Shown here: one piece after another, positions 1 through 35,877 of the stretch | Layout: each line of letters begins with the position of its first letter | Numbering within the stretch: position 1 is the first letter of the stretch | IMG/VR virus record: IMGVR_UViG_3300029888_000103 | From: a virus | Lineage: Duplodnaviria > Heunggongvirae > Uroviricota > Caudoviricetes | DNA: 35,877 nt | Reading direction: 5' to 3' (one strand) | Translations under genes and position numbers: made by a program | Notes under the pieces: model-generated | Databases searched by the model: none | What the model was told of the DNA's origin: nothing | The model's input: the letters and a program-made list of their open reading frames with translations, nothing else

Positions 1-258
1 ATGCAAACCGTTATTTTTGGTCGTCCGGGTTGCCCTTACTGTGTGCGTGCAAAAGATCTGGCCGAGAAATTGAGCAATGAGCGCGATGATTTCCAGTATC
101 AGTATGTAGATATTCGTGCGGAAGGGATCACTAAAGAAGATCTACAACAAAAGGCAGGTAAACCCGTAGAAACCGTGCCGCAGATTTTTGTCGATCAGCA
201 ACATATCGGCGGCTATACCGATTTTGCTGCATGGGTGAAAGAGAATCTGGACGCCTGA
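1..258 (+). CDS. grxA: glutaredoxin 1
   Basis: 85-aa ORF with the CPYC active-site motif (GRPGCPYCVRAK); full-length match to E. coli GrxA as I recall it; TGA stop at 256-258. Confidence 0.93.
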   Translation: MQTVIFGRPGCPYCVRAKDLAEKLSNERDDFQYQYVDIRAEGITKEDLQQKAGKPVETVPQIFVDQQHIGGYTDFAAWVKENLDA

Positions 259-268
259 TCGTCTGACA

Positions 269-300
269 AGCCCTCGCGTTGAGGGCTTTATTGATTTTTT
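269..300 (+). terminator. intrinsic terminator downstream of grxA
   Basis: Inverted repeat AGCCCTC-gcgtt-GAGGGCT followed by a T-rich run (ttattgatttttt), directly after the grxA stop. Confidence 0.6.
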
Positions 301-665
301 CTGTGCTGTGGTTTAAACAAGCTACTGATAAATAAGAAACACAATGCCCCCAGCGCACACCAGAACACCGCACTTAATAACCATGCCAGCTCTTGCCAGA
401 ATGAGCGCGTCGGTGAAAAAAACAGCCGCATAATGAGCATCGAACAGGGTGCCGCCAGCATTGCGCCAAACAGAGGTTTCAGGACTTCTCTACGATGTGA
501 AAAGAAGCTGGCAACTGCACCAGGAAGAATGAAAAATAGCAAACCGATTTCAGGATGCCCGGCAGCCCGAAAAGCGCCTTTCATGTGCGTCGCCAGAAAA
601 AGACACACCACAATGAAGAGGACAAAACAGCAGATTGCCCCCGCCCAACGTTGTTTATGTTTCAC
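288..665 (-). CDS. ybjM: inner membrane protein YbjM
   Basis: 125-aa hydrophobic ORF located between grxA and ybjL, the position and size of E. coli YbjM. Confidence 0.8.
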   Translation of the reverse strand: MKHKQRWAGAICCFVLFIVVCLFLATHMKGAFRAAGHPEIGLLFFILPGAVASFFSHRREVLKPLFGAMLAAPCSMLIMRLFFSPTRSFWQELAWLLSAVFWCALGALCFLFISSLFKPQHRKNQ

Positions 666-934
666 TCGTTCCTCCTGACACTGCGTCTATCGAACACATT
701 TTTCGCCAGTGTGGCGTTCAGTAAGATAAAGCCGCTTCGCATTCCATGCTAATATAGGCCAACGCAATTCATATAGCCGTTGATACCTAATGTGATTACA
801 CTAGTAAAATATATTGTTACTTTACTATCGTTTAGGTGCGCTGAATGAATCTGCGCCCTGAATTCTGGTAAAAAACATTATCGTAAATTACCATTTCTTT
901 CAACAGCTTACTAGTAAACAAGAAGTTAGCCTCC

Positions 935-2620
935 GTGAATATAAACGTCGCCGAATTGTTAAATGGGAATTACATTCTGTTATTATTTGTGGTCCTCGCG
1001 CTTGGGCTATGTCTCGGGAAATTACGACTTGGTTCGATCCAACTGGGTAATTCCATTGGCGTTTTAGTCGTATCGCTGTTATTAGGCCAACAACATTTCA
1101 GCATTAACACCGACGCGCTTAATCTTGGCTTTATGCTGTTTATTTTCTGCGTCGGGGTCGAAGCCGGACCGAACTTTTTTTCCATTTTTTTTCGCGATGG
1201 GAAAAATTACCTAATGTTAGCACTGGTGATGGTTGGCAGTGCGCTGGTGATCGCCTTAGGGTTAGGTAAGCTGTTTGGCTGGGATATTGGCCTGACGGCC
1301 GGTATGTTAGCTGGCTCTATGACGTCGACACCGGTTCTGGTCGGTGCTGGCGATACACTGCGTCATTCCGGCATGGAAAGCAGGCAGCTCTCACTGGCAC
1401 TGGATAATCTGAGCCTCGGGTATGCCTTAACCTATTTAATCGGTCTGGTGAGTTTGATTGTTGGTGCGCGTTACTTGCCGAAATTGCAGCATCAGGACTT
1501 ACAGACCAGCGCCCAGCAAATCGCCCGCGAACGTGGCCTGGACACTGATGCCAACCGTAAGGTTTATTTACCGGTGATCCGCGCCTACCGCGTCGGCCCG
1601 GAGCTGGTGGCCTGGACCGACGGCAAAAATCTGCGTGAACTGGGTATTTATCGACAAACTGGCTGCTACATTGAACGTATTCGACGTAACGGGATTCTGG
1701 CGAATCCAGACGGTGATGCTGTGCTACAAATGGGCGATGAAATAGCGTTGGTAGGCTATCCCGACGCCCACGCACGACTCGATCCCAGCTTCCGTAACGG
1801 CAAAGAAGTTTTCGATCGTGACCTTCTCGACATGCGTATCGTCACTGAAGAAGTGGTCGTTAAAAACCATAACGCCGTGGGCAAACGTCTCGCACAACTG
1901 AAGTTGACCGATCACGGTTGCTTCCTTAACCGCGTCATTCGTAGCCAGATTGAGATGCCGATAGATGACAACGTCGTGCTTAACAAAGGTGACGTTTTAC
2001 AAGTCAGCGGCGATGCCCGTCGCGTAAAAACCATCGCCGATCGCATCGGCTTTATCTCGATTCACAGCCAGGTCACTGACTTGCTGGCATTCTGCGCCTT
2101 CTTTGTTATTGGGCTGATGATCGGGATGATCACCTTCCAGTTCAGCACATTCAGTTTCGGCATGGGGAACGCTGCCGGGTTGTTATTCGCCGGAATTATG
2201 CTGGGATTTATGCGCGCTAACCACCCGACCTTCGGTTACATTCCGCAGGGTGCATTAAGCATGGTGAAAGAGTTCGGCTTAATGGTGTTTATGGCAGGCG
2301 TTGGTCTGAGCGCCGGTAGCGGTATTAATAACGGCCTGGGCGCGATTGGCGGTCAGATGTTGATTGCCGGATTGATTGTCAGTCTTGTGCCAGTGGTTAT
2401 CTGTTTCTTGTTCGGTGCTTATGTATTGCGAATGAACCGCGCACTGTTGTTCGGCGCAATGATGGGCGCACGCACCTGCGCGCCGGCAATGGAGATCATC
2501 AGTGATACAGCTCGCAGTAACATCCCGGCGCTGGGCTATGCGGGCACCTATGCAATCGCCAACGTCCTGCTGACGCTGGCAGGGACAATCATCGTCATGG
2601 TATGGCCAGGATTAGGATAA
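935..2620 (+). CDS. ybjL: putative transporter YbjL (AAE/YidE-YbjL family)
   Basis: 561-aa ORF with hydrophobic N- and C-terminal membrane domains flanking a soluble central region; size and neighbourhood match E. coli YbjL. Confidence 0.88.
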
Positions 2621-2732
2621 AACTGAAGTTGCCCTGAAAATGAAATTTTTTTGCACAACCGCAGAACTTTTCCGCAGGGCATCAGTCTTAATTAGTGCCA
2701 CTGCTTTTCTTTGATGTCCCCATTTTGTGGAG

Positions 2733-2779
2733 CCCATCAACCCCGCCATTTCGGTTCAAGGTTGATGGGTTTTTTGTTG
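2733..2779 (+). terminator. intrinsic terminator between ybjL and the prophage end
   Basis: 10-bp perfect stem CCCATCAACC...GGTTGATGGG followed by TTTTTTGTTG. Confidence 0.6.
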
Positions 2780-2855
2780 CCTGAAATTTAAGCTGTTTAA
2801 ATTCATGATGTTAGAAACACTGTTTTTTAATGATGGCGACAAAATGGCGGCAGCG

Positions 2856-3074
2856 TCAAAGAGAGAGCGCCACCTGTCCTGATTTCATTGGATGCGGCTG
2901 AACCGGATTTGACTCTTTTGGCGTTGCAATCGAACGAACAAAAGTTTCATGGGTAACAAAAGTATGGCTGCAGTTAATGTTCTGGCACTGGTTGTAACGC
3001 TCTTTGGTCAATGAAGATACCTGAAAACTGCTGCGAGTATGGGCGGCACTTCCACACAGTGGGCAAATCATCAT
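2856..3074 (-). CDS. ogr: late-gene transcriptional activator (Ogr/Delta/B zinc-finger family)
   Basis: About 72 aa beginning MMICPLCGSAAHTRSS...YNQCQNINCSHTF, the Cys4 motif of P2 Ogr; GGGGAGA Shine-Dalgarno upstream of the ATG pair at 3074/3071. The ORF-track start at 3107 is a GTG and probably an over-extension. Confidence 0.85.
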   Translation of the reverse strand: MMICPLCGSAAHTRSSFQVSSLTKERYNQCQNINCSHTFVTHETFVRSIATPKESNPVQPHPMKSGQVALSL

Positions 3075-3164
3075 TTTTCGAGTTCTCCCCATTTTTGCTA
3101 AATTCACAATAATGATACCGCATTATTCCATTTTGCAAACTTAAAAGTTCTCCATTGCGAAGAA

Positions 3165-4265
3165 TCATTCCATTTCGAAATCATCAATCCTCACTTCAAG
3201 CTCCAGACTGGTTGTAAAACCGTTATCGGGGCTGACGGTATGCGTCAGAGTCGTAATGGTCCATTCCGCATCATCTATCGGCTGTTTAAAGCCACTGACT
3301 TTCACTGGCATTTCCGTGTAGAGATCTGCCCGACCTTCTGCCAGTTGTAGCGAGAATGACGCAACGCCGCGTTGCAGGCGTTCCCACTGCATTTTCGCCG
3401 CCCGTTCGGCGTTGCTCCGGTTGGCATAGGTGCGATTAAGTACCAGCACGTTTTCATCTGTACCCACCAGGTAATCGCCCTGCTTCGCTTCCGGCTCTTT
3501 CTTCTGCTTCTTAGTCCTGCGCTTACGCTTCACCGTGGTACTTTCTTTCTTCGCAGGTTCGCGGGTATGCAACCAGCTGGCAATTACGCCCGTGTAGGCT
3601 CCGCGATCTGCCAGGGTAAAGCGGTGACTGTCGCCGTCCTTGCGTGTGATAGTGATCACTGGCAGTGGTTTACCAGTGGCGTTTTTGCCCTGCCCCTGCC
3701 GGATGAATAACAGATTGCCATTTTTCACCGACGCGATGGCACCGTACTGTCGCGCCAGCCGCATCAGAAAACTGCCGTCACTCTCATTAGTCTGGTCTAT
3801 ATGCTCCACGGGTTTATCTGACAGGTCTTTACCCAGTGCCATCTTCAGCTTGTGCCGCGCGGCTATTTCCTTCACCACTTCCCCGACGGTGGTCTTATGC
3901 CACGATTTTTCACGGCGGGTATTCAACGTTTCCCGAAAATCAGCACTTCGCGCCCGGATAGTCAGGCGGTCCGGTGCGCCAGTGTGTTCAATCTCGTCCA
4001 CTGTGAATGCCCCTTTAGGGAAAAGCGGCTGCCCCTTCCAACCCAGCGCCAGCGTAATGACCGCACCACGGCGCGGCAGCACGATTTTTCCGTCAGCGTC
4101 GTCCAGCTCCAGATCAAGCTGGTCCGCTTCAAAGCCCCGGTTATCCGTCAGCGTCAAACTCATCAGGCGGTTATCCAGCACAGTGGTGATATCCCTGCCC
4201 TCAATACTGATGCTGAATGCGGGAGTTTTGTTGCCTTTGTTAAGCAGTTCAGAGCTGAAATTCAC
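3165..4265 (-). CDS. D: tail protein gpD
   Basis: 366 aa; position (between ogr and U) and length fit P2 gpD; start overlaps the U stop. Confidence 0.88.
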   Translation of the reverse strand: MNFSSELLNKGNKTPAFSISIEGRDITTVLDNRLMSLTLTDNRGFEADQLDLELDDADGKIVLPRRGAVITLALGWKGQPLFPKGAFTVDEIEHTGAPDRLTIRARSADFRETLNTRREKSWHKTTVGEVVKEIAARHKLKMALGKDLSDKPVEHIDQTNESDGSFLMRLARQYGAIASVKNGNLLFIRQGQGKNATGKPLPVITITRKDGDSHRFTLADRGAYTGVIASWLHTREPAKKESTTVKRKRRTKKQKKEPEAKQGDYLVGTDENVLVLNRTYANRSNAERAAKMQWERLQRGVASFSLQLAEGRADLYTEMPVKVSGFKQPIDDAEWTITTLTHTVSPDNGFTTSLELEVRIDDFEME

Positions 4266-4747
4266 GACAGCAGCCCTCCCACCGTTTTACTGATATCGCT
4301 TAAGGCAGACGTTGCCGTGTCCTGCAGATTATTCAGTTGCGCACTGAGATCACCGAACATATCGGACAGGGATTCATCCACTCGTTTGAGCGACAGGGTG
4401 AACTCAATCCGGCGCGGCATACCGTCGCGGAAAAACTCCGTTTTAGTCTGATTCAGTCCCTCAATCACATACATGCCGTAAATCGTGCCGCTGCCTTCAA
4501 TCAGGGGCCATGCTTTCCCCTGTTCTGCCATCTGCTCCAGTGCCAGCAACGACAGCCTGCCGCCTGTTATCTCCGGCATAAGAACACCGGAAAGCGTCAG
4601 CATGTCGTTTTCCGGTCCCAGAAACTGCGTGGACGGACGTCGGTTTACCCGACTGTTTGCCGCATGTCGCCAGCTGCGTTGATACTGCAGTTCCTGATAC
4701 GGAACGGTGCGCAGCATAAACACGTACAATCCCAGCACCATCATCAT
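4262..4747 (-). CDS. U: tail protein gpU
   Basis: 161 aa; P2 gpU position between D and T, with overlapping stop/start codons at both ends. Confidence 0.85.
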   Translation of the reverse strand: MMMVLGLYVFMLRTVPYQELQYQRSWRHAANSRVNRRPSTQFLGPENDMLTLSGVLMPEITGGRLSLLALEQMAEQGKAWPLIEGSGTIYGMYVIEGLNQTKTEFFRDGMPRRIEFTLSLKRVDESLSDMFGDLSAQLNNLQDTATSALSDISKTVGGLLS

Positions 4748-7700
4748 GCGTCGTATCCCCCCTGATCGCTGTAGTTACTCCTGGCTTTTGCCTTCAGCCT
4801 GCGTTCACGTTCATCAAGCTGGCGTGCCACCTCCCGCGCAATATCCTGCGCACTTTGTCCTGGCTGCGTCTGAATGATGATCTGCATCGGTGCCTCAATC
4901 CGTTGAACGGGCGGCACAGTGGCTGCGCGACTCACAATTGCTTCTCCACCTTTCGCGGGAAGTGCCAAAGGGTGCAACGGTGGAAGCTCTGCTGGCGCGG
5001 CAGCAACGCCCATCATTCCGGCAACAACGGCAGCCAGTGCAGCTGTATTTCTCCGGCTGGTCACATTTGCCGGGCCGTTAACAATTTCCGGCCCGTTTTC
5101 ACCGACGATGCCAAACTGCCCGCGCGGGATATACCCGCCGCTGTCATACATCCCCGCAAAGCCATATCCCCATGATGGAAAACCACCCGATGGCATCATC
5201 ACTTTACCGTCTGCATTCACCGTCGCAGGTTGCTGACGCGTCACGCTTTCCGGCAGTTTTGCCTTTGCGGCCTCTTTACTGACAATGCCGAGCTTCTCCA
5301 GCAACCAGGAAACGCCGGATTTCAGGGAGTCCAGCGGATGCATGACCATATTCAGCCCTTCCGCCAGTGCCTCCCCGAATCGCCGCCCCATTGCCGCTGC
5401 ACTCTGCAGTTCGGCAGAGGTCGACTTAACGGGCGTCAGCAGATCAGTAAACCAGCCCCACAGCGCCTGTACTTTGTCGCCAATCCACTGGAACACGGGC
5501 TTAAGCGGTTCGAATGCTGCACTGACGGGACCTGCCGCCGCTTTGAATCCTTCCACCACGCCACCAAGAAATGCGGTGATGGGTTGCCAGTATTTCCAGA
5601 CAACCAGCGCCACGCCCGCCAGTGCAGTAACCACAAGACCTATCGGACTGAGCAGAGCACCTAACAGACCAGATACGGCATACAAGGCAACGCGCAGCAT
5701 CGCCAGTGGACCAGATGCCAGTACTCGCAGCACCGTGCCTGCGGCGACCAGTCCACCGCGCAGTACCGCCAGAGGATTCATAAACATCACAGCAACAGCA
5801 CGTAAACCGGATAATCCAGACCGCAAAAGTGCAACCGGCGCACCTGCTACAGTTTTCAGGACATTTCCCGTCAGTGATGCCGTGCGGCGCAAAGATGACA
5901 ACGGTGCAGTAAGTAAACCCGCAGCGTTGCCCGATGAAGCAAGCCCGCGTCGCAGCAGTACCAGTGGTGCGCCAGCCAGCCAGGACAACGCGCTGCTGGT
6001 TCGAGTTACTGCTGCCGTAACGGAAGGTAACGTTTTGATACCCAGCACAGAGAATCCCAGACGGATCACTGCCAGCGGCCCCAGCACTGCAGCCAGCGCC
6101 ACCGCTAAGGTGCCGAGGCCGACGGTCACCGCAGCCACAACAGCCGATGCTTTCATCAGTGTGCCTGTCAGTTCCGGGTTAGCTTCCACCCAGCGACGCA
6201 ACACCCCCGTGACGCTTTTCACCGTGTACAGAATATCCATCAGCGGCTGGCGCAGCGTTTCGCCCAGGCTGCTGAAGGTGTTCTGCGCTCCGGTTTTGAC
6301 CAGCAACCACTGCGCAGAAAGTGAATCCTTGTTAATGTCGGATTCTTTCTGCATGGAGCCGAGCGCATCATTGCCCGCTGTCAGTTTTAACTGACGCTGC
6401 AGTTCCGGCAGGTTGTTTGCCAGTTTCGCCGCGTCATCGCCAAACTCTTTACCAAACAACATAGTCATGGCAGACAGGCGCTTGTCCTGCGGCAGCGCGT
6501 TCACCTTCTCCAGCACGCGCTGGATGGTTCCCATCGCATCCTTCGTCATCTGCTTTTCAATCACTTCAGGATTGAGTTTCAGCAGATTCATCCCTTCAAA
6601 GAAACTCTTGCTTTGCATGGTGGCAATGGACAATTCACGCACCATCGCGTTTGCTGCACTGGCTGCAACCTCCGGCGCAGCACCCAGAGTCAGGAAGGTG
6701 GAACCCAGCGCCGCCGCTTTACGATAATCCAGACGGTCAGCCACACCGCCCAGACGTTGCATAACATCGATGATGTCTGCCCCTTTCGACATGGCGTTAT
6801 CATCCAGATAGTTCAGCGCATCACCGAGCTGTTCAATATTGCGGGTAGGTATTTTGTAGAGCTGGGCGATTTTTCCCAGACTTTCTGACAGTTCATCCGC
6901 TGGCAGCTCAAAGGCTGTTGCCGCCTTCGCCGCCGTACTGGCGAAGGCCAGCAGGTCACGTTTCTGGTCTTCCCAGCTGTCGTCAGGGTTTGCGACATTC
7001 ATACGCGCACCACCTTCAACCAGTGCAGCGAAGTCCACCGCACCGTTTTCCATCGGCAACTGTTCGCTGGCAGCCTTGATGGCATCCTGCATTTCATAAA
7101 AACGTGCAGTGCGGTTGCCATTATCGTCACGCAGACCATTGACCTGCTTTGCCACACCTTTCATGGCATCTTCCATGCTGGTATAGCTTTTTACTGCTGC
7201 CATCACTGGCGCACCCATTGCCAGCCCTGCAGCCGTAGTAGTGGCTCCGGCTCCTGCGATGCGATCGCGCACCTCCAGCGAACGGGCATAACTGGCACGC
7301 GCTGCATTCATCCTGCGCTGAGCTTCCCCCAGTCGCTTCAGCCGCGCCTCCTGTTTCGACAATTCCTGGTTATAACGTGATGTTTCACGGGCTAAACGGG
7401 CAGTAGCTCCCGCATCATCTTTCGCAGAAATTCCCGTCCGGTACAGTTCTGCACGCACAAGCGCCGTTTGCTTCTGCAAATATTTTTGTTGTTCTTCCAG
7501 GCGTTGGACTGCCAGCGTTTGCCGACCTAAAGCCACAAGGTGCCGTTGTGATGGTTGTTCCATCGCTTCCAGCTCAGAACTAAGCAAATTTGCCTTCTGT
7601 CTGGCATAGTTCAGCCTGTCGCCTAACTTTTTGTTATCGGCCTGCAGCTTGCGAAATTTTTCCAGGCTGTTACCCGCCTGATTGAGTTGCTTTAATGCGT

Positions 7701-7821
7701 CACGGGAGTTTCTGATTGCGCCAGCCAGCTCTTTCGAACTGGCCTGTGCAGCACGGAATGGGCGGGTGAGTTTGTCAACCGCATTAAGAATGACCTGCAG
7801 GCGCAGGTTATTATCACTCAT
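4744..7821 (-). CDS. T: tail tape measure protein gpT
   Basis: 1025 aa; N-terminal coiled-coil region then long Ala/Gly/Leu-rich segment typical of tape measure proteins; sits downstream of E/E'. Confidence 0.9.
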   Translation of the reverse strand: MSDNNLRLQVILNAVDKLTRPFRAAQASSKELAGAIRNSRDALKQLNQAGNSLEKFRKLQADNKKLGDRLNYARQKANLLSSELEAMEQPSQRHLVALGRQTLAVQRLEEQQKYLQKQTALVRAELYRTGISAKDDAGATARLARETSRYNQELSKQEARLKRLGEAQRRMNAARASYARSLEVRDRIAGAGATTTAAGLAMGAPVMAAVKSYTSMEDAMKGVAKQVNGLRDDNGNRTARFYEMQDAIKAASEQLPMENGAVDFAALVEGGARMNVANPDDSWEDQKRDLLAFASTAAKAATAFELPADELSESLGKIAQLYKIPTRNIEQLGDALNYLDDNAMSKGADIIDVMQRLGGVADRLDYRKAAALGSTFLTLGAAPEVAASAANAMVRELSIATMQSKSFFEGMNLLKLNPEVIEKQMTKDAMGTIQRVLEKVNALPQDKRLSAMTMLFGKEFGDDAAKLANNLPELQRQLKLTAGNDALGSMQKESDINKDSLSAQWLLVKTGAQNTFSSLGETLRQPLMDILYTVKSVTGVLRRWVEANPELTGTLMKASAVVAAVTVGLGTLAVALAAVLGPLAVIRLGFSVLGIKTLPSVTAAVTRTSSALSWLAGAPLVLLRRGLASSGNAAGLLTAPLSSLRRTASLTGNVLKTVAGAPVALLRSGLSGLRAVAVMFMNPLAVLRGGLVAAGTVLRVLASGPLAMLRVALYAVSGLLGALLSPIGLVVTALAGVALVVWKYWQPITAFLGGVVEGFKAAAGPVSAAFEPLKPVFQWIGDKVQALWGWFTDLLTPVKSTSAELQSAAAMGRRFGEALAEGLNMVMHPLDSLKSGVSWLLEKLGIVSKEAAKAKLPESVTRQQPATVNADGKVMMPSGGFPSWGYGFAGMYDSGGYIPRGQFGIVGENGPEIVNGPANVTSRRNTAALAAVVAGMMGVAAAPAELPPLHPLALPAKGGEAIVSRAATVPPVQRIEAPMQIIIQTQPGQSAQDIAREVARQLDERERRLKAKARSNYSDQGGYDA

Positions 7822-8250
7822 CGTTGGCCCCGCTTCTCTGAATCGCTTTATACCGCCATTCCAGCACTTCGGTCAGCGGCATAACGTCAGTAACGGATGG
7901 CGGCCAGTGAAAGATGGTGGCGATATCAGCCACCAGATCGTCAACCGTCAGGCTGTCGGTAAACCGGCAAGCACCGACTTCTTCAACAAAAAAGTGACAA
8001 CCTCAACCGACATGGCAGTGAGATCTGCCGGGTCCATCTCTGCAATTTCCTGTGCAGTCAGTGCCGGACTGGAAATGCGGGGGATCACGGTCATCATCGC
8101 GTTAACATCCATATCCATAATGGCCTGCAGGCGTGTACCGCGCAGCGCACCGGACTGCGGTTTACGCAGCACAATTTCGGTAATTTCTGTTTTACCGCGC
8201 ATGATGGGGGTATCCAGTTGAATGGTCTTTTCAGTCTGCTTATCGCTCAT
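7814..8250 (-). CDS. E+E': gpE+E' fusion made by programmed -1 ribosomal frameshift
   Basis: Slippery site T TTT TTG (minus strand, + coordinates 7987-7993) in X XXY YYZ register with the E frame; the -1 frame stays open for about 57 codons (VEEVGACRFTDSLTVDDL...) and ends at a TGA overlapping the gpT ATG, giving about 145 aa, as for P2 E+E'. Confidence 0.65.
7948..8250 (-). CDS. E: tail assembly chaperone gpE
   Basis: 100-aa ORF between FII and T; contains the slippery heptamer T-TTT-TTG near its 3' end. Confidence 0.8.
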   Translation of the reverse strand: MSDKQTEKTIQLDTPIMRGKTEITEIVLRKPQSGALRGTRLQAIMDMDVNAMMTVIPRISSPALTAQEIAEMDPADLTAMSVEVVTFLLKKSVLAGLPTA

Positions 8251-8304
8251 TTTGTTGTCCTGTAAATTGGGTTCTGGCGCGGTATCCCGCGCCGTTCAGA
8301 TAGA

Positions 8305-8820
8305 TCAGAGGCCGAGGGCGTTGCGGTGCGCTTCCATCAGGTCCACACCGTCCACAATTTCCACCATGTTGATAAGGTCCACTTCATAGAGCACCTCACC
8401 ATTGATGGTCAGCTTCGCGTAGCTGTTGGTACTGGTCACTTTGGTGGTGTTGCTTTCGCCCGTCTTCCACTCACCGGAATCCACTTCTTTGTGACGTCCA
8501 CGCACCACAAGCTCCACGGCCTGCACTTCCCCGGTATCGTCACGCTGGATAGAGCCGGTAAAGCGCAACTGGATGCCATCCACCGTGGCTTTGCCCATCT
8601 GCTTAAACAGCAGCAGTTCAGTACCACCAATGGAAAATTCTGTGTCCAGCGCACTGTCATCAAGCCCCAGATCCACATCCACTGCCCCCGGCATTCCGCC
8701 GCCGCGATACTTCTCATATTTGCGGGTGAATTTCGGCAGCGTCAGCGACTCAACGATCCCCTGCCAGTTGTTCCCGTCGTTAAACAGGTTCAGGTGTTTT
8801 AATTTGCGTGGTAAAGCCAT
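8305..8820 (-). CDS. FII: tail tube protein gpFII
   Basis: 171-aa ORF immediately downstream of the sheath gene, the P2 FII position. Confidence 0.88.
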   Translation of the reverse strand: MALPRKLKHLNLFNDGNNWQGIVESLTLPKFTRKYEKYRGGGMPGAVDVDLGLDDSALDTEFSIGGTELLLFKQMGKATVDGIQLRFTGSIQRDDTGEVQAVELVVRGRHKEVDSGEWKTGESNTTKVTSTNSYAKLTINGEVLYEVDLINMVEIVDGVDLMEAHRNALGL

Positions 8821-8829
8821 GTTGTCCCC

Positions 8830-10002
8830 TTACGCGCTGACCTGGCTGGCGAAATTCACCAGGTACTGATCGGTGATGCGCTGACGCAGCATCAGATTTT
8901 CAAGTGGCGGCACTGGCGTGTAGTCGTAGTCGATCGTGAGTTTCCCGGCTTTCAGCGTGTCTTTGTCGTTCACCGACTCGTCCAGCCAGCAATCACCACC
9001 AATGAGATACCCCTGACTGACCAGGCTGCGCATTTTGGCGCGGATACCTTCGATAATGTCGCGAGCCAGCGACGGATTCAGCGGTTTGTCCACCGCCCAC
9101 ATGTGCGCTTCTGCCATCGTGTCCGTCAGTACCTGCGCGGTTCGGGTGTAGTTTTCGAAGGCAAAGAGCGGATCATCGCTCAGACAGCGGGAACCCCAGA
9201 AGCGGAAACCGTCTTTGCGGATAAGCGTGGTAACGTCGTTCTGGTTAAGCAGACCTGCATCGGTTGCCGGGTCCTGCAGATCCCAGAACACATCAGCAGA
9301 AATTCCGGTGACACCGTTCACGCCCACGTTGGACAGGCTTTTGTGCCATCCGGTCTGCTCATCAATTTTGGCGCGCAGACCGAGCGCACGGGCGGTGGCA
9401 TATGCCGTTGCTTCGGCATTCAGCACCGTGTCCCAGCCCGTAAAGTCAGGCCAGATCAGCATCCCTTCGCGCTGGCTGAAGTTTTCACGGTAAGAGATCG
9501 CCTCCTGTACCGTCTTGCAGCCATACGCTGACAGGTAAGCAAACCCACGCAGGCTTTGCGCCACGCTCAGCAACTCAGTCGCAACGGCTTTGTTATCGTG
9601 GCCTGGCACGCCGAGAATGCGCGGTTTAACGCCGAGCTGTGACTGGGCAGATAACAGGGCTTTCATACCTGTTTTTTTACCTTCAGCAGTCACTGCGCCG
9701 ATGATATTGGTCGTGGTTTCGTCTTCCGTTTCACCCTGCGGCACACGCACAACAACGGTCACGGGTTTTGCCTGGTCAGCGATGGCATCCAGCGAACGGG
9801 CCAGAGTACCGGACTCACCCGCTTTACCGCTGGCAGTCAGCACATCAGTGATCAGCACGGGTTTATTAAGAGGAAACATTTTTGCATCGGCATCATCGCC
9901 CGTGCAGACCATACCCACGATGGCGGTGCTCACCGTGGTAATGGATCGGGTGCCTTCGTTGACTTCAACAACGCGCACCCCGTGGTGGTAATCCTGAGCC
10001 AT
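8830..10002 (-). CDS. FI: contractile tail sheath protein gpFI
   Basis: 390-aa ORF; first gene of the FI-FII-E-T-U-D operon; length and position fit P2 gpFI. Confidence 0.9.
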
Positions 10003-10078
10003 AGTGGCGAACCTCCTGATTGGATTAGGCTTCGCCCTATGTTGAAGTGATTGTGCCTGACAAACAGCTAAGCGCAGT

Positions 10079-10096
10079 TGTACCGTTATTCATACA
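10079..10096. promoter_or_regulatory. late-promoter activator site (TGT-N12-ACA) upstream of FI
   Basis: TGTaccgttattcatACA read directly, centred about 86 bp upstream of the FI ATG. Confidence 0.55.
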
Positions 10097-10144
10097 AAAT
10101 GACGGTATTTGTCTGCTTGCAGGGATAATCAACATAATGCTGAT

Positions 10145-10717
10145 TCAGGGGAATTCATTGCTCTTATTTGCCGGAAATTTTCTATAAATTGTGGAAACAC
10201 CTACATCAAAAATCAGTGCAATACGCTGTCTTGATTCTCCGGCCTCGAGTAAACGTCCAATCTGTGCCCACTGTTCGGTGGTCAACTTAGGACGGCGTCC
10301 ACCTACTCTGCCTTTGGCGCGAGCTGCAGCCAGCCCCGCCCTGGTACGTTCAACTATCAGTTCGCGCTCCATTTCAGCCAGGGCCCCCATGACATGAAAA
10401 AAGAAACGGCCCATTGGGGTACTGGTATCAATACTGTCAGTCAGGCTTCGGAAATTCACGCCACGCTGGCGCAGCTCTTCTATCAGCGTAACGAGATGCC
10501 GCATACTGCGCCCCAACCTGTCCAGCTTCCAGACAACCAGAGTGTCACCTGCCGATAGTGTCCTGAGTAGTTTTTTCAGCCCCGGTCTGTCGGACTTAGT
10601 GCCACTGATTTTGTCCTCAAAAATCCGCTCACATCCCGCGCAGTTCAGTGCATTACGTTGCAAATCGGTGTTCTGGTCATTTGTTGACACGCGTACATAG
10701 CCAATAAGCATGATCAT
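10145..10717 (-). CDS. serine DNA invertase (Hin/Gin/Pin family)
   Basis: N-terminal catalytic motif IGYVRVSTNDQ with the resolvase-family serine, and a C-terminal HTH (GVSTIYRKF); 190 aa; lies directly beside an invertible tail-fibre segment. Confidence 0.9.
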   Translation of the reverse strand: MIMLIGYVRVSTNDQNTDLQRNALNCAGCERIFEDKISGTKSDRPGLKKLLRTLSAGDTLVVWKLDRLGRSMRHLVTLIEELRQRGVNFRSLTDSIDTSTPMGRFFFHVMGALAEMERELIVERTRAGLAAARAKGRVGGRRPKLTTEQWAQIGRLLEAGESRQRIALIFDVGVSTIYRKFPANKSNEFP

Positions 10718-10738
10718 CCCCCTGAATAAAAACCGGAG

Positions 10739-11260
10739 ATGATGCCAGTTAGCTGTTACCTCTGCATTTTCTTAAACGTTGGTTTGGGAGAAGGCTCTGC
10801 ATTACCTGTTGGTGTGCCTGTTCCATGGCCTTCAGCCACACCGCCAACAGGCTGGCTGAAATGCAACGGTGCGGCTTTTTCTGCTGAAGAATACCCGGAA
10901 CTGGCAAAGGCTTATCCGACAAATAAATTGCCTGATTTACGTGGTGAGTTTATTCGTGGCTGGGATGACGGGCGCGGTATTGATGCAGGACGTGTTTTAT
11001 TGAGCATTCAGACAGGGATGCTGGAAAAACACCGCCATATTGTTGTTGCCAATGATGGTTACGACACAAAAGATGAATGGGAACTGGCTACGATTTTCAA
11101 AAAGACATACACACAAGGACGGGGACTTGATGCCACAAATACAGGAGGGAGTCTGATCCCATCACCGACACTTCATTCACGAGGGAGTATCGGTAATACT
11201 GGCGGGAGTGAAACCCGTCCACGAAATATTGCATTTAACTATATCGTGAGGGCTGCATAA
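10739..11260 (+). CDS. silent alternative tail-fibre C-terminal exon (joins H only after inversion)
   Basis: ORF continues through the crossover site; encodes LGLGEGSALPVG... and a tail-collar-like segment (AAFSAEEYPELAKAYPTNKLPDLRGEFIRGWDDGRGID). The GLGE junction matches the gpH sequence at the other crossover site. The part upstream of the crossover site (about 10795) is not expected to be translated. Confidence 0.6.
   Translation: MMPVSCYLCIFLNVGLGEGSALPVGVPVPWPSATPPTGWLKCNGAAFSAEEYPELAKAYPTNKLPDLRGEFIRGWDDGRGIDAGRVLLSIQTGMLEKHRHIVVANDGYDTKDEWELATIFKKTYTQGRGLDATNTGGSLIPSPTLHSRGSIGNTGGSETRPRNIAFNYIVRAA
10767..10794. repeat. invertase crossover site (left), pix/gix-like
   Basis: ttttcttaaacgttggtttgggagaagg; its reverse complement shares the core TTCTCCCAAACCAA with the site at 12607-12636. 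Confidence 0.7.
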
Positions 11261-11862
11261 TGGATAACGCCGTATTAAATAGCGAGCTTATTGCCACGAA
11301 GGCGGGGAATATTACCGTCTATAACTATGATGATAAAACTCGGGAATATATTTCTACTTCAAATGAATATCTTGCCATTGGTGTCGGTATCCCAGCATAT
11401 TCCTGTCTGGATGAACCTGGTATACATAAGGCGGGTTATGCTATCTGCCGTTCGATGGATTTAAACTCATGGGAATATGTGCCAGACCATCGCGGTGAAA
11501 TCGTCTATAACACCGAAACGGGAGACGCCAAAGAAATCACAGCTCCGGGTGATTATCCTGAAAATACAACCACTATCGCCCCGTTAACGCCATTCGATAA
11601 ATGGGATGGTAAGAAATGGGTGACCGATACTGAGGCACAGCATAGCGCCGCAGTAGACGCGGCAGAAGTACAGCGTCAGTCACTGATTAATACTGCAATG
11701 GCTTCCATCAGTCTGATTCAACTTAAATTGCAGGCCGGGCGGCAGCTGATGCAGGCAGAGACCACCCGACTTAACACTGTGCTGGATTACATTGACGCGG
11801 TGACGGCAACAGATACCAGCACAGCGCCGGATGTCATCTGGCCTGAACTGCCGGAGGCGTAG
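11260..11862 (+). CDS. alternative tail-fibre assembly chaperone (for the silent fibre tip)
   Basis: 200-aa ORF directly coupled to the alternative fibre exon; its C-terminal region is similar to the active-orientation gpG (…PELPEA versus …PTPPAV endings). Confidence 0.65.
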   Translation: MDNAVLNSELIATKAGNITVYNYDDKTREYISTSNEYLAIGVGIPAYSCLDEPGIHKAGYAICRSMDLNSWEYVPDHRGEIVYNTETGDAKEITAPGDYPENTTTIAPLTPFDKWDGKKWVTDTEAQHSAAVDAAEVQRQSLINTAMASISLIQLKLQAGRQLMQAETTRLNTVLDYIDAVTATDTSTAPDVIWPELPEA

Positions 11863-12271
11863 GCCATTCAATATCTGGCCCACTGGAGGTATCAACCAGC
11901 TCCAGTGCGTCCAGGTAATCCAGCCACAAATTATATTGCGCCAGTTCCTCGTCTTTCAGACGACCAATAGCGGCTTTACCGGGCCATTGTTTACTGTTCA
12001 TGTATTCGTTGGCCAGATTAAGCAATAATTGCCTTTCTGATTCTGCCTGTTGAATAAGTTCTTCATGTGATGGTGGAGGTATTAGTGCCCATGTGGGTAA
12101 TCCATTTTCTCCTGCAACACGAATTTTGCCATCTGGGGGCGTATTTATTGCAAATTCATTATAAACATCATCACTGACAGCCAGAGCATCATCTGGCCAT
12201 GAATTTGCATTAATGTAATCATCCTTAAGTGCAGGATTCACAAAAATGTTTAAAGATGGACTATAAAACAT
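11834..12271 (-). CDS. G: tail-fibre assembly protein gpG (active orientation)
   Basis: 145-aa ORF immediately downstream of H inside the invertible segment. Confidence 0.8.
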   Translation of the reverse strand: MFYSPSLNIFVNPALKDDYINANSWPDDALAVSDDVYNEFAINTPPDGKIRVAGENGLPTWALIPPPSHEELIQQAESERQLLLNLANEYMNSKQWPGKAAIGRLKDEELAQYNLWLDYLDALELVDTSSGPDIEWPTPPAVQAR

Positions 12272-12272
12272 A

Positions 12273-13670
12273 TTACACCCCTATAGCGATATAACGACCA
12301 AATACAGCGTTTGCAGCAGTCGCTATGCTTGAAAAACCGCGGAACTGATTTGATGTAATTGCAGAAGCCGACAGGATTCCTGCGCCTGAAGGTGTATACC
12401 CCACATGACTAACTATCACCCCATAACATGCTGACGGAAAGGCAAAAGGAAAATCATTAAGATATCCGGCATCTTCACCACCAGACCCACCAAATCTCGC
12501 CTGCCCCCACTGAATAATCAGTGTTCTCCGGGAACCTGAAATAATTAACGGAATCGTTACATACCCATTCAGACCAATGACACCCGATGCAGTGCCAGCC
12601 AGAGATAATTCTCCCAAACCAAGGTATGTGAGAAGACCAGCTACATCTTTTCCACTCAAATTGGTAAGCGTATTGTCCAGCGGTTGTTTACCTGCCAGCG
12701 CATTAAGCATTGTCGTGGCAAAGTTCGGATCATTCCCCAGTGCCGCCGCCAGTTCGTTCAGTGTATCCAGTGCAGCAGGTGCAGAACCCACCATTCCTGC
12801 AATCGCCGATTTCACAAAAGCCGTAGTGGCAATCTGTGTATTGTTGACCGACTGCGCCGCCGTGGGGGCTGTTGGCGTTCCGGTGAGTGCCGGACTCGAC
12901 AACGGTGCTTTTAGTGCCAGCGCATTGTTAATGGTGGTACTGAAATTCGGATCATTGTTAATGGCTGCGGCTATTTCTTTCAGCGTGTCCAGCGTGGCTG
13001 GCGCACCATTAATAAGGGCCGTCAGTGCCGCCTGTACAAACGCAGTGGTCGCAACCTGCGTGGTATTATTCCCCGCCGCTGGCGTTGGCGCTTTGGGGGT
13101 TCCGGTAAATGTCGGGCTGGCTTTTGGCGCGTACTGTGAATGAGGGTCCTGTGCAGCAAGATGTTTTGCCATCAGGTCATCCACGTACACCTTCAGCTCC
13201 AGTACCTTGTCATCCACATACTTGCGGGTTGCCAGCACTACAGCAGGGTCGATTTTCAGGGTGATATTGTCCGTACTGCTGGTAATCAGCACCATGCGCA
13301 CGGTCTGGGTGCGCCCGCTGCCTTCAGCCAGTTGCGGCTTATAGCTTTCCGGGCAGTTGCCCACGGCAATCAATGCCCCGGACTCATCAAACAGGCCCAC
13401 TTCACGTATCCACCAACCGCCCTCGTTTTCAGGGATCACCTGTTCAGCAATAATCTGGCTGCTATTCTGCGGGTCGATATAAAGCATATTCAGCGCAGCC
13501 CGGCGTTTCTCATTTACCAGTGCCGTCTGCTTTGCGTCCGGCGTTGGCAATACTCCGCCGCCATCGCCCACCGCCATATGGGTAATTTTTAGCGGCACAC
13601 CGAGCGCGGCGGCGCTGGCAAGTTTCGCCGCGCCAATATCCGTCAGCAGGGTATAAAATTTTGTGCTCAT
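12273..13670 (-). CDS. H: tail fibre protein gpH (constant N-terminal part plus currently expressed variable C-terminus)
   Basis: 465 aa; repetitive Ala/Thr/Gly-rich fibre sequence; crossover site at about residue 345 separates constant and invertible parts. Confidence 0.88.
   Translation of the reverse strand: MSTKFYTLLTDIGAAKLASAAALGVPLKITHMAVGDGGGVLPTPDAKQTALVNEKRRAALNMLYIDPQNSSQIIAEQVIPENEGGWWIREVGLFDESGALIAVGNCPESYKPQLAEGSGRTQTVRMVLITSSTDNITLKIDPAVVLATRKYVDDKVLELKVYVDDLMAKHLAAQDPHSQYAPKASPTFTGTPKAPTPAAGNNTTQVATTAFVQAALTALINGAPATLDTLKEIAAAINNDPNFSTTINNALALKAPLSSPALTGTPTAPTAAQSVNNTQIATTAFVKSAIAGMVGSAPAALDTLNELAAALGNDPNFATTMLNALAGKQPLDNTLTNLSGKDVAGLLTYLGLGELSLAGTASGVIGLNGYVTIPLIISGSRRTLIIQWGQARFGGSGGEDAGYLNDFPFAFPSACYGVIVSHVGYTPSGAGILSASAITSNQFRGFSSIATAANAVFGRYIAIGV
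12607..12636. repeat. invertase crossover site (right), inside gene H
   Basis: aattctcccaaaccaaggtatgtgagaaga; inverted relative to the 10767-10794 site; encodes LTYLGLGEL in gpH. Confidence 0.7.
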
Positions 13671-14272
13671 GGATTCACTCTCATTGTGTCAATAACATGG
13701 ACCGCCCCGCCTTCATGCGCGGTGCCACCGGAAATAATCGTTTCGTTGATATACGGATAGATCGTGATTTCTTCGCCAAGATAGCTGGCGGCTCCCACCC
13801 AATGCGGGCCGCTGGTCTGCAGATTGATGGACATGCCGATCATGTGGCGGCTACATGGTTTGGCATCGCTTATCAGTCGCTCAAGTTCCAGATAGGTATC
13901 TTCAGTGATGCCCTGGTCCTGCACGCCGATATCCAGGCGAAACGTGCCCGGTGCCTCTCCGGTCTGCCACCACTCAATAATGCGGATCAGAAAGCCGAAC
14001 GGCTCCACCACCCGCCGCACGGCACTGGTGGTCCCTTTATGCTGATGAATATAAAAAGCATCCTTCACCACCTGGCGCTTGACGCTTTCTGTCCAGCCCT
14101 CGTCCCAGCGATCCACAGAGAACGCCCAGGCGAGATAAGGCAGGAAACTGACCGGACAGGTTGCCGGATTCCACAAGTCACGAAGCGGCACCTGCAGATC
14201 AGAAATCCCGCTGCAGGTTTGCGCCAGTCGGCGCTCCAGTGGTGTTGAACCCGGTGGCAGCAGACTATTCAT
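13667..14272 (-). CDS. I: baseplate protein gpI
   Basis: 201 aa; position between J and H, with overlapping start/stop codons. Confidence 0.85.
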   Translation of the reverse strand: MNSLLPPGSTPLERRLAQTCSGISDLQVPLRDLWNPATCPVSFLPYLAWAFSVDRWDEGWTESVKRQVVKDAFYIHQHKGTTSAVRRVVEPFGFLIRIIEWWQTGEAPGTFRLDIGVQDQGITEDTYLELERLISDAKPCSRHMIGMSINLQTSGPHWVGAASYLGEEITIYPYINETIISGGTAHEGGAVHVIDTMRVNP

Positions 14273-15173
14273 CCGTTCCTCCGTTGGTTACGCTCCACTG
14301 CGTACATGATGCCGCCTGTGTTTTGTTCAGGACCACATCCGCCAGAGGAGAAGCCAGCTCCACACGCTGCACCCCCTCAACATGCAGGGCGGCAAAGATG
14401 GCGCTACGGCGAATATCCCGACCAAGACGCGTCTGACTGGCGATGTACTTCTGCAGGCTGGCTTTTGCCGCTGCCATTACCGGCTCTGCTTCCGGTCCAG
14501 GATAGAGAAAAATGGTGGCTTCCACGCGATACGGGATGATTTCTGCGCTGCGAACCGTAAGACGGTCAGCCACCGGGCGGACGTTCTCACTGTTCAGAGC
14601 TTTTTCCACCACGTCCAGCAGGTCTTTTTCTGCGGTTCCATCGCCTTCGCGGCTAAGGACAGTCAGCACCACCTCTGCAGGTGCCGGGCTGGTTGCACTG
14701 GCATCCGCCACCCGACCGTCGGCGCTTCGGGCATGAAATTCATAAGCTGCAGTTGGCCCCGCAACAGAAAGCCCTTCAAAAGCTGCAGGCACACGCAGGC
14801 GTAACGCTTCATCGCTTTCCATCACAGCTGCAACGGACGGCACAGCGTCATTATCAGCAGGCGTCACCGTCAGGCGTTTCACGTTGTAGTTGGCAGCGAG
14901 CTGGTCAAGATCGCTGCCCATCGCGTAAGCCACCATCACAGCCTGCGCGGCTTCGTTAATGCGCTGGCGCAGAAGCAACTCACGGTAAGCGTTCTCCTGC
15001 AGCAATTTGGTGACGGGTTCAGATTCCAGTTCCAGCGTGCGGATCGCTGCTTCCTGCTCATCTTTCGGATGAAGCGCAACAAATTCGGCCTTGCGTTCGG
15101 CAAGCAGCGTCTCAAAGTCCGGCACATCCACAATCTGCGGCGCAGGCAACTGCGAAAGGTCAATCACTGCCAT
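14265..15173 (-). CDS. J: baseplate wedge protein gpJ
   Basis: About 302 aa from the ATG at 15173 (MAVIDLSQL...); the ORF-track start at 15212 is a GTG that overlaps W. Length matches P2 gpJ. Confidence 0.85.
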   Translation of the reverse strand: MAVIDLSQLPAPQIVDVPDFETLLAERKAEFVALHPKDEQEAAIRTLELESEPVTKLLQENAYRELLLRQRINEAAQAVMVAYAMGSDLDQLAANYNVKRLTVTPADNDAVPSVAAVMESDEALRLRVPAAFEGLSVAGPTAAYEFHARSADGRVADASATSPAPAEVVLTVLSREGDGTAEKDLLDVVEKALNSENVRPVADRLTVRSAEIIPYRVEATIFLYPGPEAEPVMAAAKASLQKYIASQTRLGRDIRRSAIFAALHVEGVQRVELASPLADVVLNKTQAASCTQWSVTNGGTDE

Positions 15174-15519
15174 TCTCTGCTCCTGTTGATACGGAAAGGG
15201 AAACAGGCACACCGTTATTACGCCGCCCGCTCAGCGCCACCACCATTGAACCGTCAAAATTGCTGTTGATGGTGATGGAATCCAGCGCCATCCGTGGCTC
15301 CCAGCGACTCAGCGCCACATACACTGCCGACATGACCTGCAGGCGTAATGCCGGATTTTGTGGCTGGTCTATTAGCGACGACAGCAGGGAACCATATTCA
15401 CGACGAGCAATGCGGCTACCCTGCGGTGTCAGCAGAATGTCCCGCACCGACTGGCGCAGATGATCAATATCAGTAATGATTTTGCCGCTGGTATTGTTCA
15501 TCCCGCTATAAAGCGTCAT
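15160..15519 (-). CDS. W: baseplate protein gpW (GPW/gp25 family)
   Basis: 119 aa; position between V and J. Confidence 0.85.
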   Translation of the reverse strand: MTLYSGMNNTSGKIITDIDHLRQSVRDILLTPQGSRIARREYGSLLSSLIDQPQNPALRLQVMSAVYVALSRWEPRMALDSITINSNFDGSMVVALSGRRNNGVPVSLSVSTGAENGSD

Positions 15520-16094
15520 ACCGGGCCTCCGGTTGTATCGCCGCCTTTCAGGACGCCAGTATGCTGATGCGCATCAACCACGATCCCGTTAGAACTCATC
15601 GCTCCGCCGCCCTGGGTAACGCCACCATTGATCACCACTTCGCTGTTAATGCGCGTGCGGTCAGCCTCCAGTACAAACTCACTGGTTTTCATGGTGATGT
15701 TGTCAGCAGCCTCAATGACCATTGATTTGATGCCCCTGACATACCAGCGCCCGGTGGCGGGTTCGTATTCAAACCAGCCACCGTCAGGATGTTCTGTCAC
15801 GCAGGCGTCCGCCGACGTCGACGGTGGTGCGAACTGATTCGAATAGACAGCGGGCAGCGCAAAGGCGGTTTCCAGATTGCCGCCCAGACTCAGCAGCACC
15901 ACCTGCTCACCTTCCGATGGTCGCCACCATGTACGGGCATTCCCGGCACGCAGCGTCAGCCAGCTGATCCAGTTGGTTTCAAGCTCGCCCGTTTTCACCC
16001 GGCAAAGCCAGTTTTCCCTGTCCACTTCGGTGACTACCCCTGTGCGGATCAGGTTGGTGATAAGGCGCATGATTTCGGTTAATTGTGCGTTCAT
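15516..16094 (-). CDS. V: baseplate spike/assembly protein gpV
   Basis: 192 aa; first gene of the V-W-J-I-H-G operon; resembles P2 gpV as recalled. Confidence 0.88.
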   Translation of the reverse strand: MNAQLTEIMRLITNLIRTGVVTEVDRENWLCRVKTGELETNWISWLTLRAGNARTWWRPSEGEQVVLLSLGGNLETAFALPAVYSNQFAPPSTSADACVTEHPDGGWFEYEPATGRWYVRGIKSMVIEAADNITMKTSEFVLEADRTRINSEVVINGGVTQGGGAMSSNGIVVDAHQHTGVLKGGDTTGGPV

Positions 16095-16139
16095 AGAGAA
16101 AGGTTGCCATCAGGGGAAGAAAGGCGGCAGTGCTGCAAC

Positions 16140-16159
16140 TTGTATCAGTGCTGATACAA
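16140..16159. promoter_or_regulatory. late-promoter activator site (TGT-N12-ACA) between S and V
   Basis: Perfect dyad TTGTATCAG-tg-CTGATACAA (TGT at 16141-16143, ACA at 16156-16158). Confidence 0.55.
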
Positions 16160-16162
16160 AGA

Positions 16163-16609
16163 TCACCCCGCCAGCCATTGCAGAATCATGTCGCGGGTCA
16201 TTGCCTCAACATCATCATTTACACCCAGCAGGCGGCGCTCTGCGTAACGGACCTCCGGTCCTTTGCGACTGACGCGATCACGCAGACCGTAATGGTGAAC
16301 ACGGGCAATACGCTGCACCTTGCCTTCAAACTGTACGCTGGCAGAGTCGGCGCTGGCGGCAGTTTTCAGGTATTTTGTGGTGCGCAACTTTGCAAACATC
16401 TGACGTTTGATGCGGCCTTTTTTGCTGCGTGCTGTTACCCTGCGCGGTTCATAACTGCTGCCATCTGGATTGCGCTGCATCCTGATATTCTGCTGCTGTG
16501 TCCGGCGCAGTTCCTGCGCCAGCTGGCGCATCATGCGGCTTCTCGTGGCTGGTTCCAGATTCGCCAGCAAGGCACTCAGCCAGTCGTCCACCTTCTGCAG
16601 TTCAGCCAC
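16163..16609 (-). CDS. S: tail completion protein gpS
   Basis: 148 aa; position after R; overlapping R stop. Confidence 0.82.
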   Translation of the reverse strand: MAELQKVDDWLSALLANLEPATRSRMMRQLAQELRRTQQQNIRMQRNPDGSSYEPRRVTARSKKGRIKRQMFAKLRTTKYLKTAASADSASVQFEGKVQRIARVHHYGLRDRVSRKGPEVRYAERRLLGVNDDVEAMTRDMILQWLAG

Positions 16610-17054
16610 GTTTCACCGTCCACATTTCTTCAGGTTCATCGGGTTCTGCTACAGCTTCAACGCTCGACACACTGCCGTCAGTACTGACCAGCACACGTTC
16701 CGTCAATTGCAGGTTAAGGCTGATATCACAGACATCGTTGCGCAAAATATCCACCTCAAAGGTGAATAGCTTTTCCCGTAACGCCGGGTTATTGATGGCA
16801 TCGGGCTGGTTATCCCGAAGCCACAGTAAAACCGGGGCCATCAGCAGATTCTGGTCGCCACTGAAATCCTCTATCACCACGTTCAGGGTATAGCGGTACT
16901 CCCATGACATGGAGCTGGCCCCCGTGGCAACCAGCGAACCGTTATCCACAAACAGATGCAGTTTGTCCGGGTTATTGCGGACATAAGGCACCGCTTTATT
17001 GAGGGCGTGGCGCAGGGATTGTGGTTTGTTCACTGTTTCGCTCCTGACACGCAA
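16602..17054 (-). CDS. R: tail completion protein gpR
   Basis: 150 aa; position between the lysis cassette and S. Confidence 0.82.
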   Translation of the reverse strand: MRVRSETVNKPQSLRHALNKAVPYVRNNPDKLHLFVDNGSLVATGASSMSWEYRYTLNVVIEDFSGDQNLLMAPVLLWLRDNQPDAINNPALREKLFTFEVDILRNDVCDISLNLQLTERVLVSTDGSVSSVEAVAEPDEPEEMWTVKRG

Positions 17055-17286
17055 TAATCATGTCCACTTTGTCTGCACAGACCGCCCAGGCGGCCTCCGT
17101 TTCATCCAACAACGCGTTCAGATCACCGTTAGTGCGCGGCGCTGCCTGCTCCAGCCGACACGGTGTCACTCGCGGACAACCACTGACGATAAGCTGCACC
17201 TCCGGTGAGTGCCGAACGTTCCCGCAGCCGGATAATGTCAGCAGGCAAAGGAGTATCAGCCCAGCGGCGTAAATCCTCGTTCTCAC
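16996..17286 (-). CDS. lysC: o-spanin lipoprotein (LysC/Rz1-like), embedded out of frame
   Basis: 96-aa ORF with signal peptide plus lipobox (LLTLSGC), Pro-rich; overlaps the 3' end of lysB and the 5' end of R in another frame, as P2 lysC does. Confidence 0.55.
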   Translation of the reverse strand: MRTRIYAAGLILLCLLTLSGCGNVRHSPEVQLIVSGCPRVTPCRLEQAAPRTNGDLNALLDETEAAWAVCADKVDMIIACQERNSEQTTIPAPRPQ

Positions 17287-17557
17287 GTTTCAGTTCCTCG
17301 ATCCGGTGTTGTCGTTGTCTCAGCAGCGCGCTGGTCTGTTCTGCTTCGGCATAGAGCCGCGCCTGCTCCCGGTTATTGGTTTCAGTCAGAATGGACAGGC
17401 TAATAAGCTGGCTGTTGCTCTTTGCCAGTGCCTGGCTTTTGCTCTGCAGCTCGCCTGCCTGCGTGCTAATGGTCTGGCTGGCATCAGCCAGCCGCCACGT
17501 CTGCCAGCCCAGCGCCGCCAGTAATAACGCCAGCACAACCAGCAGCAACCGGTTCAT
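17129..17557 (-). CDS. lysB: i-spanin (LysB/Rz-like)
   Basis: 142 aa; N-terminal TM helix then coiled-coil (…RQRQHRIEELKRENEDLRRW…). Confidence 0.72.
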   Translation of the reverse strand: MNRLLLVVLALLLAALGWQTWRLADASQTISTQAGELQSKSQALAKSNSQLISLSILTETNNREQARLYAEAEQTSALLRQRQHRIEELKRENEDLRRWADTPLPADIIRLRERSALTGGAAYRQWLSASDTVSAGAGSAAH

Positions 17558-17931
17558 GCTGCTACCTGTTGCGCCATCTGATTACGGGTGATCCAGAAGG
17601 CAATAACGGTCAGCAGATAAAAGACCAGGGTAATAGCCCACCCCGTCCAGGCGAGACTTACGACAATCAGCAATCGCATCACCCAACTGATAAATACGTT
17701 TTCTTTTCGGGTAATTGTCTTCAGCAAAGATCCCCTTAACTCCTGCCAGAGCGGGCCATTCTTAATTAACGCAGCCAGTGCTACCGGAATTACCGCCCAT
17801 GTCAGCAAACAGGCTACCCAAACGCCGGACGCTGCCAGTACCGGAAAAATCCCCTGCGGATACACCATTGCTGCGATTAACAGCGCCATCCATAACATCA
17901 GAAACAGTCCGCTGATTAATTTCTTTTTCAT
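17554..17931 (-). CDS. lysA: lysis-timing membrane protein LysA
   Basis: Multi-TM ORF; preferred ATG at 17931 (MKKKLISGLF...) with a GGGAG Shine-Dalgarno sequence, abutting the endolysin stop; the ORF-track start at 18003 would overlap the endolysin by 70 nt. Confidence 0.7.
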   Translation of the reverse strand: MKKKLISGLFLMLWMALLIAAMVYPQGIFPVLAASGVWVACLLTWAVIPVALAALIKNGPLWQELRGSLLKTITRKENVFISWVMRLLIVVSLAWTGWAITLVFYLLTVIAFWITRNQMAQQVAA

Positions 17932-17932
17932 T

Positions 17933-18445
17933 TCAGTTTGCTCCCTGTAAACACCAGGCCATCTCCCGCGCACGGCGGTTATCCAGCCCCTGATTAAACA
18001 CACCTTTTACATACACCCAGCGCGGCAACTGTCGGCACGCATCCGCCCAGCGCCGCTGGTTGAGCAATTTCACCAACGTGGAACTGCAGGCATTGCCCGT
18101 TCCCACGTTGAAGGCAAACGACACCACCGCGTCATACACCTTCTGCGGCGGCTGTTGCTTCACACACCTTTCCAGCACCCGCTCCACACGTAGCACGTTG
18201 GAGATCAGCCCTTCTGCTGCCTGTCGTTCCGTAATGGTTTTGCCGGGAATGACGCCCGACGTATTACCAATGCCGTCGGTCCAGACACCCGCGCTGCACT
18301 GATACGGCTGCAGACGACAGCCTTCGTAATCGGCAATCAGTTTTAGTCCCTCCACGGAGGTGTGAAGCTGCTGAAAACCCGGCAGCGTGGCAGCAATAGC
18401 CAGCACGGTCCCGACAAGGCAGCGTTTAACGATTGATGGATTCAT
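17933..18445 (-). CDS. K: endolysin, lysozyme-like with N-terminal SAR (signal-anchor-release) segment
   Basis: 170 aa; weakly hydrophobic N-terminus (LVGTVLAIAATLPGF) then glycoside-hydrolase-24-like catalytic region (…EGLKLIADYEGCRLQPYQCSAGVWTDGIGNT…). Confidence 0.82.
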   Translation of the reverse strand: MNPSIVKRCLVGTVLAIAATLPGFQQLHTSVEGLKLIADYEGCRLQPYQCSAGVWTDGIGNTSGVIPGKTITERQAAEGLISNVLRVERVLERCVKQQPPQKVYDAVVSFAFNVGTGNACSSTLVKLLNQRRWADACRQLPRWVYVKGVFNQGLDNRRAREMAWCLQGAN

Positions 18446-18641
18446 AATCCTCCCGCGAGATCTGCCCGTCGCGCAGAAGCTGGTAGGCTTTGTGTTTGTA
18501 GTACCAGTTGATAGCCAGCATCAGCACACCAATCATCAGGCCCCCCAGCGTTGAGGCATCCTTGATGGACAAATCGCCCAGCCAGGCCAGCACGACGGCG
18601 ATGCAATACGTGATAAAGGCGCTGATTCGCTCAAGTGTCAT
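18426..18641 (-). CDS. Y: holin (small two-TM type, pinholin-like)
   Basis: 71 aa; two hydrophobic segments and a charged C-terminus; immediately upstream of and overlapping the endolysin. Confidence 0.72.
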   Translation of the reverse strand: MTLERISAFITYCIAVVLAWLGDLSIKDASTLGGLMIGVLMLAINWYYKHKAYQLLRDGQISREDYESINR

Positions 18642-18644
18642 AAT

Positions 18645-18848
18645 TCAGTCCCATAGCTGGACGGTCTGCACGGTGGTGGTGGTCGGAATGTCCGGCAGCT
18701 CCACCTGCAGCCCGTGAGGTAAAAAGGGGCCGTATTCGGCAAGCCCCGGATTTGCCTTCAGTACCTGCTCCGTGACACCCTGCGTGCGCCCGTAATGACG
18801 CCAGCAAAGCGCGTCCACCGTGTCATACTGATGCGCACGCACTTTCAT
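18645..18848 (-). CDS. X: tail protein gpX
   Basis: 67 aa, the same length as P2 gpX; position between L and the holin. Confidence 0.8.
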   Translation of the reverse strand: MKVRAHQYDTVDALCWRHYGRTQGVTEQVLKANPGLAEYGPFLPHGLQVELPDIPTTTTVQTVQLWD

Positions 18849-19375
18849 CAGATAAGCTCCACTGTGCAGTGCGGCGCATCCTGCACCCGGCTGATGGCCC
18901 AGCGGGCGTCACGCCATAAATTACCGCTTGCTTCCGCCAGTTCCTCGCCCCGCTTCACACCGGATGCCGTGGCGTCATAGTCCTGGTAACGTTCGTTGAG
19001 CATGGCGCGTGCCCAGCAGTAAACCGCGTTGAAATAGTGCTGAATGCGCTCACTTTTGCCGTCCAGTTGTTCCGCCGGAACCTCTGCCAGCGAGGCATAC
19101 CCCAGCATCTGCTGGCGTCTGCGAAACTCATACAGCTCAGCGTTGACCTCCGAAATTGCCGACAGGGCAACCTGTTTTAAACGCGGCTGCGTCACCGTGC
19201 CGTCAGTGCGCATGACACTGCGAAACTCCGACAGGTCCACATCAGGCCAGAACGGCGTATTTCTGATGATTTCCGCCTGTTCCGGTGCCTGTTCTGGCGC
19301 AACAAACTTCATGCTGCTTTCTCCTGAAATAGAGGGCGGTGGACGGGGTTTTGATGTGGCGGTGCCTTTCGCCAC
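18848..19375 (-). CDS. L: head completion protein gpL
   Basis: Position between M and X; the true start may be the internal MKFVAPEQ (about 19312). Confidence 0.82.
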   Translation of the reverse strand: MAKGTATSKPRPPPSISGESSMKFVAPEQAPEQAEIIRNTPFWPDVDLSEFRSVMRTDGTVTQPRLKQVALSAISEVNAELYEFRRRQQMLGYASLAEVPAEQLDGKSERIQHYFNAVYCWARAMLNERYQDYDATASGVKRGEELAEASGNLWRDARWAISRVQDAPHCTVELI

Positions 19376-19407
19376 CCCGTGCCGCCCGTGCGCGGGGGCA
19401 CGTTCTG

Positions 19408-20058
19408 TCAGCGGCTGTCATTGCGCAGTCTGCGCTCCAGCTGCTGTTTGTCTTTTTTCACGCCACAGCGGGGATCGAGCTGTAACGCATGGTTGAGATG
19501 ATTAAGGGCGGAAGCCGGATTGCTTTCACTCAGGACAGCGCCAATCGCTTTATGCAGACGCGCCCGTGACTGGTCCGGCATATCCAGACCGTCTGTCAGC
19601 TCCAGCGTCTGCAGCAACAGATCGGCATCAAAGCCGGTGGCGGCAAGCATTGCGCTCTGCGCTGCATCTGCCATTTCCTCTGCCAGCACGGTCTGCACGT
19701 TGCGGTTACCCAGCGGCATCACCCAACCATGACGCAGGGCATGACGCCCGATCTCCAGCGCCCCGGCATAATCTCCGGCATCAATGCGCCACAGCATCAC
19801 GTACATCAGCACGTCATCCTGTTGAGCGCCTCCGGCAGCCAGGACGCCCTCCGCCCAGGCGGCATATTTCGGCAGCAGCTCCACCTTTATTTCCGCTTTT
19901 TTCACCGTGGACTGAACGCCCTTGAGACGGCGGCGGTCCTCCGCCAGTTGCAGCAGCATCAGGTCATAGCCCGACGCGTGGCGAACGCTGCCGCCTTCGC
20001 GGGCGGCCTGTTCAGCCTGAACGCGCAGGCGATGCTGCCGTGCGGGACTCAGGCTCAT
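19408..20058 (-). CDS. M: terminase small (endonuclease) subunit gpM
   Basis: 216 aa; position between N and L. Confidence 0.85.
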   Translation of the reverse strand: MSLSPARQHRLRVQAEQAAREGGSVRHASGYDLMLLQLAEDRRRLKGVQSTVKKAEIKVELLPKYAAWAEGVLAAGGAQQDDVLMYVMLWRIDAGDYAGALEIGRHALRHGWVMPLGNRNVQTVLAEEMADAAQSAMLAATGFDADLLLQTLELTDGLDMPDQSRARLHKAIGAVLSESNPASALNHLNHALQLDPRCGVKKDKQQLERRLRNDSR

Positions 20059-20061
20059 GGT

Positions 20062-21120
20062 TTACGCTCCGGCTTCTGCTGCGGCGGCGCTGAAGTCGCC
20101 AATCTGGATGTTTTCCACCAGTGCGGCGCAGCGGTAGTCCTCAACCACGTAGGCTTCGTTAACGGATTCAAAATTTTCAATCCGGTCACGTTTCGGGTTG
20201 TCGATAACTGAACGGCGGCGGGTGTCTTCCTGCCAGTAGATGGACAAGTTATCCAAACGGGTGATCAGCAGCGCATTCGGCGGGAAGAACGGCGCACGCA
20301 CGGCCTGCAGACCGCCCATGCGTTTCTGACTGATAATCATATCGGCTGCCAATTTTTCACTGTTTTCCTGCTCTTTGTTGACCAGCGGGAAATACTTGTC
20401 AGACAGCAGTTCACGACCGCAAATCACCACCAGATCGTCATCGTCCTGGTAGACCACGTCGATAAGCTCATTGACCGCATCCATCACCACAGCGTCCAGG
20501 TTGGCATATTCGCCACCTTTCCCGACTTTCACCGCACCCGGTGTGGTTTCGCCGCCCGTGGTGGTGCTGCCCATGACGTGATCCGGTGCATCCTCACGGA
20601 TTTTCTGCAGCCAGCCTTTGTTCACATCCTGCAGCAGCGGGTTTTCACTACGGTTGGAGGTTTTCGCACGCTTCACGCCGTTAAAGCCGATCATGATGCG
20701 GTCCAGTGCCTGACGTTTCACGATGGCGTCACGGATACGCACCTGGAAATCCTGAAACTTCGCCCACAGGTCCAGCTTCGCGTAGGTCAGCACCGTGTCA
20801 AAGTTGGTCTGCTCGCATTTATATTCCACATCGACCATCAGCGTCGGATCGACAGGTTCACGCTCTTTCGCGGTGGTGTCAGTGGTTCCGGCAATGGTGC
20901 TGCCAACACCCAGCCCCAGCAGCTGACCAGACTGCTCAGTCACTGGCGTGACGTTAATCAGCGTCAGGAAAGCGGCGGACTGCTGGATCTGGTCTTCCAG
21001 CGTCTGCTGCACAGACGGCTCCACAGTGAATTTGCTGGACAGTTCTTCAACTGCCACACCGTTCAGACGCGCCAGCTGCTGCAGGTAAGCGTTAAAAGCA
21101 AAGCGGGTATTCTTCTTCAT
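20062..21120 (-). CDS. N: major capsid protein gpN
   Basis: 352 aa; position after the scaffold gene. Confidence 0.9.
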   Translation of the reverse strand: MKKNTRFAFNAYLQQLARLNGVAVEELSSKFTVEPSVQQTLEDQIQQSAAFLTLINVTPVTEQSGQLLGLGVGSTIAGTTDTTAKEREPVDPTLMVDVEYKCEQTNFDTVLTYAKLDLWAKFQDFQVRIRDAIVKRQALDRIMIGFNGVKRAKTSNRSENPLLQDVNKGWLQKIREDAPDHVMGSTTTGGETTPGAVKVGKGGEYANLDAVVMDAVNELIDVVYQDDDDLVVICGRELLSDKYFPLVNKEQENSEKLAADMIISQKRMGGLQAVRAPFFPPNALLITRLDNLSIYWQEDTRRRSVIDNPKRDRIENFESVNEAYVVEDYRCAALVENIQIGDFSAAAAEAGA

Positions 21121-21136
21121 CGGGTTTTGTGCTCCA

Positions 21137-21970
21137 TCAGCAATTGGTCAGAGTGTCAGCGGGGGTGTTACCGCCTGTTGCACGCTGGCGGTAGTCCTGG
21201 CGGCTGTCTTCATGACTCAGCTTATTCACCAGTTCGTTAAAGGCGGTCTGCTGTGCCTGCAGGGCAGTCTCCAGCTCAGACAGACGTTCTTCCTGCTCAG
21301 ACAGGGATTTTTCGGTGCGTGCGCTCAGGTTCTGCTGCTCAGTGGCGACCAGCTCCACGGCCTTATGCACATCAGAGAACCTGGCATCGTCGGACTGCTC
21401 TTTTTTGGTGAACAGCGCCGTGACGCGGGCAAACAGGGACGGCTTGTCCTCCTGGATTTCTTCCAGTTCGATCACCGTTTCCTCTGCAGCGGTAAAGAGA
21501 TTGGCAGGATTCTGCTTGCGGTTTGCCAGCGGGTTATGGGCTGCACTGGCGCTGAATGTCAGCATTTCCGTACCCAGACTGGCAGGGTCATCAGTGGCAG
21601 CCAGGCCGACCAGGTAGGCTTTGCCCGTATCAGCAAACTTCGGGCTGACTTCCATAGAGGTGAATAATTTCTGGCCTTTTTTCACCAGTTCCACCAGGGA
21701 CTCCGTTGGCTCAACGTCGGCATACAGTGCCATCTTGCCTGCCAGCGGACCTTCCGTGATTTCTTCAGCAAACAGCGCCGTCACCTTGCCGTAGCGGTTA
21801 AAGGTGCTGTCCGGAAGATAAGACTTGATGTGCTCAAGGTTAATCAGCGCGGTGTACACCGCCGGATTGTAGCTGGCTGCCATCTGTTCCAGCCATTCAC
21901 GCTGGATTTCGCGTCCGTCGGTAGTGGCACCTTCCACCCCGATACGAAAACGCTTTGCTTTCACTGTCAT
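21137..21970 (-). CDS. O: capsid scaffolding protein gpO
   Basis: 277 aa; first gene of the O-N-M-L operon, divergent from P; coiled-coil C-terminal region. Confidence 0.88.
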   Translation of the reverse strand: MTVKAKRFRIGVEGATTDGREIQREWLEQMAASYNPAVYTALINLEHIKSYLPDSTFNRYGKVTALFAEEITEGPLAGKMALYADVEPTESLVELVKKGQKLFTSMEVSPKFADTGKAYLVGLAATDDPASLGTEMLTFSASAAHNPLANRKQNPANLFTAAEETVIELEEIQEDKPSLFARVTALFTKKEQSDDARFSDVHKAVELVATEQQNLSARTEKSLSEQEERLSELETALQAQQTAFNELVNKLSHEDSRQDYRQRATGGNTPADTLTNC

Positions 21971-22048
21971 GAGCCGTGCTCCGTTAGAAAAAACTTACTG
22001 GAGCCTTATGGTTGCGGTGATGTGGGCAGTGAAACAATGCGCGGTATT

Positions 22049-22066
22049 TGTACCGACAACCACACA
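22049..22066. promoter_or_regulatory. late-promoter activator site (TGT-N12-ACA) in the O/P divergent region
   Basis: TGTaccgacaaccacACA; a second, imperfect copy (TGTgggcagtgaaacAAT, 22021-22038) is positioned for the opposite promoter. Confidence 0.55.
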
Positions 22067-22112
22067 AACCGCAGGCGGGGAAAGCCTTCATTCAAGGCTG
22101 TAGGTTTGTGCC

Positions 22113-23879
22113 ATGAACACCACACTGACACCCGCAGATCTCGATCCCCGTCGGCAGGCCATGCTGCTCTACTTTCAGGGATACCGCGTAGCCCGCATTG
22201 CTGAAATGCTGGGCGAGAAAGTTGCAACCGTTCACAGCTGGAAAAAACGCGACAAGTGGGGTGACTATGGGCCGCTGGATCAGATGCAGCTCACCACCAC
22301 CGCACGCTACTGCCAGCTCATTATGAAGGAGCACAAAGAAGGGAAAGATTTCAAAGAGATTGACCTGCTGGCGCGCCAGTCGGAACGCCACGCGCGGATC
22401 GGCAAGTTTAACAATGGCGGCAACGAAGCCGACTTAAACCCTAACGTCGCCAACCGCAACAAAGGCCCACGCCGTCAGCCGGAAAAGAACGTTTTCACCG
22501 ATGAACAGATTGAGAAGCTGGAAGAAATCTTCCATTCCTCCATGTTCAACTACCAGCGCCACTGGTGGGAAGCTGGAAAAACCAACCGCATCCGCAACCT
22601 GCTGAAGTCACGCCAGATCGGCGCGACCTTTTACTTTGCCCGTGAAGCCCTGATTGACGCCCTGCTTACCGGACGTAACCAGATTTTCCTTTCCGCCAGT
22701 AAGGCACAGGCTCACGTCTTTAAGCAGTACATCATCGACTTCGCTAAAGAAGTGGAGGTGGAGCTGAAAGGCGATCCGATGGTGCTTCCTAACGGGGCCA
22801 CGCTTTACTTCCTCGGCACCAATGCCCGCACGGCCCAGAGTTATCACGGCAACCTGTATCTGGATGAATATTTCTGGATACCGAAATTCCAGGAGCTGCG
22901 CAAAGTGGCTTCCGGTATGGCTATTCACAAAAAATGGCGACAAACCTATTTTTCCACGCCATCCAGCCTGACACACAGTGCTTATCCGTTCTGGTCCGGT
23001 GCGCTGTTCAACCGTGGGCGCAACAAAGCCGATAAGGTGGACATCGACCTGTCCCACAGCAATCTGGCCCCCGGCCTGCTGTGCGCAGACGGGCAATACC
23101 GCCAGATAGTCACCGTGGAAGATGCGGTGCGCGGCGGCTGTAACCTGTTCGACCTTGACCAGTTGCGCATGGAATACAGCCCGGACGAATACCAGAACCT
23201 GCTGATGTGTGAGTTCGTGGACGATCTCGCGTCCGTGTTCCCGCTCAGCGAGCTGCAGGCGTGTATGGTGGACAGCTGGGAAGTCTGGACCGACTTTCAT
23301 GCACTGGCCCTGCGCCCGTTTGGCTGGCGCGAAGTGTGGATCGGTTATGACCCGGCAAAAGGTACGCAGAACGGCGACAGCGCCGGATGCGTGGTGGTGG
23401 CACCGCCAGCCGTGCCGGGCGGTAAGTTCCGCATTCTTGAGCGTCATCAGTGGCGCGGAATGGACTTCCGCGCCCAGGCTGACGCCATCAAAAAACTGAC
23501 CGAACAGTATAACGTGACCTATATCGGCATCGACTCGACCGGCGTCGGTCACGGGGTTTACGAGAACGTGAAAGCGTTTTTTCCTGCCGTCAGGGAGTTT
23601 GTCTACAACCCCAACGTTAAAAACGCCCTGGTACTCAAGGCCTACGACATTATCAGCCACCGCCGTCTGGAGTTTGACGCCGGGCACACCGACATTGCGC
23701 AGTCATTTATGGCAATCCGTCGCGCCACCACCGCCAGCGGCAACCGCCCGACCTATGAAGCCAGTCGCAGCGAAGAAGCCAGCCACGCCGATCTGGCCTG
23801 GGCAACGATGCACGCATTGTTTAACGAACCGCTGCAGGGCGAATCCGCCAATACCAGCAATATTGTGGAGATTTTTTGA
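22113..23879 (+). CDS. P: terminase large (ATPase) subunit gpP
   Basis: 588 aa; divergent from O; position and length fit P2 gpP. Confidence 0.9.
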   Translation: MNTTLTPADLDPRRQAMLLYFQGYRVARIAEMLGEKVATVHSWKKRDKWGDYGPLDQMQLTTTARYCQLIMKEHKEGKDFKEIDLLARQSERHARIGKFNNGGNEADLNPNVANRNKGPRRQPEKNVFTDEQIEKLEEIFHSSMFNYQRHWWEAGKTNRIRNLLKSRQIGATFYFAREALIDALLTGRNQIFLSASKAQAHVFKQYIIDFAKEVEVELKGDPMVLPNGATLYFLGTNARTAQSYHGNLYLDEYFWIPKFQELRKVASGMAIHKKWRQTYFSTPSSLTHSAYPFWSGALFNRGRNKADKVDIDLSHSNLAPGLLCADGQYRQIVTVEDAVRGGCNLFDLDQLRMEYSPDEYQNLLMCEFVDDLASVFPLSELQACMVDSWEVWTDFHALALRPFGWREVWIGYDPAKGTQNGDSAGCVVVAPPAVPGGKFRILERHQWRGMDFRAQADAIKKLTEQYNVTYIGIDSTGVGHGVYENVKAFFPAVREFVYNPNVKNALVLKAYDIISHRRLEFDAGHTDIAQSFMAIRRATTASGNRPTYEASRSEEASHADLAWATMHALFNEPLQGESANTSNIVEIF

Positions 23880-24904
23880 TGGGAAAGAGTAAGAAGAACC
23901 GCGCTGCGTCACAGAACCAGACCCAGCATAAAAGCCAGACTTCAGCCGAAGCATTCAGCTTTGGCGATCCCATTCCTGTACTGGACCGCCGCGAACTGCT
24001 GGACTATGTGGAATGCGTACAGACGGATCGCTGGTATGAGCCCCCCGTAAGTTTTGACGGACTGGCGCGAACATTCCGCGCTGCCGTACACCACAGCTCA
24101 CCGATCGCAGTGAAATGCAACATTCTGACCAGCACCTACATCCCTCACCCGCTGCTCAGCCAGCAGGCTTTTTCGCGTTTTGTGCAGGACTATCTGGTTT
24201 TTGGTAACGCCTACCTGGAGAAACGCACGAACCGCTTCGGTGAAGTTATCGCCCTTGAGCCTACACTGGCAAAATACACCCGACGCGGGTTAGACCTGGA
24301 TACCTACTGGTTTGTGCAATACGGTATGACAACCCAGCCGTATCAGTTCACGAAAGGCAGCATTTTTCATCTGATGGAACCGGACATTAACCAGGAGATC
24401 TACGGCCTGCCCGGTTATCTTTCTGCCATTCCGTCAGCTCTGCTCAACGAGTCCGCCACGCTGTTCCGCCGCAAGTATTACATTAACGGCAGTCATGCAG
24501 GCTTCATCATGTACATGACCGATGCTGCGCAGAACCAGGAGGACGTGAACAACCTTCGCAATGCGATGAAAAGTGCCAAAGGACCAGGTAACTTCCGCAA
24601 TCTGTTCATGTACTCGCCTAACGGCAAAAAGGACGGGCTTCAGATCATCCCGTTGTCAGAAGTCGCGGCGAAGGATGAGTTTCTGAATATCAAAAATGTC
24701 AGCCGCGATGACATGATGGCTGCGCACCGTGTACCGCCACAAATGATGGGAATCATGCCGAGTAATGTTGGGGGATTTGGTGATGTTGAAAAAGCCAGCC
24801 GCGTCTTTGTCCGCAACGAACTGATGCCGTTACAGAAGCGACTGCAGGAGCTTAACGACTGGCTGGGCGAAGAAATAATTCGCTTCGAACCTTATATGTA
24901 TTAG
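23876..24904 (+). CDS. Q: portal protein gpQ
   Basis: 342 aa; start overlaps the P stop (ATGA); last structural gene before cos. Confidence 0.9.
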   Translation: MMGKSKKNRAASQNQTQHKSQTSAEAFSFGDPIPVLDRRELLDYVECVQTDRWYEPPVSFDGLARTFRAAVHHSSPIAVKCNILTSTYIPHPLLSQQAFSRFVQDYLVFGNAYLEKRTNRFGEVIALEPTLAKYTRRGLDLDTYWFVQYGMTTQPYQFTKGSIFHLMEPDINQEIYGLPGYLSAIPSALLNESATLFRRKYYINGSHAGFIMYMTDAAQNQEDVNNLRNAMKSAKGPGNFRNLFMYSPNGKKDGLQIIPLSEVAAKDEFLNIKNVSRDDMMAAHRVPPQMMGIMPSNVGGFGDVEKASRVFVRNELMPLQKRLQELNDWLGEEIIRFEPYMY

Positions 24905-24921
24905 ATATAGATTAGGCTCAG

Positions 24922-24955
24922 AAAGCGCCTGCTACTGCAGGCGCTTTGTTTACTC
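24922..24955 (+). terminator. intrinsic terminator after Q
   Basis: 11-bp perfect stem AAAGCGCCTGC-tact-GCAGGCGCTTT followed by a T-rich stretch; overlaps the stop of the convergent 97-aa ORF. Confidence 0.65.
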
Positions 24956-25243
24956 TTTAACAAGTGTGCCCCATACCGAGTCTTCAACCTCTTCAACAAC
25001 AATATTGATGTTGCAAATAACATGGTCTTCACTTACTCGAGTATATCTGAATAACCTTGATTTCACTTTCCCACCAAACGACTCACGGTCTTTATTGTTG
25101 GTAATGTCGACATAATCCCCAACATTCGGAAGCATCAGGAGTGGATTGTCTTCCGAAGAACATCTTACAATCTCTCCATCATCAAGAGGTCGCGTATCCC
25201 CTTTACGTAAGTATTGAAAGTCATAGTTGTATATGGTTTTCAT
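24950..25243 (-). CDS. hypothetical 97-aa protein (cargo between cos and Q)
   Basis: ATG with an AGGA Shine-Dalgarno sequence; AT-rich ORF with no recognisable motif; convergent with Q. Confidence 0.5.
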   Translation of the reverse strand: MKTIYNYDFQYLRKGDTRPLDDGEIVRCSSEDNPLLMLPNVGDYVDITNNKDRESFGGKVKSRLFRYTRVSEDHVICNINIVVEEVEDSVWGTLVKE

Positions 25244-25419
25244 TGTCTATCCTTTTGAAATTAACATCGCTGACGTATGTTGTTTCACAGTTCCATTTCC
25301 ACATTAAGTCAATGAAATCAACATCATTTAATGTGTGCCAATATAGTGCAACACGATCCCGAAAACTTCAAATCAATCTCTCCAATACGCGGGATTATTA
25401 CTTTTTCGCCCCGTTACGC

Positions 25420-25445
25420 GCGCTCGTATCCCCGCCACGCCTGCC
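25420..25445 (-). other. probable cohesive-end (cos) site
   Basis: Minus strand reads GGCGTGGCGGGGATACGAG; its first 13 nt match my recollection of the 186/P2 19-nt cohesive end (GGCGTGGCGGGGAAAGCAT / GGCGAGGCGGGGAAAGCAC); lies in the 370-bp non-coding gap on the Q side of the accessory locus, the expected place. Confidence 0.5.
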
Positions 25446-25613
25446 CGCTTTATGTAGTGGTTTTCATGCGCCTGCATGACATAAGCAAAGGCCCGCCATT
25501 CCTAGCGGGCCTCAGCTAAAACGATCCTCAAACGATCATGCGGATTCATGCGGCATAGTCATGCACTTGTGTGGTTACGAAGGAATATAGTTGCGAAAAT
25601 CGATTAAAATGCC

Positions 25614-26486
25614 TTAAGCTCTCTTAATCAACCCCTTATGCGTTGCTTTGGTAAGATAAGCTAATTCTTTAGGCCCCTTATCTCTAAAGCCCACCCATTC
25701 TGGTTGGAATTTTATAAAACTTGGAATTGCGGTTGCCAAGGCTGTAACCATACCGGGAATAATACCGCCTGAATCACCAGCAATAGCAGCATGGTACAAC
25801 GGTTTTAAAAATTCCATAACCTGCCCACCATCTACTTCTGGATTAACTTTGACTCCCATTCTGATAGGATTTCTCCATTTCCCTTCGATAGCTTTATCAA
25901 GATTAACTACAGCCTCTTGTAATAAAGAAAAATTTTTAGCCCTCGTTAGATTAGGGTCTCTAGAATAAAGGACTTCAGTATACAGTTTTTCTAAGTACTC
26001 ATGTAACGCATTAAGATCATCCTGACAATCATCTTTAAAACGTAATATATCTTCTATATGAGCATCTTTATCAGGAATTCTCAGAACATTAAACAACTCC
26101 AATCTCAACTGAAGGGCCGTTTTCTGTTCTTTATCATATATTAAATTCTCCCCTGTTTGATGAAAGTGCCAATAAGTAGCAGGCTCGTTCTTCCTGAATT
26201 CATCCAATGTCTGCAACTGAAATTCCGTATATAAAAATGGAAAGTCTTGGATATTCAGCATACCATCATGTTTCATAATAGGTCTACGTAATACCCCATT
26301 ATCTAATAATTCTTTTTCTTTAGGCACAATCGAGTGAATATTTTCACTATCTAGAATAACCACATCATCCCAGTAAAAGCAGAAATAATTAATATCCTGC
26401 TCAGTTAAACCTGCCCCAAGATAGACCGTACTATTATTTCTATGAAAACTCATTTCATTAGGATTAGCTACAATGCCACGTTTCAT
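25614..26486 (-). CDS. uncharacterised 290-aa protein in the old/tin-equivalent accessory slot
   Basis: ATG at 26486 with a strong AAGGAG Shine-Dalgarno sequence (the ORF-track start at 26510 is a GTG); AT-rich; hydrophobic C-terminal segment (DSGGIIPGMVTALATAIPSFI); no motif I can assign. Confidence 0.6.
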   Translation of the reverse strand: MKRGIVANPNEMSFHRNNSTVYLGAGLTEQDINYFCFYWDDVVILDSENIHSIVPKEKELLDNGVLRRPIMKHDGMLNIQDFPFLYTEFQLQTLDEFRKNEPATYWHFHQTGENLIYDKEQKTALQLRLELFNVLRIPDKDAHIEDILRFKDDCQDDLNALHEYLEKLYTEVLYSRDPNLTRAKNFSLLQEAVVNLDKAIEGKWRNPIRMGVKVNPEVDGGQVMEFLKPLYHAAIAGDSGGIIPGMVTALATAIPSFIKFQPEWVGFRDKGPKELAYLTKATHKGLIKRA

Positions 26487-26697
26487 TCTTGCTCCTTGAT
26501 AAGCATACACATTTTAAGAATGACATATATTCTAATAATTTCAATACATTATGAGTTATAACTAAAAGTGCAGCATAGGTCTCGCCCTGATAGATAATCA
26601 AGTGATTACTGTCTTTTTACTTATGGTTAACGCCTCTCAAGGCTCGCGGTTCAACCTTGCTGACGCCAGAAGCAGGTTCAGACGCCAGCAACGTTTC

Positions 26698-26931
26698 TTA
26701 ATGCAACCAGCTGTCGTCTTCCCACACCTTCTGCATAATTTTCATCACTTGTTTTCTTTCTTCGTCCAGTTGCAATCCGGTAAGTTCCACACCGTTAGAG
26801 CTACCTTTGCGGATACGAATTACCGTTTTGGGATACAGGGGGCGCAGATTGCGGTAAAGCTCGGATTCAAGGGCGTCCAGTGTAGACTGGCTAATCTTCT
26901 GCTCTTTATCGATCATTATTTCAATGCGCAT
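26698..26931 (-). CDS. DinI-family protein (Tum C-terminal-like)
   Basis: 77 aa from MRIEIMIDKEQKISQSTLDALESELYRNLRPLYPKTVIRIRKGSSNGVELTG...WEDDSWLH, which parallels E. coli DinI (MRIEVTIAK...); GAGGTG Shine-Dalgarno sequence before the ATG at 26931. Confidence 0.75.
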   Translation of the reverse strand: MRIEIMIDKEQKISQSTLDALESELYRNLRPLYPKTVIRIRKGSSNGVELTGLQLDEERKQVMKIMQKVWEDDSWLH

Positions 26932-26941
26932 AAAAGTCACC

Positions 26942-27130
26942 TCAGCTGATGACATCCATTGAGCGGTTGTATTCGTGGGTTCTGATTTTTGCCATGAGTT
27001 CATCTGTCAGTTCAGAAACCCACTGCAGAGCCAGCCCCTTCTCTTCATCACTACACTCACTAGCCGCTACAAGCTTAAGAAAAAAATCAATGCGCTGGAG
27101 CTTCAAAGACTCCAAAAAATAGTCCTGCAT
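26942..27130 (-). CDS. small ORF (62 aa), possible N-terminal part of a Tum-like antirepressor
   Basis: ATG at 27130 preceded by AGGAGGAAAG; a LexA box lies 40-60 bp upstream; its 3' end overlaps the DinI-like frame. Confidence 0.5.
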   Translation of the reverse strand: MQDYFLESLKLQRIDFFLKLVAASECSDEEKGLALQWVSELTDELMAKIRTHEYNRSMDVIS

Positions 27131-27170
27131 CTTTCCTCCTATGACACCAAAGCAATACTGTATACATAAC

Positions 27171-27190
27171 CACTGTTTATATTTACAGTA
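27171..27190. promoter_or_regulatory. LexA operator (SOS box)
   Basis: cACTGTttatatttACAGTA = CTGT-N8-ACAG with an AT-rich spacer, matching the TACTGT(AT)4ACAGTA consensus; an additional half-site-like TACTGTATAC lies at about 27155-27168. Confidence 0.7.
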
Positions 27191-27282
27191 TATAATAATC
27201 TTACTGATGTAAAACGTTTTTTTACGCTCATCAGCCTGATATGCCTGGTATTATTAAGAGCACGAATTGTTAACCCGCGTAA

Positions 27283-29697
27283 TTAATACAGGTTTCGCCA
27301 CTTATCATCTTCCTGCAAACGCTGGTTCCGATAGAAGATACGCAGGCCTGCTCCTGACGGAATACTGCCGCCGCGAAGGAGTAAATCGACCTCTTTCTCG
27401 CTGCCATCAAATCCCCTGGACTTCAGTTCATACACGAGCTGCAGTCGCTGATGGTCTGTAATTCGCTGTTTGTAGTCTTTACGCCGTTTCGGTTTCACCA
27501 GGCGTAACCTTGCTGCCAGTTCCCGGCGCTCTTTTTTGCTCATACTGTGCAGGTAATCGTGCAACTCCTTGTCATCCATGCGGGTGATATCCGTTCTGGT
27601 ATCTCCATCAGCTGATTTGTCTTTCCCTTGTTGGTACAAATTTTCAGCAAGGGGACAGTTATTGCCACGAGTCCAAGGGGCGCAAGCGCCCTGGTCGGCT
27701 GCCGCCTCCTGAACGTCAACGGCCTTACGAACCATTTTCCACTTCACTGCATGAGTGCAGATCTTGCCCTCTGCAATGGGTGACCAGATGCCATAAATAC
27801 GAATACCGTGATCGCCATAGGCGGTTGGCTCTTCGTTGATTTCATAAGCGGTTCTGATGAGGTGATATTTGCGGGGAACCAGTACGCCGCCCTGCTTCAT
27901 GATGTAGGTGGCAAAACAACCAGCATCAGCAGCAGCCAGAATGGCATCAAGACGCGGGTTATCCAGTACCGGCGCACCTGCTTTTTTGTCACCCTGTTGC
28001 CTTGCCGCCTGACCAGCCAGCAAGCGAAGTTCACGGTAAGCCTGACGTCCCGGAATACCAAAGAAGCGGAATTGCTGAACACGATGCAGAGACGCCCAGG
28101 CATTAACGTATTCAGCGTTATCACGCAGGGATTTACCCGTTTCCTTGCTGATCTCGCCAGCCAGACCACGCCCGTCAATGTTCTTACTGATGTATTTCGC
28201 GATGTAGCTTGTCGGCGTTCCTTTGCGCGGGTTTATCAGCTCAGATTTAAAGCGTGGACCAGTGTTATTACCCAGTTCCTCGCGGTCTTCACGGATGGCA
28301 AACTTACGCAACAATGCAGTAATGGCGCGGCGGTCTTTTTTGCGCATGAAACACAACAGGTGCCAGTGAACTGTACCGTCATGATGCGGCTCAGCCACCC
28401 GCACGCCATACCAGCGCAACCCGGCTTTGTGCATCGCCTTACGAAATGCAGCAAACATGCCGACCAGATAATCGCTGCTTTGTCTTACCGTCGCATTTGT
28501 CCAGGTTGGGTTTGGTCTGCCGTTATTGAGCGTGGAATGGAAACGTGACGGACAGGTAATGGTGTAGAAAACGGCGCAGTCACCGCGCATTTCCGCGATA
28601 AGCTCCAGACCTTTAACACAGGCCATCATCTCATTGCGGCGGTGCGCCGGGTTGCTGCTGCTGGCGTTTACCACGTCTTCCATATCCAGCGTGTCGCCCT
28701 CTTCGTTCACCAGTTCATGAGAACGGAAAAACTCCAGTGACTTGCGGCGCTGCTCACGTTTATGCATCACGGCTTCATAGCTGACATAGGGAGATGCTTT
28801 TTTGCTGACCAGGCAGACAGCACGCAACTGCTCTTCCCGCCATTCGCAACGCATTTTCCATAATTTCCGGTACCACCAGTCGGCGCACAACATACGCGCC
28901 AGCGAACCCGGAATGAGTTCATAGGGCACGGGTTTACGGCGGTTTCTTTTCCGACGGAGTTGCTCAAACGCAGGCGGGATGACATCCAGACGCAGGGTTT
29001 CCGCTGCCACCTTTTCCCATGTCTTGCGGATTTCTTCTGGCTTAACGTCATCGGTGGCATACAAATCACCACAAGCTGCATCAAGGCACATGCTCATATG
29101 CGCAGCGACAAGGGTAGACAGGCGTTTCACCTGATCCTGACTCATTTCAGGCAGAATCAGCAGGCCGTCCAGCCCTACATGGCTTGCCATAAAACGAAAA
29201 GATGCAGATAGCTGGCTGTCGCGTACATGCTCCAGTCGTTCCAGACATGGCTTAATCGTCTCACGTAAATAGCGGGAATAAGCCTTTGGCCTGCCCAGGC
29301 TGCTGAAGTATTCAATACGTTGCATCAGCGGCTTGCTGATATGGGAGGGCTGGGCGCTGACGTCTGCCAGAATGACCATGTCCGGGTTAAAACGCTGCTG
29401 CTCATGCGCCAACTTTGCCCGGCTAATGAGCTTATCCTGCTCTATTTCGCGTTGGACAGGATCACGGGATTCATTAAAGAAATAACGCTCCCAGACCTGA
29501 TCACTCAGTGCCTCGCGGCGCAGTTGTTCCTGCTCGTTATCGGCAGCGTACAGAGTGATCAGGTTTGAAAGCGCAGAAACCGGCGCAACTTCCGCCGGGT
29601 CCAGATAAGGGTTAATGGCCTTTTTCGGGCTGTTCCATGAGAACGATGCGGCAGCCTCGTTAAAGCCGCAGCAGTTGCTCATATCGGCATGGCTCAT
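27283..29697 (-). CDS. A: replication initiation protein gpA (rolling-circle initiator family)
   Basis: 804-aa ORF in the gpA position of the early operon; start overlaps the stop of the upstream methylase gene. Confidence 0.88.
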
Positions 29698-30551
29698 GCA
29701 CGTACTCCGTACACGGCAGAACTATCCACGCCACGCGAATAATCAAATCCCACCCAGCAGCGCGGCCCGGAAACAGCAATGATTTCTGTTGCTGATTTAC
29801 TCTCACCAGCTGCTACGCCGATGCTGCGTTTTACCTTGATATAGTGGTGAGTAAAATTGCGATACAGCGAACGGATCAGGGATGTGTCACTGTTAGAAAC
29901 AATGACCGGATGTCCTTCTGATGACCGATGTTCAAGAACGGATGCCAGGTGATACTGGTCATCTTCAGTAAAGCCGTCAGCGTGATAGCCGGAAAACGTA
30001 CCGTCATAAGGCGGATCGCAATACACCACATCCCCCGCCTTCAACATCGCCAGCGTTTCATCAAAGCTGGCGCAGATAAACGTTGCTCGCTGGGCTTTTT
30101 CTGCAAAAGCGCGAATTTCTTTTTCAGGGAAATACGGATTTTTATAATTACCGTAGGGAATGTTGAAATGCCCGCTCTTGTTATAGCGACATAACCCACG
30201 GTAACCGTGACGATTGAGATACAGGAAATATACCGCTTTCATGAAATCAGTAATTTCAGTTGAGTAATTAAACTCCTGCCTTATGTTGTAATAAGCCACC
30301 TCCCTGTTTGCGATCTCAAATAAAACTTTGGCGCGAGATATAAACGATTCACAATCAGCGGCAACCTTTTTATAGAGGTTGATTAAATCAGGATTAATAT
30401 CCGCAACCAGATAGCAGGGATAATCCGTCTCCATCATCACAGCACAGGAACCCGCGAAAGGTTCAACTAGTCGCGGACCAGCAGGAAGATGTTTTTTCAG
30501 TTCGGACATTACGGCGGTTTTATTTCCCGCCCATTTCAAGATGGTGCTCAT
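29694..30551 (-). CDS. DNA N6-adenine methyltransferase (Dam-like)
   Basis: DPPY catalytic motif ([10 protein letters not shown]) and N-terminal AdoMet-binding region (LKWAGNK...EPFAGSCAV); ATG at 30551 with a GGAGGTG Shine-Dalgarno sequence. Confidence 0.85.
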
Positions 30552-30775
30552 ACAGCACCTCCGTTGTAATGTTTGCCTTTCAGCTCTGCGATTTCCTGAC
30601 ATGTAATGCAAAGCTGCACACCCGGAATGGCACGGCGGCGTGCTGGCGGAATTGGCGCTTCACACTCAACGCAAAGCACGCGGGACACGCCCGGCGTTTT
30701 GGCACGGGCAGCACGGATATGGCGCTGGCGTTCTTCTTCAACGCGCTGCTGTACGAGATCCATTGCATCAGCCAT
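30548..30775 (-). CDS. TraR/DksA-family C4 zinc-finger protein
   Basis: 75 aa with CxxC...CxxC (CVECEAPIP...CITCQE); 4-nt overlap with the methylase start. Confidence 0.72.
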   Translation of the reverse strand: MADAMDLVQQRVEEERQRHIRAARAKTPGVSRVLCVECEAPIPPARRRAIPGVQLCITCQEIAELKGKHYNGGAV

Positions 30776-31014
30776 TAGTGGATCTCCTGCGCTTCGTTCT
30801 GGATTGCTTCAGCAGTCACACGCAGCAGTTCTGCCGCTTCCACGTGGTTTAGCTGACGGGATGAGATATGACACGCCAGGCTATCAAGGCGAGCTGCCAT
30901 TGCTTCAGCCCTTGCCCGGCGTTCTTCCAGACGAGCCTCTGTCAGTAAAATATTAAGCCCTGCGTCATCCGGTCCGGTTTTAGTCGTGAGGGTTTCAATA
31001 TTACGCATAATCAA
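30775..31014 (-). CDS. hypothetical early-operon protein
   Basis: 79-aa ORF translationally coupled to the downstream gene; no motif recognised. Confidence 0.5.
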   Translation of the reverse strand: MIMRNIETLTTKTGPDDAGLNILLTEARLEERRARAEAMAARLDSLACHISSRQLNHVEAAELLRVTAEAIQNEAQEIH

Positions 31015-31075
31015 TTCTCCTGAATTTAGATAAAGGGATGCCCGGCGGGTTTACGCCATTAATTTCATTAGTTGG

Positions 31076-31417
31076 TTAATTCGGCATGGTTAGCCGTCTG
31101 GGAAATAAGCTCACCACTGCACGAAAATGATTCATTGCTTTAATCAGCTCCCGCTTTTCGTCAGTGGTCAGCTCATTAATGCTGATGCTATGACGTTCAG
31201 CTGGAATTTTTGCCATAAAGAATATGGCAGCCAGTGCTCGTTTATTTTGTTCATTATTGATATCCCGTGGATCACGCATATCTTTAATAAACCGCTCAAG
31301 CTCTGACTCAATATTCAGGCCAAAAACTTTCGCCCTTAACTCCGCAATGTGATTAAGTCCATTCAGGCGTTCACCGGGGCTTAATGGAACAGTTGCCGCA
31401 GCGCCTTCAATAGCCAT
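31076..31417 (-). CDS. hypothetical early-operon protein
   Basis: 113-aa ORF in the operon; no motif recognised. Confidence 0.5.
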   Translation of the reverse strand: MAIEGAAATVPLSPGERLNGLNHIAELRAKVFGLNIESELERFIKDMRDPRDINNEQNKRALAAIFFMAKIPAERHSISINELTTDEKRELIKAMNHFRAVVSLFPRRLTMPN

Positions 31418-31581
31418 TTGTTCCCCCGTTTTTTCGTAGATAGTTCTGCCAGCAATTCATCCTGTGAACGGCACGGATGCCAGCGTTTACCATCCTCCCC
31501 CATGATCCAGCCGTGACCGTAGTGCATTGCCGGGCTTTGTTTTACCAGCAGCGATGCAAATGATGGTTCTTTCGTCAGCAT
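31381..31581 (-). CDS. hypothetical small protein
   Basis: 66 aa from the ATG at 31581 (MLTKEPSF...), 7 nt after the cII stop, with a GAGGTG Shine-Dalgarno sequence. Confidence 0.45.
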   Translation of the reverse strand: MLTKEPSFASLLVKQSPAMHYGHGWIMGEDGKRWHPCRSQDELLAELSTKKRGNKWLLKALRQLFH

Positions 31582-31588
31582 AAGCACC

Positions 31589-32098
31589 TCACAGCAAACC
31601 GAATGAAGCACCGAGGCCAGTAACGGTATCAACTGCACTCGCCATCGCAGGATTAGCCTGTAAACGGGCCTGCAATGAAACAGCGGCCAGCGCCATCAGC
31701 CGTGTTACAGAGTTAATGCTGCTGATAGCATCACGACGACCTGCACTGGTTTTTACATCGCCGGATACCGCACCTGCAGCAACACGCCCGATCTCTGCGG
31801 TTGCACTCATGACATAATGCGGCAGTTTCTCTTTTGCCACCTCATTAATCGGTACACATGGCAGGCAGTGAATCTGTGCCAGAAAGCCATCTACCAGCGT
31901 TGAATCTTCAGTCAGATCGGTAAGCAACCAGATTTCTGGTGCGGTTAATAAATGAGGTTGAGCTGGGTTCAGCTTGTTCCGCAGAATCTGTACATTCATG
32001 CCTGCACGTTCTGCCAGTTGCACCAGGTTGTGGCGCAGTGCGAATGCACGACAGGCTTCGTCAAAATGTGGATGTTTGGAAACTTGGTAATCAAACAT
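31589..32098 (-). CDS. cII: CII-like transcriptional activator (186 type)
   Basis: 169 aa from [45 protein letters not shown]..., matching my recollection of phage 186 CII including the HTH; follows apl. Confidence 0.8.
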
Positions 32099-32130
32099 AG
32101 TCGACACCCCTGATGTATCCCAAAATGGAA

Positions 32131-32352
32131 CTAGTTGAATACAACATTGCAATCAGTAAGTGCATCAACGGTAAGAGCAGCAAGGTTGATCATTACCTTT
32201 TCTCTTTTCTTGTCTTTCCGAAGGCGATGGCGAGGGATGCGACCATCAGCCAGCATATCGTTGATGGTGTCGATAGAAAGACCAGTAAGTTCGCTATAAC
32301 GCTCAATTGTGACATGTGGCGTATTCAGAGTTATTGAAATGTTAGGGGTCAT
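32131..32352 (-). CDS. apl: Apl/Cox-type excisionase and lytic-promoter repressor (HTH)
   Basis: 73 aa from [44 protein letters not shown]; first gene of the rightward early operon, divergent from cI; GGAG Shine-Dalgarno sequence. Confidence 0.65.
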
Positions 32353-32400
32353 GATGCAACATCTCCTATTGGCTTGTGGTGAGCCTGTAGTAATCGTGAC

Positions 32401-32472
32401 AAGTACCCAAATGGGGACAAAATTGATACTAGGATCGCAAAAGAGATATGTCAACATCAAAGTACCCAAATG
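32401..32472. promoter_or_regulatory. direct repeats in the immunity switch region (candidate operator elements)
   Basis: AAGTACCCAAATG occurs twice (32401-32413 and 32460-32472), 59 bp apart, flanking the candidate promoter. Confidence 0.4.
32426..32454 (-). promoter_or_regulatory. candidate early lytic promoter (pR-like)
   Basis: Minus strand reads TTGACA-17 nt-TAGTAT; the -35 overlaps the cI start codon, so a bound repressor or polymerase here would couple the two transcription units. Confidence 0.5.
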
Positions 32473-33044
32473 AGATCAAAATAAATCCCAATAAAGGTGG
32501 TAAGGCTGCGATTGAGCGATTAGTCGAAGCTTATGGCTTTACGACACGACAGGCTTTAGCTGATCACTTGGAAGTATCAAAAAGCACTCTGGCGAACAGG
32601 TATTTGCGGGATACGTTTCCTGCAGACTGGATAATCCAATGTGCTCTTGAAACAGGAACCTCACTGAAATGGTTAACCACCGGGCAAGGCCTTAAGCAAA
32701 GCTCGCTGACAGCAGCTACAGAAGAGCTTGCCAAGTTTCGCCTTACCGCAGGCAAAATGATTGAAGATGGTTCATATGTCTTCGATTCATCATTTCTTCC
32801 TGCAAATCTTTCATCACCAATTGTTATTCAGGATGGGCTCGTCACATACATTTGTGATCAAAAATTTTCTGAAGTACTTGATGGGCACTGGTTAATCAAC
32901 ATCGACGGAACCTATTCCATTCGAAAAATCACAAAGCTTCCAAAAGGTATGATTAAAATTACAAGTACAGAGAATAGCTTTGAATGTGCATTTTCTGATA
33001 TTGAAGTAGTTGCTTGTATAAGAAGTACAATAGTTTCAAATTAA
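32448..33044 (+). CDS. cI: CI immunity repressor (186 type)
   Basis: 198 aa; N-terminal HTH region (…AIERLVEAYGFTTRQALADHLEVSKSTLANRY…ALETGTSLKWLTTGQG) and a C-terminal domain, like 186 CI in length and organisation. Confidence 0.85.
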   Translation: MSTSKYPNEIKINPNKGGKAAIERLVEAYGFTTRQALADHLEVSKSTLANRYLRDTFPADWIIQCALETGTSLKWLTTGQGLKQSSLTAATEELAKFRLTAGKMIEDGSYVFDSSFLPANLSSPIVIQDGLVTYICDQKFSEVLDGHWLINIDGTYSIRKITKLPKGMIKITSTENSFECAFSDIEVVACIRSTIVSN

Positions 33045-33064
33045 TATAGTAAAAGGATTTAAAA

Positions 33065-34741
33065 ATGAATTCATTTTCCATCGTTATATTCTTATTAGCA
33101 TTTCTCGCCCCCATTCTAGCTGTAATATTATTTAAGCAAAGCAAAAAACATAAAGCGGCTATAAATACCTTGACAGCTAACAACATAGCCCTTTCCAACC
33201 AACTGAAAGAAAATCAAGAAGAATTAGCACAGACTGTACGAGAACTATCAGAGCTTGAAGGACGAGCTGCGCCATTATGGCAATACGTAGAATTGCACAG
33301 CGCAGTGATGGAAGCAGAGAATAAGATAAAAAATGCAGACTCAATAGCCAGGCAAAAAATAGAAGAAGCCCAAATAAAGGCTGCTAAGACAGTAAACGAA
33401 GCAAATTATCAAGCTCAGATAAAAATAAGCAACGCTAATAGCGAAGCTATAGCAATTACTAAAGACGCTCGCGATGCACGCCTGAAAGCTAAAGAACGTC
33501 TTGATAATGCCAATAGTAAAGCAAATGAGCTGATCTCAAATGCTAATGACAATGCAGTGAAAATTATTTCCGATGCAGAAGAAAGAGCAAAAGAGATTGC
33601 TGGTTCAGCATATGAAGCTAAAGAGTTTGCAGAAAAATATGAAGCAGTTGCCAAATCAATGAAAAATAAAATTGAAGGTTATGGTGATGAATGGATCATC
33701 CCTAACCGTAGCGTTCTCGATGAATTGGCAGAAAATTATGAGTTTACAGATGCAGGTAAGGAATTACAAAAAGCCAGGGAGTTAACAAAATCATTAATAA
33801 AAACTAATAAAGCTGCTTCGTGTGATTATGTTGAACAAAACAGGCGTAATACTGCTATCAACTTTGTTTTAGATGCCTTCAATGGAAGAGTTGACAGTAT
33901 TTTATCAAAAGTCAAACACAACAATTTTGGAAAACTTTCCCAAGAGATAAAAGATGCGTTTCAACTTGTAAATTACAATGGTTCTGCCTTTAGGTCCGCA
34001 AAAATAAGTGACATCTATCTTCAAGCTCGACTCAACGAGCTAAAATGGGGAGTTGCAGTTAATGAAATTATGCTCGAAGAAAAAGAAGAGCAAAGAAGGA
34101 TTAAAGAACAACTTCGTGAAGAGGAAAGAGCTCGTAGGGAGTATGAAAAAGCGATAAAAGAAGCTGAAAAAGAAGAGAAAGCTATTCAGCAAGCTATAAA
34201 TAAAGCAACAAAAGAGCTTATGCTTGCAAATGAAGAACAACGCTTAGCTTTAGAGCAAAAAATAGCTGAACTACAGTTAAAATATGAAGAAGCTGAAGCT
34301 AAAAACCAACGAGCTATTTCTATGGCTCAACAAACTAGATCAGGCCACGTTTATATAATTAGTAATATTGGCTCATTTGGCGAAGATGTATATAAAATTG
34401 GAATGACACGCCGCCTTGAACCACTTGATCGTGTTCGTGAACTCGGTGATGCTAGTGTTCCTTTTTCGTTCGATGTTCATGCGATGATTTATAGTGATGA
34501 TGCACCATCATTAGAAAATCATCTGCATAAAGTCTTCAACGAAAAACAGGTCAATAAAATTAACTCACGAAAAGAGTTTTTCAACGTAAATATTAAAGAA
34601 ATTAAGTCTGTTATTGAAGATATGAACATCAACGCACAATGGACAATGTTTGCGGAAGCGAAAGAATATAGAGAGTCACTGGCGATTGAGCAAGAGCGCA
34701 AAGCAGCAACTTCCGCCAACGATGAACTGCATGTTGCTTAG
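33065..34741 (+). CDS. membrane-anchored coiled-coil protein with DUF4041-like and T5orf172/GIY-YIG-like C-terminal module (cargo)
   Basis: 558 aa; N-terminal TM helix (FSIVIFLLAFLAPILAVILF), about 250 aa of A/K/E/N/Q-rich heptad-like sequence, and a C-terminal region GHVYIISN...VYKIGMTRRLEPLDRVRELG...FDVHAMIYSDDAPSLENHLHKVF that I recognise as T5orf172-like; AAGGA Shine-Dalgarno sequence; 20 bp after the cI stop. Confidence 0.8.
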   Translation: MNSFSIVIFLLAFLAPILAVILFKQSKKHKAAINTLTANNIALSNQLKENQEELAQTVRELSELEGRAAPLWQYVELHSAVMEAENKIKNADSIARQKIEEAQIKAAKTVNEANYQAQIKISNANSEAIAITKDARDARLKAKERLDNANSKANELISNANDNAVKIISDAEERAKEIAGSAYEAKEFAEKYEAVAKSMKNKIEGYGDEWIIPNRSVLDELAENYEFTDAGKELQKARELTKSLIKTNKAASCDYVEQNRRNTAINFVLDAFNGRVDSILSKVKHNNFGKLSQEIKDAFQLVNYNGSAFRSAKISDIYLQARLNELKWGVAVNEIMLEEKEEQRRIKEQLREEERARREYEKAIKEAEKEEKAIQQAINKATKELMLANEEQRLALEQKIAELQLKYEEAEAKNQRAISMAQQTRSGHVYIISNIGSFGEDVYKIGMTRRLEPLDRVRELGDASVPFSFDVHAMIYSDDAPSLENHLHKVFNEKQVNKINSRKEFFNVNIKEIKSVIEDMNINAQWTMFAEAKEYRESLAIEQERKAATSANDELHVA

Positions 34742-34799
34742 CAATGTATGTTTCATAGTAATCACACATTGATTACTGGTTGTATATACAGTTAAATTT

Positions 34800-34824
34800 A
34801 GCCCTCTGATATGAGGGCTTTTTT
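34800..34824 (+). terminator. intrinsic terminator abutting the int start codon
   Basis: AGCCCTC-tgatat-GAGGGCT followed by TTTTT, then immediately the int ATG at 34825. Confidence 0.6.
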
Positions 34825-35877
34825 ATGGCAGTACGAAAACTCACCACAGGAAAATGGCTTTGCGAATGTTACCCCGCCGGACGTAGTGGACGTCGTGTGC
34901 GTAAACAATTCGCCACCAAAGGCGAAGCTCTGGCTTTTGAGCGTCACACGATGGAAGAAACCGAAGCAAAGCCCTGGCTGGGTGAATCAGTGGATCGTCG
35001 AACACTGAAAGACGTGGTTGAACTATGGTTCAAACTACATGGTAAATCTCTGACAGCTGGGCAGCATGTCTATGACAAATTGCTGTTGATGGTTGACGCT
35101 CTGGGCAATCCTCTTGCAACCGATCTCACCTCTAAAATGTTTGCCCACTATCGAGATAAACGCCTGACAGGCGAGATCTACTTCAGCGAGAAATGGAAGA
35201 AAGGAGCAAGCCCGGTCACCATTAACCTGGAGCAAAGCTATCTAAGTAGTGTTTTTAGCGAACTATCCCGTCTGGGCGAATGGTCGTATCCGAACCCACT
35301 GGAGAACATGCGAAAATTCACCATCGCAGAAAAAGAGATGGCATGGCTTACCCATGAGCAGATTGTTGAATTGCTGGCTGATTGCAAACGTCAGGACCCA
35401 ATTCTGGCACTGGTAGTTAAGATATGCTTAAGCACAGGCGCACGCTGGCGTGAAGCCGTAAATCTTACTCGCTCACAGGTGACCAAATACCGAATTACCT
35501 TTGTCAGAACGAAGGGGAAGAAAAACAGAAGCATCCCTATCAGTAAAGAGCTTTACGAAGAGATCATGGCGCTTGATGGGTTCAATTTCTTCACAGACTG
35601 CTATTTTCAATTTTTATCCGTGATGGAAAAAACGTCTATCGTGCTCCCTCGCGGTCAACTCACACACGTTCTGCGCCATACGTTTGCGGCGCACTTCATG
35701 ATGTCGGGTGGAAACATTCTGGCCTTACAAAAAATTCTCGGACACCACGATATAAAAATGACTATGCGTTACGCACATCTGGCACCGGATCATCTGGAAA
35801 CGGCGCTCCGTTTCAATCCTCTGGCAACGCTGCCAAGTGGCGACAAAGTGGCGGCAGCGGTTGGCATTACCCCGTAA
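34825..35877 (+). CDS. int: tyrosine integrase (P2/186 Int family)
   Basis: 350 aa; N-terminal MAVRKLTTGKWLCECYP...KQFATKGEALAFERHT parallels P2 Int (MAIKKLDDGRYEVDIRPTG...KFDKKSEAVAFEKYT); C-terminal catalytic region with ARWREA..., HVLRHTFAAHFMMSGG and RYAHL motifs; the stop codon is the last triplet of the window. Confidence 0.92.
   Translation: MAVRKLTTGKWLCECYPAGRSGRRVRKQFATKGEALAFERHTMEETEAKPWLGESVDRRTLKDVVELWFKLHGKSLTAGQHVYDKLLLMVDALGNPLATDLTSKMFAHYRDKRLTGEIYFSEKWKKGASPVTINLEQSYLSSVFSELSRLGEWSYPNPLENMRKFTIAEKEMAWLTHEQIVELLADCKRQDPILALVVKICLSTGARWREAVNLTRSQVTKYRITFVRTKGKKNRSIPISKELYEEIMALDGFNFFTDCYFQFLSVMEKTSIVLPRGQLTHVLRHTFAAHFMMSGGNILALQKILGHHDIKMTMRYAHLAPDHLETALRFNPLATLPSGDKVAAAVGITP

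Follow-up and report, generated by a model that had tools for sequence, protein, structure and literature searches.

A Probable Pin/Gin-Type Invertible Segment Exchanging Tail-Fibre Tip and Chaperone at the fun(Z) Position of a P2-Like Phage

Known Invertible Fibre Segments and Their Likeness to This Locus

In phages Mu and P1, the G segment with its invertase Gin and the C segment with its invertase Cin supply a constant fibre N-terminus with either of two alternative C-termini, each followed by its own chaperone, while the invertase gene lies just outside the segment and carries an enhancer within it. The P-segment of the e14 element in E. coli K-12 (stfP-tfaP and tfaE-stfE, with pinE) is a further case. 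Among P2-like prophages, the locus of EPEC E2348/69 was found in both orientations within clonal cultures, by sequencing and by PCR (PMC4272514, Table S1), and invertases and fibre swapping in the fun(Z) hotspot have already been noted (bioRxiv 10.1101/2024.10.15.618418). The arrangement described here is therefore already documented for P2-like prophages (PMC4272514; bioRxiv 10.1101/2024.10.15.618418); near-identical modules (97-98%) are present in public genomes in both orientations, and the locus is nothing new in kind.

The window, by which we mean the whole 35,877-nt stretch of DNA analysed, shows the synteny J-I-H-G ... FI-FII-E-T-U-D when compared with P2, with a P2-like (Peduoviridae) fibre module. 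As an earlier note on this DNA had proposed, the module occupies the place of the P2 Z/fun locus, between the equivalent of the fibre chaperone gene G and the sheath gene FI. P2, in contrast, has an unrelated T5-exclusion gene at that hotspot and a fixed fibre tip. We consider it very likely that the module is a Pin/Gin-type invertible switch that exchanges fibre tip and chaperone together, depends on Fis and an enhancer, and provides host-range bet-hedging.

The likeness to e14 is close. The two share a 14-nt inner site sequence, TTCTCCCAAACCAA, and a gene order in which a gp53-like tip and its short Tfa face a collar tip and its 200-aa TfaE; in both, the two Tfa genes overlap tail to tail by 29 bp and the variable parts begin at a GLGE junction. 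At the DNA level, pinE, tfaE, and the 5′ portion of stfE are 84-87% identical to the window. However, e14 belongs to the lambdoid elements, is defective, and has a fibre gene that is truncated, whereas the P2-like prophage of the window is apparently complete and has the module grafted onto an H-type P2 fibre of full length; identity between its gp53-like tip and the C-terminus of StfP falls to 38%. The EPEC E2348/69 locus and related peduoviruses (phage 500465-1, Cartapus, and pro483) resemble the window in the position of the module beside FI, in the proximal crossover site, and in the types of cassette. In EPEC E2348/69 the gene order is also the same, but the prophage is a truncated one, and its invertase reaches only 77% identity. 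Phage 500465-1 (Wadgaonvirus) has flanks 97-98.6% identical to those of the window, with the collar tip placed for expression; its second cassette is a different one. The Mu G segment is more distant: it is 3 kb long with longer variable parts, and its gix sites (TTATCCAAAACCTC...) differ from those in the window. Neither H tip in the window, the collar tip included, has similarity to Mu S or S′; the tips are e14-like and not Mu-like.

Crossover Sites and the Fibre Genes They Join

The longest inverted repeat within positions 9000-14500 has its arms at 10767-10792 and 12609-12634 (26 nt, 81% complementary, 1,816 nt between arms). These arms are two pix/hix-type sites of 26 bp in inverted orientation, enclosing a segment of 1,844 bp (10779-12622). 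The invertase-proximal site (10767-10792) reads TTCTCCCAAACC AA CGTTTAAGAAAA on the minus strand, with its core at 10779-10780, and the distal site, within H (12609-12634), reads TTCTCCCAAACC AA GGTATGTGAGAA, with its core at 12621-12622. Both carry TTCTCCCAAACC and the AA that follows it exactly, such that central dinucleotide and inner half-sites are identical. The earlier note had placed a pair of inverted crossover sites at 10767-10794 and 12607-12636, bounding a segment of about 1.8 kb; the pair and the segment length hold, while the exact ends do not, the true 26-mers ending up to 2 nt away. Its Pin/Gin-type reading of the segment agrees with the e14 pix sites, which match at 25 of 26 positions (proximal site against proximal site) and at 20 of 26, with an identical 14-nt inner part. 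The proximal site is identical to that of EPEC E2348/69.

The exact 14-mer occurs twice in the 35.9-kb window, at 10779-10792 on the minus strand and at 12609-12622 on the plus strand. With up to two mismatches allowed, 0.23 matches are expected by chance, and at least two were obtained in only 3 of 100 shuffles. A search of the whole window with up to three mismatches found no third crossover site. Multi-site inversion of the shufflon type, as in p15B Min or in another EPEC P2-like locus with three repeats, is rejected, since even at three mismatches there are only two 14-mer matches in the window.

H encodes a tail fibre of 465 aa (12273-13670, minus strand) with a Phage_tail_fib N-terminus and a Gp53-like_C domain. 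Its constant part (12623-13670, minus strand; 349 aa) is a P2 H-type N-terminus (Phage_tail_fib PF12571, 5.4e-65) and is collinear in all relatives, whichever way the segment lies. The variable C-terminus in the present orientation (12273-12620, minus strand) is a gp53-like tip of 116 aa counted from GLGE (Gp53-like_C PF21882, 1.9e-11, H residues 384-464), and is followed by a Tfa chaperone of 145 aa (11834-12271, minus strand; Caudo_TAP, 2.4e-33). On the opposite strand lie a silent alternative C-terminus, a tail-collar-type tip of 159 aa from GLGE (10781-11260, plus strand; Pfam Collar PF07484, 1.2e-15) with 62% identity to e14 StfE, and its paired TfaE-like chaperone of 200 aa (11260-11862, plus strand; Caudo_TAP, 3.4e-31), the gene for which has 87.5% DNA identity to e14 tfaE. 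That each tip has an assembly chaperone of its own, as had been suggested, is borne out by the Caudo_TAP domain in both. What is labelled “phage tail protein” at 10739-11260 is a fragment and does not stand as a gene of its own.

Flipping the segment in silico joins the 349 constant residues in frame to the collar tip at the Leu-GLGE junction, giving an H of 509 aa followed by the 200-aa Tfa. The earlier note had predicted exactly this alternative fusion, and 509 aa is also the length of the annotated H (1,530 nt) in L004, a naturally flipped relative; in L004, as in the relative L001, the collar tip is joined to the constant part of H. The coding capacity of H thus amounts to two proteins, of 465 and 509 aa.

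Recombination of the two 26-bp sites would be carried out by the adjacent invertase, a member of the Fis/enhancer-dependent Pin/Gin/Cin/Hin family, through staggered cuts at the identical central AA/TT dinucleotide, and would invert 10779-12622. Because the distal site lies inside H, inversion would keep the first 349 residues and swap everything past the Leu preceding GLGE. The present orientation would yield the gp53-like tip and then the 145-aa Tfa; the other, the collar tip and then the TfaE-like chaperone. Expression would be limited to the tip and chaperone facing the late V-W-J-I-H operon. Low-rate switching in a lysogen would mean that an induced burst holds particles with two different receptor-binding tips, each presumably directed at a different receptor, which could act as host-range bet-hedging; the host-range consequence is suggested by the analogous systems of Mu, P1, and carotovoricin. 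A lysate from a lysogen should on this reasoning mix two receptor specificities, a point of relevance to predicting host range and to engineering with such peduoviruses or their fibres.

The Invertase and Its Predicted Enhancer

The gene for a Pin-family serine DNA invertase (10145-10711, minus strand; 188 aa from an MLIGY start, with an alternative ORF start at 10717) sits 55 bp outside the segment, in agreement with the earlier note. The protein has a Resolvase domain (PF00239, 2.3e-53, residues 5-137) and an HTH_7 domain (PF02796, 1.5e-15, residues 140-183), shares 85% identity with e14 PinE and 74% with Mu Gin, and finds its best solved structure in Gin (3UJ3, E 9e-93, residues 1-184). Alignment with PinE and Gin showed conservation of S9, the catalytic serine, and of R7, D64, R65, R68, and H106. 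In Hin, K47, K/R48, K/R51, Q151, R154, and L155 contact Fis and enhancer DNA (PMC3798978). The equivalents K46, K47, R50, Q150, R153, and L154 are all present in this invertase, at a numbering offset from Hin of -1 set by the Ser10/Ser9 register. Judged by its size (about 190 aa), domains, catalytic set, and contact residues, the protein would belong with the Fis/enhancer-dependent invertases Hin, Gin, Cin, and Pin. A PADLOC scan returned no match for it, and it is therefore not classed as a defence component.

In the 5′ part of an invertase gene of this type, a Fis enhancer is expected as a pair of Fis sites at a spacing of 48 bp. The predicted enhancer lies at 10627-10689 (minus strand) inside the invertase gene and consists of two Fis-like 15-mers with centres 48 bp apart, TGTCAACAAATGACC at 10675-10689 and GCGCGGGATGTGAGC at 10627-10641 (both minus strand). 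In a synonymous-site alignment of 67 distinct Pin-like genes, anchored on the GYxRVS motif, normalised synonymous diversity fell below 0.3 only at codons 9-12, 25, and 26 (nt 25-36 and 73-78), besides codon 4 (0.29). The two lowest four-codon windows were 9-12 and 24-27 (permutation p ≤ 5e-5). These patches are about 47-48 bp apart and coincide with the two 15-mers; the predicted enhancer is under constraint at the DNA level, and switching probably depends on Fis.

We also considered that the locus might be a frozen relic, with the invertible architecture retained but switching lost here through an unexpressed invertase or a subtly defective site, and with the collar tip and its chaperone as dead cargo. 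A promoter scan of the region upstream of the invertase yielded no consensus sigma-70 promoter, G stands in place of the A of the family majority at one constrained position of the second Fis-like 15-mer, and the distal site has an outer half (GGTATGTGAGAA) that deviates from the A-tract consensus. Moreover, EPEC shows that such modules can persist in truncated prophages. On the other hand, that truncated EPEC prophage still switches (PMC4272514), and in the window all four fibre and chaperone ORFs and the invertase are intact and free of frameshifts, as are the catalytic and Fis-contact residues. The same two sites, including the deviating outer half, occur exactly in relatives of both orientations (L004 and L090 flipped, L005 unflipped), and a one-base variant of that half-site is found in the prophages L091 and L092. 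A relic is thus improbable, and the switch probably operates in the window’s own strain. We claim no terminator after the fibre operon, since the hairpin at 10731-10750 (minus strand) is a weak one and terminators are no more numerous than in shuffles.

Orientations and Cassettes Among Relatives

Both orientations of the segment exist in nature. At a coverage of at least 80%, 65 complete E. coli genomes contain the unflipped sequence and 91 contain the in-silico flipped one, in collinear form; the best E. coli match is 98.0% over 3.8 kb. In total, 3,044 E. coli genomes matched, at roughly 6,000 homologous places. Homology with flipped relatives stops at both crossover sites, and in L004 it reverses exactly there. 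The earlier note had regarded a single orientation, together with damage around the catalytic serine, as evidence against a working switch; in close relatives both orientations occur, and here the catalytic residues are intact. Whichever orientation a reference genome shows is an arbitrary snapshot.

In principle, the two orientations among genomes could have arisen by homologous recombination or by horizontal replacement of fibre cassettes, rather than by the invertase. Such events would account for segment identity being decoupled from flank identity, and for L090 and L001, which have flanks 99.8% identical and different cassettes. However, over 15.8 kb L091 and L092, which come from unrelated strains, are 99.9-100% identical and differ solely by a clean inversion of the segment, which is itself 100% identical and without other rearrangement. 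Breakpoints fall within the 26-bp sites, and RecA-dependent inversion, to be efficient, needs an inverted repeat longer than 14 bp. Furthermore, heterogeneity within cultures has been shown for e14 and EPEC P2-like loci with the same repeat (PMC4272514). As the source of the orientations, recombination or replacement is highly improbable, and inversion by the invertase is the reading we retain.

In 20 of 80 genome loci, the contig breaks off at or near the proximal site, 63-130 nt upstream of where the invertase starts. As a sign of mixed orientation these ends are ambiguous, since the collapse of several invertase gene copies into one could also produce them; a 716-nt contig with 3x coverage (L009) may represent such a collapsed copy.

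Only one feature of the locus might repay study at population scale, namely the pattern of cassette exchange at the crossover sites. Pairwise segment and flank identities, computed with blastn, are uncorrelated across eight loci, and this decoupling indicates that cassette exchange does occur. We tentatively raise the possibility, which we hold to be rather unlikely, that the segment, or each half of it (a tip with its chaperone), is a mobile cassette exchanged at shared crossover sites between co-resident e14-like, Mu-like, and P2-like prophages, perhaps by invertases acting in trans. The pattern is consistent with site-specific exchange, with homologous exchange, and with a selective filter by which only cassettes that start at a site are functional. 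Between the window and L004, the segment is 99.9% identical (two mismatches in 1,844 bp) and the flanks about 96%, with divergence of about 4% resuming within 6 bp of one site and within 14 bp of the other. Between L090 and L001, divergence begins at the first base past the 14-nt shared part of the site.

A fibre module at the place of fun(Z)

The P2-type late genes lie on the minus strand in P2 order, from V and W at the upstream end of the run, through J (14265-15212), I (13667-14272) and a 465-aa H (12273-13670) that joins a P2 H-type N-terminal domain (PF12571) to a Gp53-like C-terminal domain, to a 145-aa Caudo_TAP chaperone (11834-12271). Between this chaperone and the FI sheath gene (8830-10002, minus, followed by FII tube, tape measure, U and D) are a tail-collar open frame (PF07484; 10739-11260, plus), a second Caudo_TAP chaperone of 200 aa (11260-11862, plus) and a resolvase-type recombinase of 188 or 190 aa (10145-10711 or 10145-10717, minus). 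In P2, a terminator and an oppositely oriented fun(Z) separate H and G from FI; an earlier note, which placed the module at the P2 Z/fun locus, was therefore correct on its position.

The same note had claimed an inverted pair of crossover sites, and a repeat search bears this out. The longest inverted pair in the region is 10767-10792 and 12609-12634 (26 nt, 81% complementary), and the exact 14-mer TTCTCCCAAACCAA, present once on each strand in this pair, occurs nowhere else in the 35.9-kb window even with three mismatches allowed (0.23 hits expected by chance with at most two). Read as hix-type sites, the proximal one (10767-10792), adjoining the invertase, is TTCTCCCAAACC-AA-CGTTTAAGAAAA and the distal one (12609-12634), within H, is TTCTCCCAAACC-AA-GGTATGTGAGAA; inner half-sites and central dinucleotide are the same, and the outer halves are unlike. 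The distal site occupies the codons for L-T-Y-L-G-L-G-E, its core dinucleotide forming positions 2-3 of the Leu codon preceding GLGE, while in the silent collar frame the core forms positions 2-3 of a Val codon, followed by an identical GLGE. In-silico inversion of 10779-12622 therefore joins the constant 349 residues to the collar tip in an unbroken H of 509 aa, with the 200-aa chaperone directly next, which supports the proposed alternative H fused at GLGE to a second tip with its own chaperone.

The convergent chaperone genes share 29 bp tail to tail (11834-11862), so both C-termini (ending VIWPELPEA and DIEWPTPPAVQAR, each before a stop codon) are encoded by the same DNA. The tfaP and tfaE genes of e14 are annotated with the same 29-bp overlap, as are those of every relative examined, and it may act as an internal junction for half-segment exchange. 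A weak terminator-like hairpin with a trailing TTTATT (10731-10750, minus) separates the proximal site from the start of the invertase gene and could block transcription arriving from the late operon whichever way the segment lies; the region, however, holds no more terminator-like sites than shuffled sequence does.

The recombinase and its predicted enhancer

The recombinase shares 85% identity with e14 PinE and 74% with Mu Gin, and its closest solved structure is Gin (3UJ3, E 9e-93). An alignment with PinE and Gin shows no change at the catalytic S9, R7, D64, R65 and R68, and H106 is also wild type. Hin residues K47, K/R48, K/R51, Q151, R154 and L155 are conserved only in Fis/enhancer-dependent invertases (McLean et al., PMC3798978), and the expected counterparts K46, K47, R50, Q150, R153 and L154 are all present here, with Hin numbering shifted by -1 on the Ser10/Ser9 register; this shift and the Fis consensus follow PMC3798978 and general background on the family. 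A promoter scan found no invertase promoter.

From 80 Pin-like loci gathered from Enterobacterales genomes, 67 distinct invertase genes were codon-aligned. Mean normalised synonymous diversity was 0.81, and values under 0.3 were confined to codon 4 (0.29) and codons 9-12, 25 and 26. The two lowest 4-codon windows were codons 9-12 and 24-27 (nt 25-36 and 70-81; best window p = 5e-5, with 0 of 20,000 permutations giving both), about 47-48 bp apart centre to centre. Coinciding with these patches are two Fis-like 15-mers, TGTCAACAAATGACC (10675-10689) and GCGCGGGATGTGAGC (10627-10641), whose centres are exactly 48 bp apart, the spacing known from the Hin enhancer (Johnson, Glasgow and Simon, 1987, as cited in PMC3798978). 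The pattern is a constraint on the DNA itself, over and above its coding role, where the enhancer is expected to lie; the 15-mers are predicted Fis sites.

Orientation and relationship to known switches

The arrangement follows the classical logic of Mu G, P1 C and e14 P. The pinE, stfE and tfaE genes of e14 match, at 84-87% DNA identity, those for the invertase, the collar tip (5′ part) and the 200-aa chaperone; StfE is 62% identical to the collar tip, and the StfP C-terminus 38% identical to the gp53-like tip. Neither tip resembles Mu S or S', and the Mu gix sites differ from the present sites and from the e14 pix sites of K-12 (TTCTCCCAAACCAACGTTTATGAAAA and TTCTCCCAAACCAAGGTTTTCGAGAG). The simple locus of EPEC E2348/69 (2977580-2979467) has an identical proximal site, a 77% identical invertase and the gene order seen here (collar tip, Tfa-200, Tfa-146, gp53-like tip, invertase, FI). 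The module is of the Pin type, grafted onto a P2-type fibre. The fun(Z) hotspot often has a DNA invertase, with adjacent genes inverted and tail fibre and assembly genes swapped (bioRxiv 10.1101/2024.10.15.618418), the invertible fibre locus of P2-like prophages has experimental coverage (PMC4272514), and invertase and paired chaperones are already annotated in public phage records; a fibre switch at the P2-like fun(Z) hotspot is therefore already known.

Both orientations occur in natural relatives. Positions 9900-13700 were found at ≥80% coverage in 65 complete E. coli genomes as they stand and in 91 when flipped in silico, several of the latter as single collinear pieces at 97% identity. 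Relative to the window, E. coli NMBU-W12E19 (L004) is collinear to 10792, reversed over 10779-12625 and collinear again from 12609, and its annotated H of 1,530 nt encodes exactly the predicted 509 aa. Over 15.8 kb, the prophages of strains BS15R-A (L091; human, Switzerland) and YZLc4-1 (L092; chicken, China) match at 99.9-100% identity, and only a clean inversion of a 1,874-bp segment, bounded by sites of the same type as here, sets them apart. Phage 500465-1 (Peduoviridae, Wadgaonvirus), with flanks 97-98.6% identical to those of the window, has the collar tip in the expressed position. Goldberg et al., using PCR and paired-end sequencing, detected both orientations within clonal cultures for e14 and for two loci in P2-like prophages of EPEC E2348/69 (PMC4272514).

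The two sites, an intact enzyme, the reading frames and a chaperone matched to each tip are thus in place, and near-identical relatives show both orientations. By analogy with Hin and Gin, invertase dimers at the two sites and Fis at the enhancer would form an invertasome on supercoiled DNA, followed by cutting at the 2-bp core and, after the subunits rotate by 180 degrees, religation. The tip and chaperone turned towards the late operon promoter, upstream of V, would be the pair expressed; lysogens would form mixed populations, so that induced phage would carry either tip.

In 20 of the 80 draft-genome loci (L009, L015, L019, L021, L025, L029, L033, L036, L038, L041, L042, L051, L063-L065, L071-L073, L075 and L088), the contig stops at or near the proximal site, 63-130 nt upstream of the start codon of the invertase gene, which suggests assembly breaks from mixed orientation or from collapsed multi-copy invertase genes. 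Two homologous E. coli loci, H58 (NZ_CP047277.1) and H70 (NZ_CP060065.1), are interrupted by annotated IS elements (IS421-family and IS1A, respectively). One Trabulsiella odontotermitis contig (NZ_JNGH01000101.1, 152493-166244; L014 and L030) has two Pin-like invertase genes about 5 kb apart, with several crossover-like sites, direct and inverted, between them, and looks like a multi-site, shufflon-like arrangement.

Possible cassette exchange and other cargo

Judged from identity profiles, the segment behaves as an exchangeable cassette. Compared with L004, it has 2 mismatches in 1,844 positions inside and about 4% difference outside, the nearest outside mismatches (10761 and 12648) lying 6 and 14 bp from the sites. 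L090 and L001, two homologous loci, have 99.8% identical flanks and invertase-side cassettes that are unrelated from the first base past the shared 14-mer. Segment and flank identity are uncorrelated across eight loci; for the window, L004, L001, L005 and L090 the figures are, for example, 99.9% in the segment versus 96% in the flanks, or 90% versus 99.8%, with discontinuities within about 15 bp of the crossover sites. The pattern is consistent with site-specific recombination between prophages at the shared sites, a version that we regard as rather unlikely, and equally with homologous exchange plus a functional filter.

Elsewhere in the prophage, a 558-aa protein (DUF4041 plus T5orf172/MUG113; 33065-34741, plus) matches the PADLOC PD-Lambda-1 model (E 4e-120). 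Its gene, flanked by a CI-type repressor gene (32448-33044) and the window's final ORF (34825-35877), is a predicted anti-phage defence gene at a known P2-like hotspot. At the old/tin-equivalent hotspot (25141-26949), between portal-side genes and replication gene A (27283-29697), a 298-aa DUF6236 protein (25614-26510, minus) has a small ORF on either side; these two have no Pfam or PADLOC match, so the interval is a candidate uncharacterised cargo or defence island. A D12-class N6-adenine DNA methyltransferase (Dam-like, PF02086, 9e-75; 29694-30611, minus) is encoded directly downstream of gene A. The left flank (288-2620) consists of host genes for a YbjM-family protein (288-665, minus) and a YbjL-type Asp-Al_Ex/TrkA_C permease (935-2620), and the prophage therefore sits in an Escherichia-like chromosome.

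Follow-up and report, generated by a model that had tools for sequence, protein, structure and literature searches.

A conserved 97-codon gene carried as cargo in the Q-side half of the gpA-gpQ hotspot of a P2-family prophage

In the P2-family prophage of IMG/VR virus record IMGVR_UViG_3300029888_000103, a short open reading frame of 97 codons (ORF97) lies between the portal gene Q and the cohesive-end site cos. Is it a genuine gene, is its position unusual, and what might its product do for phage or lysogen? The whole stretch of DNA analysed (35,877 nucleotides; the window) consists of a host permease gene followed by a complete P2-family prophage of Fels-2-like type, reversed relative to the usual P2 orientation (Table 1). 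The late genes form the first part of the prophage, ahead of terminase gene P, and a Dam methylase gene comes after gpA. Since this is an integrated phage, cos lies in the interior of the window. Gene Q forms the left edge of the slot which holds ORF97.

Table 1. Coordinates of features in the window and of related features in other sequences
Feature	Sequence	Coordinates	Strand	Basis or remark
Host permease gene	window	935-2620
Terminase gene P	window	22113-23879	+
Portal gene Q, 342 aa	window	23876-24904	+	ORF list; RefSeq orthologue 'phage portal protein'; homologues carry PF04860 Phage_portal
Hairpin, 11-bp stem, between convergent Q and ORF97	window	24922-24947	both	terminator scan and folding
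ORF97, 97 aa, ATG start	window	24950-25243	-	ORF list; RefSeq annotates identical CDS in E. coli
Ribosome-binding site AAGGA, 6 nt upstream of ATG	window	25250-25254	-	read from sequence
Candidate weak sigma-70 promoter, TTGCAC-17 nt-AATGAT	window	25323-25351	-	8/12 consensus positions; sub-threshold, inferred
Conserved cos block, parting the two hotspot halves	window	~25403-25560		megablast against phages and E. coli genomes
cos 19-mer GGCGTGGCGGGGATACGAG, inferred cohesive end	window	25423-25441	-	comparison with annotated cos
Strong hairpin in cos block	window	25484-25517	-	-25.6 kcal/mol, z -3.4, then UUUGCUU
DUF6236 protein gene, 298 aa	window	25614-26510	-	Pfam E 1e-20; PHROG 23128
DinI gene	window	26698-27003	-
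Replication gene A (gpA)	window	27283-29697	-
CII	window	31589-32152	-
CI	window	32448-33044
558-aa protein, DUF4041 and T5orf172/MUG113 (GIY-YIG-like) domains	window	33065-34741	+	between CI and integrase
Integrase	window	34825-35877
ORF97 homologue, ~60% identical, intact	L003-L005	8001-8294		Serratia marcescens chromosomes
ORF97 homologues in or beside packaging modules	L007-L009, L042	~7001-7288
	L041	4682-4972
	L038	5887-6279
Homologous multi-transmembrane protein, 228-233 aa, between ORF97 and Q	L036	6348-7049
	L111, L113	7058-7744
630-aa P-loop NTPase-fold protein across cos	L001	6878-8770		E. coli 2014C-3011
	L251	4307-6199		E. coli LR-50

The extent of the gap depends on the location of cos. 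No other sequence in the window matches the annotated cos 19-mers of P2, 186 and PsP3 as well as GGCGTGGCGGGGATACGAG, which is identical to those of 186 and PsP3 at 15 of 19 positions, including all of the first 13. The block surrounding it is the only one conserved with Fels-2, SopEphi and the Klebsiella and Yersinia P2-like phages, and it was found in 1,267 of 5,426 complete E. coli genomes. More than 120 viral contigs contain the exact cos 24-mer, which is internal in all contigs listed. From the Q stop to the 19-mer is 519 bp, in agreement with an earlier note on this DNA, which had put the distance at about 520 bp. The same note stated that the P2 portal gene ends within a few tens of bp of the cohesive end. 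This is incorrect; in P2, 186 and PsP3 a distance of 167 to 178 bp, which includes terminator tQ, separates the 19-nt end from the portal stop, and Q, tQ and cos all fall within 186 to 197 bp with no ORF between them. As the gap in these phages is already 167 to 178 bp, the extra DNA in the window amounts to about 350 bp, not 500 bp. The proposal that an accessory gene has been inserted between the Q terminator and cos is supported relative to P2, 186 and PsP3. Fels-2 carries a gene of 565 aa (STM2723.1) in the slot.

The description of ORF97 as AT-rich, preceded by a ribosome-binding site and convergent with Q was accurate. GC content is 0.38 to 0.42 in the ORF97 region compared with 0.51 to 0.62 in genes P and Q. 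The hairpin between the convergent genes, the counterpart of P2 tQ, folds at -21.5 and -21.2 kcal/mol on the two strands (z -4.4 and -4.2). The earlier view of a bidirectional terminator shared by both genes therefore stands as regards folding (about -21 kcal/mol on either strand) and less well as regards the U-tract, which is good for Q, on the plus strand, but weak for ORF97, on the minus strand. The hairpin downstream of ORF97 is kept in relatives L027, L028, L029, L032 and L012.

ORF97 is a real, conserved gene, far beyond a chance reading frame, as can be seen from its low dN/dS, its many homologues of conserved length, its invariant residues and a confident AlphaFold model. In six pairwise comparisons (Nei-Gojobori) dN/dS was 0.08 to 0.2. 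A word-indexed search gave 90 homologues of near-constant length, from Enterobacteriaceae, Serratia, Comamonas, Agrobacterium, Sphingomonas, Kushneria, Alishewanella and Desulfuromonas, while an exhaustive search with a profile, covering 1.84 billion representatives, gave 215 clusters at 50% identity across Proteobacteria, nearly all of them stand-alone proteins of 90 to 100 aa. Longer members of the family are apparent mis-called N-terminal extensions or, in one case, a TetR chimera, and domain fusions were discounted on these grounds. Residues P39, V41-G42-D43, G58, V60, F65, C77 and E84-E85 are invariant, and the NIVVEE strand is near-invariant in the alignment. The AlphaFold2 model built from 82 sequences (pLDDT 92.9, pTM 0.82) has strands at residues 2-12, 44-47, 56-71 and 74-85, a long ordered loop and a C-terminal helix.

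The family is rare. It is present in 12 of 5,426 complete E. coli genomes, and a single-protein scan of species-representative genomes gave one ORF97 locus. A tblastn search of 50,697 phage records gave no homologue, so the family is absent from that sequenced-phage collection. Rarity in E. coli, the lack of functional annotation in the databases searched and the association of homologues with IS110 in two chromosomes might be explained if ORF97 were a lysogenic-conversion gene with a role in host physiology that has nothing to do with phages, or else a selfish passenger of no benefit. Such a role is unlikely given strong purifying selection across wide divergence and given that almost every context mapped is either a phage or a defence-type island.

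Occupancy of the slot among relatives was surveyed in two samples. The portal-selected sample comprised 80 IMG/VR contigs, those whose portals are closest to that of the window (≥ 93% identity), and 75 of these have the cos core downstream of Q; the cos-selected sample comprised 55 contigs chosen solely by the exact cos 24-mer. Two of the 75 portal-selected contigs show empty, P2-like spacing (~180 bp), and in the remaining 73 the slot spans 0.54 to 3.5 kb and contains one to three ORFs on the minus strand. In all, 58 protein clusters share the Q-cos slot in these 75 contigs. In the cos-selected sample the slot is empty in seven contigs and occupied in 48, the median spacing being 1,708 bp. 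Slot representatives matched retron reverse transcriptases in PADLOC and, in Pfam, AIPR, PIN_12, TIR_2, ThsB_TIR, SEFIR, GmrSD_N, SieB, DprA, Schlafen AlbA_2, HIRAN, KAP NTPase, AAA_13 and AAA_21. Members of the ORF97 family were found in five of the 75 portal-selected and three of the 55 cos-selected contigs. At 537 bp, the ORF97 slot is the shortest of those occupied in the portal-selected sample; the cos-selected median is ~1.7 kb.

The order Q, ORF97, cos, gpA, together with content that differs among syntenic, closely related phages, places ORF97 in the gpA-gpQ defence hotspot published by Rousset et al. 2022 (PMC9122126) and re-analysed by Moura de Sousa et al. 2026 (PMC13586616). The ORF97 slot is the Q-side half of this hotspot. 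Its position is ordinary, since nearly all close relatives fill the slot, many of them with anti-phage defence genes. The earlier note had regarded the extreme genome end as an unusual place for cargo, a view contradicted by the occupied slots of related contigs (73 of 75 and 48 of 55) and by the published hotspot. Its further idea, that position at the genome end matters through the order of injection, found no support, as cos is internal both in the prophage and in the circularised genome and ORF97 has putative expression signals of its own. That ORF97 is a real gene and forms part of the cargo of a known hotspot is hardly in doubt.

Comparable occupants of the Q-cos slot are known from named phages. 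Besides STM2723.1 of Fels-2, they include orf14/orf15 of SopEphi, a TIR protein plus another gene in phage 500465-1, and a RloB and ATPase pair in Klebsiella phage ST13-OXA48phi12.1. All have the strand and position of ORF97, are convergent with Q and are bounded by the conserved cos block, but none is related to ORF97 in sequence. With hotspot cargo such as P2 tin/old, ORF97 shares the cos-adjacent site, the direction of transcription, AT-richness and swapping between near-identical backbones. It differs in that tin/old lie on the A side of cos, whereas ORF97 lies on the Q side and matches no known defence family.

ORF97 also resembles the morons of temperate phages, a concept reportedly due to Hendrix and Juhala. 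Like a moron, ORF97 stands as one gene between elements which are adjacent in P2, 186 and PsP3, is of deviant base composition, is opposed to the late genes and has a terminator hairpin. Morons have their own promoter, whereas for ORF97 there is a candidate only (8/12 consensus positions).

ORF97 behaves as an exchangeable module. Alleles 68 to 69% identical occur on backbones in which Q is 96% and P 99.8% identical to the window, and the presence of divergent alleles on near-identical backbones indicates that ORF97 is swapped by recombination at the slot. E. coli LR-50 has a divergent allele in the equivalent slot. In P2-like phages the family always adjoins cos, and five contigs have another gene between ORF97 and Q. 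In three of them (L036, L111 and L113) it encodes a multi-transmembrane protein of 228 to 233 aa, which may make ORF97 part of a two-gene variant there. In L035 and L037 the intervening genes code for unrelated products, of 298 and 385 aa. ORF97 is also followed by unrelated membrane proteins in L017, a Desulfuromonas chromosome, and in L047, a Mu-like contig, and, as the multi-transmembrane followers in the three contexts are unrelated to each other by BLASTP, they were rejected as a conserved partner gene. No conserved partner for ORF97 was found, as both downstream genes and cargo across cos vary by context.

On the other side of cos, the window carries DUF6236 as cargo; E. coli 2014C-3011 and LR-50 have a P-loop NTPase there, and a Citrobacter phage has HipA_C, HIRAN and a Rv2179c-like gene. 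Several contigs have no cargo ORF there besides the DinI gene. The ORF97 alleles of 2014C-3011 (NZ_CP027591, 987356-987649) and LR-50 have 100% and 69% nucleotide identity to that of the window, and both loci carry the 630-aa NTPase-fold protein across cos. This sharing is possibly coincidental, as other ORF97 loci carry different cargo at that place.

The DUF6236 protein of the window fills the A-side half of the hotspot, directly across cos, and its gene has a GC content of 0.34. It has no PADLOC match, and PHROG 23128 is a family without assigned function. In Table S5 of Rousset et al. 2022 (PMC9122126), DUF6236 is listed as cluster 125 (23 loci). The gene for the 558-aa DUF4041 protein, between CI and integrase, forms a third cargo slot of the prophage, which matches the minor integrase-side hotspots described in PMC13586616.

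When would ORF97 be expressed? A strict scan found no minus-strand sigma-70 promoter above threshold upstream of ORF97. The sub-threshold candidate between cos and the gene has both hexamers kept in L027, the nearest divergent relative, despite diverged flanks. No TGT-N12-ACA late-activator dyad is present upstream of ORF97. Such dyads occur at 22049-22066, just upstream of P, and at 22107-22124, overlapping the P start; the former fits a P2-type late promoter activator site. No Rfam family was matched in 24700-25800.

A strong hairpin lies on the A side of the cos 19-mer, upstream of ORF97 in the direction of minus-strand transcription. Judged from its sequence and position, it probably blocks read-through from the DUF6236 gene toward ORF97. 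It may terminate transcripts of the hotspot ahead of cos, or the hairpin may belong to the region recognised by terminase. The same hairpin is found in the aligned relatives which reach that far (L027 and L036).

ORF97 is probably a gene expressed in the prophage state and not a late gene, to judge by its orientation against the late operon, the lack of a TGT-N12-ACA dyad and the predicted shielding by the hairpin from upstream transcription. The missing dyad, the isolating hairpin and the candidate promoter together favour an autonomous unit outside the late regulon.

Searches for molecular function, which the earlier note had proposed, were productive in terms of homologues and not in terms of a function-bearing family or a solved structure. 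ORF97 has no match in Pfam or NCBIfam, and neither it nor a homologous member matched PADLOC-DB 2.0.0 at E values up to 1. It belongs to PHROG 12676, a family without assigned function. A BFVD search gave uncharacterised proteins only, there was no significant match among solved structures, a Pfam scan of 39 family members gave scattered sub-threshold matches only, and a literature search found no mention of the family.

The sole database match of the profile against the PDB was to the designed double-psi beta-barrel (DPBB) proteins DPBB_sym (7di0 and related entries). Residues 14-49 of ORF97 (RPxDDGxxV...LPNVGDYVxI) align with the designed repeat, with a whole-sequence E value of 3.8e-4 and per-repeat values of at least 0.31. 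The invariant VGDYV motif resembles the GD box of cradle-loop barrels (DPBB, AbrB-like). However, these barrels are built from a beta-beta-alpha-beta unit, whereas the ORF97 model has no helix between its strands and no natural family was matched. A DPBB or GD-box fold was therefore rejected, since the confident model (pLDDT 92.9) misses the required helix.

Three further assignments were discarded. PilZ, the UniRef name of one homologue, was matched by none of 39 members at E values up to 1, and its motifs RxxxR and D/NxSxxG are missing from both the ORF97 sequence and the conserved columns. ORF97 shows neither the Nudix hydrolase box (GX5EX7REUXEEXGU) nor the alpha/beta/alpha sandwich on which it sits. 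A terminase-associated HNH endonuclease does not fit a family which has no conserved His (only C77 is kept) and no Pfam match, and which is dispensable in close relatives.

Acidic, soluble and beta-rich, the product (11.3 kDa, pI 4.85, no transmembrane segment) has a single domain, in which no catalytic motif could be recognised. A small, acidic, soluble, single-domain, non-catalytic profile is typical of many anti-defence proteins. ORF97 might accordingly be suspected of being a counter-defence or pro-phage factor, a small acidic inhibitor or sponge of use to the phage in lytic growth or once induced, for example in neutralising a host immune protein or signal, and the contexts of its homologues bear on this possibility as well as on others.

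Outside P2-like phages, homologues recur in or beside packaging modules, and the phages concerned are unrelated. In Comamonas prophages a ~50% identical homologue lies between TerL and portal, on one strand with them and inside the late operon. A P22-like contig has it between TerS and TerL on the opposite strand, another contig has it divergent from TerS, and in L043 it lies close to a P2-type TerL. The recurrence of the family beside packaging genes, as a count without statistics, is striking. Together with the constant position on the cos side of the interval between Q and cos in P2-like phages, it could point to a packaging or head-assembly accessory acting on terminase, portal or cos DNA, either for the phage or against satellites and competitors. 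Such an activity is very improbable for ORF97, which is absent from P2, 186, PsP3 and ~93 to 95% of the close relatives with near-identical portal and terminase, and therefore cannot be necessary for packaging. It also has no late-promoter dyad, the enrichment beside packaging genes is without statistical support, and about half of the non-P2 contexts are away from packaging genes (tail fibres, lysis, integrase, GmrSD, IS110). Further contigs have a homologue near a Mu-type protease, beside a capsid gene, near tail-fibre genes, or near lysis and integrase genes. In Sphingomonas it comes after an SNase-like gene.

The late-operon placement in Comamonas points to expression during lytic growth, and in the Mu-like contig L047 the homologue is co-directional with neighbouring head-module genes. 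Both count against a defence role in the prophage and would suit counter-defence. A counter-defence factor is nonetheless unlikely, since ORF97 is opposed to the late genes in P2-like, P22-like and other contigs and homologues are found in non-phage islands beside IS110 and in a non-inducible Serratia remnant. In addition, P2-like phages seldom carry known anti-defence genes (28 of 1,511 elements; PMC13586616).

The copy kept in several Serratia marcescens genomes is intact and lies at the edge of a degraded 186-like remnant (CI, CII, Fil, DUF5347) with no structural genes. This remnant carries a GmrSD plus HEPN or an AAA_15 gene pair next to CI. In two viral contigs a homologue adjoins GmrSD, HEPN and a C5 methylase, and in Alishewanella and Desulfuromonas it lies next to IS110, once in an island with AbiTii. 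From the intact remnant copy, the homologues beside GmrSD and HEPN and the island with AbiTii, it seems that the host benefits from ORF97.

The most likely role of ORF97 is that of an exclusion or defence protein which works alone and is made by the prophage, as argued by analogy from the co-occupants of the slot, the orientation of the gene and its retention in prophage remnants. The probability of this reading is put at roughly 40%. It receives support from the corresponding hotspot of P4 satellites, where six of eight loci with only genes of unknown function gave phage protection (PMC13586616). Against it, machine-learning predictions cited in the same paper flag only 15 to 32% of unknown P2 proteins as defensive, and a 97-aa protein with neither partner nor enzymatic motif is an unusual defence system.

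On the defence reading, ORF97 would be an independently acquired accessory (moron-type) gene in the Q-side half of the cos-flanking hotspot. In the lysogen it would be transcribed leftward from its own putative weak promoter between cos and ORF97. Translation would begin from the AGGA site, and transcription would presumably stop at the computed hairpin shared with Q. The protein alone, as a binder rather than an enzyme, may then exclude or abort other phages and so shield the lysogen, as guilt by association with its neighbours suggests.

A more specific version is rather doubtful: PHROG 12676 might be an unrecognised ~11 kDa stand-alone protein, with a fold unlike solved structures, through which the prophage protects against other phages or satellites, possibly by blocking packaging or head assembly. 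Interference of this kind with packaging would explain the presence of ORF97 beside terminase, portal and cos in P2-like, P22-like and unclassified Comamonas phages.

The gpA-gpQ hotspot in fact comprises two independent slots parted by cos, which is relevant for hotspot mining, and the Q-side slot is filled in ~87 to 97% of Fels-2-type phages. ORF97 itself is an uncharacterised gene in an already described hotspot, a reasonable candidate for screening but no surprise. If active, it would extend the defence or counter-defence repertoire of P2-like prophages by a single-gene system of very small size whose fold is unassigned.

Follow-up and report, generated by a model that had tools for sequence, protein, structure and literature searches.

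In P2-type phages the interval from replication gene A through cos to the portal gene Q is a site of exchangeable cargo, and the locus described here raises the question of what is encoded by the one AT-rich gene lying between gpA and cos, and whether it serves the lysogen, the phage or neither. The gpA-cos-gpQ interval was set out as a P2 defence hotspot by Rousset et al. 2022 (PMC9122126; also PMC13586616), with 1,650 arrangements and with three of eight newly cloned systems found to be defensive alongside old-tin (PMC9122126; PMC13586616). The slot is occupied mostly by defence systems (PMC13586616, PMC9122126); the majority of the systems cloned by Rousset et al. gave no phenotype against their phage panel (PMC9122126), and not all cargo of the P2 hotspot is defensive.

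A swappable cassette next to cos

The stretch of DNA analysed (the window; 35,877 nucleotides, IMG/VR record IMGVR_UViG_3300029888_000103) is a P2/186-like Escherichia coli prophage with the host genes ybjM and ybjL at 288-2620. Tail and capsid genes are followed by terminase P, portal Q, a 97-aa ORF and the cos core, and then, to the right of cos, by the gene under study (here the DUF6236 gene, after its Pfam family), a DinI-like gene, a 62-aa ORF and gpA; beyond gpA lie a Dam methylase gene, early genes, CI, a PD-Lambda-1-like gene and the integrase (Table 1). The core GGCGTGGCGGGGA, which we take to be cos from the cohesive ends of P2 and 186 and from cosR in the P2 record, was found as well ~180 bp past the homologous DUF6236 gene at two other loci.

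Table 1. Features of the hotspot and its surroundings, in window coordinates
Feature	Position	Strand	Basis or remark
Terminase P	22113-23879	+	
Portal Q	23876-24904	+	
97-aa AT-rich ORF, portal-cos half of the hotspot	24950..25243	-	phrog_12676, E = 8e-49, function unknown
cos core GGCGTGGCGGGGA, 186-type cohesive-end sequence	25429..25441	-	Sole exact match within the window
Terminator-like GC-rich hairpin (GGCCCGC...GCGGGCC), then UUUGCUU	25480..25516	-	RNA fold and sequence
Swappable cargo cassette, 1,061 bp, 35% GC	25567..26627	-	BLASTN with E. coli prophages lacking the gene
DUF6236-family CDS, sole cassette gene, 290 aa	25614..26486	-	ORF and translation; Pfam PF19749; phrog_23128
Cassette-specific AT-rich leader with AAGGAG ribosome-binding site	26487..26627	-	Travels with the DUF6236 gene
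Conserved flank 3' of the DinI-like gene, 11-bp hairpin without U-tract	26628..26697	-	RNA fold
DinI-like gene, conserved upstream neighbour	26698..26931	-	Pfam DinI, E = 1e-22; 77-aa DinI-like protein in E. coli prophages
62-aa ORF, conserved, first of the orf62-dinI unit	26942..27130	-	phrog_698, E = 4e-38
Perfect LexA-box consensus CTGTTTATATTTACAG upstream of orf62-dinI	27173..27188	+	Sequence scan
Replication gene A (gpA)	27283-29697	-	

The ATG of the DUF6236 gene stands 5 nt from its Shine-Dalgarno sequence, AAGGAG. In the program-made ORF list the frame opens instead at a GTG further 5' (26510; 298 aa). Since the N-terminus is M-(K/E)-R-G in all DUF6236 homologues, the ATG is the start. 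Judged by the Pfam match given below and by 1,004 family representatives, the coding status of the ORF is far beyond chance. The gene has a GC content of 36.2%, compared to 51.3% for the whole window, and the 211-bp interval on its 5' side (26487-26697) has 39% overall and 30.5% within the 141 cassette-specific bases (26487-26627). The coordinates, protein length, Shine-Dalgarno sequence, AT-richness and 211-bp gap reported in the first-pass annotation, which had been made from the letters of the window, were all confirmed.

The boundaries of the cassette are set by comparison with prophages that lack the gene, where BLASTN homology ends at 25564-25566 and restarts at 26628, so that the exchanged segment consists of the DUF6236 gene with 141 bp upstream and 47 bp downstream. 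One such prophage has an empty slot, its two flanks joined with ~8 bp between them and a SEFIR gene across cos, and in another the slot is filled by an HNH endonuclease gene. The flank adjoining the DinI-like gene is kept regardless of the cargo; scoring of its hairpin for intrinsic terminators gave no terminator call. The hairpin on the opposite side lies ~100 nt past the DUF6236 stop codon, just ahead of cos, in the conserved cos flank common to P2-like prophages, and could end transcription of the gene.

The gene's own promoter is likely carried by the leader. The first-pass annotation had proposed an AT-rich upstream region that could carry its own promoter, of which the AT-richness stands but a convincing sigma-70 promoter does not: two weak promoter-like pairs are present (TTGATT-18-TATGCT at 26601-26572 and TTATTA-16-TAAAAT at 26538-26511; each 8 of 12 positions), and a stricter promoter scan of the upstream region found no sigma-70 promoter. 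Further upstream, the LexA box CTGTTTATATTTACAG is the only zero-mismatch CTGT-N8-ACAG in the window, and a putative SOS-controlled promoter there, ahead of the 62-aa ORF (hypothetical protein WP_001154434 in sibling prophages), could possibly read into the cassette. Among the features by which morons are recognised, the cassette has a composition unlike its flanks and is followed by a terminator-like hairpin, and a promoter is weakly indicated.

Of 5,426 complete E. coli genomes, 22 have the DUF6236 gene, always on the chromosome and always with at least 99.2% identity, compared to ~1,260 that match the surrounding P2 region. On these counts a status as core gene was rejected, and the gene is accessory, as the first-pass annotation had supposed, in a slot that is empty or HNH-filled in sibling prophages. 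The synteny of these siblings also bears out its description of the gpA-cos interval as a variable locus, in keeping with the hotspot literature (PMC9122126, PMC13586616).

In all DUF6236-bearing E. coli genomes homology to the window ends at cos (25405-25417). The 97-aa ORF across cos occurs elsewhere with other partners, and the DUF6236-bearing E. coli prophages have an AIPR gene or nothing in its place. Given the homology break at cos and these varied partners, the two halves of the hotspot reassort at cos; the pairing seen in the window, of the DUF6236 gene with the 97-aa ORF, is absent from every complete genome of the collection. A two-gene system formed with the cargo across cos was rejected since the partner varies (AIPR, the 97-aa ORF or nothing), and the 97-aa ORF is independent cargo.

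Family membership, prior record and predicted architecture

The 290-aa protein matches Pfam DUF6236 (PF19749; E = 1e-20, 74.6 bits against a gathering cut-off of 26.2), with residues 35-281 aligned to profile positions 75-319 of 324, and all 118 aligned relatives match the same family. Its PHROG match, phrog_23128, is of unknown function, and E. coli proteins 100% identical to it are named 'DUF6236 family protein'. In Table S5B of Rousset et al. 2022 'DUF6236' is system #125 of the P2 hotspot with 23 occurrences, represented by a protein that differs at two residues; Table S5A has it both alone and with an AIPR gene, no transmembrane entry is given for it, and the sequence is absent from the table of evaluated systems. 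A text search of a paper library for DUF6236 or PF19749 returned no paper whose text mentions the family.

No known defence or catalytic domain was found by Pfam (E ≤ 1, 118 members), by NCBIfam, which gave no match to the DUF6236 protein, or by PDB profiles searched with alignments of close and of diverse relatives. Against PADLOC-DB v2 the window protein had no match with E ≤ 1, and four diverse relatives had none with E ≤ 0.01. Matches to SAMHD1 and 14-3-3 covered short helical segments at E > 0.08 and were dismissed. Two statements of the first-pass annotation have thus to be withdrawn: that the protein has no assignable motif, since DUF6236 fits, and that it is novel, since Pfam and the hotspot literature already list the gene and the object itself is not new. 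Its wording of a 'defence or exclusion' gene was too strong, the location having been its ground, with no PADLOC model, mention in paper texts or entry in the table of tested systems to add to it.

The distinction from old and tin did hold up. BLASTP gave E > 4 against P2 Old, with no match to AAA_15, AAA_21 or Toprim in Pfam, and E = 3.9 against Tin, with an hhalign profile probability of 0.1%, and both identities were rejected. The DUF6236 gene and old-tin share the same interval (A to the right cohesive end) and are alike non-essential, AT-rich hotspot cargo. They differ in that DUF6236 is one gene, transcribed towards cos on the strand of A, whereas old-tin are two, transcribed away from cos from a mapped promoter of their own. 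Rst_DUF4238, an anti-T7 gene validated from the P2 hotspot (Rousset 2022), is likewise a single gene named by its DUF, but has a defence phenotype on record where DUF6236 has none; its family, PF14022, was matched by none of the 118 DUF6236 members at E ≤ 1, so the two are not the same. The same prophage has a PD-Lambda-1 homologue (PADLOC, E = 4e-120; 37% GC; DUF4041 and T5orf172), also AT-rich single-gene cargo, in another hotspot, that between cI and int. It is unrelated to DUF6236 and, unlike it, is covered by a PADLOC model and has a phenotype in the literature. The presence of this homologue elsewhere in the prophage was counted in support of a defence reading.

AlphaFold2 models were obtained for the window protein (pLDDT 71, pTM 0.71) and for a Klebsiella lambdoid homologue (pLDDT 79, pTM 0.80), and both give the same order of elements: an N-terminal mixed α/β domain (~1-140), a three-helix bundle (~144-203) and a C-terminal part with β-strands, short helices and a Gly/Ala-rich hydrophobic stretch before a basic tail. 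Residues near-invariant across the family are G4 (with R3), Y38-W39-D40, R68, W106, P136/P138, F150-K151, Y169, D177 and Y277; the polar and aromatic ones among the invariant positions are concentrated in the α/β domain and in the three-helix bundle, a pattern that suggests a ligand pocket or active site. Profile and structure searches had been named as a way to check the first-pass reading, and it was the sequence profile that gave an assignment; structure libraries gave no significant match for the models.

The α/β domain resembles the CARF/SLOG effector fusions (Csm6, Can2, Cad1 and Cam1), but with scores that lie below significance and equal those for glycosyltransferases and nucleotidyltransferases. 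Unlike the CARF systems, DUF6236 has no sequence match and no cyclase or CRISPR partner, and its domain order is opposite to that of Cam1; on this basis the protein was not placed among the CARF-domain sensors.

The hydrophobic C-terminal segment pointed out in the first-pass annotation is present at residues ~240-258, with a Kyte-Doolittle 19-residue mean of 1.55, which is marginal for a transmembrane helix, and its position is conserved across the family, for which the median of the 19-residue maximum is 1.45-1.52 and 24% of representatives reach 1.6. The segment was of low confidence in the first model and formed β-strands in the second, which is the better one, and the basic tail that follows is of the cytoplasmic type. 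No signal peptide or clear membrane-spanning helix was found in the protein, and SLATT-like matches in 7 of the 118 members were very weak (E ~0.1). A classical transmembrane anchor, rejected as the default because hydropathy is below threshold in 76% of representatives and the better model has β-strands, is unlikely; the segment may instead be re-entrant or amphipathic, or serve in oligomerisation.

Recurrence near the packaging site of temperate phages

An exhaustive profile search recovered 1,004 representatives (50% clustering) at E ≤ 1e-3 and 445 at E ≤ 1e-10, nearly all of them stand-alone proteins of 280-300 aa; the only domain fusion found, which adds a SEC-C zinc motif at the N-terminus of a few distant members, offered no functional clue. 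Another P2-like prophage has a 60%-identical homologue in the same DinI-to-cos slot. In Hafnia alvei an intact 69%-identical copy lies at the same ybjL locus in a decayed P2 remnant, which keeps the gene together with a cos-like core, an AAA_15/AAA_21 ATPase, a portal fragment and an ogr/delta gene, and in which no further recognised phage gene was found. The Hafnia remnant adjoins a fimbrial operon. Related Klebsiella and E. coli phage records have the flanks and lack the DUF6236 gene.

Beyond the P2-like phages, a ~30%-identical clade was unexpectedly met in lambdoid prophages. In all eight that were looked up (Klebsiella, Enterobacter, Citrobacter, Serratia, Leclercia, Providencia and a metagenome) the gene stands directly after the holin-endolysin-spanin genes and before HNH/terminase, on the late-gene strand, irrespective of the type of lysis or packaging module. 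IMG/VR contains 57 viral contigs with relatives, of which four are P2-type. Among the other 53, with neighbours called from a small reference set that left 10 loci without a call, a lysis gene was the nearest recognised upstream neighbour at 32 and a packaging gene lay downstream at 26, in both cases on the same strand, and only one locus had another order. A Vibrio HP1-like phage has its DUF6236 gene at the genome end, adjoining an HNH gene. All 12 homologous genes examined for composition have 34-41% GC, each below its own flanks (mostly 49-54%).

The DUF6236 family thus recurs in temperate phages as cargo of a single gene, placed at the right genome end near the packaging site; what is new here is that ~30%-identity relatives fill the equivalent packaging-site-proximal slot of lambdoid prophages. 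No conserved neighbour or partner gene was found across the loci examined, and DUF6236 is therefore a single-gene unit. A literature search for a defence hotspot between the lysis and terminase genes of lambdoid phages returned nothing directly relevant. Morons are known from the right end of lambdoid genomes, such as bor of lambda, downstream of Rz, and the DUF6236 relatives are similar in lying between lysis and packaging genes, in being AT-rich and in having an intergenic leader of their own, but are unrelated in sequence to any characterised moron product.

Candidate functions of the DUF6236 protein

Because of what is known of the P2 hotspot, an anti-phage or exclusion role is the most likely single function, and the reading that we tentatively favour is of a moron cassette whose product would be expressed from the prophage and would act alone, as an anti-phage or superinfection-exclusion factor. 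The location, the cassette, its rarity and AT-richness, the lack of a partner, the recurrent slot and the retention in a dead prophage fit a moron that benefits the lysogen; that the gene is expressed in the lysogen, that it acts against phages and how it would do so at each biochemical step are what we infer.

In this reading, transcription in the lysogen would start within the AT-rich leader of the gene, perhaps with an SOS-dependent contribution of read-through from orf62-dinI and its LexA box, and sensor and effector would be combined in one cytoplasmic protein. The N-terminal α/β domain, with a pocket of the family-invariant residues R3-G4, Y38-W39-D40, R68 and W106, would act on a phage product or on a small and probably nucleotide-like ligand, by binding or processing it. 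The response would fall to the helical bundle (F150-K151, Y169 and D177) and to the Gly-rich hydrophobic C-terminal part, which by oligomerisation or membrane association would abort the infection. A more specific form of this reading is somewhat more doubtful. DUF6236 may represent a new family of single-protein anti-phage immunity, without close structural relative, at the packaging-proximal right end of temperate phages (P2-like and lambdoid; Enterobacterales and Vibrio), in which an α/β pocket would sense infection and a Gly-rich hydrophobic C-terminal module would kill or arrest the cell.

The lambdoid copies invite a different view, in which the protein aids the phage in lytic growth or infection. 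They are on the late strand and adjacent to the lysis genes, and late lytic expression in lambdoid prophages is possible because the gene shares the orientation of the late operon; with the LexA box and the weak CARF-like matches, this would suit a counter-defence protein (acting, say, on an immune signalling nucleotide, by binding or degradation through a CARF/SLOG-like α/β domain) or a late accessory of lysis or release. We hold such a role to be unlikely. The structural similarities are below significance and common to many Rossmann-like folds, late expression would come too late to serve counter-defence, and adjacency to lysis genes is limited to the lambdoid phages and does not extend to P2. 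Few sibling phages have the gene, so growth does not depend on it, and anti-defence genes were in just 28 of 1,511 P2 elements (PMC13586616). Its retention in the decayed, non-functional Hafnia prophage argues for a benefit to the host over a role in the lytic cycle.

Such a benefit need not involve phage conflict, and the moron features and the retention in a remnant beside a fimbrial operon could be expected of a lysogenic-conversion or host-fitness gene in a bor-like position, such as an envelope or metabolism enzyme with a nucleotide- or nucleotide-sugar-binding α/β domain. Conversion genes are classically found in the packaging-site-proximal slot of lambdoid phages, and the weak top fold matches include GT-B and GT-A glycosyltransferases and nucleotidyltransferases. 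This possibility appears slimmer again than that of a service to the phage: no glycosyltransferase or other enzyme family was recognised by sequence in the 118 members, a DxD motif is absent from the family since only D40 is invariant, the protein has neither signal peptide nor clear membrane-spanning helix, and the P2 slot is filled mostly by defence systems.

It is highly improbable that the gene is a selfish or addictive passenger (toxin-like or homing-associated) persisting by recombination at cos without benefit to phage or host, as might be read from the homology breakpoint exactly at cos with freely reassorting half-slots, from HNH endonuclease genes as frequent neighbours or alternative occupants, and from the near-identity of all 22 E. 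coli copies, a sign of recent spread, given that the family is old and diverse with conservation over its full length and invariant residues, that no antitoxin-like partner is conserved at the loci examined, and that HNH beside terminase in HK97-like phages is packaging machinery and not a homing element.

Whichever function applies, the DUF6236 cassette with its native leader is a cheap and well-delimited candidate for cloning, and the family-wide slot preference makes DUF6236 a well-defined one to test. If the protein does not defend, the locus serves as a caution that a gene's place in a hotspot does not amount to a function. If it does, it would add a single-gene system of unassigned fold to the prophage immunity of E. 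coli, Klebsiella, Enterobacter, Citrobacter and their relatives, and would link the P2 cos hotspot and the lambdoid lysis-packaging junction as equivalent cargo sites, the latter of which could likewise be mined for defence genes.

The cos core as a breakpoint

Homology between the window and the DUF6236-bearing prophages ends exactly at the cos core (window 25405-25441), which implies that the two half-slots on either side, portal (Q) to cos and cos to the replication gene A, reassort independently. On these alignments, cos would be a recombination anchor common to both half-slots. The portal-cos half is occupied by a 97-aa ORF that had no match in Pfam, NCBIfam or PADLOC. Its 90%-identity cluster contains variants that each recur on hundreds of contigs from assemblies labelled E. 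coli or other Enterobacteriaceae. Among 5,426 complete E. coli genomes, none paired this ORF with the DUF6236 gene.

Features of the prophage around the DUF6236 gene
Feature	Window position	Strand	Remarks
Hin/Cin-type serine invertase	10145-10717	-	with the neighbouring tail genes spans 10145-12271, inside the tail-fibre region
97-aa ORF	24950-25243	-	AT-rich, 39.5% GC; phrog_12676; portal-cos half of the hotspot
Perfect LexA box, CTGTTTATATTTACAG	27173-27188		just upstream of the conserved orf62 and DinI-like pair
PD-Lambda-1-like gene, 558 aa	33065-34741	+	37% GC; CI repressor on one side, integrase on the other

A defence gene and putative SOS and host-range loci of the same prophage

The prophage carrying DUF6236 has a second P2 hotspot, which holds a recognised defence gene; its 558-aa product matches PADLOC PD-Lambda-1 (E=4e-120) as well as Pfam DUF4041 and T5orf172/MUG113. 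The perfect LexA box suggests that orf62 and the DinI-like gene form an SOS-induced unit resembling the tum region of phage 186, and transcription from it may extend into the cargo slot. Within the tail-fibre region, the serine invertase adjoins a tail-collar fragment and two tail-fibre assembly genes in opposite orientations, an arrangement that looks like a candidate invertible host-range switch.

DUF6236 in a Hafnia remnant and in lambdoid prophages

Two Hafnia alvei loci (L008 and L009, 7001-9836) hold a decayed P2 remnant at ybjL-ybjM-grxA, the locus of the window's prophage. What survives is the hotspot alone: DUF6236, an AAA_15/AAA_21 ATPase of 561 aa and, at 8053-8065, a cos-like core. 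L009 has also kept an ogr/delta gene and a fragment of the portal gene. The hotspot remnant looks like domesticated cargo. In a few distant members of the family (proteins P0184 and P0289), the DUF6236 domain is fused at its N-terminal side to a SEC-C zinc-binding motif.

In lambdoid prophages (loci L004-L007, L012, L014, L018, L020, L021 and, from IMG/VR, L026-L078), DUF6236 nearly always follows the lysis cassette directly and precedes HNH/terminase, a position that holds across differing endolysin, holin and terminase types. In a Providencia prophage (L012, 6409-6633), the gene directly upstream of DUF6236 shows a faint Pfam match to Acb2/Tad1-hairpin, an anti-CBASS/anti-Thoeris sponge. In an Enterobacter hormaechei prophage (L004, 8958-10987), two more genes (485 and 196 aa), neither with a Pfam match, lie between DUF6236 and HNH/terminase and may be extra cargo of the same junction. 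This lysis-HNH/terminase junction may itself be a cargo hotspot, the lambdoid counterpart of the P2 cos hotspot.

Follow-up and report, generated by a model that had tools for sequence, protein, structure and literature searches.

The locus examined here raises the question of whether a 186-type prophage carries an intact SOS module or a broken one. In phage 186, Tum is a protein of 146 aa with a DinI-like C-terminal half, encoded in one reading frame, whereas the window, i.e., the whole 35,877-nt stretch of DNA that was analyzed (IMG/VR record IMGVR_UViG_3300029888_000103, Caudoviricetes), holds two genes with a stop between them (Table 1). An earlier note on this DNA had described a Tum/DinI-like module split into two overlapping frames, and had left open an intact two-gene arrangement, a tum gene inactivated by a frameshift, or a sequencing indel. 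Only the first of these survives, and we consider it close to certain that the region is structurally an intact two-gene operon: the single fused 146-aa arrangement of 186 is not found here, as a TGA stop, a 10-nt spacer with a Shine–Dalgarno (SD) sequence, and an ATG in another frame separate the two genes. We are slightly less sure of the complete description, which we nonetheless regard as very likely, namely an intact LexA-repressed two-gene SOS operon of a 186/Fels-2-type P2-like prophage, with TumA as antirepressor and TumB as accessory protein.

Table 1 Features of the SOS module and its surroundings, in window coordinates
Feature	Position	Strand	Remarks
tumA-like gene, 62 aa	26942..27130 (including TGA stop)	-	predicted antirepressor
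tumB-like gene, 77-aa DinI family	26698..26931 (including stop)	-	SD GAGGTGA 26943..26937
LexA (SOS) box TACTGTAAATATAAACAGTG	27171..27190	-	putative -10 formed by its first six bases (27190..27185)
Second, weaker LexA-like 20-mer CAGTGGTTATGTATACAGTA	27156..27175	-	5-nt overlap with the first box
Putative -35 TTTACA, p95-like SOS promoter	27208..27213	-	17 nt 5' of TACTGT
Strong hairpin, no U-run	26657..26691	-	directly 3' of the tumB stop
Replication gene A (context)	27283..29697	-	Pfam Phage_GPA, E 1.7e-127
cI, 186-type immunity repressor	32448..33044	+	presumed TumA target

The motif CTGT-N8-ACAG occurs once in the window, within the proposed LexA box. The bare 8-base core is not significant alone (0.44 matches expected in the window); the full 20-mer has 3 mismatches to the LexA consensus TACTGTATATATATACAGTA, none of 100 shuffles did as well, and it is the sole match in the window at ≤3 mismatches. 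The box is also kept in position and sequence across loci of >40 species. A 40-nt leader separates it from the tumA-like ORF, which starts at ATG 27130 behind the SD sequence AGGAGG (27140..27135) and ends with TGA at 26944..26942, and both the near-consensus SOS box and the good SD of the ORF downstream of it hold up as first described. The same layout is found in 186, where promoter p95 has the -35 TTCACA, the -10 TACTGT, and a LexA site on the -10, and in nearly all of 44 homologous loci TTTACA or TTCACA is present at 17-nt spacing. Based on this likeness to p95 and on conservation, we assign TTTACA-N17-TACTGT as a putative promoter; a generic sigma-70 promoter scan of positions 26400-27400 called none, because TACTGT is a poor -10. 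Taken together, a box placed on the -10 as in p95 supports, at the level of sequence, the earlier proposal that the 62-aa/DinI-like module is under LexA control.

The second, weaker LexA-like element departs from the consensus at 5 positions in the window. It is conserved in most enterobacterial loci, and it outscores the first box in loci L007, L010, and L025. Given the 15-nt offset between the two elements, it is doubtful that two LexA dimers would be bound at once.

For the 62-aa protein, the closest named counterpart is STM2728 of Fels-2 (98.4% identity), and the ORF matches phrog_698 (E 3.6e-38), a family labeled 'unknown function' for which paper searches found no experimental work. BLASTP of the ORF directly against 186 Tum gave no alignment. 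At the profile level, residues 1-70 of 186 Tum match phrog_698 (E 6.7e-6) in a co-linear fashion (7-44 vs 7-44), and phrog_8554 is matched by both the 186 Tum N-terminus (E 3.3e-12) and the 62-aa ORF (E 2.4e-8). The PSP3 TumA family, phrog_1993, is matched by the ORF only weakly (E 0.0022), while an hhalign comparison of two family alignments gave E 4.4e-4 over columns 3-43 vs 3-43, with a probability of 33% at low diversity. By eye, the 62-aa ORF, 186 Tum, and PSP3 TumA have in common the core C-x6-(L/I)AL-x-(L/W)(I/V)(A/S)(E/D)(L/I). Because these profile matches and the shared core come with identical synteny and promoter architecture, we regard it as established, as far as sequence comparison goes, that the 62-aa ORF is remotely homologous to PSP3 TumA and to the N-terminal half of 186 Tum. 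An AlphaFold2 model of the protein is a two-helix hairpin (helices 2-23 and 28-61, pLDDT 90). A PDB sequence search with the TumA profile gave no match, Foldseek of the model against PDB returned generic helical hairpins only, none at E ≤ 0.001, and a PADLOC scan of TumA and TumB gave no defence-system match.

Across the wider family, a protein search recovered homologs of the 62-aa protein in 484 clusters at 90%. Among the best 120 of these 484 clusters, the modal length is 62 aa, and entries that exceed this length either extend too far N-terminally, across the promoter, or are C-terminal variants; no fusion to DinI was found for the 62-aa family in these best 120 clusters, nor in the 44 loci. 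For TumA relatives of the 186 type, the matches listed, which did not include full-length 186 Tum itself, comprise stand-alone as well as read-through forms. The 62-aa gene is usually annotated as 'hypothetical protein' and sometimes as 'levan regulatory protein', and gene callers often stretch it N-terminally over its own promoter. A fitting name would be tumA-like antirepressor.

The DinI-like nature ascribed to the downstream ORF is confirmed by a match to Pfam DinI (PF06183) that scores 81.3 bits, above the cut-off of 24.2 (E 6.6e-23), and spans profile positions 1-63 of 63, and by a phmmer match to the E. coli DinI structure 1GHH over residues 1-75 (E 2.7e-6). The 77-aa protein is 100% identical at the protein level to STM2726.1 of Fels-2, 77.9% identical to PSP3 TumB, and 41% identical to residues 71-145 of 186 Tum, which, together with the profile matches of the 62-aa ORF, agrees with the suggestion that the two ORFs represent the two halves of 186 Tum. 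In an alignment with DinI, its acidic C-terminal segment QKVWEDDSW falls on the C-terminal helix region, and, by analogy, TumB would function in modulating RecA filaments and the SOS response.

Directly downstream, the hairpin that follows tumB has an 11+3 bp stem in both the minimum-free-energy and centroid folds, within a 201-nt intergenic fold that is unexceptional overall (z -0.99). It is possibly a partial terminator or an RNA-stability element, and 186 has the partial terminator t95a at the equivalent position. In three loci without tumB (L015, L025, L045), this hairpin comes right after the tumA stop, and tumB would therefore be a cassette that can be inserted and deleted. What lies beyond differs between phages: orf97 of 186 is absent in the window, and the downstream cargo is STM2726 (243 aa) in Fels-2 vs a 298-aa DUF6236 protein in the window.

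Both PSP3 and Fels-2 are known to have this two-gene form, which is very common; the window carries an ordinary intact form and not a broken 186 tum. In all of 186, PSP3, and Fels-2, as in the window, the SOS module lies directly downstream of gene A. PSP3 has the same two-gene order behind a LexA box overlapping the -10, and its genes are annotated accordingly, tumA (60 aa) as 'similar to 5' end 186 tum; UV induction of prophage' and tumB (77 aa) as 'similar to dinI and 3' end of 186 tum'. PSP3 TumA and the 62-aa protein share the motif C-x6-LAL-x3-E, although they fall in different families (phrog_1993 vs phrog_698), the tumA-tumB spacer is 3 nt in PSP3 vs 10 nt in the window, and the two CI repressors are only 35% identical. 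Fels-2 of Salmonella LT2 is closer, with the LexA box, -35, SD, 10-nt spacer, and post-gene-A position all as in the window, and with STM2726.1 annotated as 'DinI family... similar to TumB PSP3'. The split of tum in PSP3 and Fels-2 has been reported before, with the upstream gene considered the antirepressor (Lemire et al. 2011), a role assigned in PSP3 via a personal communication (PMC3121763). Even in 186 itself the DinI-like part is also made separately: tum has three internal starts, the last of which, a GTG after AAGGAGG, yields a 76-aa DinI-like 'truncated Tum', and the alignment of the 77-aa protein to 186 Tum begins exactly at this internal GTG.

We next considered the presumed target of TumA, the CI repressor. 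The window protein contains both Phage_CI_repr (PF07022, E 8.1e-32) and Phage_CI_C (PF16452, E 4.1e-27), and Apl/Cox-like and CII-like proteins are encoded near it, in line with the designation of this prophage as 186-type. This CI shares 33% identity with that of 186 and 98% with that of Klebsiella phage KP12. Near-identical TumA proteins (98-100%) are found in 4LV2017, Cartapus, RE2010, Kp4846-2, ST340-VIM1phi10.2, and ST15-OXA48phi14.1, whose CIs are overall only 38-50% identical to that of the window. This divergence is unevenly distributed: the CI N-terminal domains of the same-TumA phages are 72-84% identical to the window's and the C-terminal domains 27-36%, as exemplified by the Fels-2-like RE2010 (83% and 33%, respectively). 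For 186 and PSP3, which have other TumA types, the N-terminal domains are only 44-47% identical to the window's and the C-terminal domains 26-27%. Over 13 phages, a small and phylogenetically non-independent sample, TumA identity correlates with CI N-terminal domain identity (Spearman 0.88), while the correlation with C-terminal domain identity is not significant (Spearman 0.41). Linkage does not explain this pattern, since the adjacent C-terminal domain does not follow it. This suggests that TumA may contact the DNA-binding domain of CI, in which case a single TumA allele could be active against several CI variants.

These observations bear on the strongest of the alternatives, namely that the SOS operon is intact but that the 62-aa protein is not a CI antirepressor, having instead another target or modulating SOS or replication, with another route of induction or none. 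The similarity of the protein to the 186 Tum N-terminus and PSP3 TumA is remote, its family carries no assigned function, and the same TumA allele is paired with CIs that differ substantially overall, all of which would fit such a role. Against it stand the position, promoter, operator, and partner gene, which are those of tum and tumA in 186 and PSP3, and the co-variation of TumA with the N-terminal but not the C-terminal domain of CI. In addition, Fels-2 carries this same protein, and the lethality of lexA null mutations in Salmonella, attributed to Fels-2 in the title of Bunny et al. 2002 as cited by Lemire et al. 2011, fits a LexA-repressed antirepressor. For 186, Tum is described as binding CI and blocking its binding to operators (Shearwin et al. 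1998, as cited in PMC3121763). A comparable logic is found in the Gifsy dinI-gfoA/gftA modules, in which a LexA-repressed pair of a DinI homolog and a small antirepressor inactivates a non-cleavable repressor (PMC3121763), although these differ from the window in having dinI first, in belonging to lambdoid phages, and in their unrelated antirepressor and repressor families. By analogy with 186, PSP3, and Fels-2, TumA is likely a CI antirepressor, and we consider a different function improbable.

How widely and in what form the two genes are maintained was assessed by scanning species-representative genomes, which yielded 40 loci and, with phage loci and the window added, a set of 44. The scanned loci came from Escherichia, Citrobacter, Enterobacter, Klebsiella, Raoultella, Kluyvera, Serratia, Pantoea, Erwinia, Tatumella, and others. 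In 38 of the 44 loci, the small ORF encodes 62 aa. A DinI gene lies downstream in 25 of 44 (21 intact at 77 aa and 4 truncated), with a tumA-tumB spacer of 8-13 nt that includes an SD, while the remaining 19 have the small ORF and LexA box with no DinI gene within 1.5 kb. At the junctions, TGA, TAA, and TAG stops and relative frames 0, 1, and 2 are all seen. Both genes are under strong purifying selection, with median dN/dS (Nei-Gojobori) of 0.077 among 37 unique tumA sequences and 0.072 among 21 unique tumB sequences. Within E. coli, the module is present as two CDS in 1125 of 5426 complete genomes, under the RefSeq labels 'DinI-like family protein', 'hypothetical protein', and 'replication endonuclease' for consecutive genes, and phages 813R9, Cartapus, Fels-2, and PSP3 have both CDS in their annotations as well (named tumA/tumB in the last).

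The apparent overlap of the two genes calls for a separate comment. Both frames are indeed open across 26942-27003, as the earlier note had stated, because the DinI frame continues upstream of its start to an ATG at 27003, a 24-codon extension that makes a 101-aa ORF. To describe the module as split into overlapping frames is misleading, however. The Pfam DinI match covers residues 38-100 only of the 101-aa ORF, the extension has no DinI or Tum similarity, and it is unconserved, as the relative frame of tumA and tumB differs among homologs; moreover, 24 stop-free codons are expected by chance in about one case in three ((61/64)^24 = 0.32, our own arithmetic). The overlap thus arises from the way in which ORFs are listed, with each one opened at the first ATG following a stop. 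The DinI-like start is instead the ATG at 26931, which lies shortly past the upstream stop, as first noted, at the end of a 10-nt spacer, with the SD GAGGTGA spanning the tumA stop codon five bases 5' of the ATG. We also considered a terminator-like hairpin at 26953..26936 that would sequester this SD as a translational-coupling device, and rejected it: it is confined to the window/Fels-2 lineage, is absent at other tumA/tumB junctions, and has z -1.2 relative to shuffles.

Could the two genes nonetheless be pseudogene fragments of a fused, 186-type tum, with SOS inducibility lost? The combined 62 + 77 aa come near the 146 aa of 186 Tum, and the ORFs are in different frames in the window. The boundary of stop, SD, and ATG is conserved in >40 species, though, and no single indel restores a common fused frame, because the stops differ and all three relative frames occur. 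Degenerating fragments would also be hard to reconcile with dN/dS of ~0.07-0.08 for both ORFs, with a second ORF that has its own 7-nt SD and ATG, or with the retention of tumA alone in 19 loci. The same split is present in the functional, inducible phages PSP3 and Fels-2, and the internal SD and GTG from which 186 translates its DinI-like part align with the tumB start. Comparison with homologs, set beforehand as the test, therefore found the same two separate ORFs with conserved boundaries in related prophages, and this refutes inactivation by a frameshift as well as a sequencing indel.

A third possibility is that ribosomes undergo a programmed +1 frameshift in the 62-nt region 27003..26942, adding a Tum-like fusion to the two separate products. 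Such an event would make use of the stretch over which both frames are open, and 186 does produce several Tum isoforms from one gene. Among homologs with nearly the same TumA, however, the frame of tumB varies (0, +1, +2), and where tumA and tumB are in frame they are separated by TAG or TAA. There is no conserved slippery site or stimulatory structure, the junction hairpin being unconserved, and nearly half of the loci lack tumB altogether. Conservation, dN/dS, and the E. coli genomes thus make programmed frameshifting very unlikely, and by the same evidence a frameshift pseudogene is ruled out. An indel introduced by sequencing or assembly of this record, to which nothing but the frame difference points, can likewise be dismissed, as E. 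coli ZH177 carries a 100% identical copy of the 701-bp region, the twelve E. coli records listed all match it at 99.6% or more, 813R9, Cartapus, and Escherichia sp. MOD1-EC7003 have the identical junction, the identical sequence recurs in independent assemblies, and the module is found in the 1125 complete genomes.

Based on what is known of 186, PSP3, and Fels-2, from which we infer LexA binding, the antirepressor activity of TumA, and the role of TumB, the intact operon would operate as follows. In an undamaged lysogen, LexA would occupy the box over the -10 of the p95-like promoter and keep the operon silent. Upon DNA damage, RecA-stimulated cleavage of LexA would free the promoter, and one mRNA would give rise to TumA (62 aa) and TumB (77 aa) from separate ribosome-binding sites. 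TumA would then bind the 186-type CI, a repressor that is itself not cleavable, probably at its N-terminal DNA-binding domain, and CI bound in this way would lose its hold on the lytic promoter, leading to induction without CI cleavage. TumB would be an optional accessory, probably modulating RecA filaments and thereby the SOS signal. By this analogy, the window prophage is predicted to be SOS-inducible. The inducibility of Fels-2 is not simply transferable to it, since the CI differs substantially, and in the related Salmonella prophage BTP5 tum is expressed with no infectious phage after mitomycin C (PMC7067206), so that an intact tum module is no guarantee of productive induction.

Building on the patterns described above, we tentatively propose that three features belong together, a combination that we see as possible but somewhat doubtful: TumA would recognize the N-terminal DNA-binding domain of CI, tumB would be a cassette that is gained and lost, and 186 Tum would be a derived tumA-tumB fusion. 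If so, one near-invariant TumA allele (98-100%) would work on prophages with only 27-36% identity between their CI C-terminal domains, and could cross-induce them. The C-terminal oligomerization domains of these CIs would have diverged from one another as much as from 186 CI, and the fused Tum of 186 would have kept the tumB ribosome-binding site as an internal start.

For annotation, this prophage should be entered as one with an intact SOS module and a predicted inducibility by mitomycin C or UV, and not as locked in by a broken tum. As about one in five complete E. coli genomes carries the module, the gain in annotation may be broad. Biologically, the analysis establishes nothing new, and offers modest leads in the TumA/CI N-terminal covariation, the cassette behavior of tumB, and the second LexA-like element. 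Of these, the association of TumA type with the N-terminal domain of CI would provide a specific and cheap prediction regarding both the binding surface and the cross-induction of co-resident P2-like prophages.

Among 13 phages (L046–L058) compared with the window, identity in TumA, the 62-aa predicted antirepressor, correlated with identity in the N-terminal HTH domain of CI, the presumed TumA target (Spearman 0.88), while the correlation with the CI C-terminal domain was not significant (Spearman 0.41), in what is a small and phylogenetically non-independent sample. Phages whose TumA is 98–100% identical to that of the window carry CI C-terminal domains just 27–36% identical to the window's.

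The DinI-family gene tumB was missing from 19 of the 44 loci examined (species-representative genomes, phage loci, and the window), and shortened copies were found in another four. A strong hairpin follows the tumB stop in the window, and in loci without tumB (L015, L025, and L045, around positions 1690–1740) the same hairpin lies directly 3′ of the tumA stop. Taken together, the hairpin position and these counts of absence and truncation indicate that the DinI-like gene acts as a dispensable cassette. In the split forms, the tumB start (window 26943..26929) aligns with an internal Shine-Dalgarno sequence, AAGGAGG, and GTG in phage 186 (L003 5270–5300), known there as the start of “truncated Tum”. 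Such an alignment fits a view of 186 tum as a tumA–tumB fusion that retained the tumB ribosome-binding site. Both stand-alone (63–64 aa) and read-through forms occur among 186-type TumA relatives.

Features of the window near the tumA–tumB operon and the immunity region
Feature	Coordinates	Strand	Remarks
97-aa protein	24950-25243	-	Slot downstream of tumB
DUF6236 protein, 298 aa	25614-26510	-	Slot downstream of tumB
Strong hairpin	26691..26657	-	3′ of tumB stop; no U-run
Second LexA-like 20-mer, CAGTGGTTATGTATACAGTA	27175..27156	-	Imperfect; 5-nt overlap with box 1
558-aa gene	33065-34741	+	Between cI and int; PADLOC match to PD-Lambda-1

Upstream of tumA, the second LexA-like element is offset by 15 nt, centre to centre, from the predicted LexA box (box 1). 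It is kept in most enterobacterial loci, being closer to consensus than box 1 in three of them (L007, L010, and L025), and is absent from the short-leader loci of Pantoea/Erwinia. Gene callers often lengthen the 62-aa gene to 84–109 aa (window 27130–27231, minus strand; homologues P0005–P0117), beginning at in-frame upstream ATGs within the promoter and LexA box, and some records name the homologue “levan regulatory protein”. Both the N-terminal extensions and this label look like annotation artefacts.

The slot that follows tumB forms a variable cargo hotspot adjoining the SOS operon: where the window has the DUF6236 and 97-aa genes, neither of which was matched by PADLOC, phage 813R9 encodes a 383-aa Hypoth_Ymh protein, Fels-2 carries STM2726, and phage 186 carries orf97. 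Within the prophage immunity region, the 558-aa product contains DUF4041 and T5orf172/MUG113 Pfam domains, and with its match to the anti-phage defence protein (E 4.4e-120) the gene looks like a defence moron.

At 87% coverage and 96.8% identity, Klebsiella phage KP12 was the nearest phage record to window 11000–35877; Escherichia phage vB_EcoM-813R9 came second. KP12 and the window are also 98% identical in CI and 100% identical in TumA, and this likeness suggests that Klebsiella and E. coli both host the same circulating prophage type.

Follow-up and report, generated by a model that had tools for sequence, protein, structure and literature searches.

The window (the whole stretch of 35,877 nucleotides that we analysed) ends in two sets of genes on opposite strands. 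On the plus strand, the repressor gene cI is followed by a predicted defence gene and by int; on the minus strand, an apl-like gene, cII and an early operon lead down to an SOS module of the tum type. The features listed for this region by the initial annotation were all found where it had placed them. Their coordinates, and those of the further elements that we assigned, are collected in Table 1.

Table 1. Genes and predicted control elements of the switch, early, SOS and integration modules, with the late activator.
Feature	Position	Strand	Remarks
Ogr/B-type late activator	2856..3107	-	PF04606; directly after D (3165-4265, -)
Split tum	26698..27130	-	just outside the left end (27131) of the region as initially annotated
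DinI-like TumB	26698-26931	-	phrog_189/PF06183
TumA-like ORF, 62 aa	26942-27130	-	phrog_698; probable antirepressor
Tandem LexA boxes	27156..27190	-	27171-27190 strong, 27156-27175 weaker; tum-module promoter
Replication protein A	27283-29697	-	early operon
Dam	29694-30551	-	early operon
TraR/DksA zinc finger	30548-30775	-	early operon
DUF2732	30775-31014	-	early operon
DUF5347	31076-31417	-	early operon
fil-like	31381-31581	-	early operon
cII, 169 aa	31589..32098	-	PF06892, 3e-42; 69% identity to 186 CII
apl-like (Cox-like excisionase/repressor), 73 aa	32131..32352	-	phrog_575, 1e-31
pL candidate, lysogenic promoter	32334..32362	+	-35 TTGAAA 32334-32339, -10 CAACAT 32357-32362
Left operator-like site	32401-32423	+	core CCCAAATGGGGA, 32406-32417; over pR start
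pR, early lytic promoter	32426..32454	-	-35 TTGACA 32454-32449, 17-nt spacer, -10 TAGTAT 32431-32426
Middle operator-like site	32436-32447	+	core CGCAAAAGAGAT; in pR spacer, over cI SD
cI immunity repressor, 198 aa	32448..33044	+	186-CI family: HTH N-domain and wheel-forming C-domain
Right operator-like site	32460-32482	+	core CCCAAATGAGAT, 32465-32476; cI codons 5-12
SNIPE/PD-lambda-1 homologue, 558 aa	33065..34741	+	starts 20 bp after cI
int-proximal module	34769..34824	+	-35 TTGATT 34769-34774, -10 TTAAAT 34792-34797
Tyrosine integrase (int), 350 aa	34825..35877	+	PF24624, PF00589; stop is the last codon of the window

The repressor matches both 186-CI domains (PF07022, 8e-32; PF16452, 4e-27) and the structure of 186 CI itself (PDB 2FJR, 1.6e-27; also 2FKD), and is 33% identical to 186 CI over 172 aa. 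Over the cII start lies a putative CII-binding inverted repeat, ATGTTTG-N13-CAAACAT (32072-32098), which is unchanged among 186 (where it is the annotated CII site), Fels-2 and the window; no -10 element could be assigned to pE, the promoter expected there. The apl-like gene gave no Pfam match, and just 20 aa could be matched to 186 Apl. The description of the switch as 186-like thus holds for CI, CII and the LexA/Tum module, while apl belongs to a Cox-like family. The remainder of the early operon (27283..31581) has the same order as in Fels-2, with 68-90% amino-acid identity.

LexA sites were scored with a weight matrix of E. coli SOS boxes that gives approximate values. The tandem boxes of the tum module reached 23.3 and 16.1 bits, the best of 200 shuffles being 19.2, and the box at 27173-27188, upstream of the 62-aa and DinI-like ORFs, is the sole exact match to CTGT-N8-ACAG in the window (0.44 expected). 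This promoter is nearly identical to its Fels-2 counterpart and aligns with 186 p95. The DinI-like ORF is 41% identical to the C-terminus of 186 Tum; for the 62-aa ORF, the alignment with the N-terminus of 186 Tum and with PSP3 TumA is weak. In Fels-2 and PSP3, too, tum is split, the antirepressor being the upstream half (PMC3121763). The LexA boxes and the split tum bear out the LexA-regulated, Tum-like module of 186 type that had been proposed. When CI type changes, the TumA-like protein does not change with it, a point against our overall reading.

The consensus promoter reported on the minus strand is present, and at 10/12 it outscores every other promoter-like match in 26500-35877. Since promoter-like matches overall were not enriched (7 found versus 13.4 expected), the support for pR comes from its position, from the invariance of its hexamers in 7 of 8 relatives (the exception is one -10 change) and from its identity to P2 Pe in hexamers, spacing and offset from the repressor ATG. 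pR is predicted to start near 32419 and to drive apl-cII-fil-...-dam-A. Its -35 element shares 2 nt with the cI ATG (32448-32450), so the reported overlap is real, and it is conserved; in 186, the annotated CI-binding region begins at the cI ATG. The further suggestion, that promoter and repressor translation are physically coupled, does not follow from this conserved overlap: we saw no sign of translational coupling, and the layout is that of the textbook P2 Pe/C. The pR transcript is not antisense to the cI ribosome-binding site, because its predicted start lies ~29 nt before the cI ATG and its direction is away from cI. The overlap compacts the region in a way inherited within the P2 family and is no special coupling device.

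The lysogenic promoter was assigned by positional homology to the annotated 186 pL and to Fels-2, Cartapus and 4LV2017. The candidate fits the consensus at 8/12 positions, lies within a 100%-conserved stretch and contains the apl start codon (32350-32352) in its spacer; likewise, the apl ATG lies in the spacer of 186 pL (TTGCGA-17-CATGAT). Predicted to start near 32369, it would face pR at a distance of ~50 bp (62 in 186); in P2-like phages, facing promoters are typically separated by 40-60 bp (PMC7498355). A second plus-strand candidate, GTGACA-16-CAAAAT at 32396-32423, was ranked lower as an alternative pL, as neither 186 nor Fels-2 nor Cartapus has an equivalent.

We analysed the repeats around pR. 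The 35.9-kb window has two exact copies of the 13-mer AAGTACCCAAATG, and no more, which begin at 32401 and 32460 and so lie 59 bp apart; extended to 23 nt, they are still 87% identical. By our own estimate, the chance of an exact 13-mer repeat within about 200 bp is roughly 3e-4. The direct repeat noted on either side of the promoter is therefore real, but rather than a simple flanking pair the copies are two of three operator-like sites on one strand (32401..32482), with CCCAAATG-type cores and a spacing of 30 and 29 bp. The core is identical at 9/10 positions to the central pR operator of 186, read as CCCAATTGAG, and only two matches with up to two mismatches were found elsewhere in 71.8 kb (both strands). 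Phage 186 has three pR operators, the centre one in the spacer, and shows three-turn spacing at FL' (PMC3675496). Scans with the 13-mer and the 12-mer core for distal sites of the FL/FR or pB kind gave nothing above chance outside 32401-32482. As a distal CI site we also considered, and rejected, 32119-32130 between apl and cII, which lies in the least conserved segment and recurs in a phage whose CI is of a different type.

These sites are most likely CI operators, because in a natural chimera the repeats travel with cI and not with apl. In phage ST11-OXA48phi15.3, Apl is 100% and CI 50% identical to those of the window, and identity breaks at ~32399, exactly at the start of the left copy; beyond it, the phage pairs its different cI with a different triple repeat, TCACAwwwCG, in an equivalent layout (spacing 20 and 29 bp). 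The CI recognition helix is almost identical among CI types whose flanking repeats differ. It is possible in principle that the repeats bind the Cox-like Apl instead, as Cox/Apl proteins of P2 and 186 bind direct repeats between both promoters (PMC7498355), the left copy does lie between pR and pL, and the copies are direct and not obviously palindromic. We find this highly improbable: an identical Apl does without these repeats in the chimera, the spacing is 29-30 and 59 bp and not 10-11 bp, the right copy is inside cI, upstream of pR and beyond the usual Apl zone, and the core resembles a 186 CI operator. As for Apl operators proper, we looked from pL to pR for 6-mers that recur every 10-11 bp and are shared with the KP12 attP region, and none was convincing. 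We think it just as improbable that the repeats arose by a duplication without function, or that only protein-coding or promoter constraint holds them. The right copy is indeed coding sequence, and within a conserved island at 32325-32490 (background 75-85%) the left copy varies most (0.886 identity), position 5 of its 13-mer being substituted in most relatives. However, both copies and the middle site are kept in hosts of six genera where CI is just 81-86% identical, and the three-site layout recurs, with another sequence, in the second immunity type. Moreover, cI codons 1-15 show no synonymous variation among relatives, whereas codons downstream do. CI operators thus remain our preferred reading, in which the first ~15 cI codons would double as promoter and operator DNA.

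The initial annotation took the whole region for a mosaic, with a 186-type switch and SOS module grafted on a P2-type late and structural backbone and a compact switch that couples promoter and repressor translation. CI, CII and tum are of 186 type, the pR/ATG geometry is that of P2 Pe/C, so that a P2-like promoter frame is joined to a 186-type repressor, and the immunity cassette has been exchanged relative to Fels-2 (Apl 21%, CI 40%, Int 54% identical by tblastn, versus 80-97% elsewhere). The gene-by-gene tblastn comparison that had been recommended, run against P2, 186 and Fels-2, nevertheless speaks against a P2-type backbone. Structural and replication genes are 80-97% identical to Fels-2 at the amino-acid level and equally distant from P2 and from 186 (about 40-69%). 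For P2 and 186, respectively, identity is 55% and 56% for gene D, 68% and 69% for the sheath, 59% and 59% for the capsid and 63% and 63% for the terminase, all four being 87-97% identical to Fels-2; over D, U, the tail tube (FII), sheath, J, N, O, P and Q, P2 and 186 differ by a few points and Fels-2 reaches 84-97%. The late activator is 55% identical to P2 Ogr, 54% to 186 B and 62% to the Fels-2 homologue. It does follow gene D, but this is no mark of P2, as 186 B also follows D; in the same way, Dam and the TraR-like gene are in the early operon, but a DksA-like zinc-finger ORF is in that of 186 too, and both genes are found in Fels-2. Indeed, the gene order of Fels-2 is identical to that of the window from ogr to int, Dam and split tum included, so the whole architecture pre-exists there. 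Given also that the predicted pR transcript stays clear of the cI ribosome-binding site, and that exchange between regulatory regions and late genes is already on record for P2-like phages (PMC3448106), we consider a true mosaic very unlikely. The region most probably belongs to a common Fels-2-like E. coli prophage of the P2 family (Peduoviridae) with a 186-like switch, and is its ordinary module for immunity, early operon and integration; promoter overlap and repeats are standard P2/186 switch design. Phages KP12 and vB_EcoM-813R9 carry near-identical cassettes, as do 165 of 5,426 complete E. coli genomes (~1 in 33). The attachment site is the 3' end of host rybB, and RNA-gene scans (Rfam, tRNA) found nothing besides host RybB.

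The gene between cI and int matches PADLOC PD-Lambda-1 (4e-120) and is AT-rich (GC 33-39%). By Pfam, its product has an N-terminal transmembrane helix (hydrophobic stretch FSIVIFLLAFLAPILAVILF), a coiled coil, DUF4041 and a T5orf172/GIY-YIG nuclease domain. SNIPE/PD-lambda-1 has the same N-terminal hydrophobic helix, DUF4041 and C-terminal T5orf172/GIY-YIG (PMC13190303, PMC9519451), and by analogy with its function (PMC13190303) the homologue is a predicted defence nuclease. The gene always follows the cI type of the window. Its place in the lysogenic operon differs from the two defence hotspots so far known in P2, the A-Q interval and the fun/Z locus, and adds a third cargo position in P2-like prophages. 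Other cargo ORFs between cI and int, in relatives L008 and L002, as well as PSP3 orf28, had no PADLOC match, and those of L008 and L002 had no Pfam match.

The only mildly new item here is a probable SOS-controlled promoter before int. Int is 54% identical to the 186 and Fels-2 integrases and 35% to that of P2. The spacer of the promoter-like site before int is filled by a LexA box, TACTGGTTGTATATACAGTT (34774-34793), which scores the highest in the window on the approximate matrix (24.2 bits). It is followed by a hairpin, AGCCCTC/GAGGGCT (34800-34819), and a T6 run into the int ATG; the 3' arm of the hairpin is the only SD-like sequence of int, so that folding would sequester the ribosome-binding site. 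Even where unrelated cargo genes precede it, the module is kept upstream of int, and the alignment shows its hairpin in relatives L039 and L040 as well; the int leaders of P2 and PSP3 do not have it. Our literature search, over an incomplete collection and no proof of novelty, found no report of a LexA-regulated int in the P2 family or of rybB as a P2-like attachment site. More tentatively, the hairpin (a terminator or anti-SD element) appears to insulate int from the cI transcript, and int may be transcribed from its own LexA-repressed promoter, starting inside the 5' arm of the hairpin. Sole dependence on such a promoter would leave the expression of int at infection unexplained. LexA-controlled integron integrase promoters (PMC3108266) likewise have a LexA box within the promoter of a tyrosine recombinase gene, tying recombination to SOS; unlike there, the recombinase here is a phage integrase and the predicted box is joined to the hairpin.

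The switch as a whole may work as follows. In 186, CI forms a 14-mer wheel. In the lysogen, a weak pL would transcribe cI and the SNIPE gene, and CI, probably as a multimer of the 186 type, would occupy the three sites, one over the pR start, one inside the spacer of pR and one a little upstream of the -35 element; its binding would shut off pR and so relieve interference on the facing pL. Upon infection, pR would express Apl, CII, the Fil-like protein, Dam and replication protein A, and CII, acting at the inverted repeat in its own 5' end, would give a burst of cI transcription. Upon DNA damage, LexA cleavage would open the tum promoter and the TumA-like protein would inactivate CI, functions that we infer from Fels-2, PSP3 and 186. 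It is also conceivable, though we would not bet on it, that int is uncoupled from the cI operon altogether, with the hairpin silencing read-through int both as a terminator and as an anti-SD element, and the LexA promoter giving a hairpin-free int mRNA only upon SOS, so that Int, TumA and Apl are triggered together, the TumA-like protein being shared by CI types that are 40-45% identical. If so, the shared antirepressor would allow cross-induction of heteroimmune Fels-2-like prophages.

As first posed, the finding matters little, for it describes the known 186/Fels-2 arrangement again. Of modest value are the natural chimeric pair of switches, alike in Apl and pL and different in CI and operators, as material for studying how wheel-type repressors recognise their operators, the presence of a predicted SNIPE nuclease gene in the repressor operon, and the int module, which suggests a device for SOS-dependent integrase expression.

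Compared with known systems, the window has in common with the 186 switch a CI whose two domains fall into the same Pfam families, the CII protein and its identical binding site, a candidate pL that would face pR, three operator-like sites at pR (one of them within its spacer) and a LexA box before the tum module. It differs in the divergence of CI and in an Apl without detectable BLAST similarity. In addition, the pR -35 element and the cI ATG are 14 bp apart in 186 and overlap here, operator spacing is about three turns versus two, tum consists of two ORFs, cI and int are separated by a predicted defence gene and a putative control module for int, and 186 has distal FL/FR sites, none of which was found in the window. 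With P2, the window shares Pe TTGACA-17-TAGTAT, with the -35 element at +2 to +7 of the repressor ATG, and operators that are direct repeats. This common geometry is a shared layout, and not evidence of membership in a P2-type switch: P2 C is an unrelated 99-aa repressor, the cI and cII of the window had no tblastn match in P2, the P2 -10 element has an 8-bp operator on either side (at 22 bp), all of Pc is upstream of cox, and P2 has neither cII nor tum and so is not inducible. The Salmonella prophage Fels-2 (Felsduovirus) and PSP3 use attachment sites other than that of the window (rybB), and Fels-2 int directly follows cI, with neither a SNIPE gene nor the LexA/hairpin module. Common to the window and this group are Dam, the DksA zinc finger, DUF2732 and DUF5347, and in Fels-2 the TumA-like ORF is 98% and the DinI-like ORF 100% identical.

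The best promoter-like match in the switch region is TTGACA-17-TAGTAT, which the initial annotation read as the lytic promoter (pR here), and its −35 hexamer indeed overlaps the cI ATG by two bases. Promoter-like matches were not enriched in the region, and we call pR on the grounds of conservation and homology, not of the match by itself. Pe of P2 is likewise TTGACA-17-TAGTAT, with its −35 spanning +2 to +7 relative to the C start codon; hexamers and offsets are those of the window, in agreement with the P2 annotation. The ATG-TCA-A/TTGACA overlap also occurs in 4LV2017 and ST11 Klebsiella phages and, by one base only, in Xenorhabdus prophages, a distribution which marks it as an old family trait. 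In 186, the cI ATG and the −35 are 14 bp apart, and it is at this ATG that the annotated CI-binding region starts. The candidate lysogenic promoter, pL, corresponds to 186 pL (TTGCGA-17-CATGAT, spacer containing the apl ATG), and its layout is shared by Fels-2, Cartapus and 4LV2017. The predicted pR and pL starts, near 32419 on the minus and 32369 on the plus strand, are face-to-face and ~50 bp apart, which fits the 40–60 bp typical of P2-like phages (PMC7498355).

Conservation of the switch was analysed among six relatives whose CI is 81–86% identical to that of the window (from Klebsiella, Silvania, Dryocola, Raoultella, Citrobacter and one further enterobacterium). Positions 32325–32490 were 88–100% identical, against a DNA background of 75–85%, and no synonymous change was found among the six in the first ~15 codons of cI. 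Within this interval lie the only two exact copies of AAGTACCCAAATG in the window, at 32401 and 32460. Similarity between them extends over 23 nt; they are 59 bp apart and share the core CCCAAATG(G/A)G. Between them, in the pR spacer, is a third, degenerate copy, CGCAAAAGAG, so that cores start at 32406, 32436 and 32465 (spacing of 30 and 29 bp). With up to two mismatches, the right-hand 12-mer has only four sites on both strands of the window, the middle copy among them. At 9 of 10 positions, the right core matches the palindromic operator CCCAATTGAG that fills the pR spacer of 186. Adjacent dimers of the CI wheel bind three operators spaced by two turns in 186, where a three-turn spacing is also seen at FL' (PMC3675496). 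The three repeats are most likely CI operators.

A natural chimera, Klebsiella phage ST11-OXA48phi15.3, decides whether the repeats belong to CI or to Apl. Across cII, apl and pL, as far as ~32399 (~1105 in the phage locus, L047), this phage and the window share 98% identity; divergence begins exactly at the left repeat copy, which puts a sharp breakpoint of recombination within the switch, separating pL/apl from pR/cI. Its Apl is 100% and its CI 50% identical to those of the window, and the repeats are replaced by three copies of TCACAwwwCG, spaced by 20 and 29 bp. Since the same Apl is found with another CI and other repeats, the repeats go with cI and not with apl. Both phages have the layout of three sites, with 29 bp between the middle and right ones, in different sequence. 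One caveat to the operator assignment is that CI types with different repeats have nearly identical recognition helices. Relative to RE2010 and Cartapus, there is another breakpoint at the apl stop codon (~32132). A further candidate, CCCAAAATGGAA between apl and cII (32119–32130, the position of the 186 FR operator), is probably a chance match: relatives that have the same cI conserve it poorly, and it also occurs in a phage whose cI type is different. CIs of the 4LV2017 type (6562–7503 in the 4LV2017 locus, L002; 313 aa) and the CI at L047 1204–2082 have two tandem 186-CI HTH domains, an architecture unusual for the family.

The CII site over the cII start, ATGTTTG-N13-CAAACAT, is invariant in 186, Fels-2 and the window. 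Upstream of a 62-aa ORF and the DinI-like ORF is the only exact CTGT-N8-ACAG box of the window, in a tum promoter with two LexA boxes and a sequence almost identical to its Fels-2 counterpart; transcription would be expected to start downstream of 27171 (−). Alignments of the 62-aa ORF to PSP3 TumA and to the N-terminal half of 186 Tum are weak; in the published view, the upstream half of tum is the antirepressor (PMC3121763). This TumA-like ORF does not co-vary with the CI type. It is 98–100% identical in Fels-2 and 4LV2017, whose CIs are 40–45% identical, and ~48–55% identical in three related loci where CI is 84–86% identical (~48% in two whose CI is 84–85% identical). Either the antirepressor targets a conserved surface of CI, or many of the recombinants are mismatched.

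Immediately upstream of int is a ~65-bp module (34769–34824), which relatives keep even behind unrelated preceding genes. Its LexA box outscores that of tum (23.3 bits) and the best of 200 shuffles (19.2 bits), the bit scores being approximate. Among relatives the box varies at its inner bases and not in its CTG/CAG arms, and in 4LV2017 the 5′ and 3′ arms of the module's hairpin change together. A T6 run after the hairpin extends to the int ATG. Transcripts derived from cI would terminate at the hairpin, or would have the int ribosome-binding site hidden there; a LexA-repressed promoter, with a predicted start inside the hairpin (34803–34805), would give a translatable int mRNA after DNA damage. 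The arrangement suggests SOS-dependent expression of int, insulated from the cI transcript. Expression of int by SOS only, however, gives no account of the supply of Int at infection. The LexA/hairpin module is absent from the int leaders of P2 and PSP3.

Positions of the main features in the window
Feature	Coordinates	Description
rybB (host sRNA gene)	2700–2778	full-length; adjoins prophage
Late activator gene	2856–3107	first prophage gene
DUF6236 ORF	25614–26510	298 aa; AT-rich; phrog_23128; also noted: 24950–25243
62-aa (TumA-like) ORF	26942–27130	
tum LexA box	27173–27188	CTGT-N8-ACAG
pL candidate	32334–32362	TTGAAA-17-CAACAT; place homologous to 186 pL; apl ATG in spacer
pR	32454–32426 (−)	TTGACA-17-TAGTAT
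SNIPE/PD-lambda-1 homologue	33065–34741	558 aa; starts 20 bp after cI; PADLOC 4e-120; Pfam
int module, 5′ part		−35-like hexamer; 17-nt spacer is the LexA box; −10-like TTAAAT
int module, LexA box TACTGGTTGTATATACAGTT	34774–34793	24.2 bits (approximate), best in whole window
int module, hairpin	34800–34819	stable; 3′ arm GAGGG is the sole Shine-Dalgarno-like sequence for int

Between cI and int lies an AT-rich gene for a homologue of SNIPE, a nuclease anchored in the membrane that cleaves phage DNA as it is injected (PMC13190303). It accompanies this cI type in 7/7 related loci and is probably co-transcribed with cI. The cI-int position differs from both defence hotspots described for P2-like prophages; other, unassignable cargo occupies it in four relatives (L002, which is 4LV2017, L007, L008 and L010). 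The DUF6236 ORF, absent from P2, 186, Fels-2 and PSP3 and without a PADLOC match, sits between A and the portal gene, where P2-like phages have their classical old/tin defence hotspot. A Cin/Gin-type DNA invertase (10145–10717) adjoins alternative tail-fibre and assembly ORFs, as in Fels-2, and the segment (10145–12271) is probably a host-range inversion switch.

Positions 1–2778 are host DNA, with a glutaredoxin gene, ybjM and a ybjL-type permease gene annotated there; a P2-family prophage fills the remainder, with the late activator gene on one side and on the other the integrase gene, which closes the window with its stop codon. In the E. coli L73 genome, rcdA, ybjJ and ybjI come after the same prophage. 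A 14-bp core, ATGGGTTTTTTGTT, at the 3′ end of rybB (2765–2778) recurs after int (7850–7870 in locus L049), and its presence at both prophage ends indicates integration into the rybB terminator, which the phage thereby rebuilds. We found no report of rybB as an attachment site in the literature searched, the coverage of which is incomplete.

The sequence features of the initial annotation were all present where it had placed them, as a check of ORFs, domains, promoter, repeat and LexA box showed, but its interpretation, a 186-type switch on a P2-type backbone, holds only in part. In the gene-by-gene comparison that it had proposed, late genes were equidistant from P2 and 186 (amino acid identity, respectively: D, 55/56%; tail tube, 53/58%; sheath, 68/69%; capsid, 59/59%; terminase, 63/63%; portal, 62/61%), and the same genes were 84–97% identical to those of Fels-2. 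Replication protein A was 31/35% identical to P2/186 and 90% to Fels-2. Nor do the supposed P2 marks distinguish the two: the 186 annotation, too, has its late activator gene, B, immediately after D, and a DksA-like zinc-finger ORF, as the TraR-like gene encodes, is present in the 186 early operon as well as in P2. Gene order is that of Fels-2: ogr, D ... DinI, 62-aa ORF, A, Dam, DksA zinc finger, DUF2732, DUF5347, fil, cII, apl, cI, int. Equidistance from P2 and 186, together with identity to Fels-2 and its gene order, makes this, on sequence grounds, a Fels-2-like phage. The deposited genomes of Klebsiella phage KP12 and Escherichia phage vB_EcoM-813R9 contain near-identical DNA (96%), and of 5,426 complete E. 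coli genomes, 165 carry the apl-cI-SNIPE cassette. The region represents an immunity type that is new and uncharacterised yet of a well-known kind, and it is common in E. coli; experiments are merited only for its int control module and for the natural chimeric switches. A 2011 study (PMC3448106) described both a 'Fels-2 group' that has a 186-type region and recombination between regulatory regions and late genes in P2-like phages. From Fels-2 itself the phage differs in its immunity/integration cassette (Apl, 21%; CI, 40%; Int, 54% identical) and in its cargo genes.

Follow-up and report, generated by a model that had tools for sequence, protein, structure and literature searches.

Introduction

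What is a 1.7-kb gene doing between repressor and integrase in a P2/186-like prophage, and what might it be worth to a lysogen? The question arises from a window of 35,877 nucleotides (the whole stretch of viral DNA analysed here), for which an initial annotation had proposed a candidate single-gene anti-phage or abortive-infection effector of unknown mechanism, horizontally acquired and lodged inside the repressor operon. We argue below that it is very probably a divergent SNIPE (PD-lambda-1) gene, providing single-protein, direct anti-phage defence and travelling as cargo of a 186-like myovirus prophage. As a discovery this is modest: PADLOC and current RefSeq already label the gene, it belongs to an anti-phage family that has already been described, and both the kind of defence gene and the kind of site are familiar.

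PD-lambda-1 was discovered by functional selection in the Escherichia coli pangenome as the ECOR26 protein RCP76574.1, and its protection against lambda was shown experimentally in 2022 (Vassallo et al. 2022, PMC9519451). It has since been renamed SNIPE and its mechanism characterised (Saxton et al., Nature 2026, PMC13190303), so the ‘unknown mechanism’ of the initial annotation is outdated. SNIPE begins with a single-pass N-terminal transmembrane (TM) helix, has DUF4041 at its centre and ends in a GIY-YIG nuclease, and it resides constitutively at the inner membrane; the substitution E414A costs it its defence, and removal of the TM helix makes it toxic through chromosomal double-strand breaks (PMC13190303). 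DUF4041, which has a conserved, positively charged face for DNA binding, binds DNA and contacts the tape measure proteins of siphoviruses, and 32P-labelled lambda DNA is fragmented by SNIPE during injection, with the infected cells surviving without lysis, the mark of a direct defence (PMC13190303). Prophage induction is unaffected, and activity is confined to siphoviruses, with no protection against any myovirus or podovirus of the BASEL collection (PMC13190303).

A gene between repressor and integrase

The open reading frame occupies positions 33065-34741 on the + strand, as do all features described here, and encodes 558 aa from ATG to TAG. Upstream stands the gene for a 186-type CI immunity repressor, with which the lysogenic operon opens (32448-33044; Pfam Phage_CI_repr E=8e-32, Phage_CI_C E=4e-27), and downstream that for a tyrosine integrase (34825-35877; Int_N E=3e-32, Phage_integrase E=7e-22), which forms the right border of both the cargo slot and the prophage; past this border, E. 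coli L73 has the chromosomal gene rcdA. The TAA of cI is followed by a spacer of exactly 20 nt (TATAGTAAAAGGATTTAAAA) and then by the ATG of the SNIPE-family gene. Read from the sequence, this spacer holds a Shine-Dalgarno-like AAGGA (33053-33057), 7 nt 5' of the start codon, and it leaves no room for a promoter of the gene's own. A terminator scan found no terminator at the cI-to-SNIPE junction and a terminator-like hairpin 3' of the SNIPE gene, at 34800-34819 within the conserved right flank of the slot (34742-34824), followed by a T-run reaching as far as the int ATG. The position between cI and int is compatible with expression as part of the lysogenic operon. Phage 186 has an int start that overlaps the stop of cI, with both genes in the annotated pL/pE lysogenic operon, and in phage P2 116 nt separate C and int.

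Composition sets the gene apart as well. Its GC content is 36.8% (GC3 27%), compared with 39.9% for cI, 48.6% for int and 55.0% for the structural region (3500-24500). On all of these points (a 1.7-kb gene between repressor and integrase, a start 20 bp past the cI stop with its own Shine-Dalgarno sequence, the adjacency of the two flanking genes in P2 and 186, and a GC content well below that of the structural genes) the initial annotation had read the locus correctly.

Architecture of the encoded protein

Only residues ~4-23 of the protein form a hydrophobic segment: the 19-residue Kyte-Doolittle mean reaches 3.0 there, and no other stretch exceeds 1.6; a single N-terminal TM helix is accordingly predicted at aa 4-23 (33074-33133). 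A basic cluster, KQSKKHK, follows directly on its C-terminal side and predicts an N-out, C-in topology, and the N-terminus of SNIPE (MTQTPLLLAIIFLLVVLVLYIAAIKRIKK) has the same layout of TM helix followed by basic residues. Next comes a variable coiled-coil ‘adapter’ region, assigned from composition and model to aa 24-215 (33134-33709): A, E, K, N and Q make up 56% of residues 29-215, which the AF2 model draws as one continuous helix. The membrane anchor and long A/K/E/N/Q-rich coiled coil of the initial annotation are both predicted here. Profile matches within the coiled coil are sub-threshold only (DivIVA, E=0.0026; ATP-synt_B, E=0.016), and TM helices joined to DivIVA-like or ATP-synthase-b-like coiled-coil N-termini are already catalogued among SNIPE homologues.

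Beyond the adapter lies the DUF4041 globular region, aa 216-335 (33710-34069; Pfam and model), with the Pfam match itself (PF13250) covering residues 267-322 (33863-34030; E=3.1e-12, 46.6 bits against a cut-off of 27) and the region carrying a net charge of +1. A long helical linker, aa 336-422 (34070-34330; model and BLASTP alignment), connects it to a GIY-YIG nuclease domain at aa 427-520 (34343-34624; Pfam and motif residues), which is matched by both T5orf172 (E=1e-16) and MUG113 (E=2e-19). The DUF4041, T5orf172 and MUG113 scores all exceed the Pfam curated cut-offs, and the KIGMTRR...ELG motif is present (YKIGMTRRLEPLDRVRELGDAS), which bears out the proposal of a DUF4041 protein with a T5orf172/GIY-YIG-like C-terminus. 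Other profile collections were less forthcoming: NCBIfam yielded sub-threshold coiled-coil matches only (DivIVA_Wag31, SMC), and the PHROGs match, phrog_1847, is annotated ‘unknown function’. The phage records OM835953 and ON470620 label the protein a ‘chromosome segregation ATPase’; we reject this label, and an SMC assignment with it, because Pfam finds no ATPase domain, and the SMC_prok_A coiled-coil match is sub-threshold at 15.5 bits against a cut-off of 729.

Relationship to the characterised protein

Family membership is carried by profile and pairwise comparison. The PADLOC model for PD-Lambda-1, PDLC03976, matches at E=4.4e-120, aligning residues 102-550 of the protein with 38-481 of the model's 491 positions, and a second PD-Lambda-1 model, PDLC03977, matches at E=2.5e-116; the gene is very probably, as first proposed, a single-gene anti-phage system. 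For direct comparison the sequence of characterised SNIPE was recovered as a 500-aa protein at L004:3023-4525, a copy that matches the published primers oDS30, oDS31, oDS47 and oDS93, which between them cover the N-terminus, the C-terminus, delta-TM and E414A, and has all nine of the residues mutated in the published work (E414, L253, E264, K305, E223, T319, W257, I308 and N250). In strain SCU-313 (L002) the reference-type SNIPE ORF is truncated, two of its A-runs each being one A too long, and L004 was used instead.

BLASTP aligns the window protein with characterised SNIPE at E=6e-86 and 38% identity over 460 aa, a homology that runs from about aa 141, where the N-terminal coiled coil ends, to the C-terminus. 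It is unevenly spread. Within the nuclease domain the majority of residues are identical (APSLENHLH in the window protein, APSLEKKLH in SNIPE), identity declines through the linker helices to its minimum in the DUF4041 region, and the first ~140 residues cannot be aligned at all, except for the common TM-then-basic layout. An alignment of 81 family sequences has the same slope, with conservation of 0.72 in the nuclease, 0.58 in the linker, 0.46 in DUF4041 and 0.22 in the N-terminus, in agreement with the gradient published for SNIPE. The accession of the window protein was not found among the published SNIPE homologues in the available part of the SNIPE paper's supplementary text.

Nuclease domain and predicted structure

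The initial annotation had suggested that profile and structure searches of the C-terminus be used to look for GIY-YIG catalytic residues, and these are there: Y430, Y443-K-I-G446, R449/R450, E484 (34514-34516) and N497/N500, with E484 aligning with the catalytic E414 of SNIPE. Across 70 diverse representatives Y430, G436, G439, G446, T448, E459, F469, E484, N497 and F506 are invariant. With GIY and YIG motifs, the arginine, the catalytic glutamate, the asparagine and, in the predicted model, a beta-beta-alpha-beta-alpha core, the features of the GIY-YIG superfamily are present. An earlier AF2 model, built on a shallow alignment of 25 sequences at >=81% identity, was discarded at pLDDT 54.5; the model built from the 70 diverse representatives reached 80.8. 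It places a TM helix and long-helix N-terminus ahead of a helical DUF4041, which is confidently modelled (block pLDDT 81-93 over aa 221-330), followed by two long linker helices (316-387 and 390-422) and the nuclease core.

The only compact, low-rmsd globular matches to this model in the PDB are the GIY-YIG nucleases Slx1 and HIGLE (Foldseek probability 0.89 for 4xm5), the remainder being coiled-coil noise. Searching the PDB by sequence with the nuclease domain brought up no solved SNIPE-family structure, the best match being a designed ankyrin protein at E=0.054. Slx1 and HIGLE are structure-specific nucleases of the GIY-YIG (URI) type, 11-14% identical to the window protein; being eukaryotic DNA-repair enzymes that have neither TM helix nor DUF4041, they are, on the predicted model, fold relatives only.

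A nuclease predicted to be tethered to the membrane of its own host invites a darker reading, in which it is released or activated on infection, degrades the host DNA and kills the cell. SNIPE stripped of its TM helix is toxic and breaks the chromosome (PMC13190303), and many GIY-YIG or T5orf172 proteins of prophages are uncharacterised. Cells carrying characterised SNIPE, however, survive infection and grow at high multiplicity of infection, unlike the abortive-infection control PD-lambda-3 (PMC13190303), and the window protein is predicted to retain both the TM anchor and the full SNIPE architecture. An abortive or toxic effector, the alternative that the initial annotation had left standing, is disfavoured, since the characterised member of the family is a direct defence, and we consider it very improbable; direct defence is the reading that we carry forward.

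The cI-int slot

Among IMG/VR records, 80 loci were surveyed in which the integrase is >=99% identical to that of the window, and these allow the comparison with prophages lacking the insert that had been envisaged from the start. SNIPE is present in 12 of the 80, and in all 12 the neighbouring CI is 95-100% identical to the window CI; loci with any other CI type have no SNIPE. At about 41 of the 80 loci only ~400 nt lie between cI and int, and most such spacers hold a 67-aa ORF with a signal peptide. Elsewhere the slot contains P2 Old (PADLOC E=9e-235), PDC-S20 (a KAP NTPase), PDC-M18A, PDC-M11A or an AriA/Old-like ATPase, together with the cargo of Klebsiella phage 4LV2017 and several proteins without a match. 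PADLOC gave no match for the 4LV2017 cargo, for other cargo in the window's own A-Q hotspot or for the extra genes found beside SNIPE in Citrobacter and Raoultella. In relatives with different cargo, homology to the window in every case resumes at 34742-34762, directly past the SNIPE stop, and on the left it breaks at or inside cI.

Among relatives that share the integrase, the cI-int slot is occupied by Old, PDC-S20, PDC-M11A or PDC-M18A, or by next to nothing, and it is therefore a defence hotspot, one in which cargo and immunity type switch together. The gene is, as had been supposed, horizontally acquired cargo of that slot.

The coupling to a single CI type can be read another way, with the family unchanged and the job different: SNIPE here would be the superinfection-exclusion partner of the repressor, directed against heteroimmune P2/186-like myoviruses or other non-siphoviruses and not against lambda-like phages. 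The strict linkage (all 12 SNIPE loci, none with other CI types) favours such a partnership, as does the similar divergence of cI and SNIPE across seven Enterobacteriaceae species (CI 81-100%, SNIPE 80-100%) and an N-terminal adapter that cannot be aligned with the tested protein, ahead of a weakly aligning DUF4041. Against it, characterised SNIPE is inactive on all BASEL myoviruses and podoviruses (PMC13190303), and linkage to CI may reflect nothing beyond physical adjacency in one recombination module. On balance we judge this improbable as an account of the gene, and continue with the reading of a SNIPE-type direct defence.

Distribution

The window-type gene is present in 166 of 5,426 complete E. 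coli genomes, compared with 131 that have reference-type SNIPE, and its hosts extend to Klebsiella, Citrobacter, Salmonella, Enterobacter and others. Identical genes go by two names, ‘DUF4041 domain-containing protein’ in older RefSeq records and ‘SNIPE associated domain-containing protein’ in newer ones. Copies 78-100% identical are found in 11 Enterobacteriaceae species representatives, in seven of which the order cI-SNIPE-int is kept (three of the seven with one extra gene before int). The family at large is far bigger: a library of representatives at 50% identity contains 3,385 at E<=1e-3 and 1,412 at E<=1e-30. Outside the Enterobacteriaceae the nearest relatives are in Chryseobacterium, other Bacteroidota and Clostridium, at 50-62% identity; these are closer to the window protein than the E. 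coli reference is, which is consistent with the low GC of the window gene.

Might the gene simply be looking after itself, as a selfish element akin to a GIY-YIG homing endonuclease, or be an inactive passenger that brings the lysogen no benefit? Homing endonucleases do include T5orf172/GIY-YIG domains, low GC and sharply defined insertion boundaries would suit such an element, and one near-identical homologue in Streptococcus thermophilus is inactive (PMC12322248). Yet the 558-aa ORF is intact in those 11 species representatives, with an invariant active site, its TM and DUF4041 architecture is unlike that of homing endonucleases, and the other cargo of the same slot consists of defence genes. 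A selfish or idle gene is scarcely credible on this evidence, and defence is again the preferred reading.

Proposed mode of action

In a lysogen, the SNIPE-family gene would be transcribed together with cI from the lysogenic promoter, as the spacing of the two genes and the 186 paradigm suggest, with transcription probably stopping at the hairpin and T-run. By analogy with the characterised homologue, the protein would insert in the inner membrane with its N-terminus out and its bulk in the cytoplasm, and would be kept inactive there, held away from the chromosome. On injection by a foreign phage, DUF4041 may engage the tape measure protein of the injection apparatus along with the DNA, and the nuclease would then shred the entering genome at the site of injection, leaving the cell alive. 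Induction of the gene's own prophage should be unhindered, with lysogen and resident prophage both spared.

How far the known target range carries over is another matter. Two PD-Lambda-1 homologues of S. thermophilus, 98.5% identical to each other, are completely different in activity (PMC12322248); homology is therefore no basis for deducing either activity or spectrum. A different recognition target may apply to the 558-aa subtype, because its adapter is unalignable with the tested protein and its DUF4041 aligns weakly, and cI and SNIPE may evolve as one module, because the gene is strictly coupled to one CI type in the lysogenic operon. Taken together, these observations make it conceivable, if rather unlikely, that the subtype uses an injection apparatus or host partner other than ManYZ and lambda-type tape measure proteins, and that cI and SNIPE form a co-evolving, two-layer module of ‘immunity plus entry-nuclease’, perhaps acting on heteroimmune P2/186-like myoviruses.

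Window-type SNIPE is in any case a natural and widespread subtype and, with its unalignable adapter and divergent DUF4041, a ready-made comparison for the determinants of phage specificity in SNIPE. Located inside the cI operon, it is also a clean case of a defence gene tied to lysogeny, and the cI-int slot, its limits now placed with nucleotide precision, offers a place to look for the unannotated cargo proteins of relatives.

Comparison with known systems

Defence cargo sites are familiar in P2-like prophages, where old and tin lie between replication gene A and portal gene Q and fun lies at the Z/fun locus (PMC9519451; PMC13586616). A minor hotspot ‘between integrase and primase’, accounting for 8% of P2 systems, has been reported too (PMC9519451; PMC13586616), so the slot is already noted, coarsely, in the literature. 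Window and P2-like hotspots have in common AT-rich defence cargo and a fixed position, prone to recombination, in a Peduoviridae prophage. The slot of the window lies within the lysogenic operon, bounded by cI and int, and its cargo switches with the immunity type; the published account gives only the integrase-primase interval.

PD-Lambda-1 EU01 of S. thermophilus falls in the same PADLOC family as the window protein, protects against siphoviruses and has no fitness cost once integrated in the chromosome (PMC12322248). It differs in its Gram-positive host and chromosomal locus (PMC12322248).

Closest in kind is ECOR26 SNIPE itself (RCP76574.1 / WP_000195116.1), which, like the window gene, is a single, prophage-borne, AT-rich gene matching the same PADLOC model and encoding, in order, a TM helix, a variable helical region, DUF4041, a long helix and a GIY-YIG/T5orf172 nuclease. 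The window protein is the longer, at 558 aa against 500, with some 70 additional residues ahead of DUF4041. The loci also differ: ECOR26-type SNIPE sits in a lambdoid prophage between ren and a P22AR-domain gene, whereas the window gene lies between cI and int in the prophage of a 186-like myovirus and seems to have no promoter of its own.

Cargo of the cI-int slot

The slot between the repressor gene cI and the integrase gene int, filled in the window by the anti-phage nuclease gene SNIPE, carries other cargo in relatives of this prophage, selected as IMG/VR loci whose integrase is at least 99% identical to the window's (L126 (L126:6001-1917..), L151, L135, L154, L166, L118, L160 and L161). 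This cargo includes Old; PDC-S20; PDC-M18A, paired with a 173-aa transmembrane (TM) protein; PDC-M11A, accompanied by a 123-aa ORF and by a 354-aa protein for which no match was found; a 662-aa AriA/Old-like ATPase; and unmatched proteins of 488 aa, 329 aa (coiled coil and TM) and 260 aa. The unmatched proteins of these relatives are candidates for a role in defence. Klebsiella phage 4LV2017 (L006:3268-5086) shares its integrase and cII region with the window and has a different CI, annotated at 313 aa and with two stretches matching the Phage_CI_repr HTH domain. Its 349-aa slot protein matched nothing in either Pfam or PADLOC, and in related loci is followed by a 226-aa multi-TM protein.

The slot is able to house two cargo genes, since three prophages carry an additional AT-rich gene between SNIPE and int: those of Enterobacteriaceae MGYG-HGUT-00110 (L009:5716-6645), Raoultella planticola (L016:5661-6590) and Citrobacter pasteurii (L010:5789-6649). 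The products are 309 or 286 aa in length, and none of the three genes had a significant match in PADLOC. 'Empty' slots, with a cI-int spacer of ~400 nt, occur in about 40 IMG/VR loci besides L152, L101 and L144. Most of these hold a 67-aa ORF with a signal peptide, the mature part being rich in Cys (MYKEINMFYKSIHILLICLFITLPITSFAKNYPCSGKKGG...), and PADLOC returned no match for this ORF.

SNIPE in existing records

In the reference-type SNIPE of E. coli SCU-313 (L002:6983-8486), two A-runs near the 5' end are each longer by a single A, and RefSeq therefore annotates a 466-aa protein with a GTG start and no TM helix. With the same query, the span in other records of the match table is 2 nt shorter than in SCU-313, and the copy in L004 retains an intact 500-aa CDS. 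The two extra bases are probably a homopolymer sequencing error, not phase variation. The cI-SNIPE-int module of the window also occurs, at 96-97% identity, in OM835953.1 (Klebsiella phage KP12) and ON470620.1 (Escherichia phage vB_EcoM-813R9), where the SNIPE gene is labelled 'chromosome segregation ATPase', a name we reject as a coiled-coil artefact.

Variation elsewhere in the prophage

The classical P2 hotspot, which in the window (24905-27283) is AT-rich with a GC content of 0.34-0.44, is bordered by the genes for portal Q (23876-24904) and for replication endonuclease A (27283-29697). Three genes lie here on the minus strand, encoding a 97-aa ORF without a match (24950-25243), a 298-aa DUF6236 protein (25614-26510; Pfam E=1e-20) and a DinI/Tum-like product (26698-27003), none of which was matched by PADLOC. 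An uncharacterised defence system may be encoded here, with the 97-aa ORF and the DUF6236 protein as its candidate components. The close relative in E. coli L73 carries different cargo at this hotspot, namely a dsDNA nuclease-domain protein and an HNH endonuclease.

Many relatives, among the IMG/VR loci and including 4LV2017, contain ~245 additional bases at window position 31415-31417, a site that lies upstream of the DUF5347 gene within the early lytic operon. The stretch is absent from both the window and E. coli L73. This difference is a small indel polymorphism.

A conserved hairpin before int

Irrespective of cargo type, all relatives keep a strong terminator-like hairpin before int, which in the window (34800-34824) consists of AGCCCTCTGATATGAGGGCT followed by TTTTT, its end abutting the int start codon. 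Either int depends on transcription from pE/pL that reads through or is antiterminated, or the hairpin regulates int translation. A comparable element is not annotated in phage 186, where cI overlaps int.
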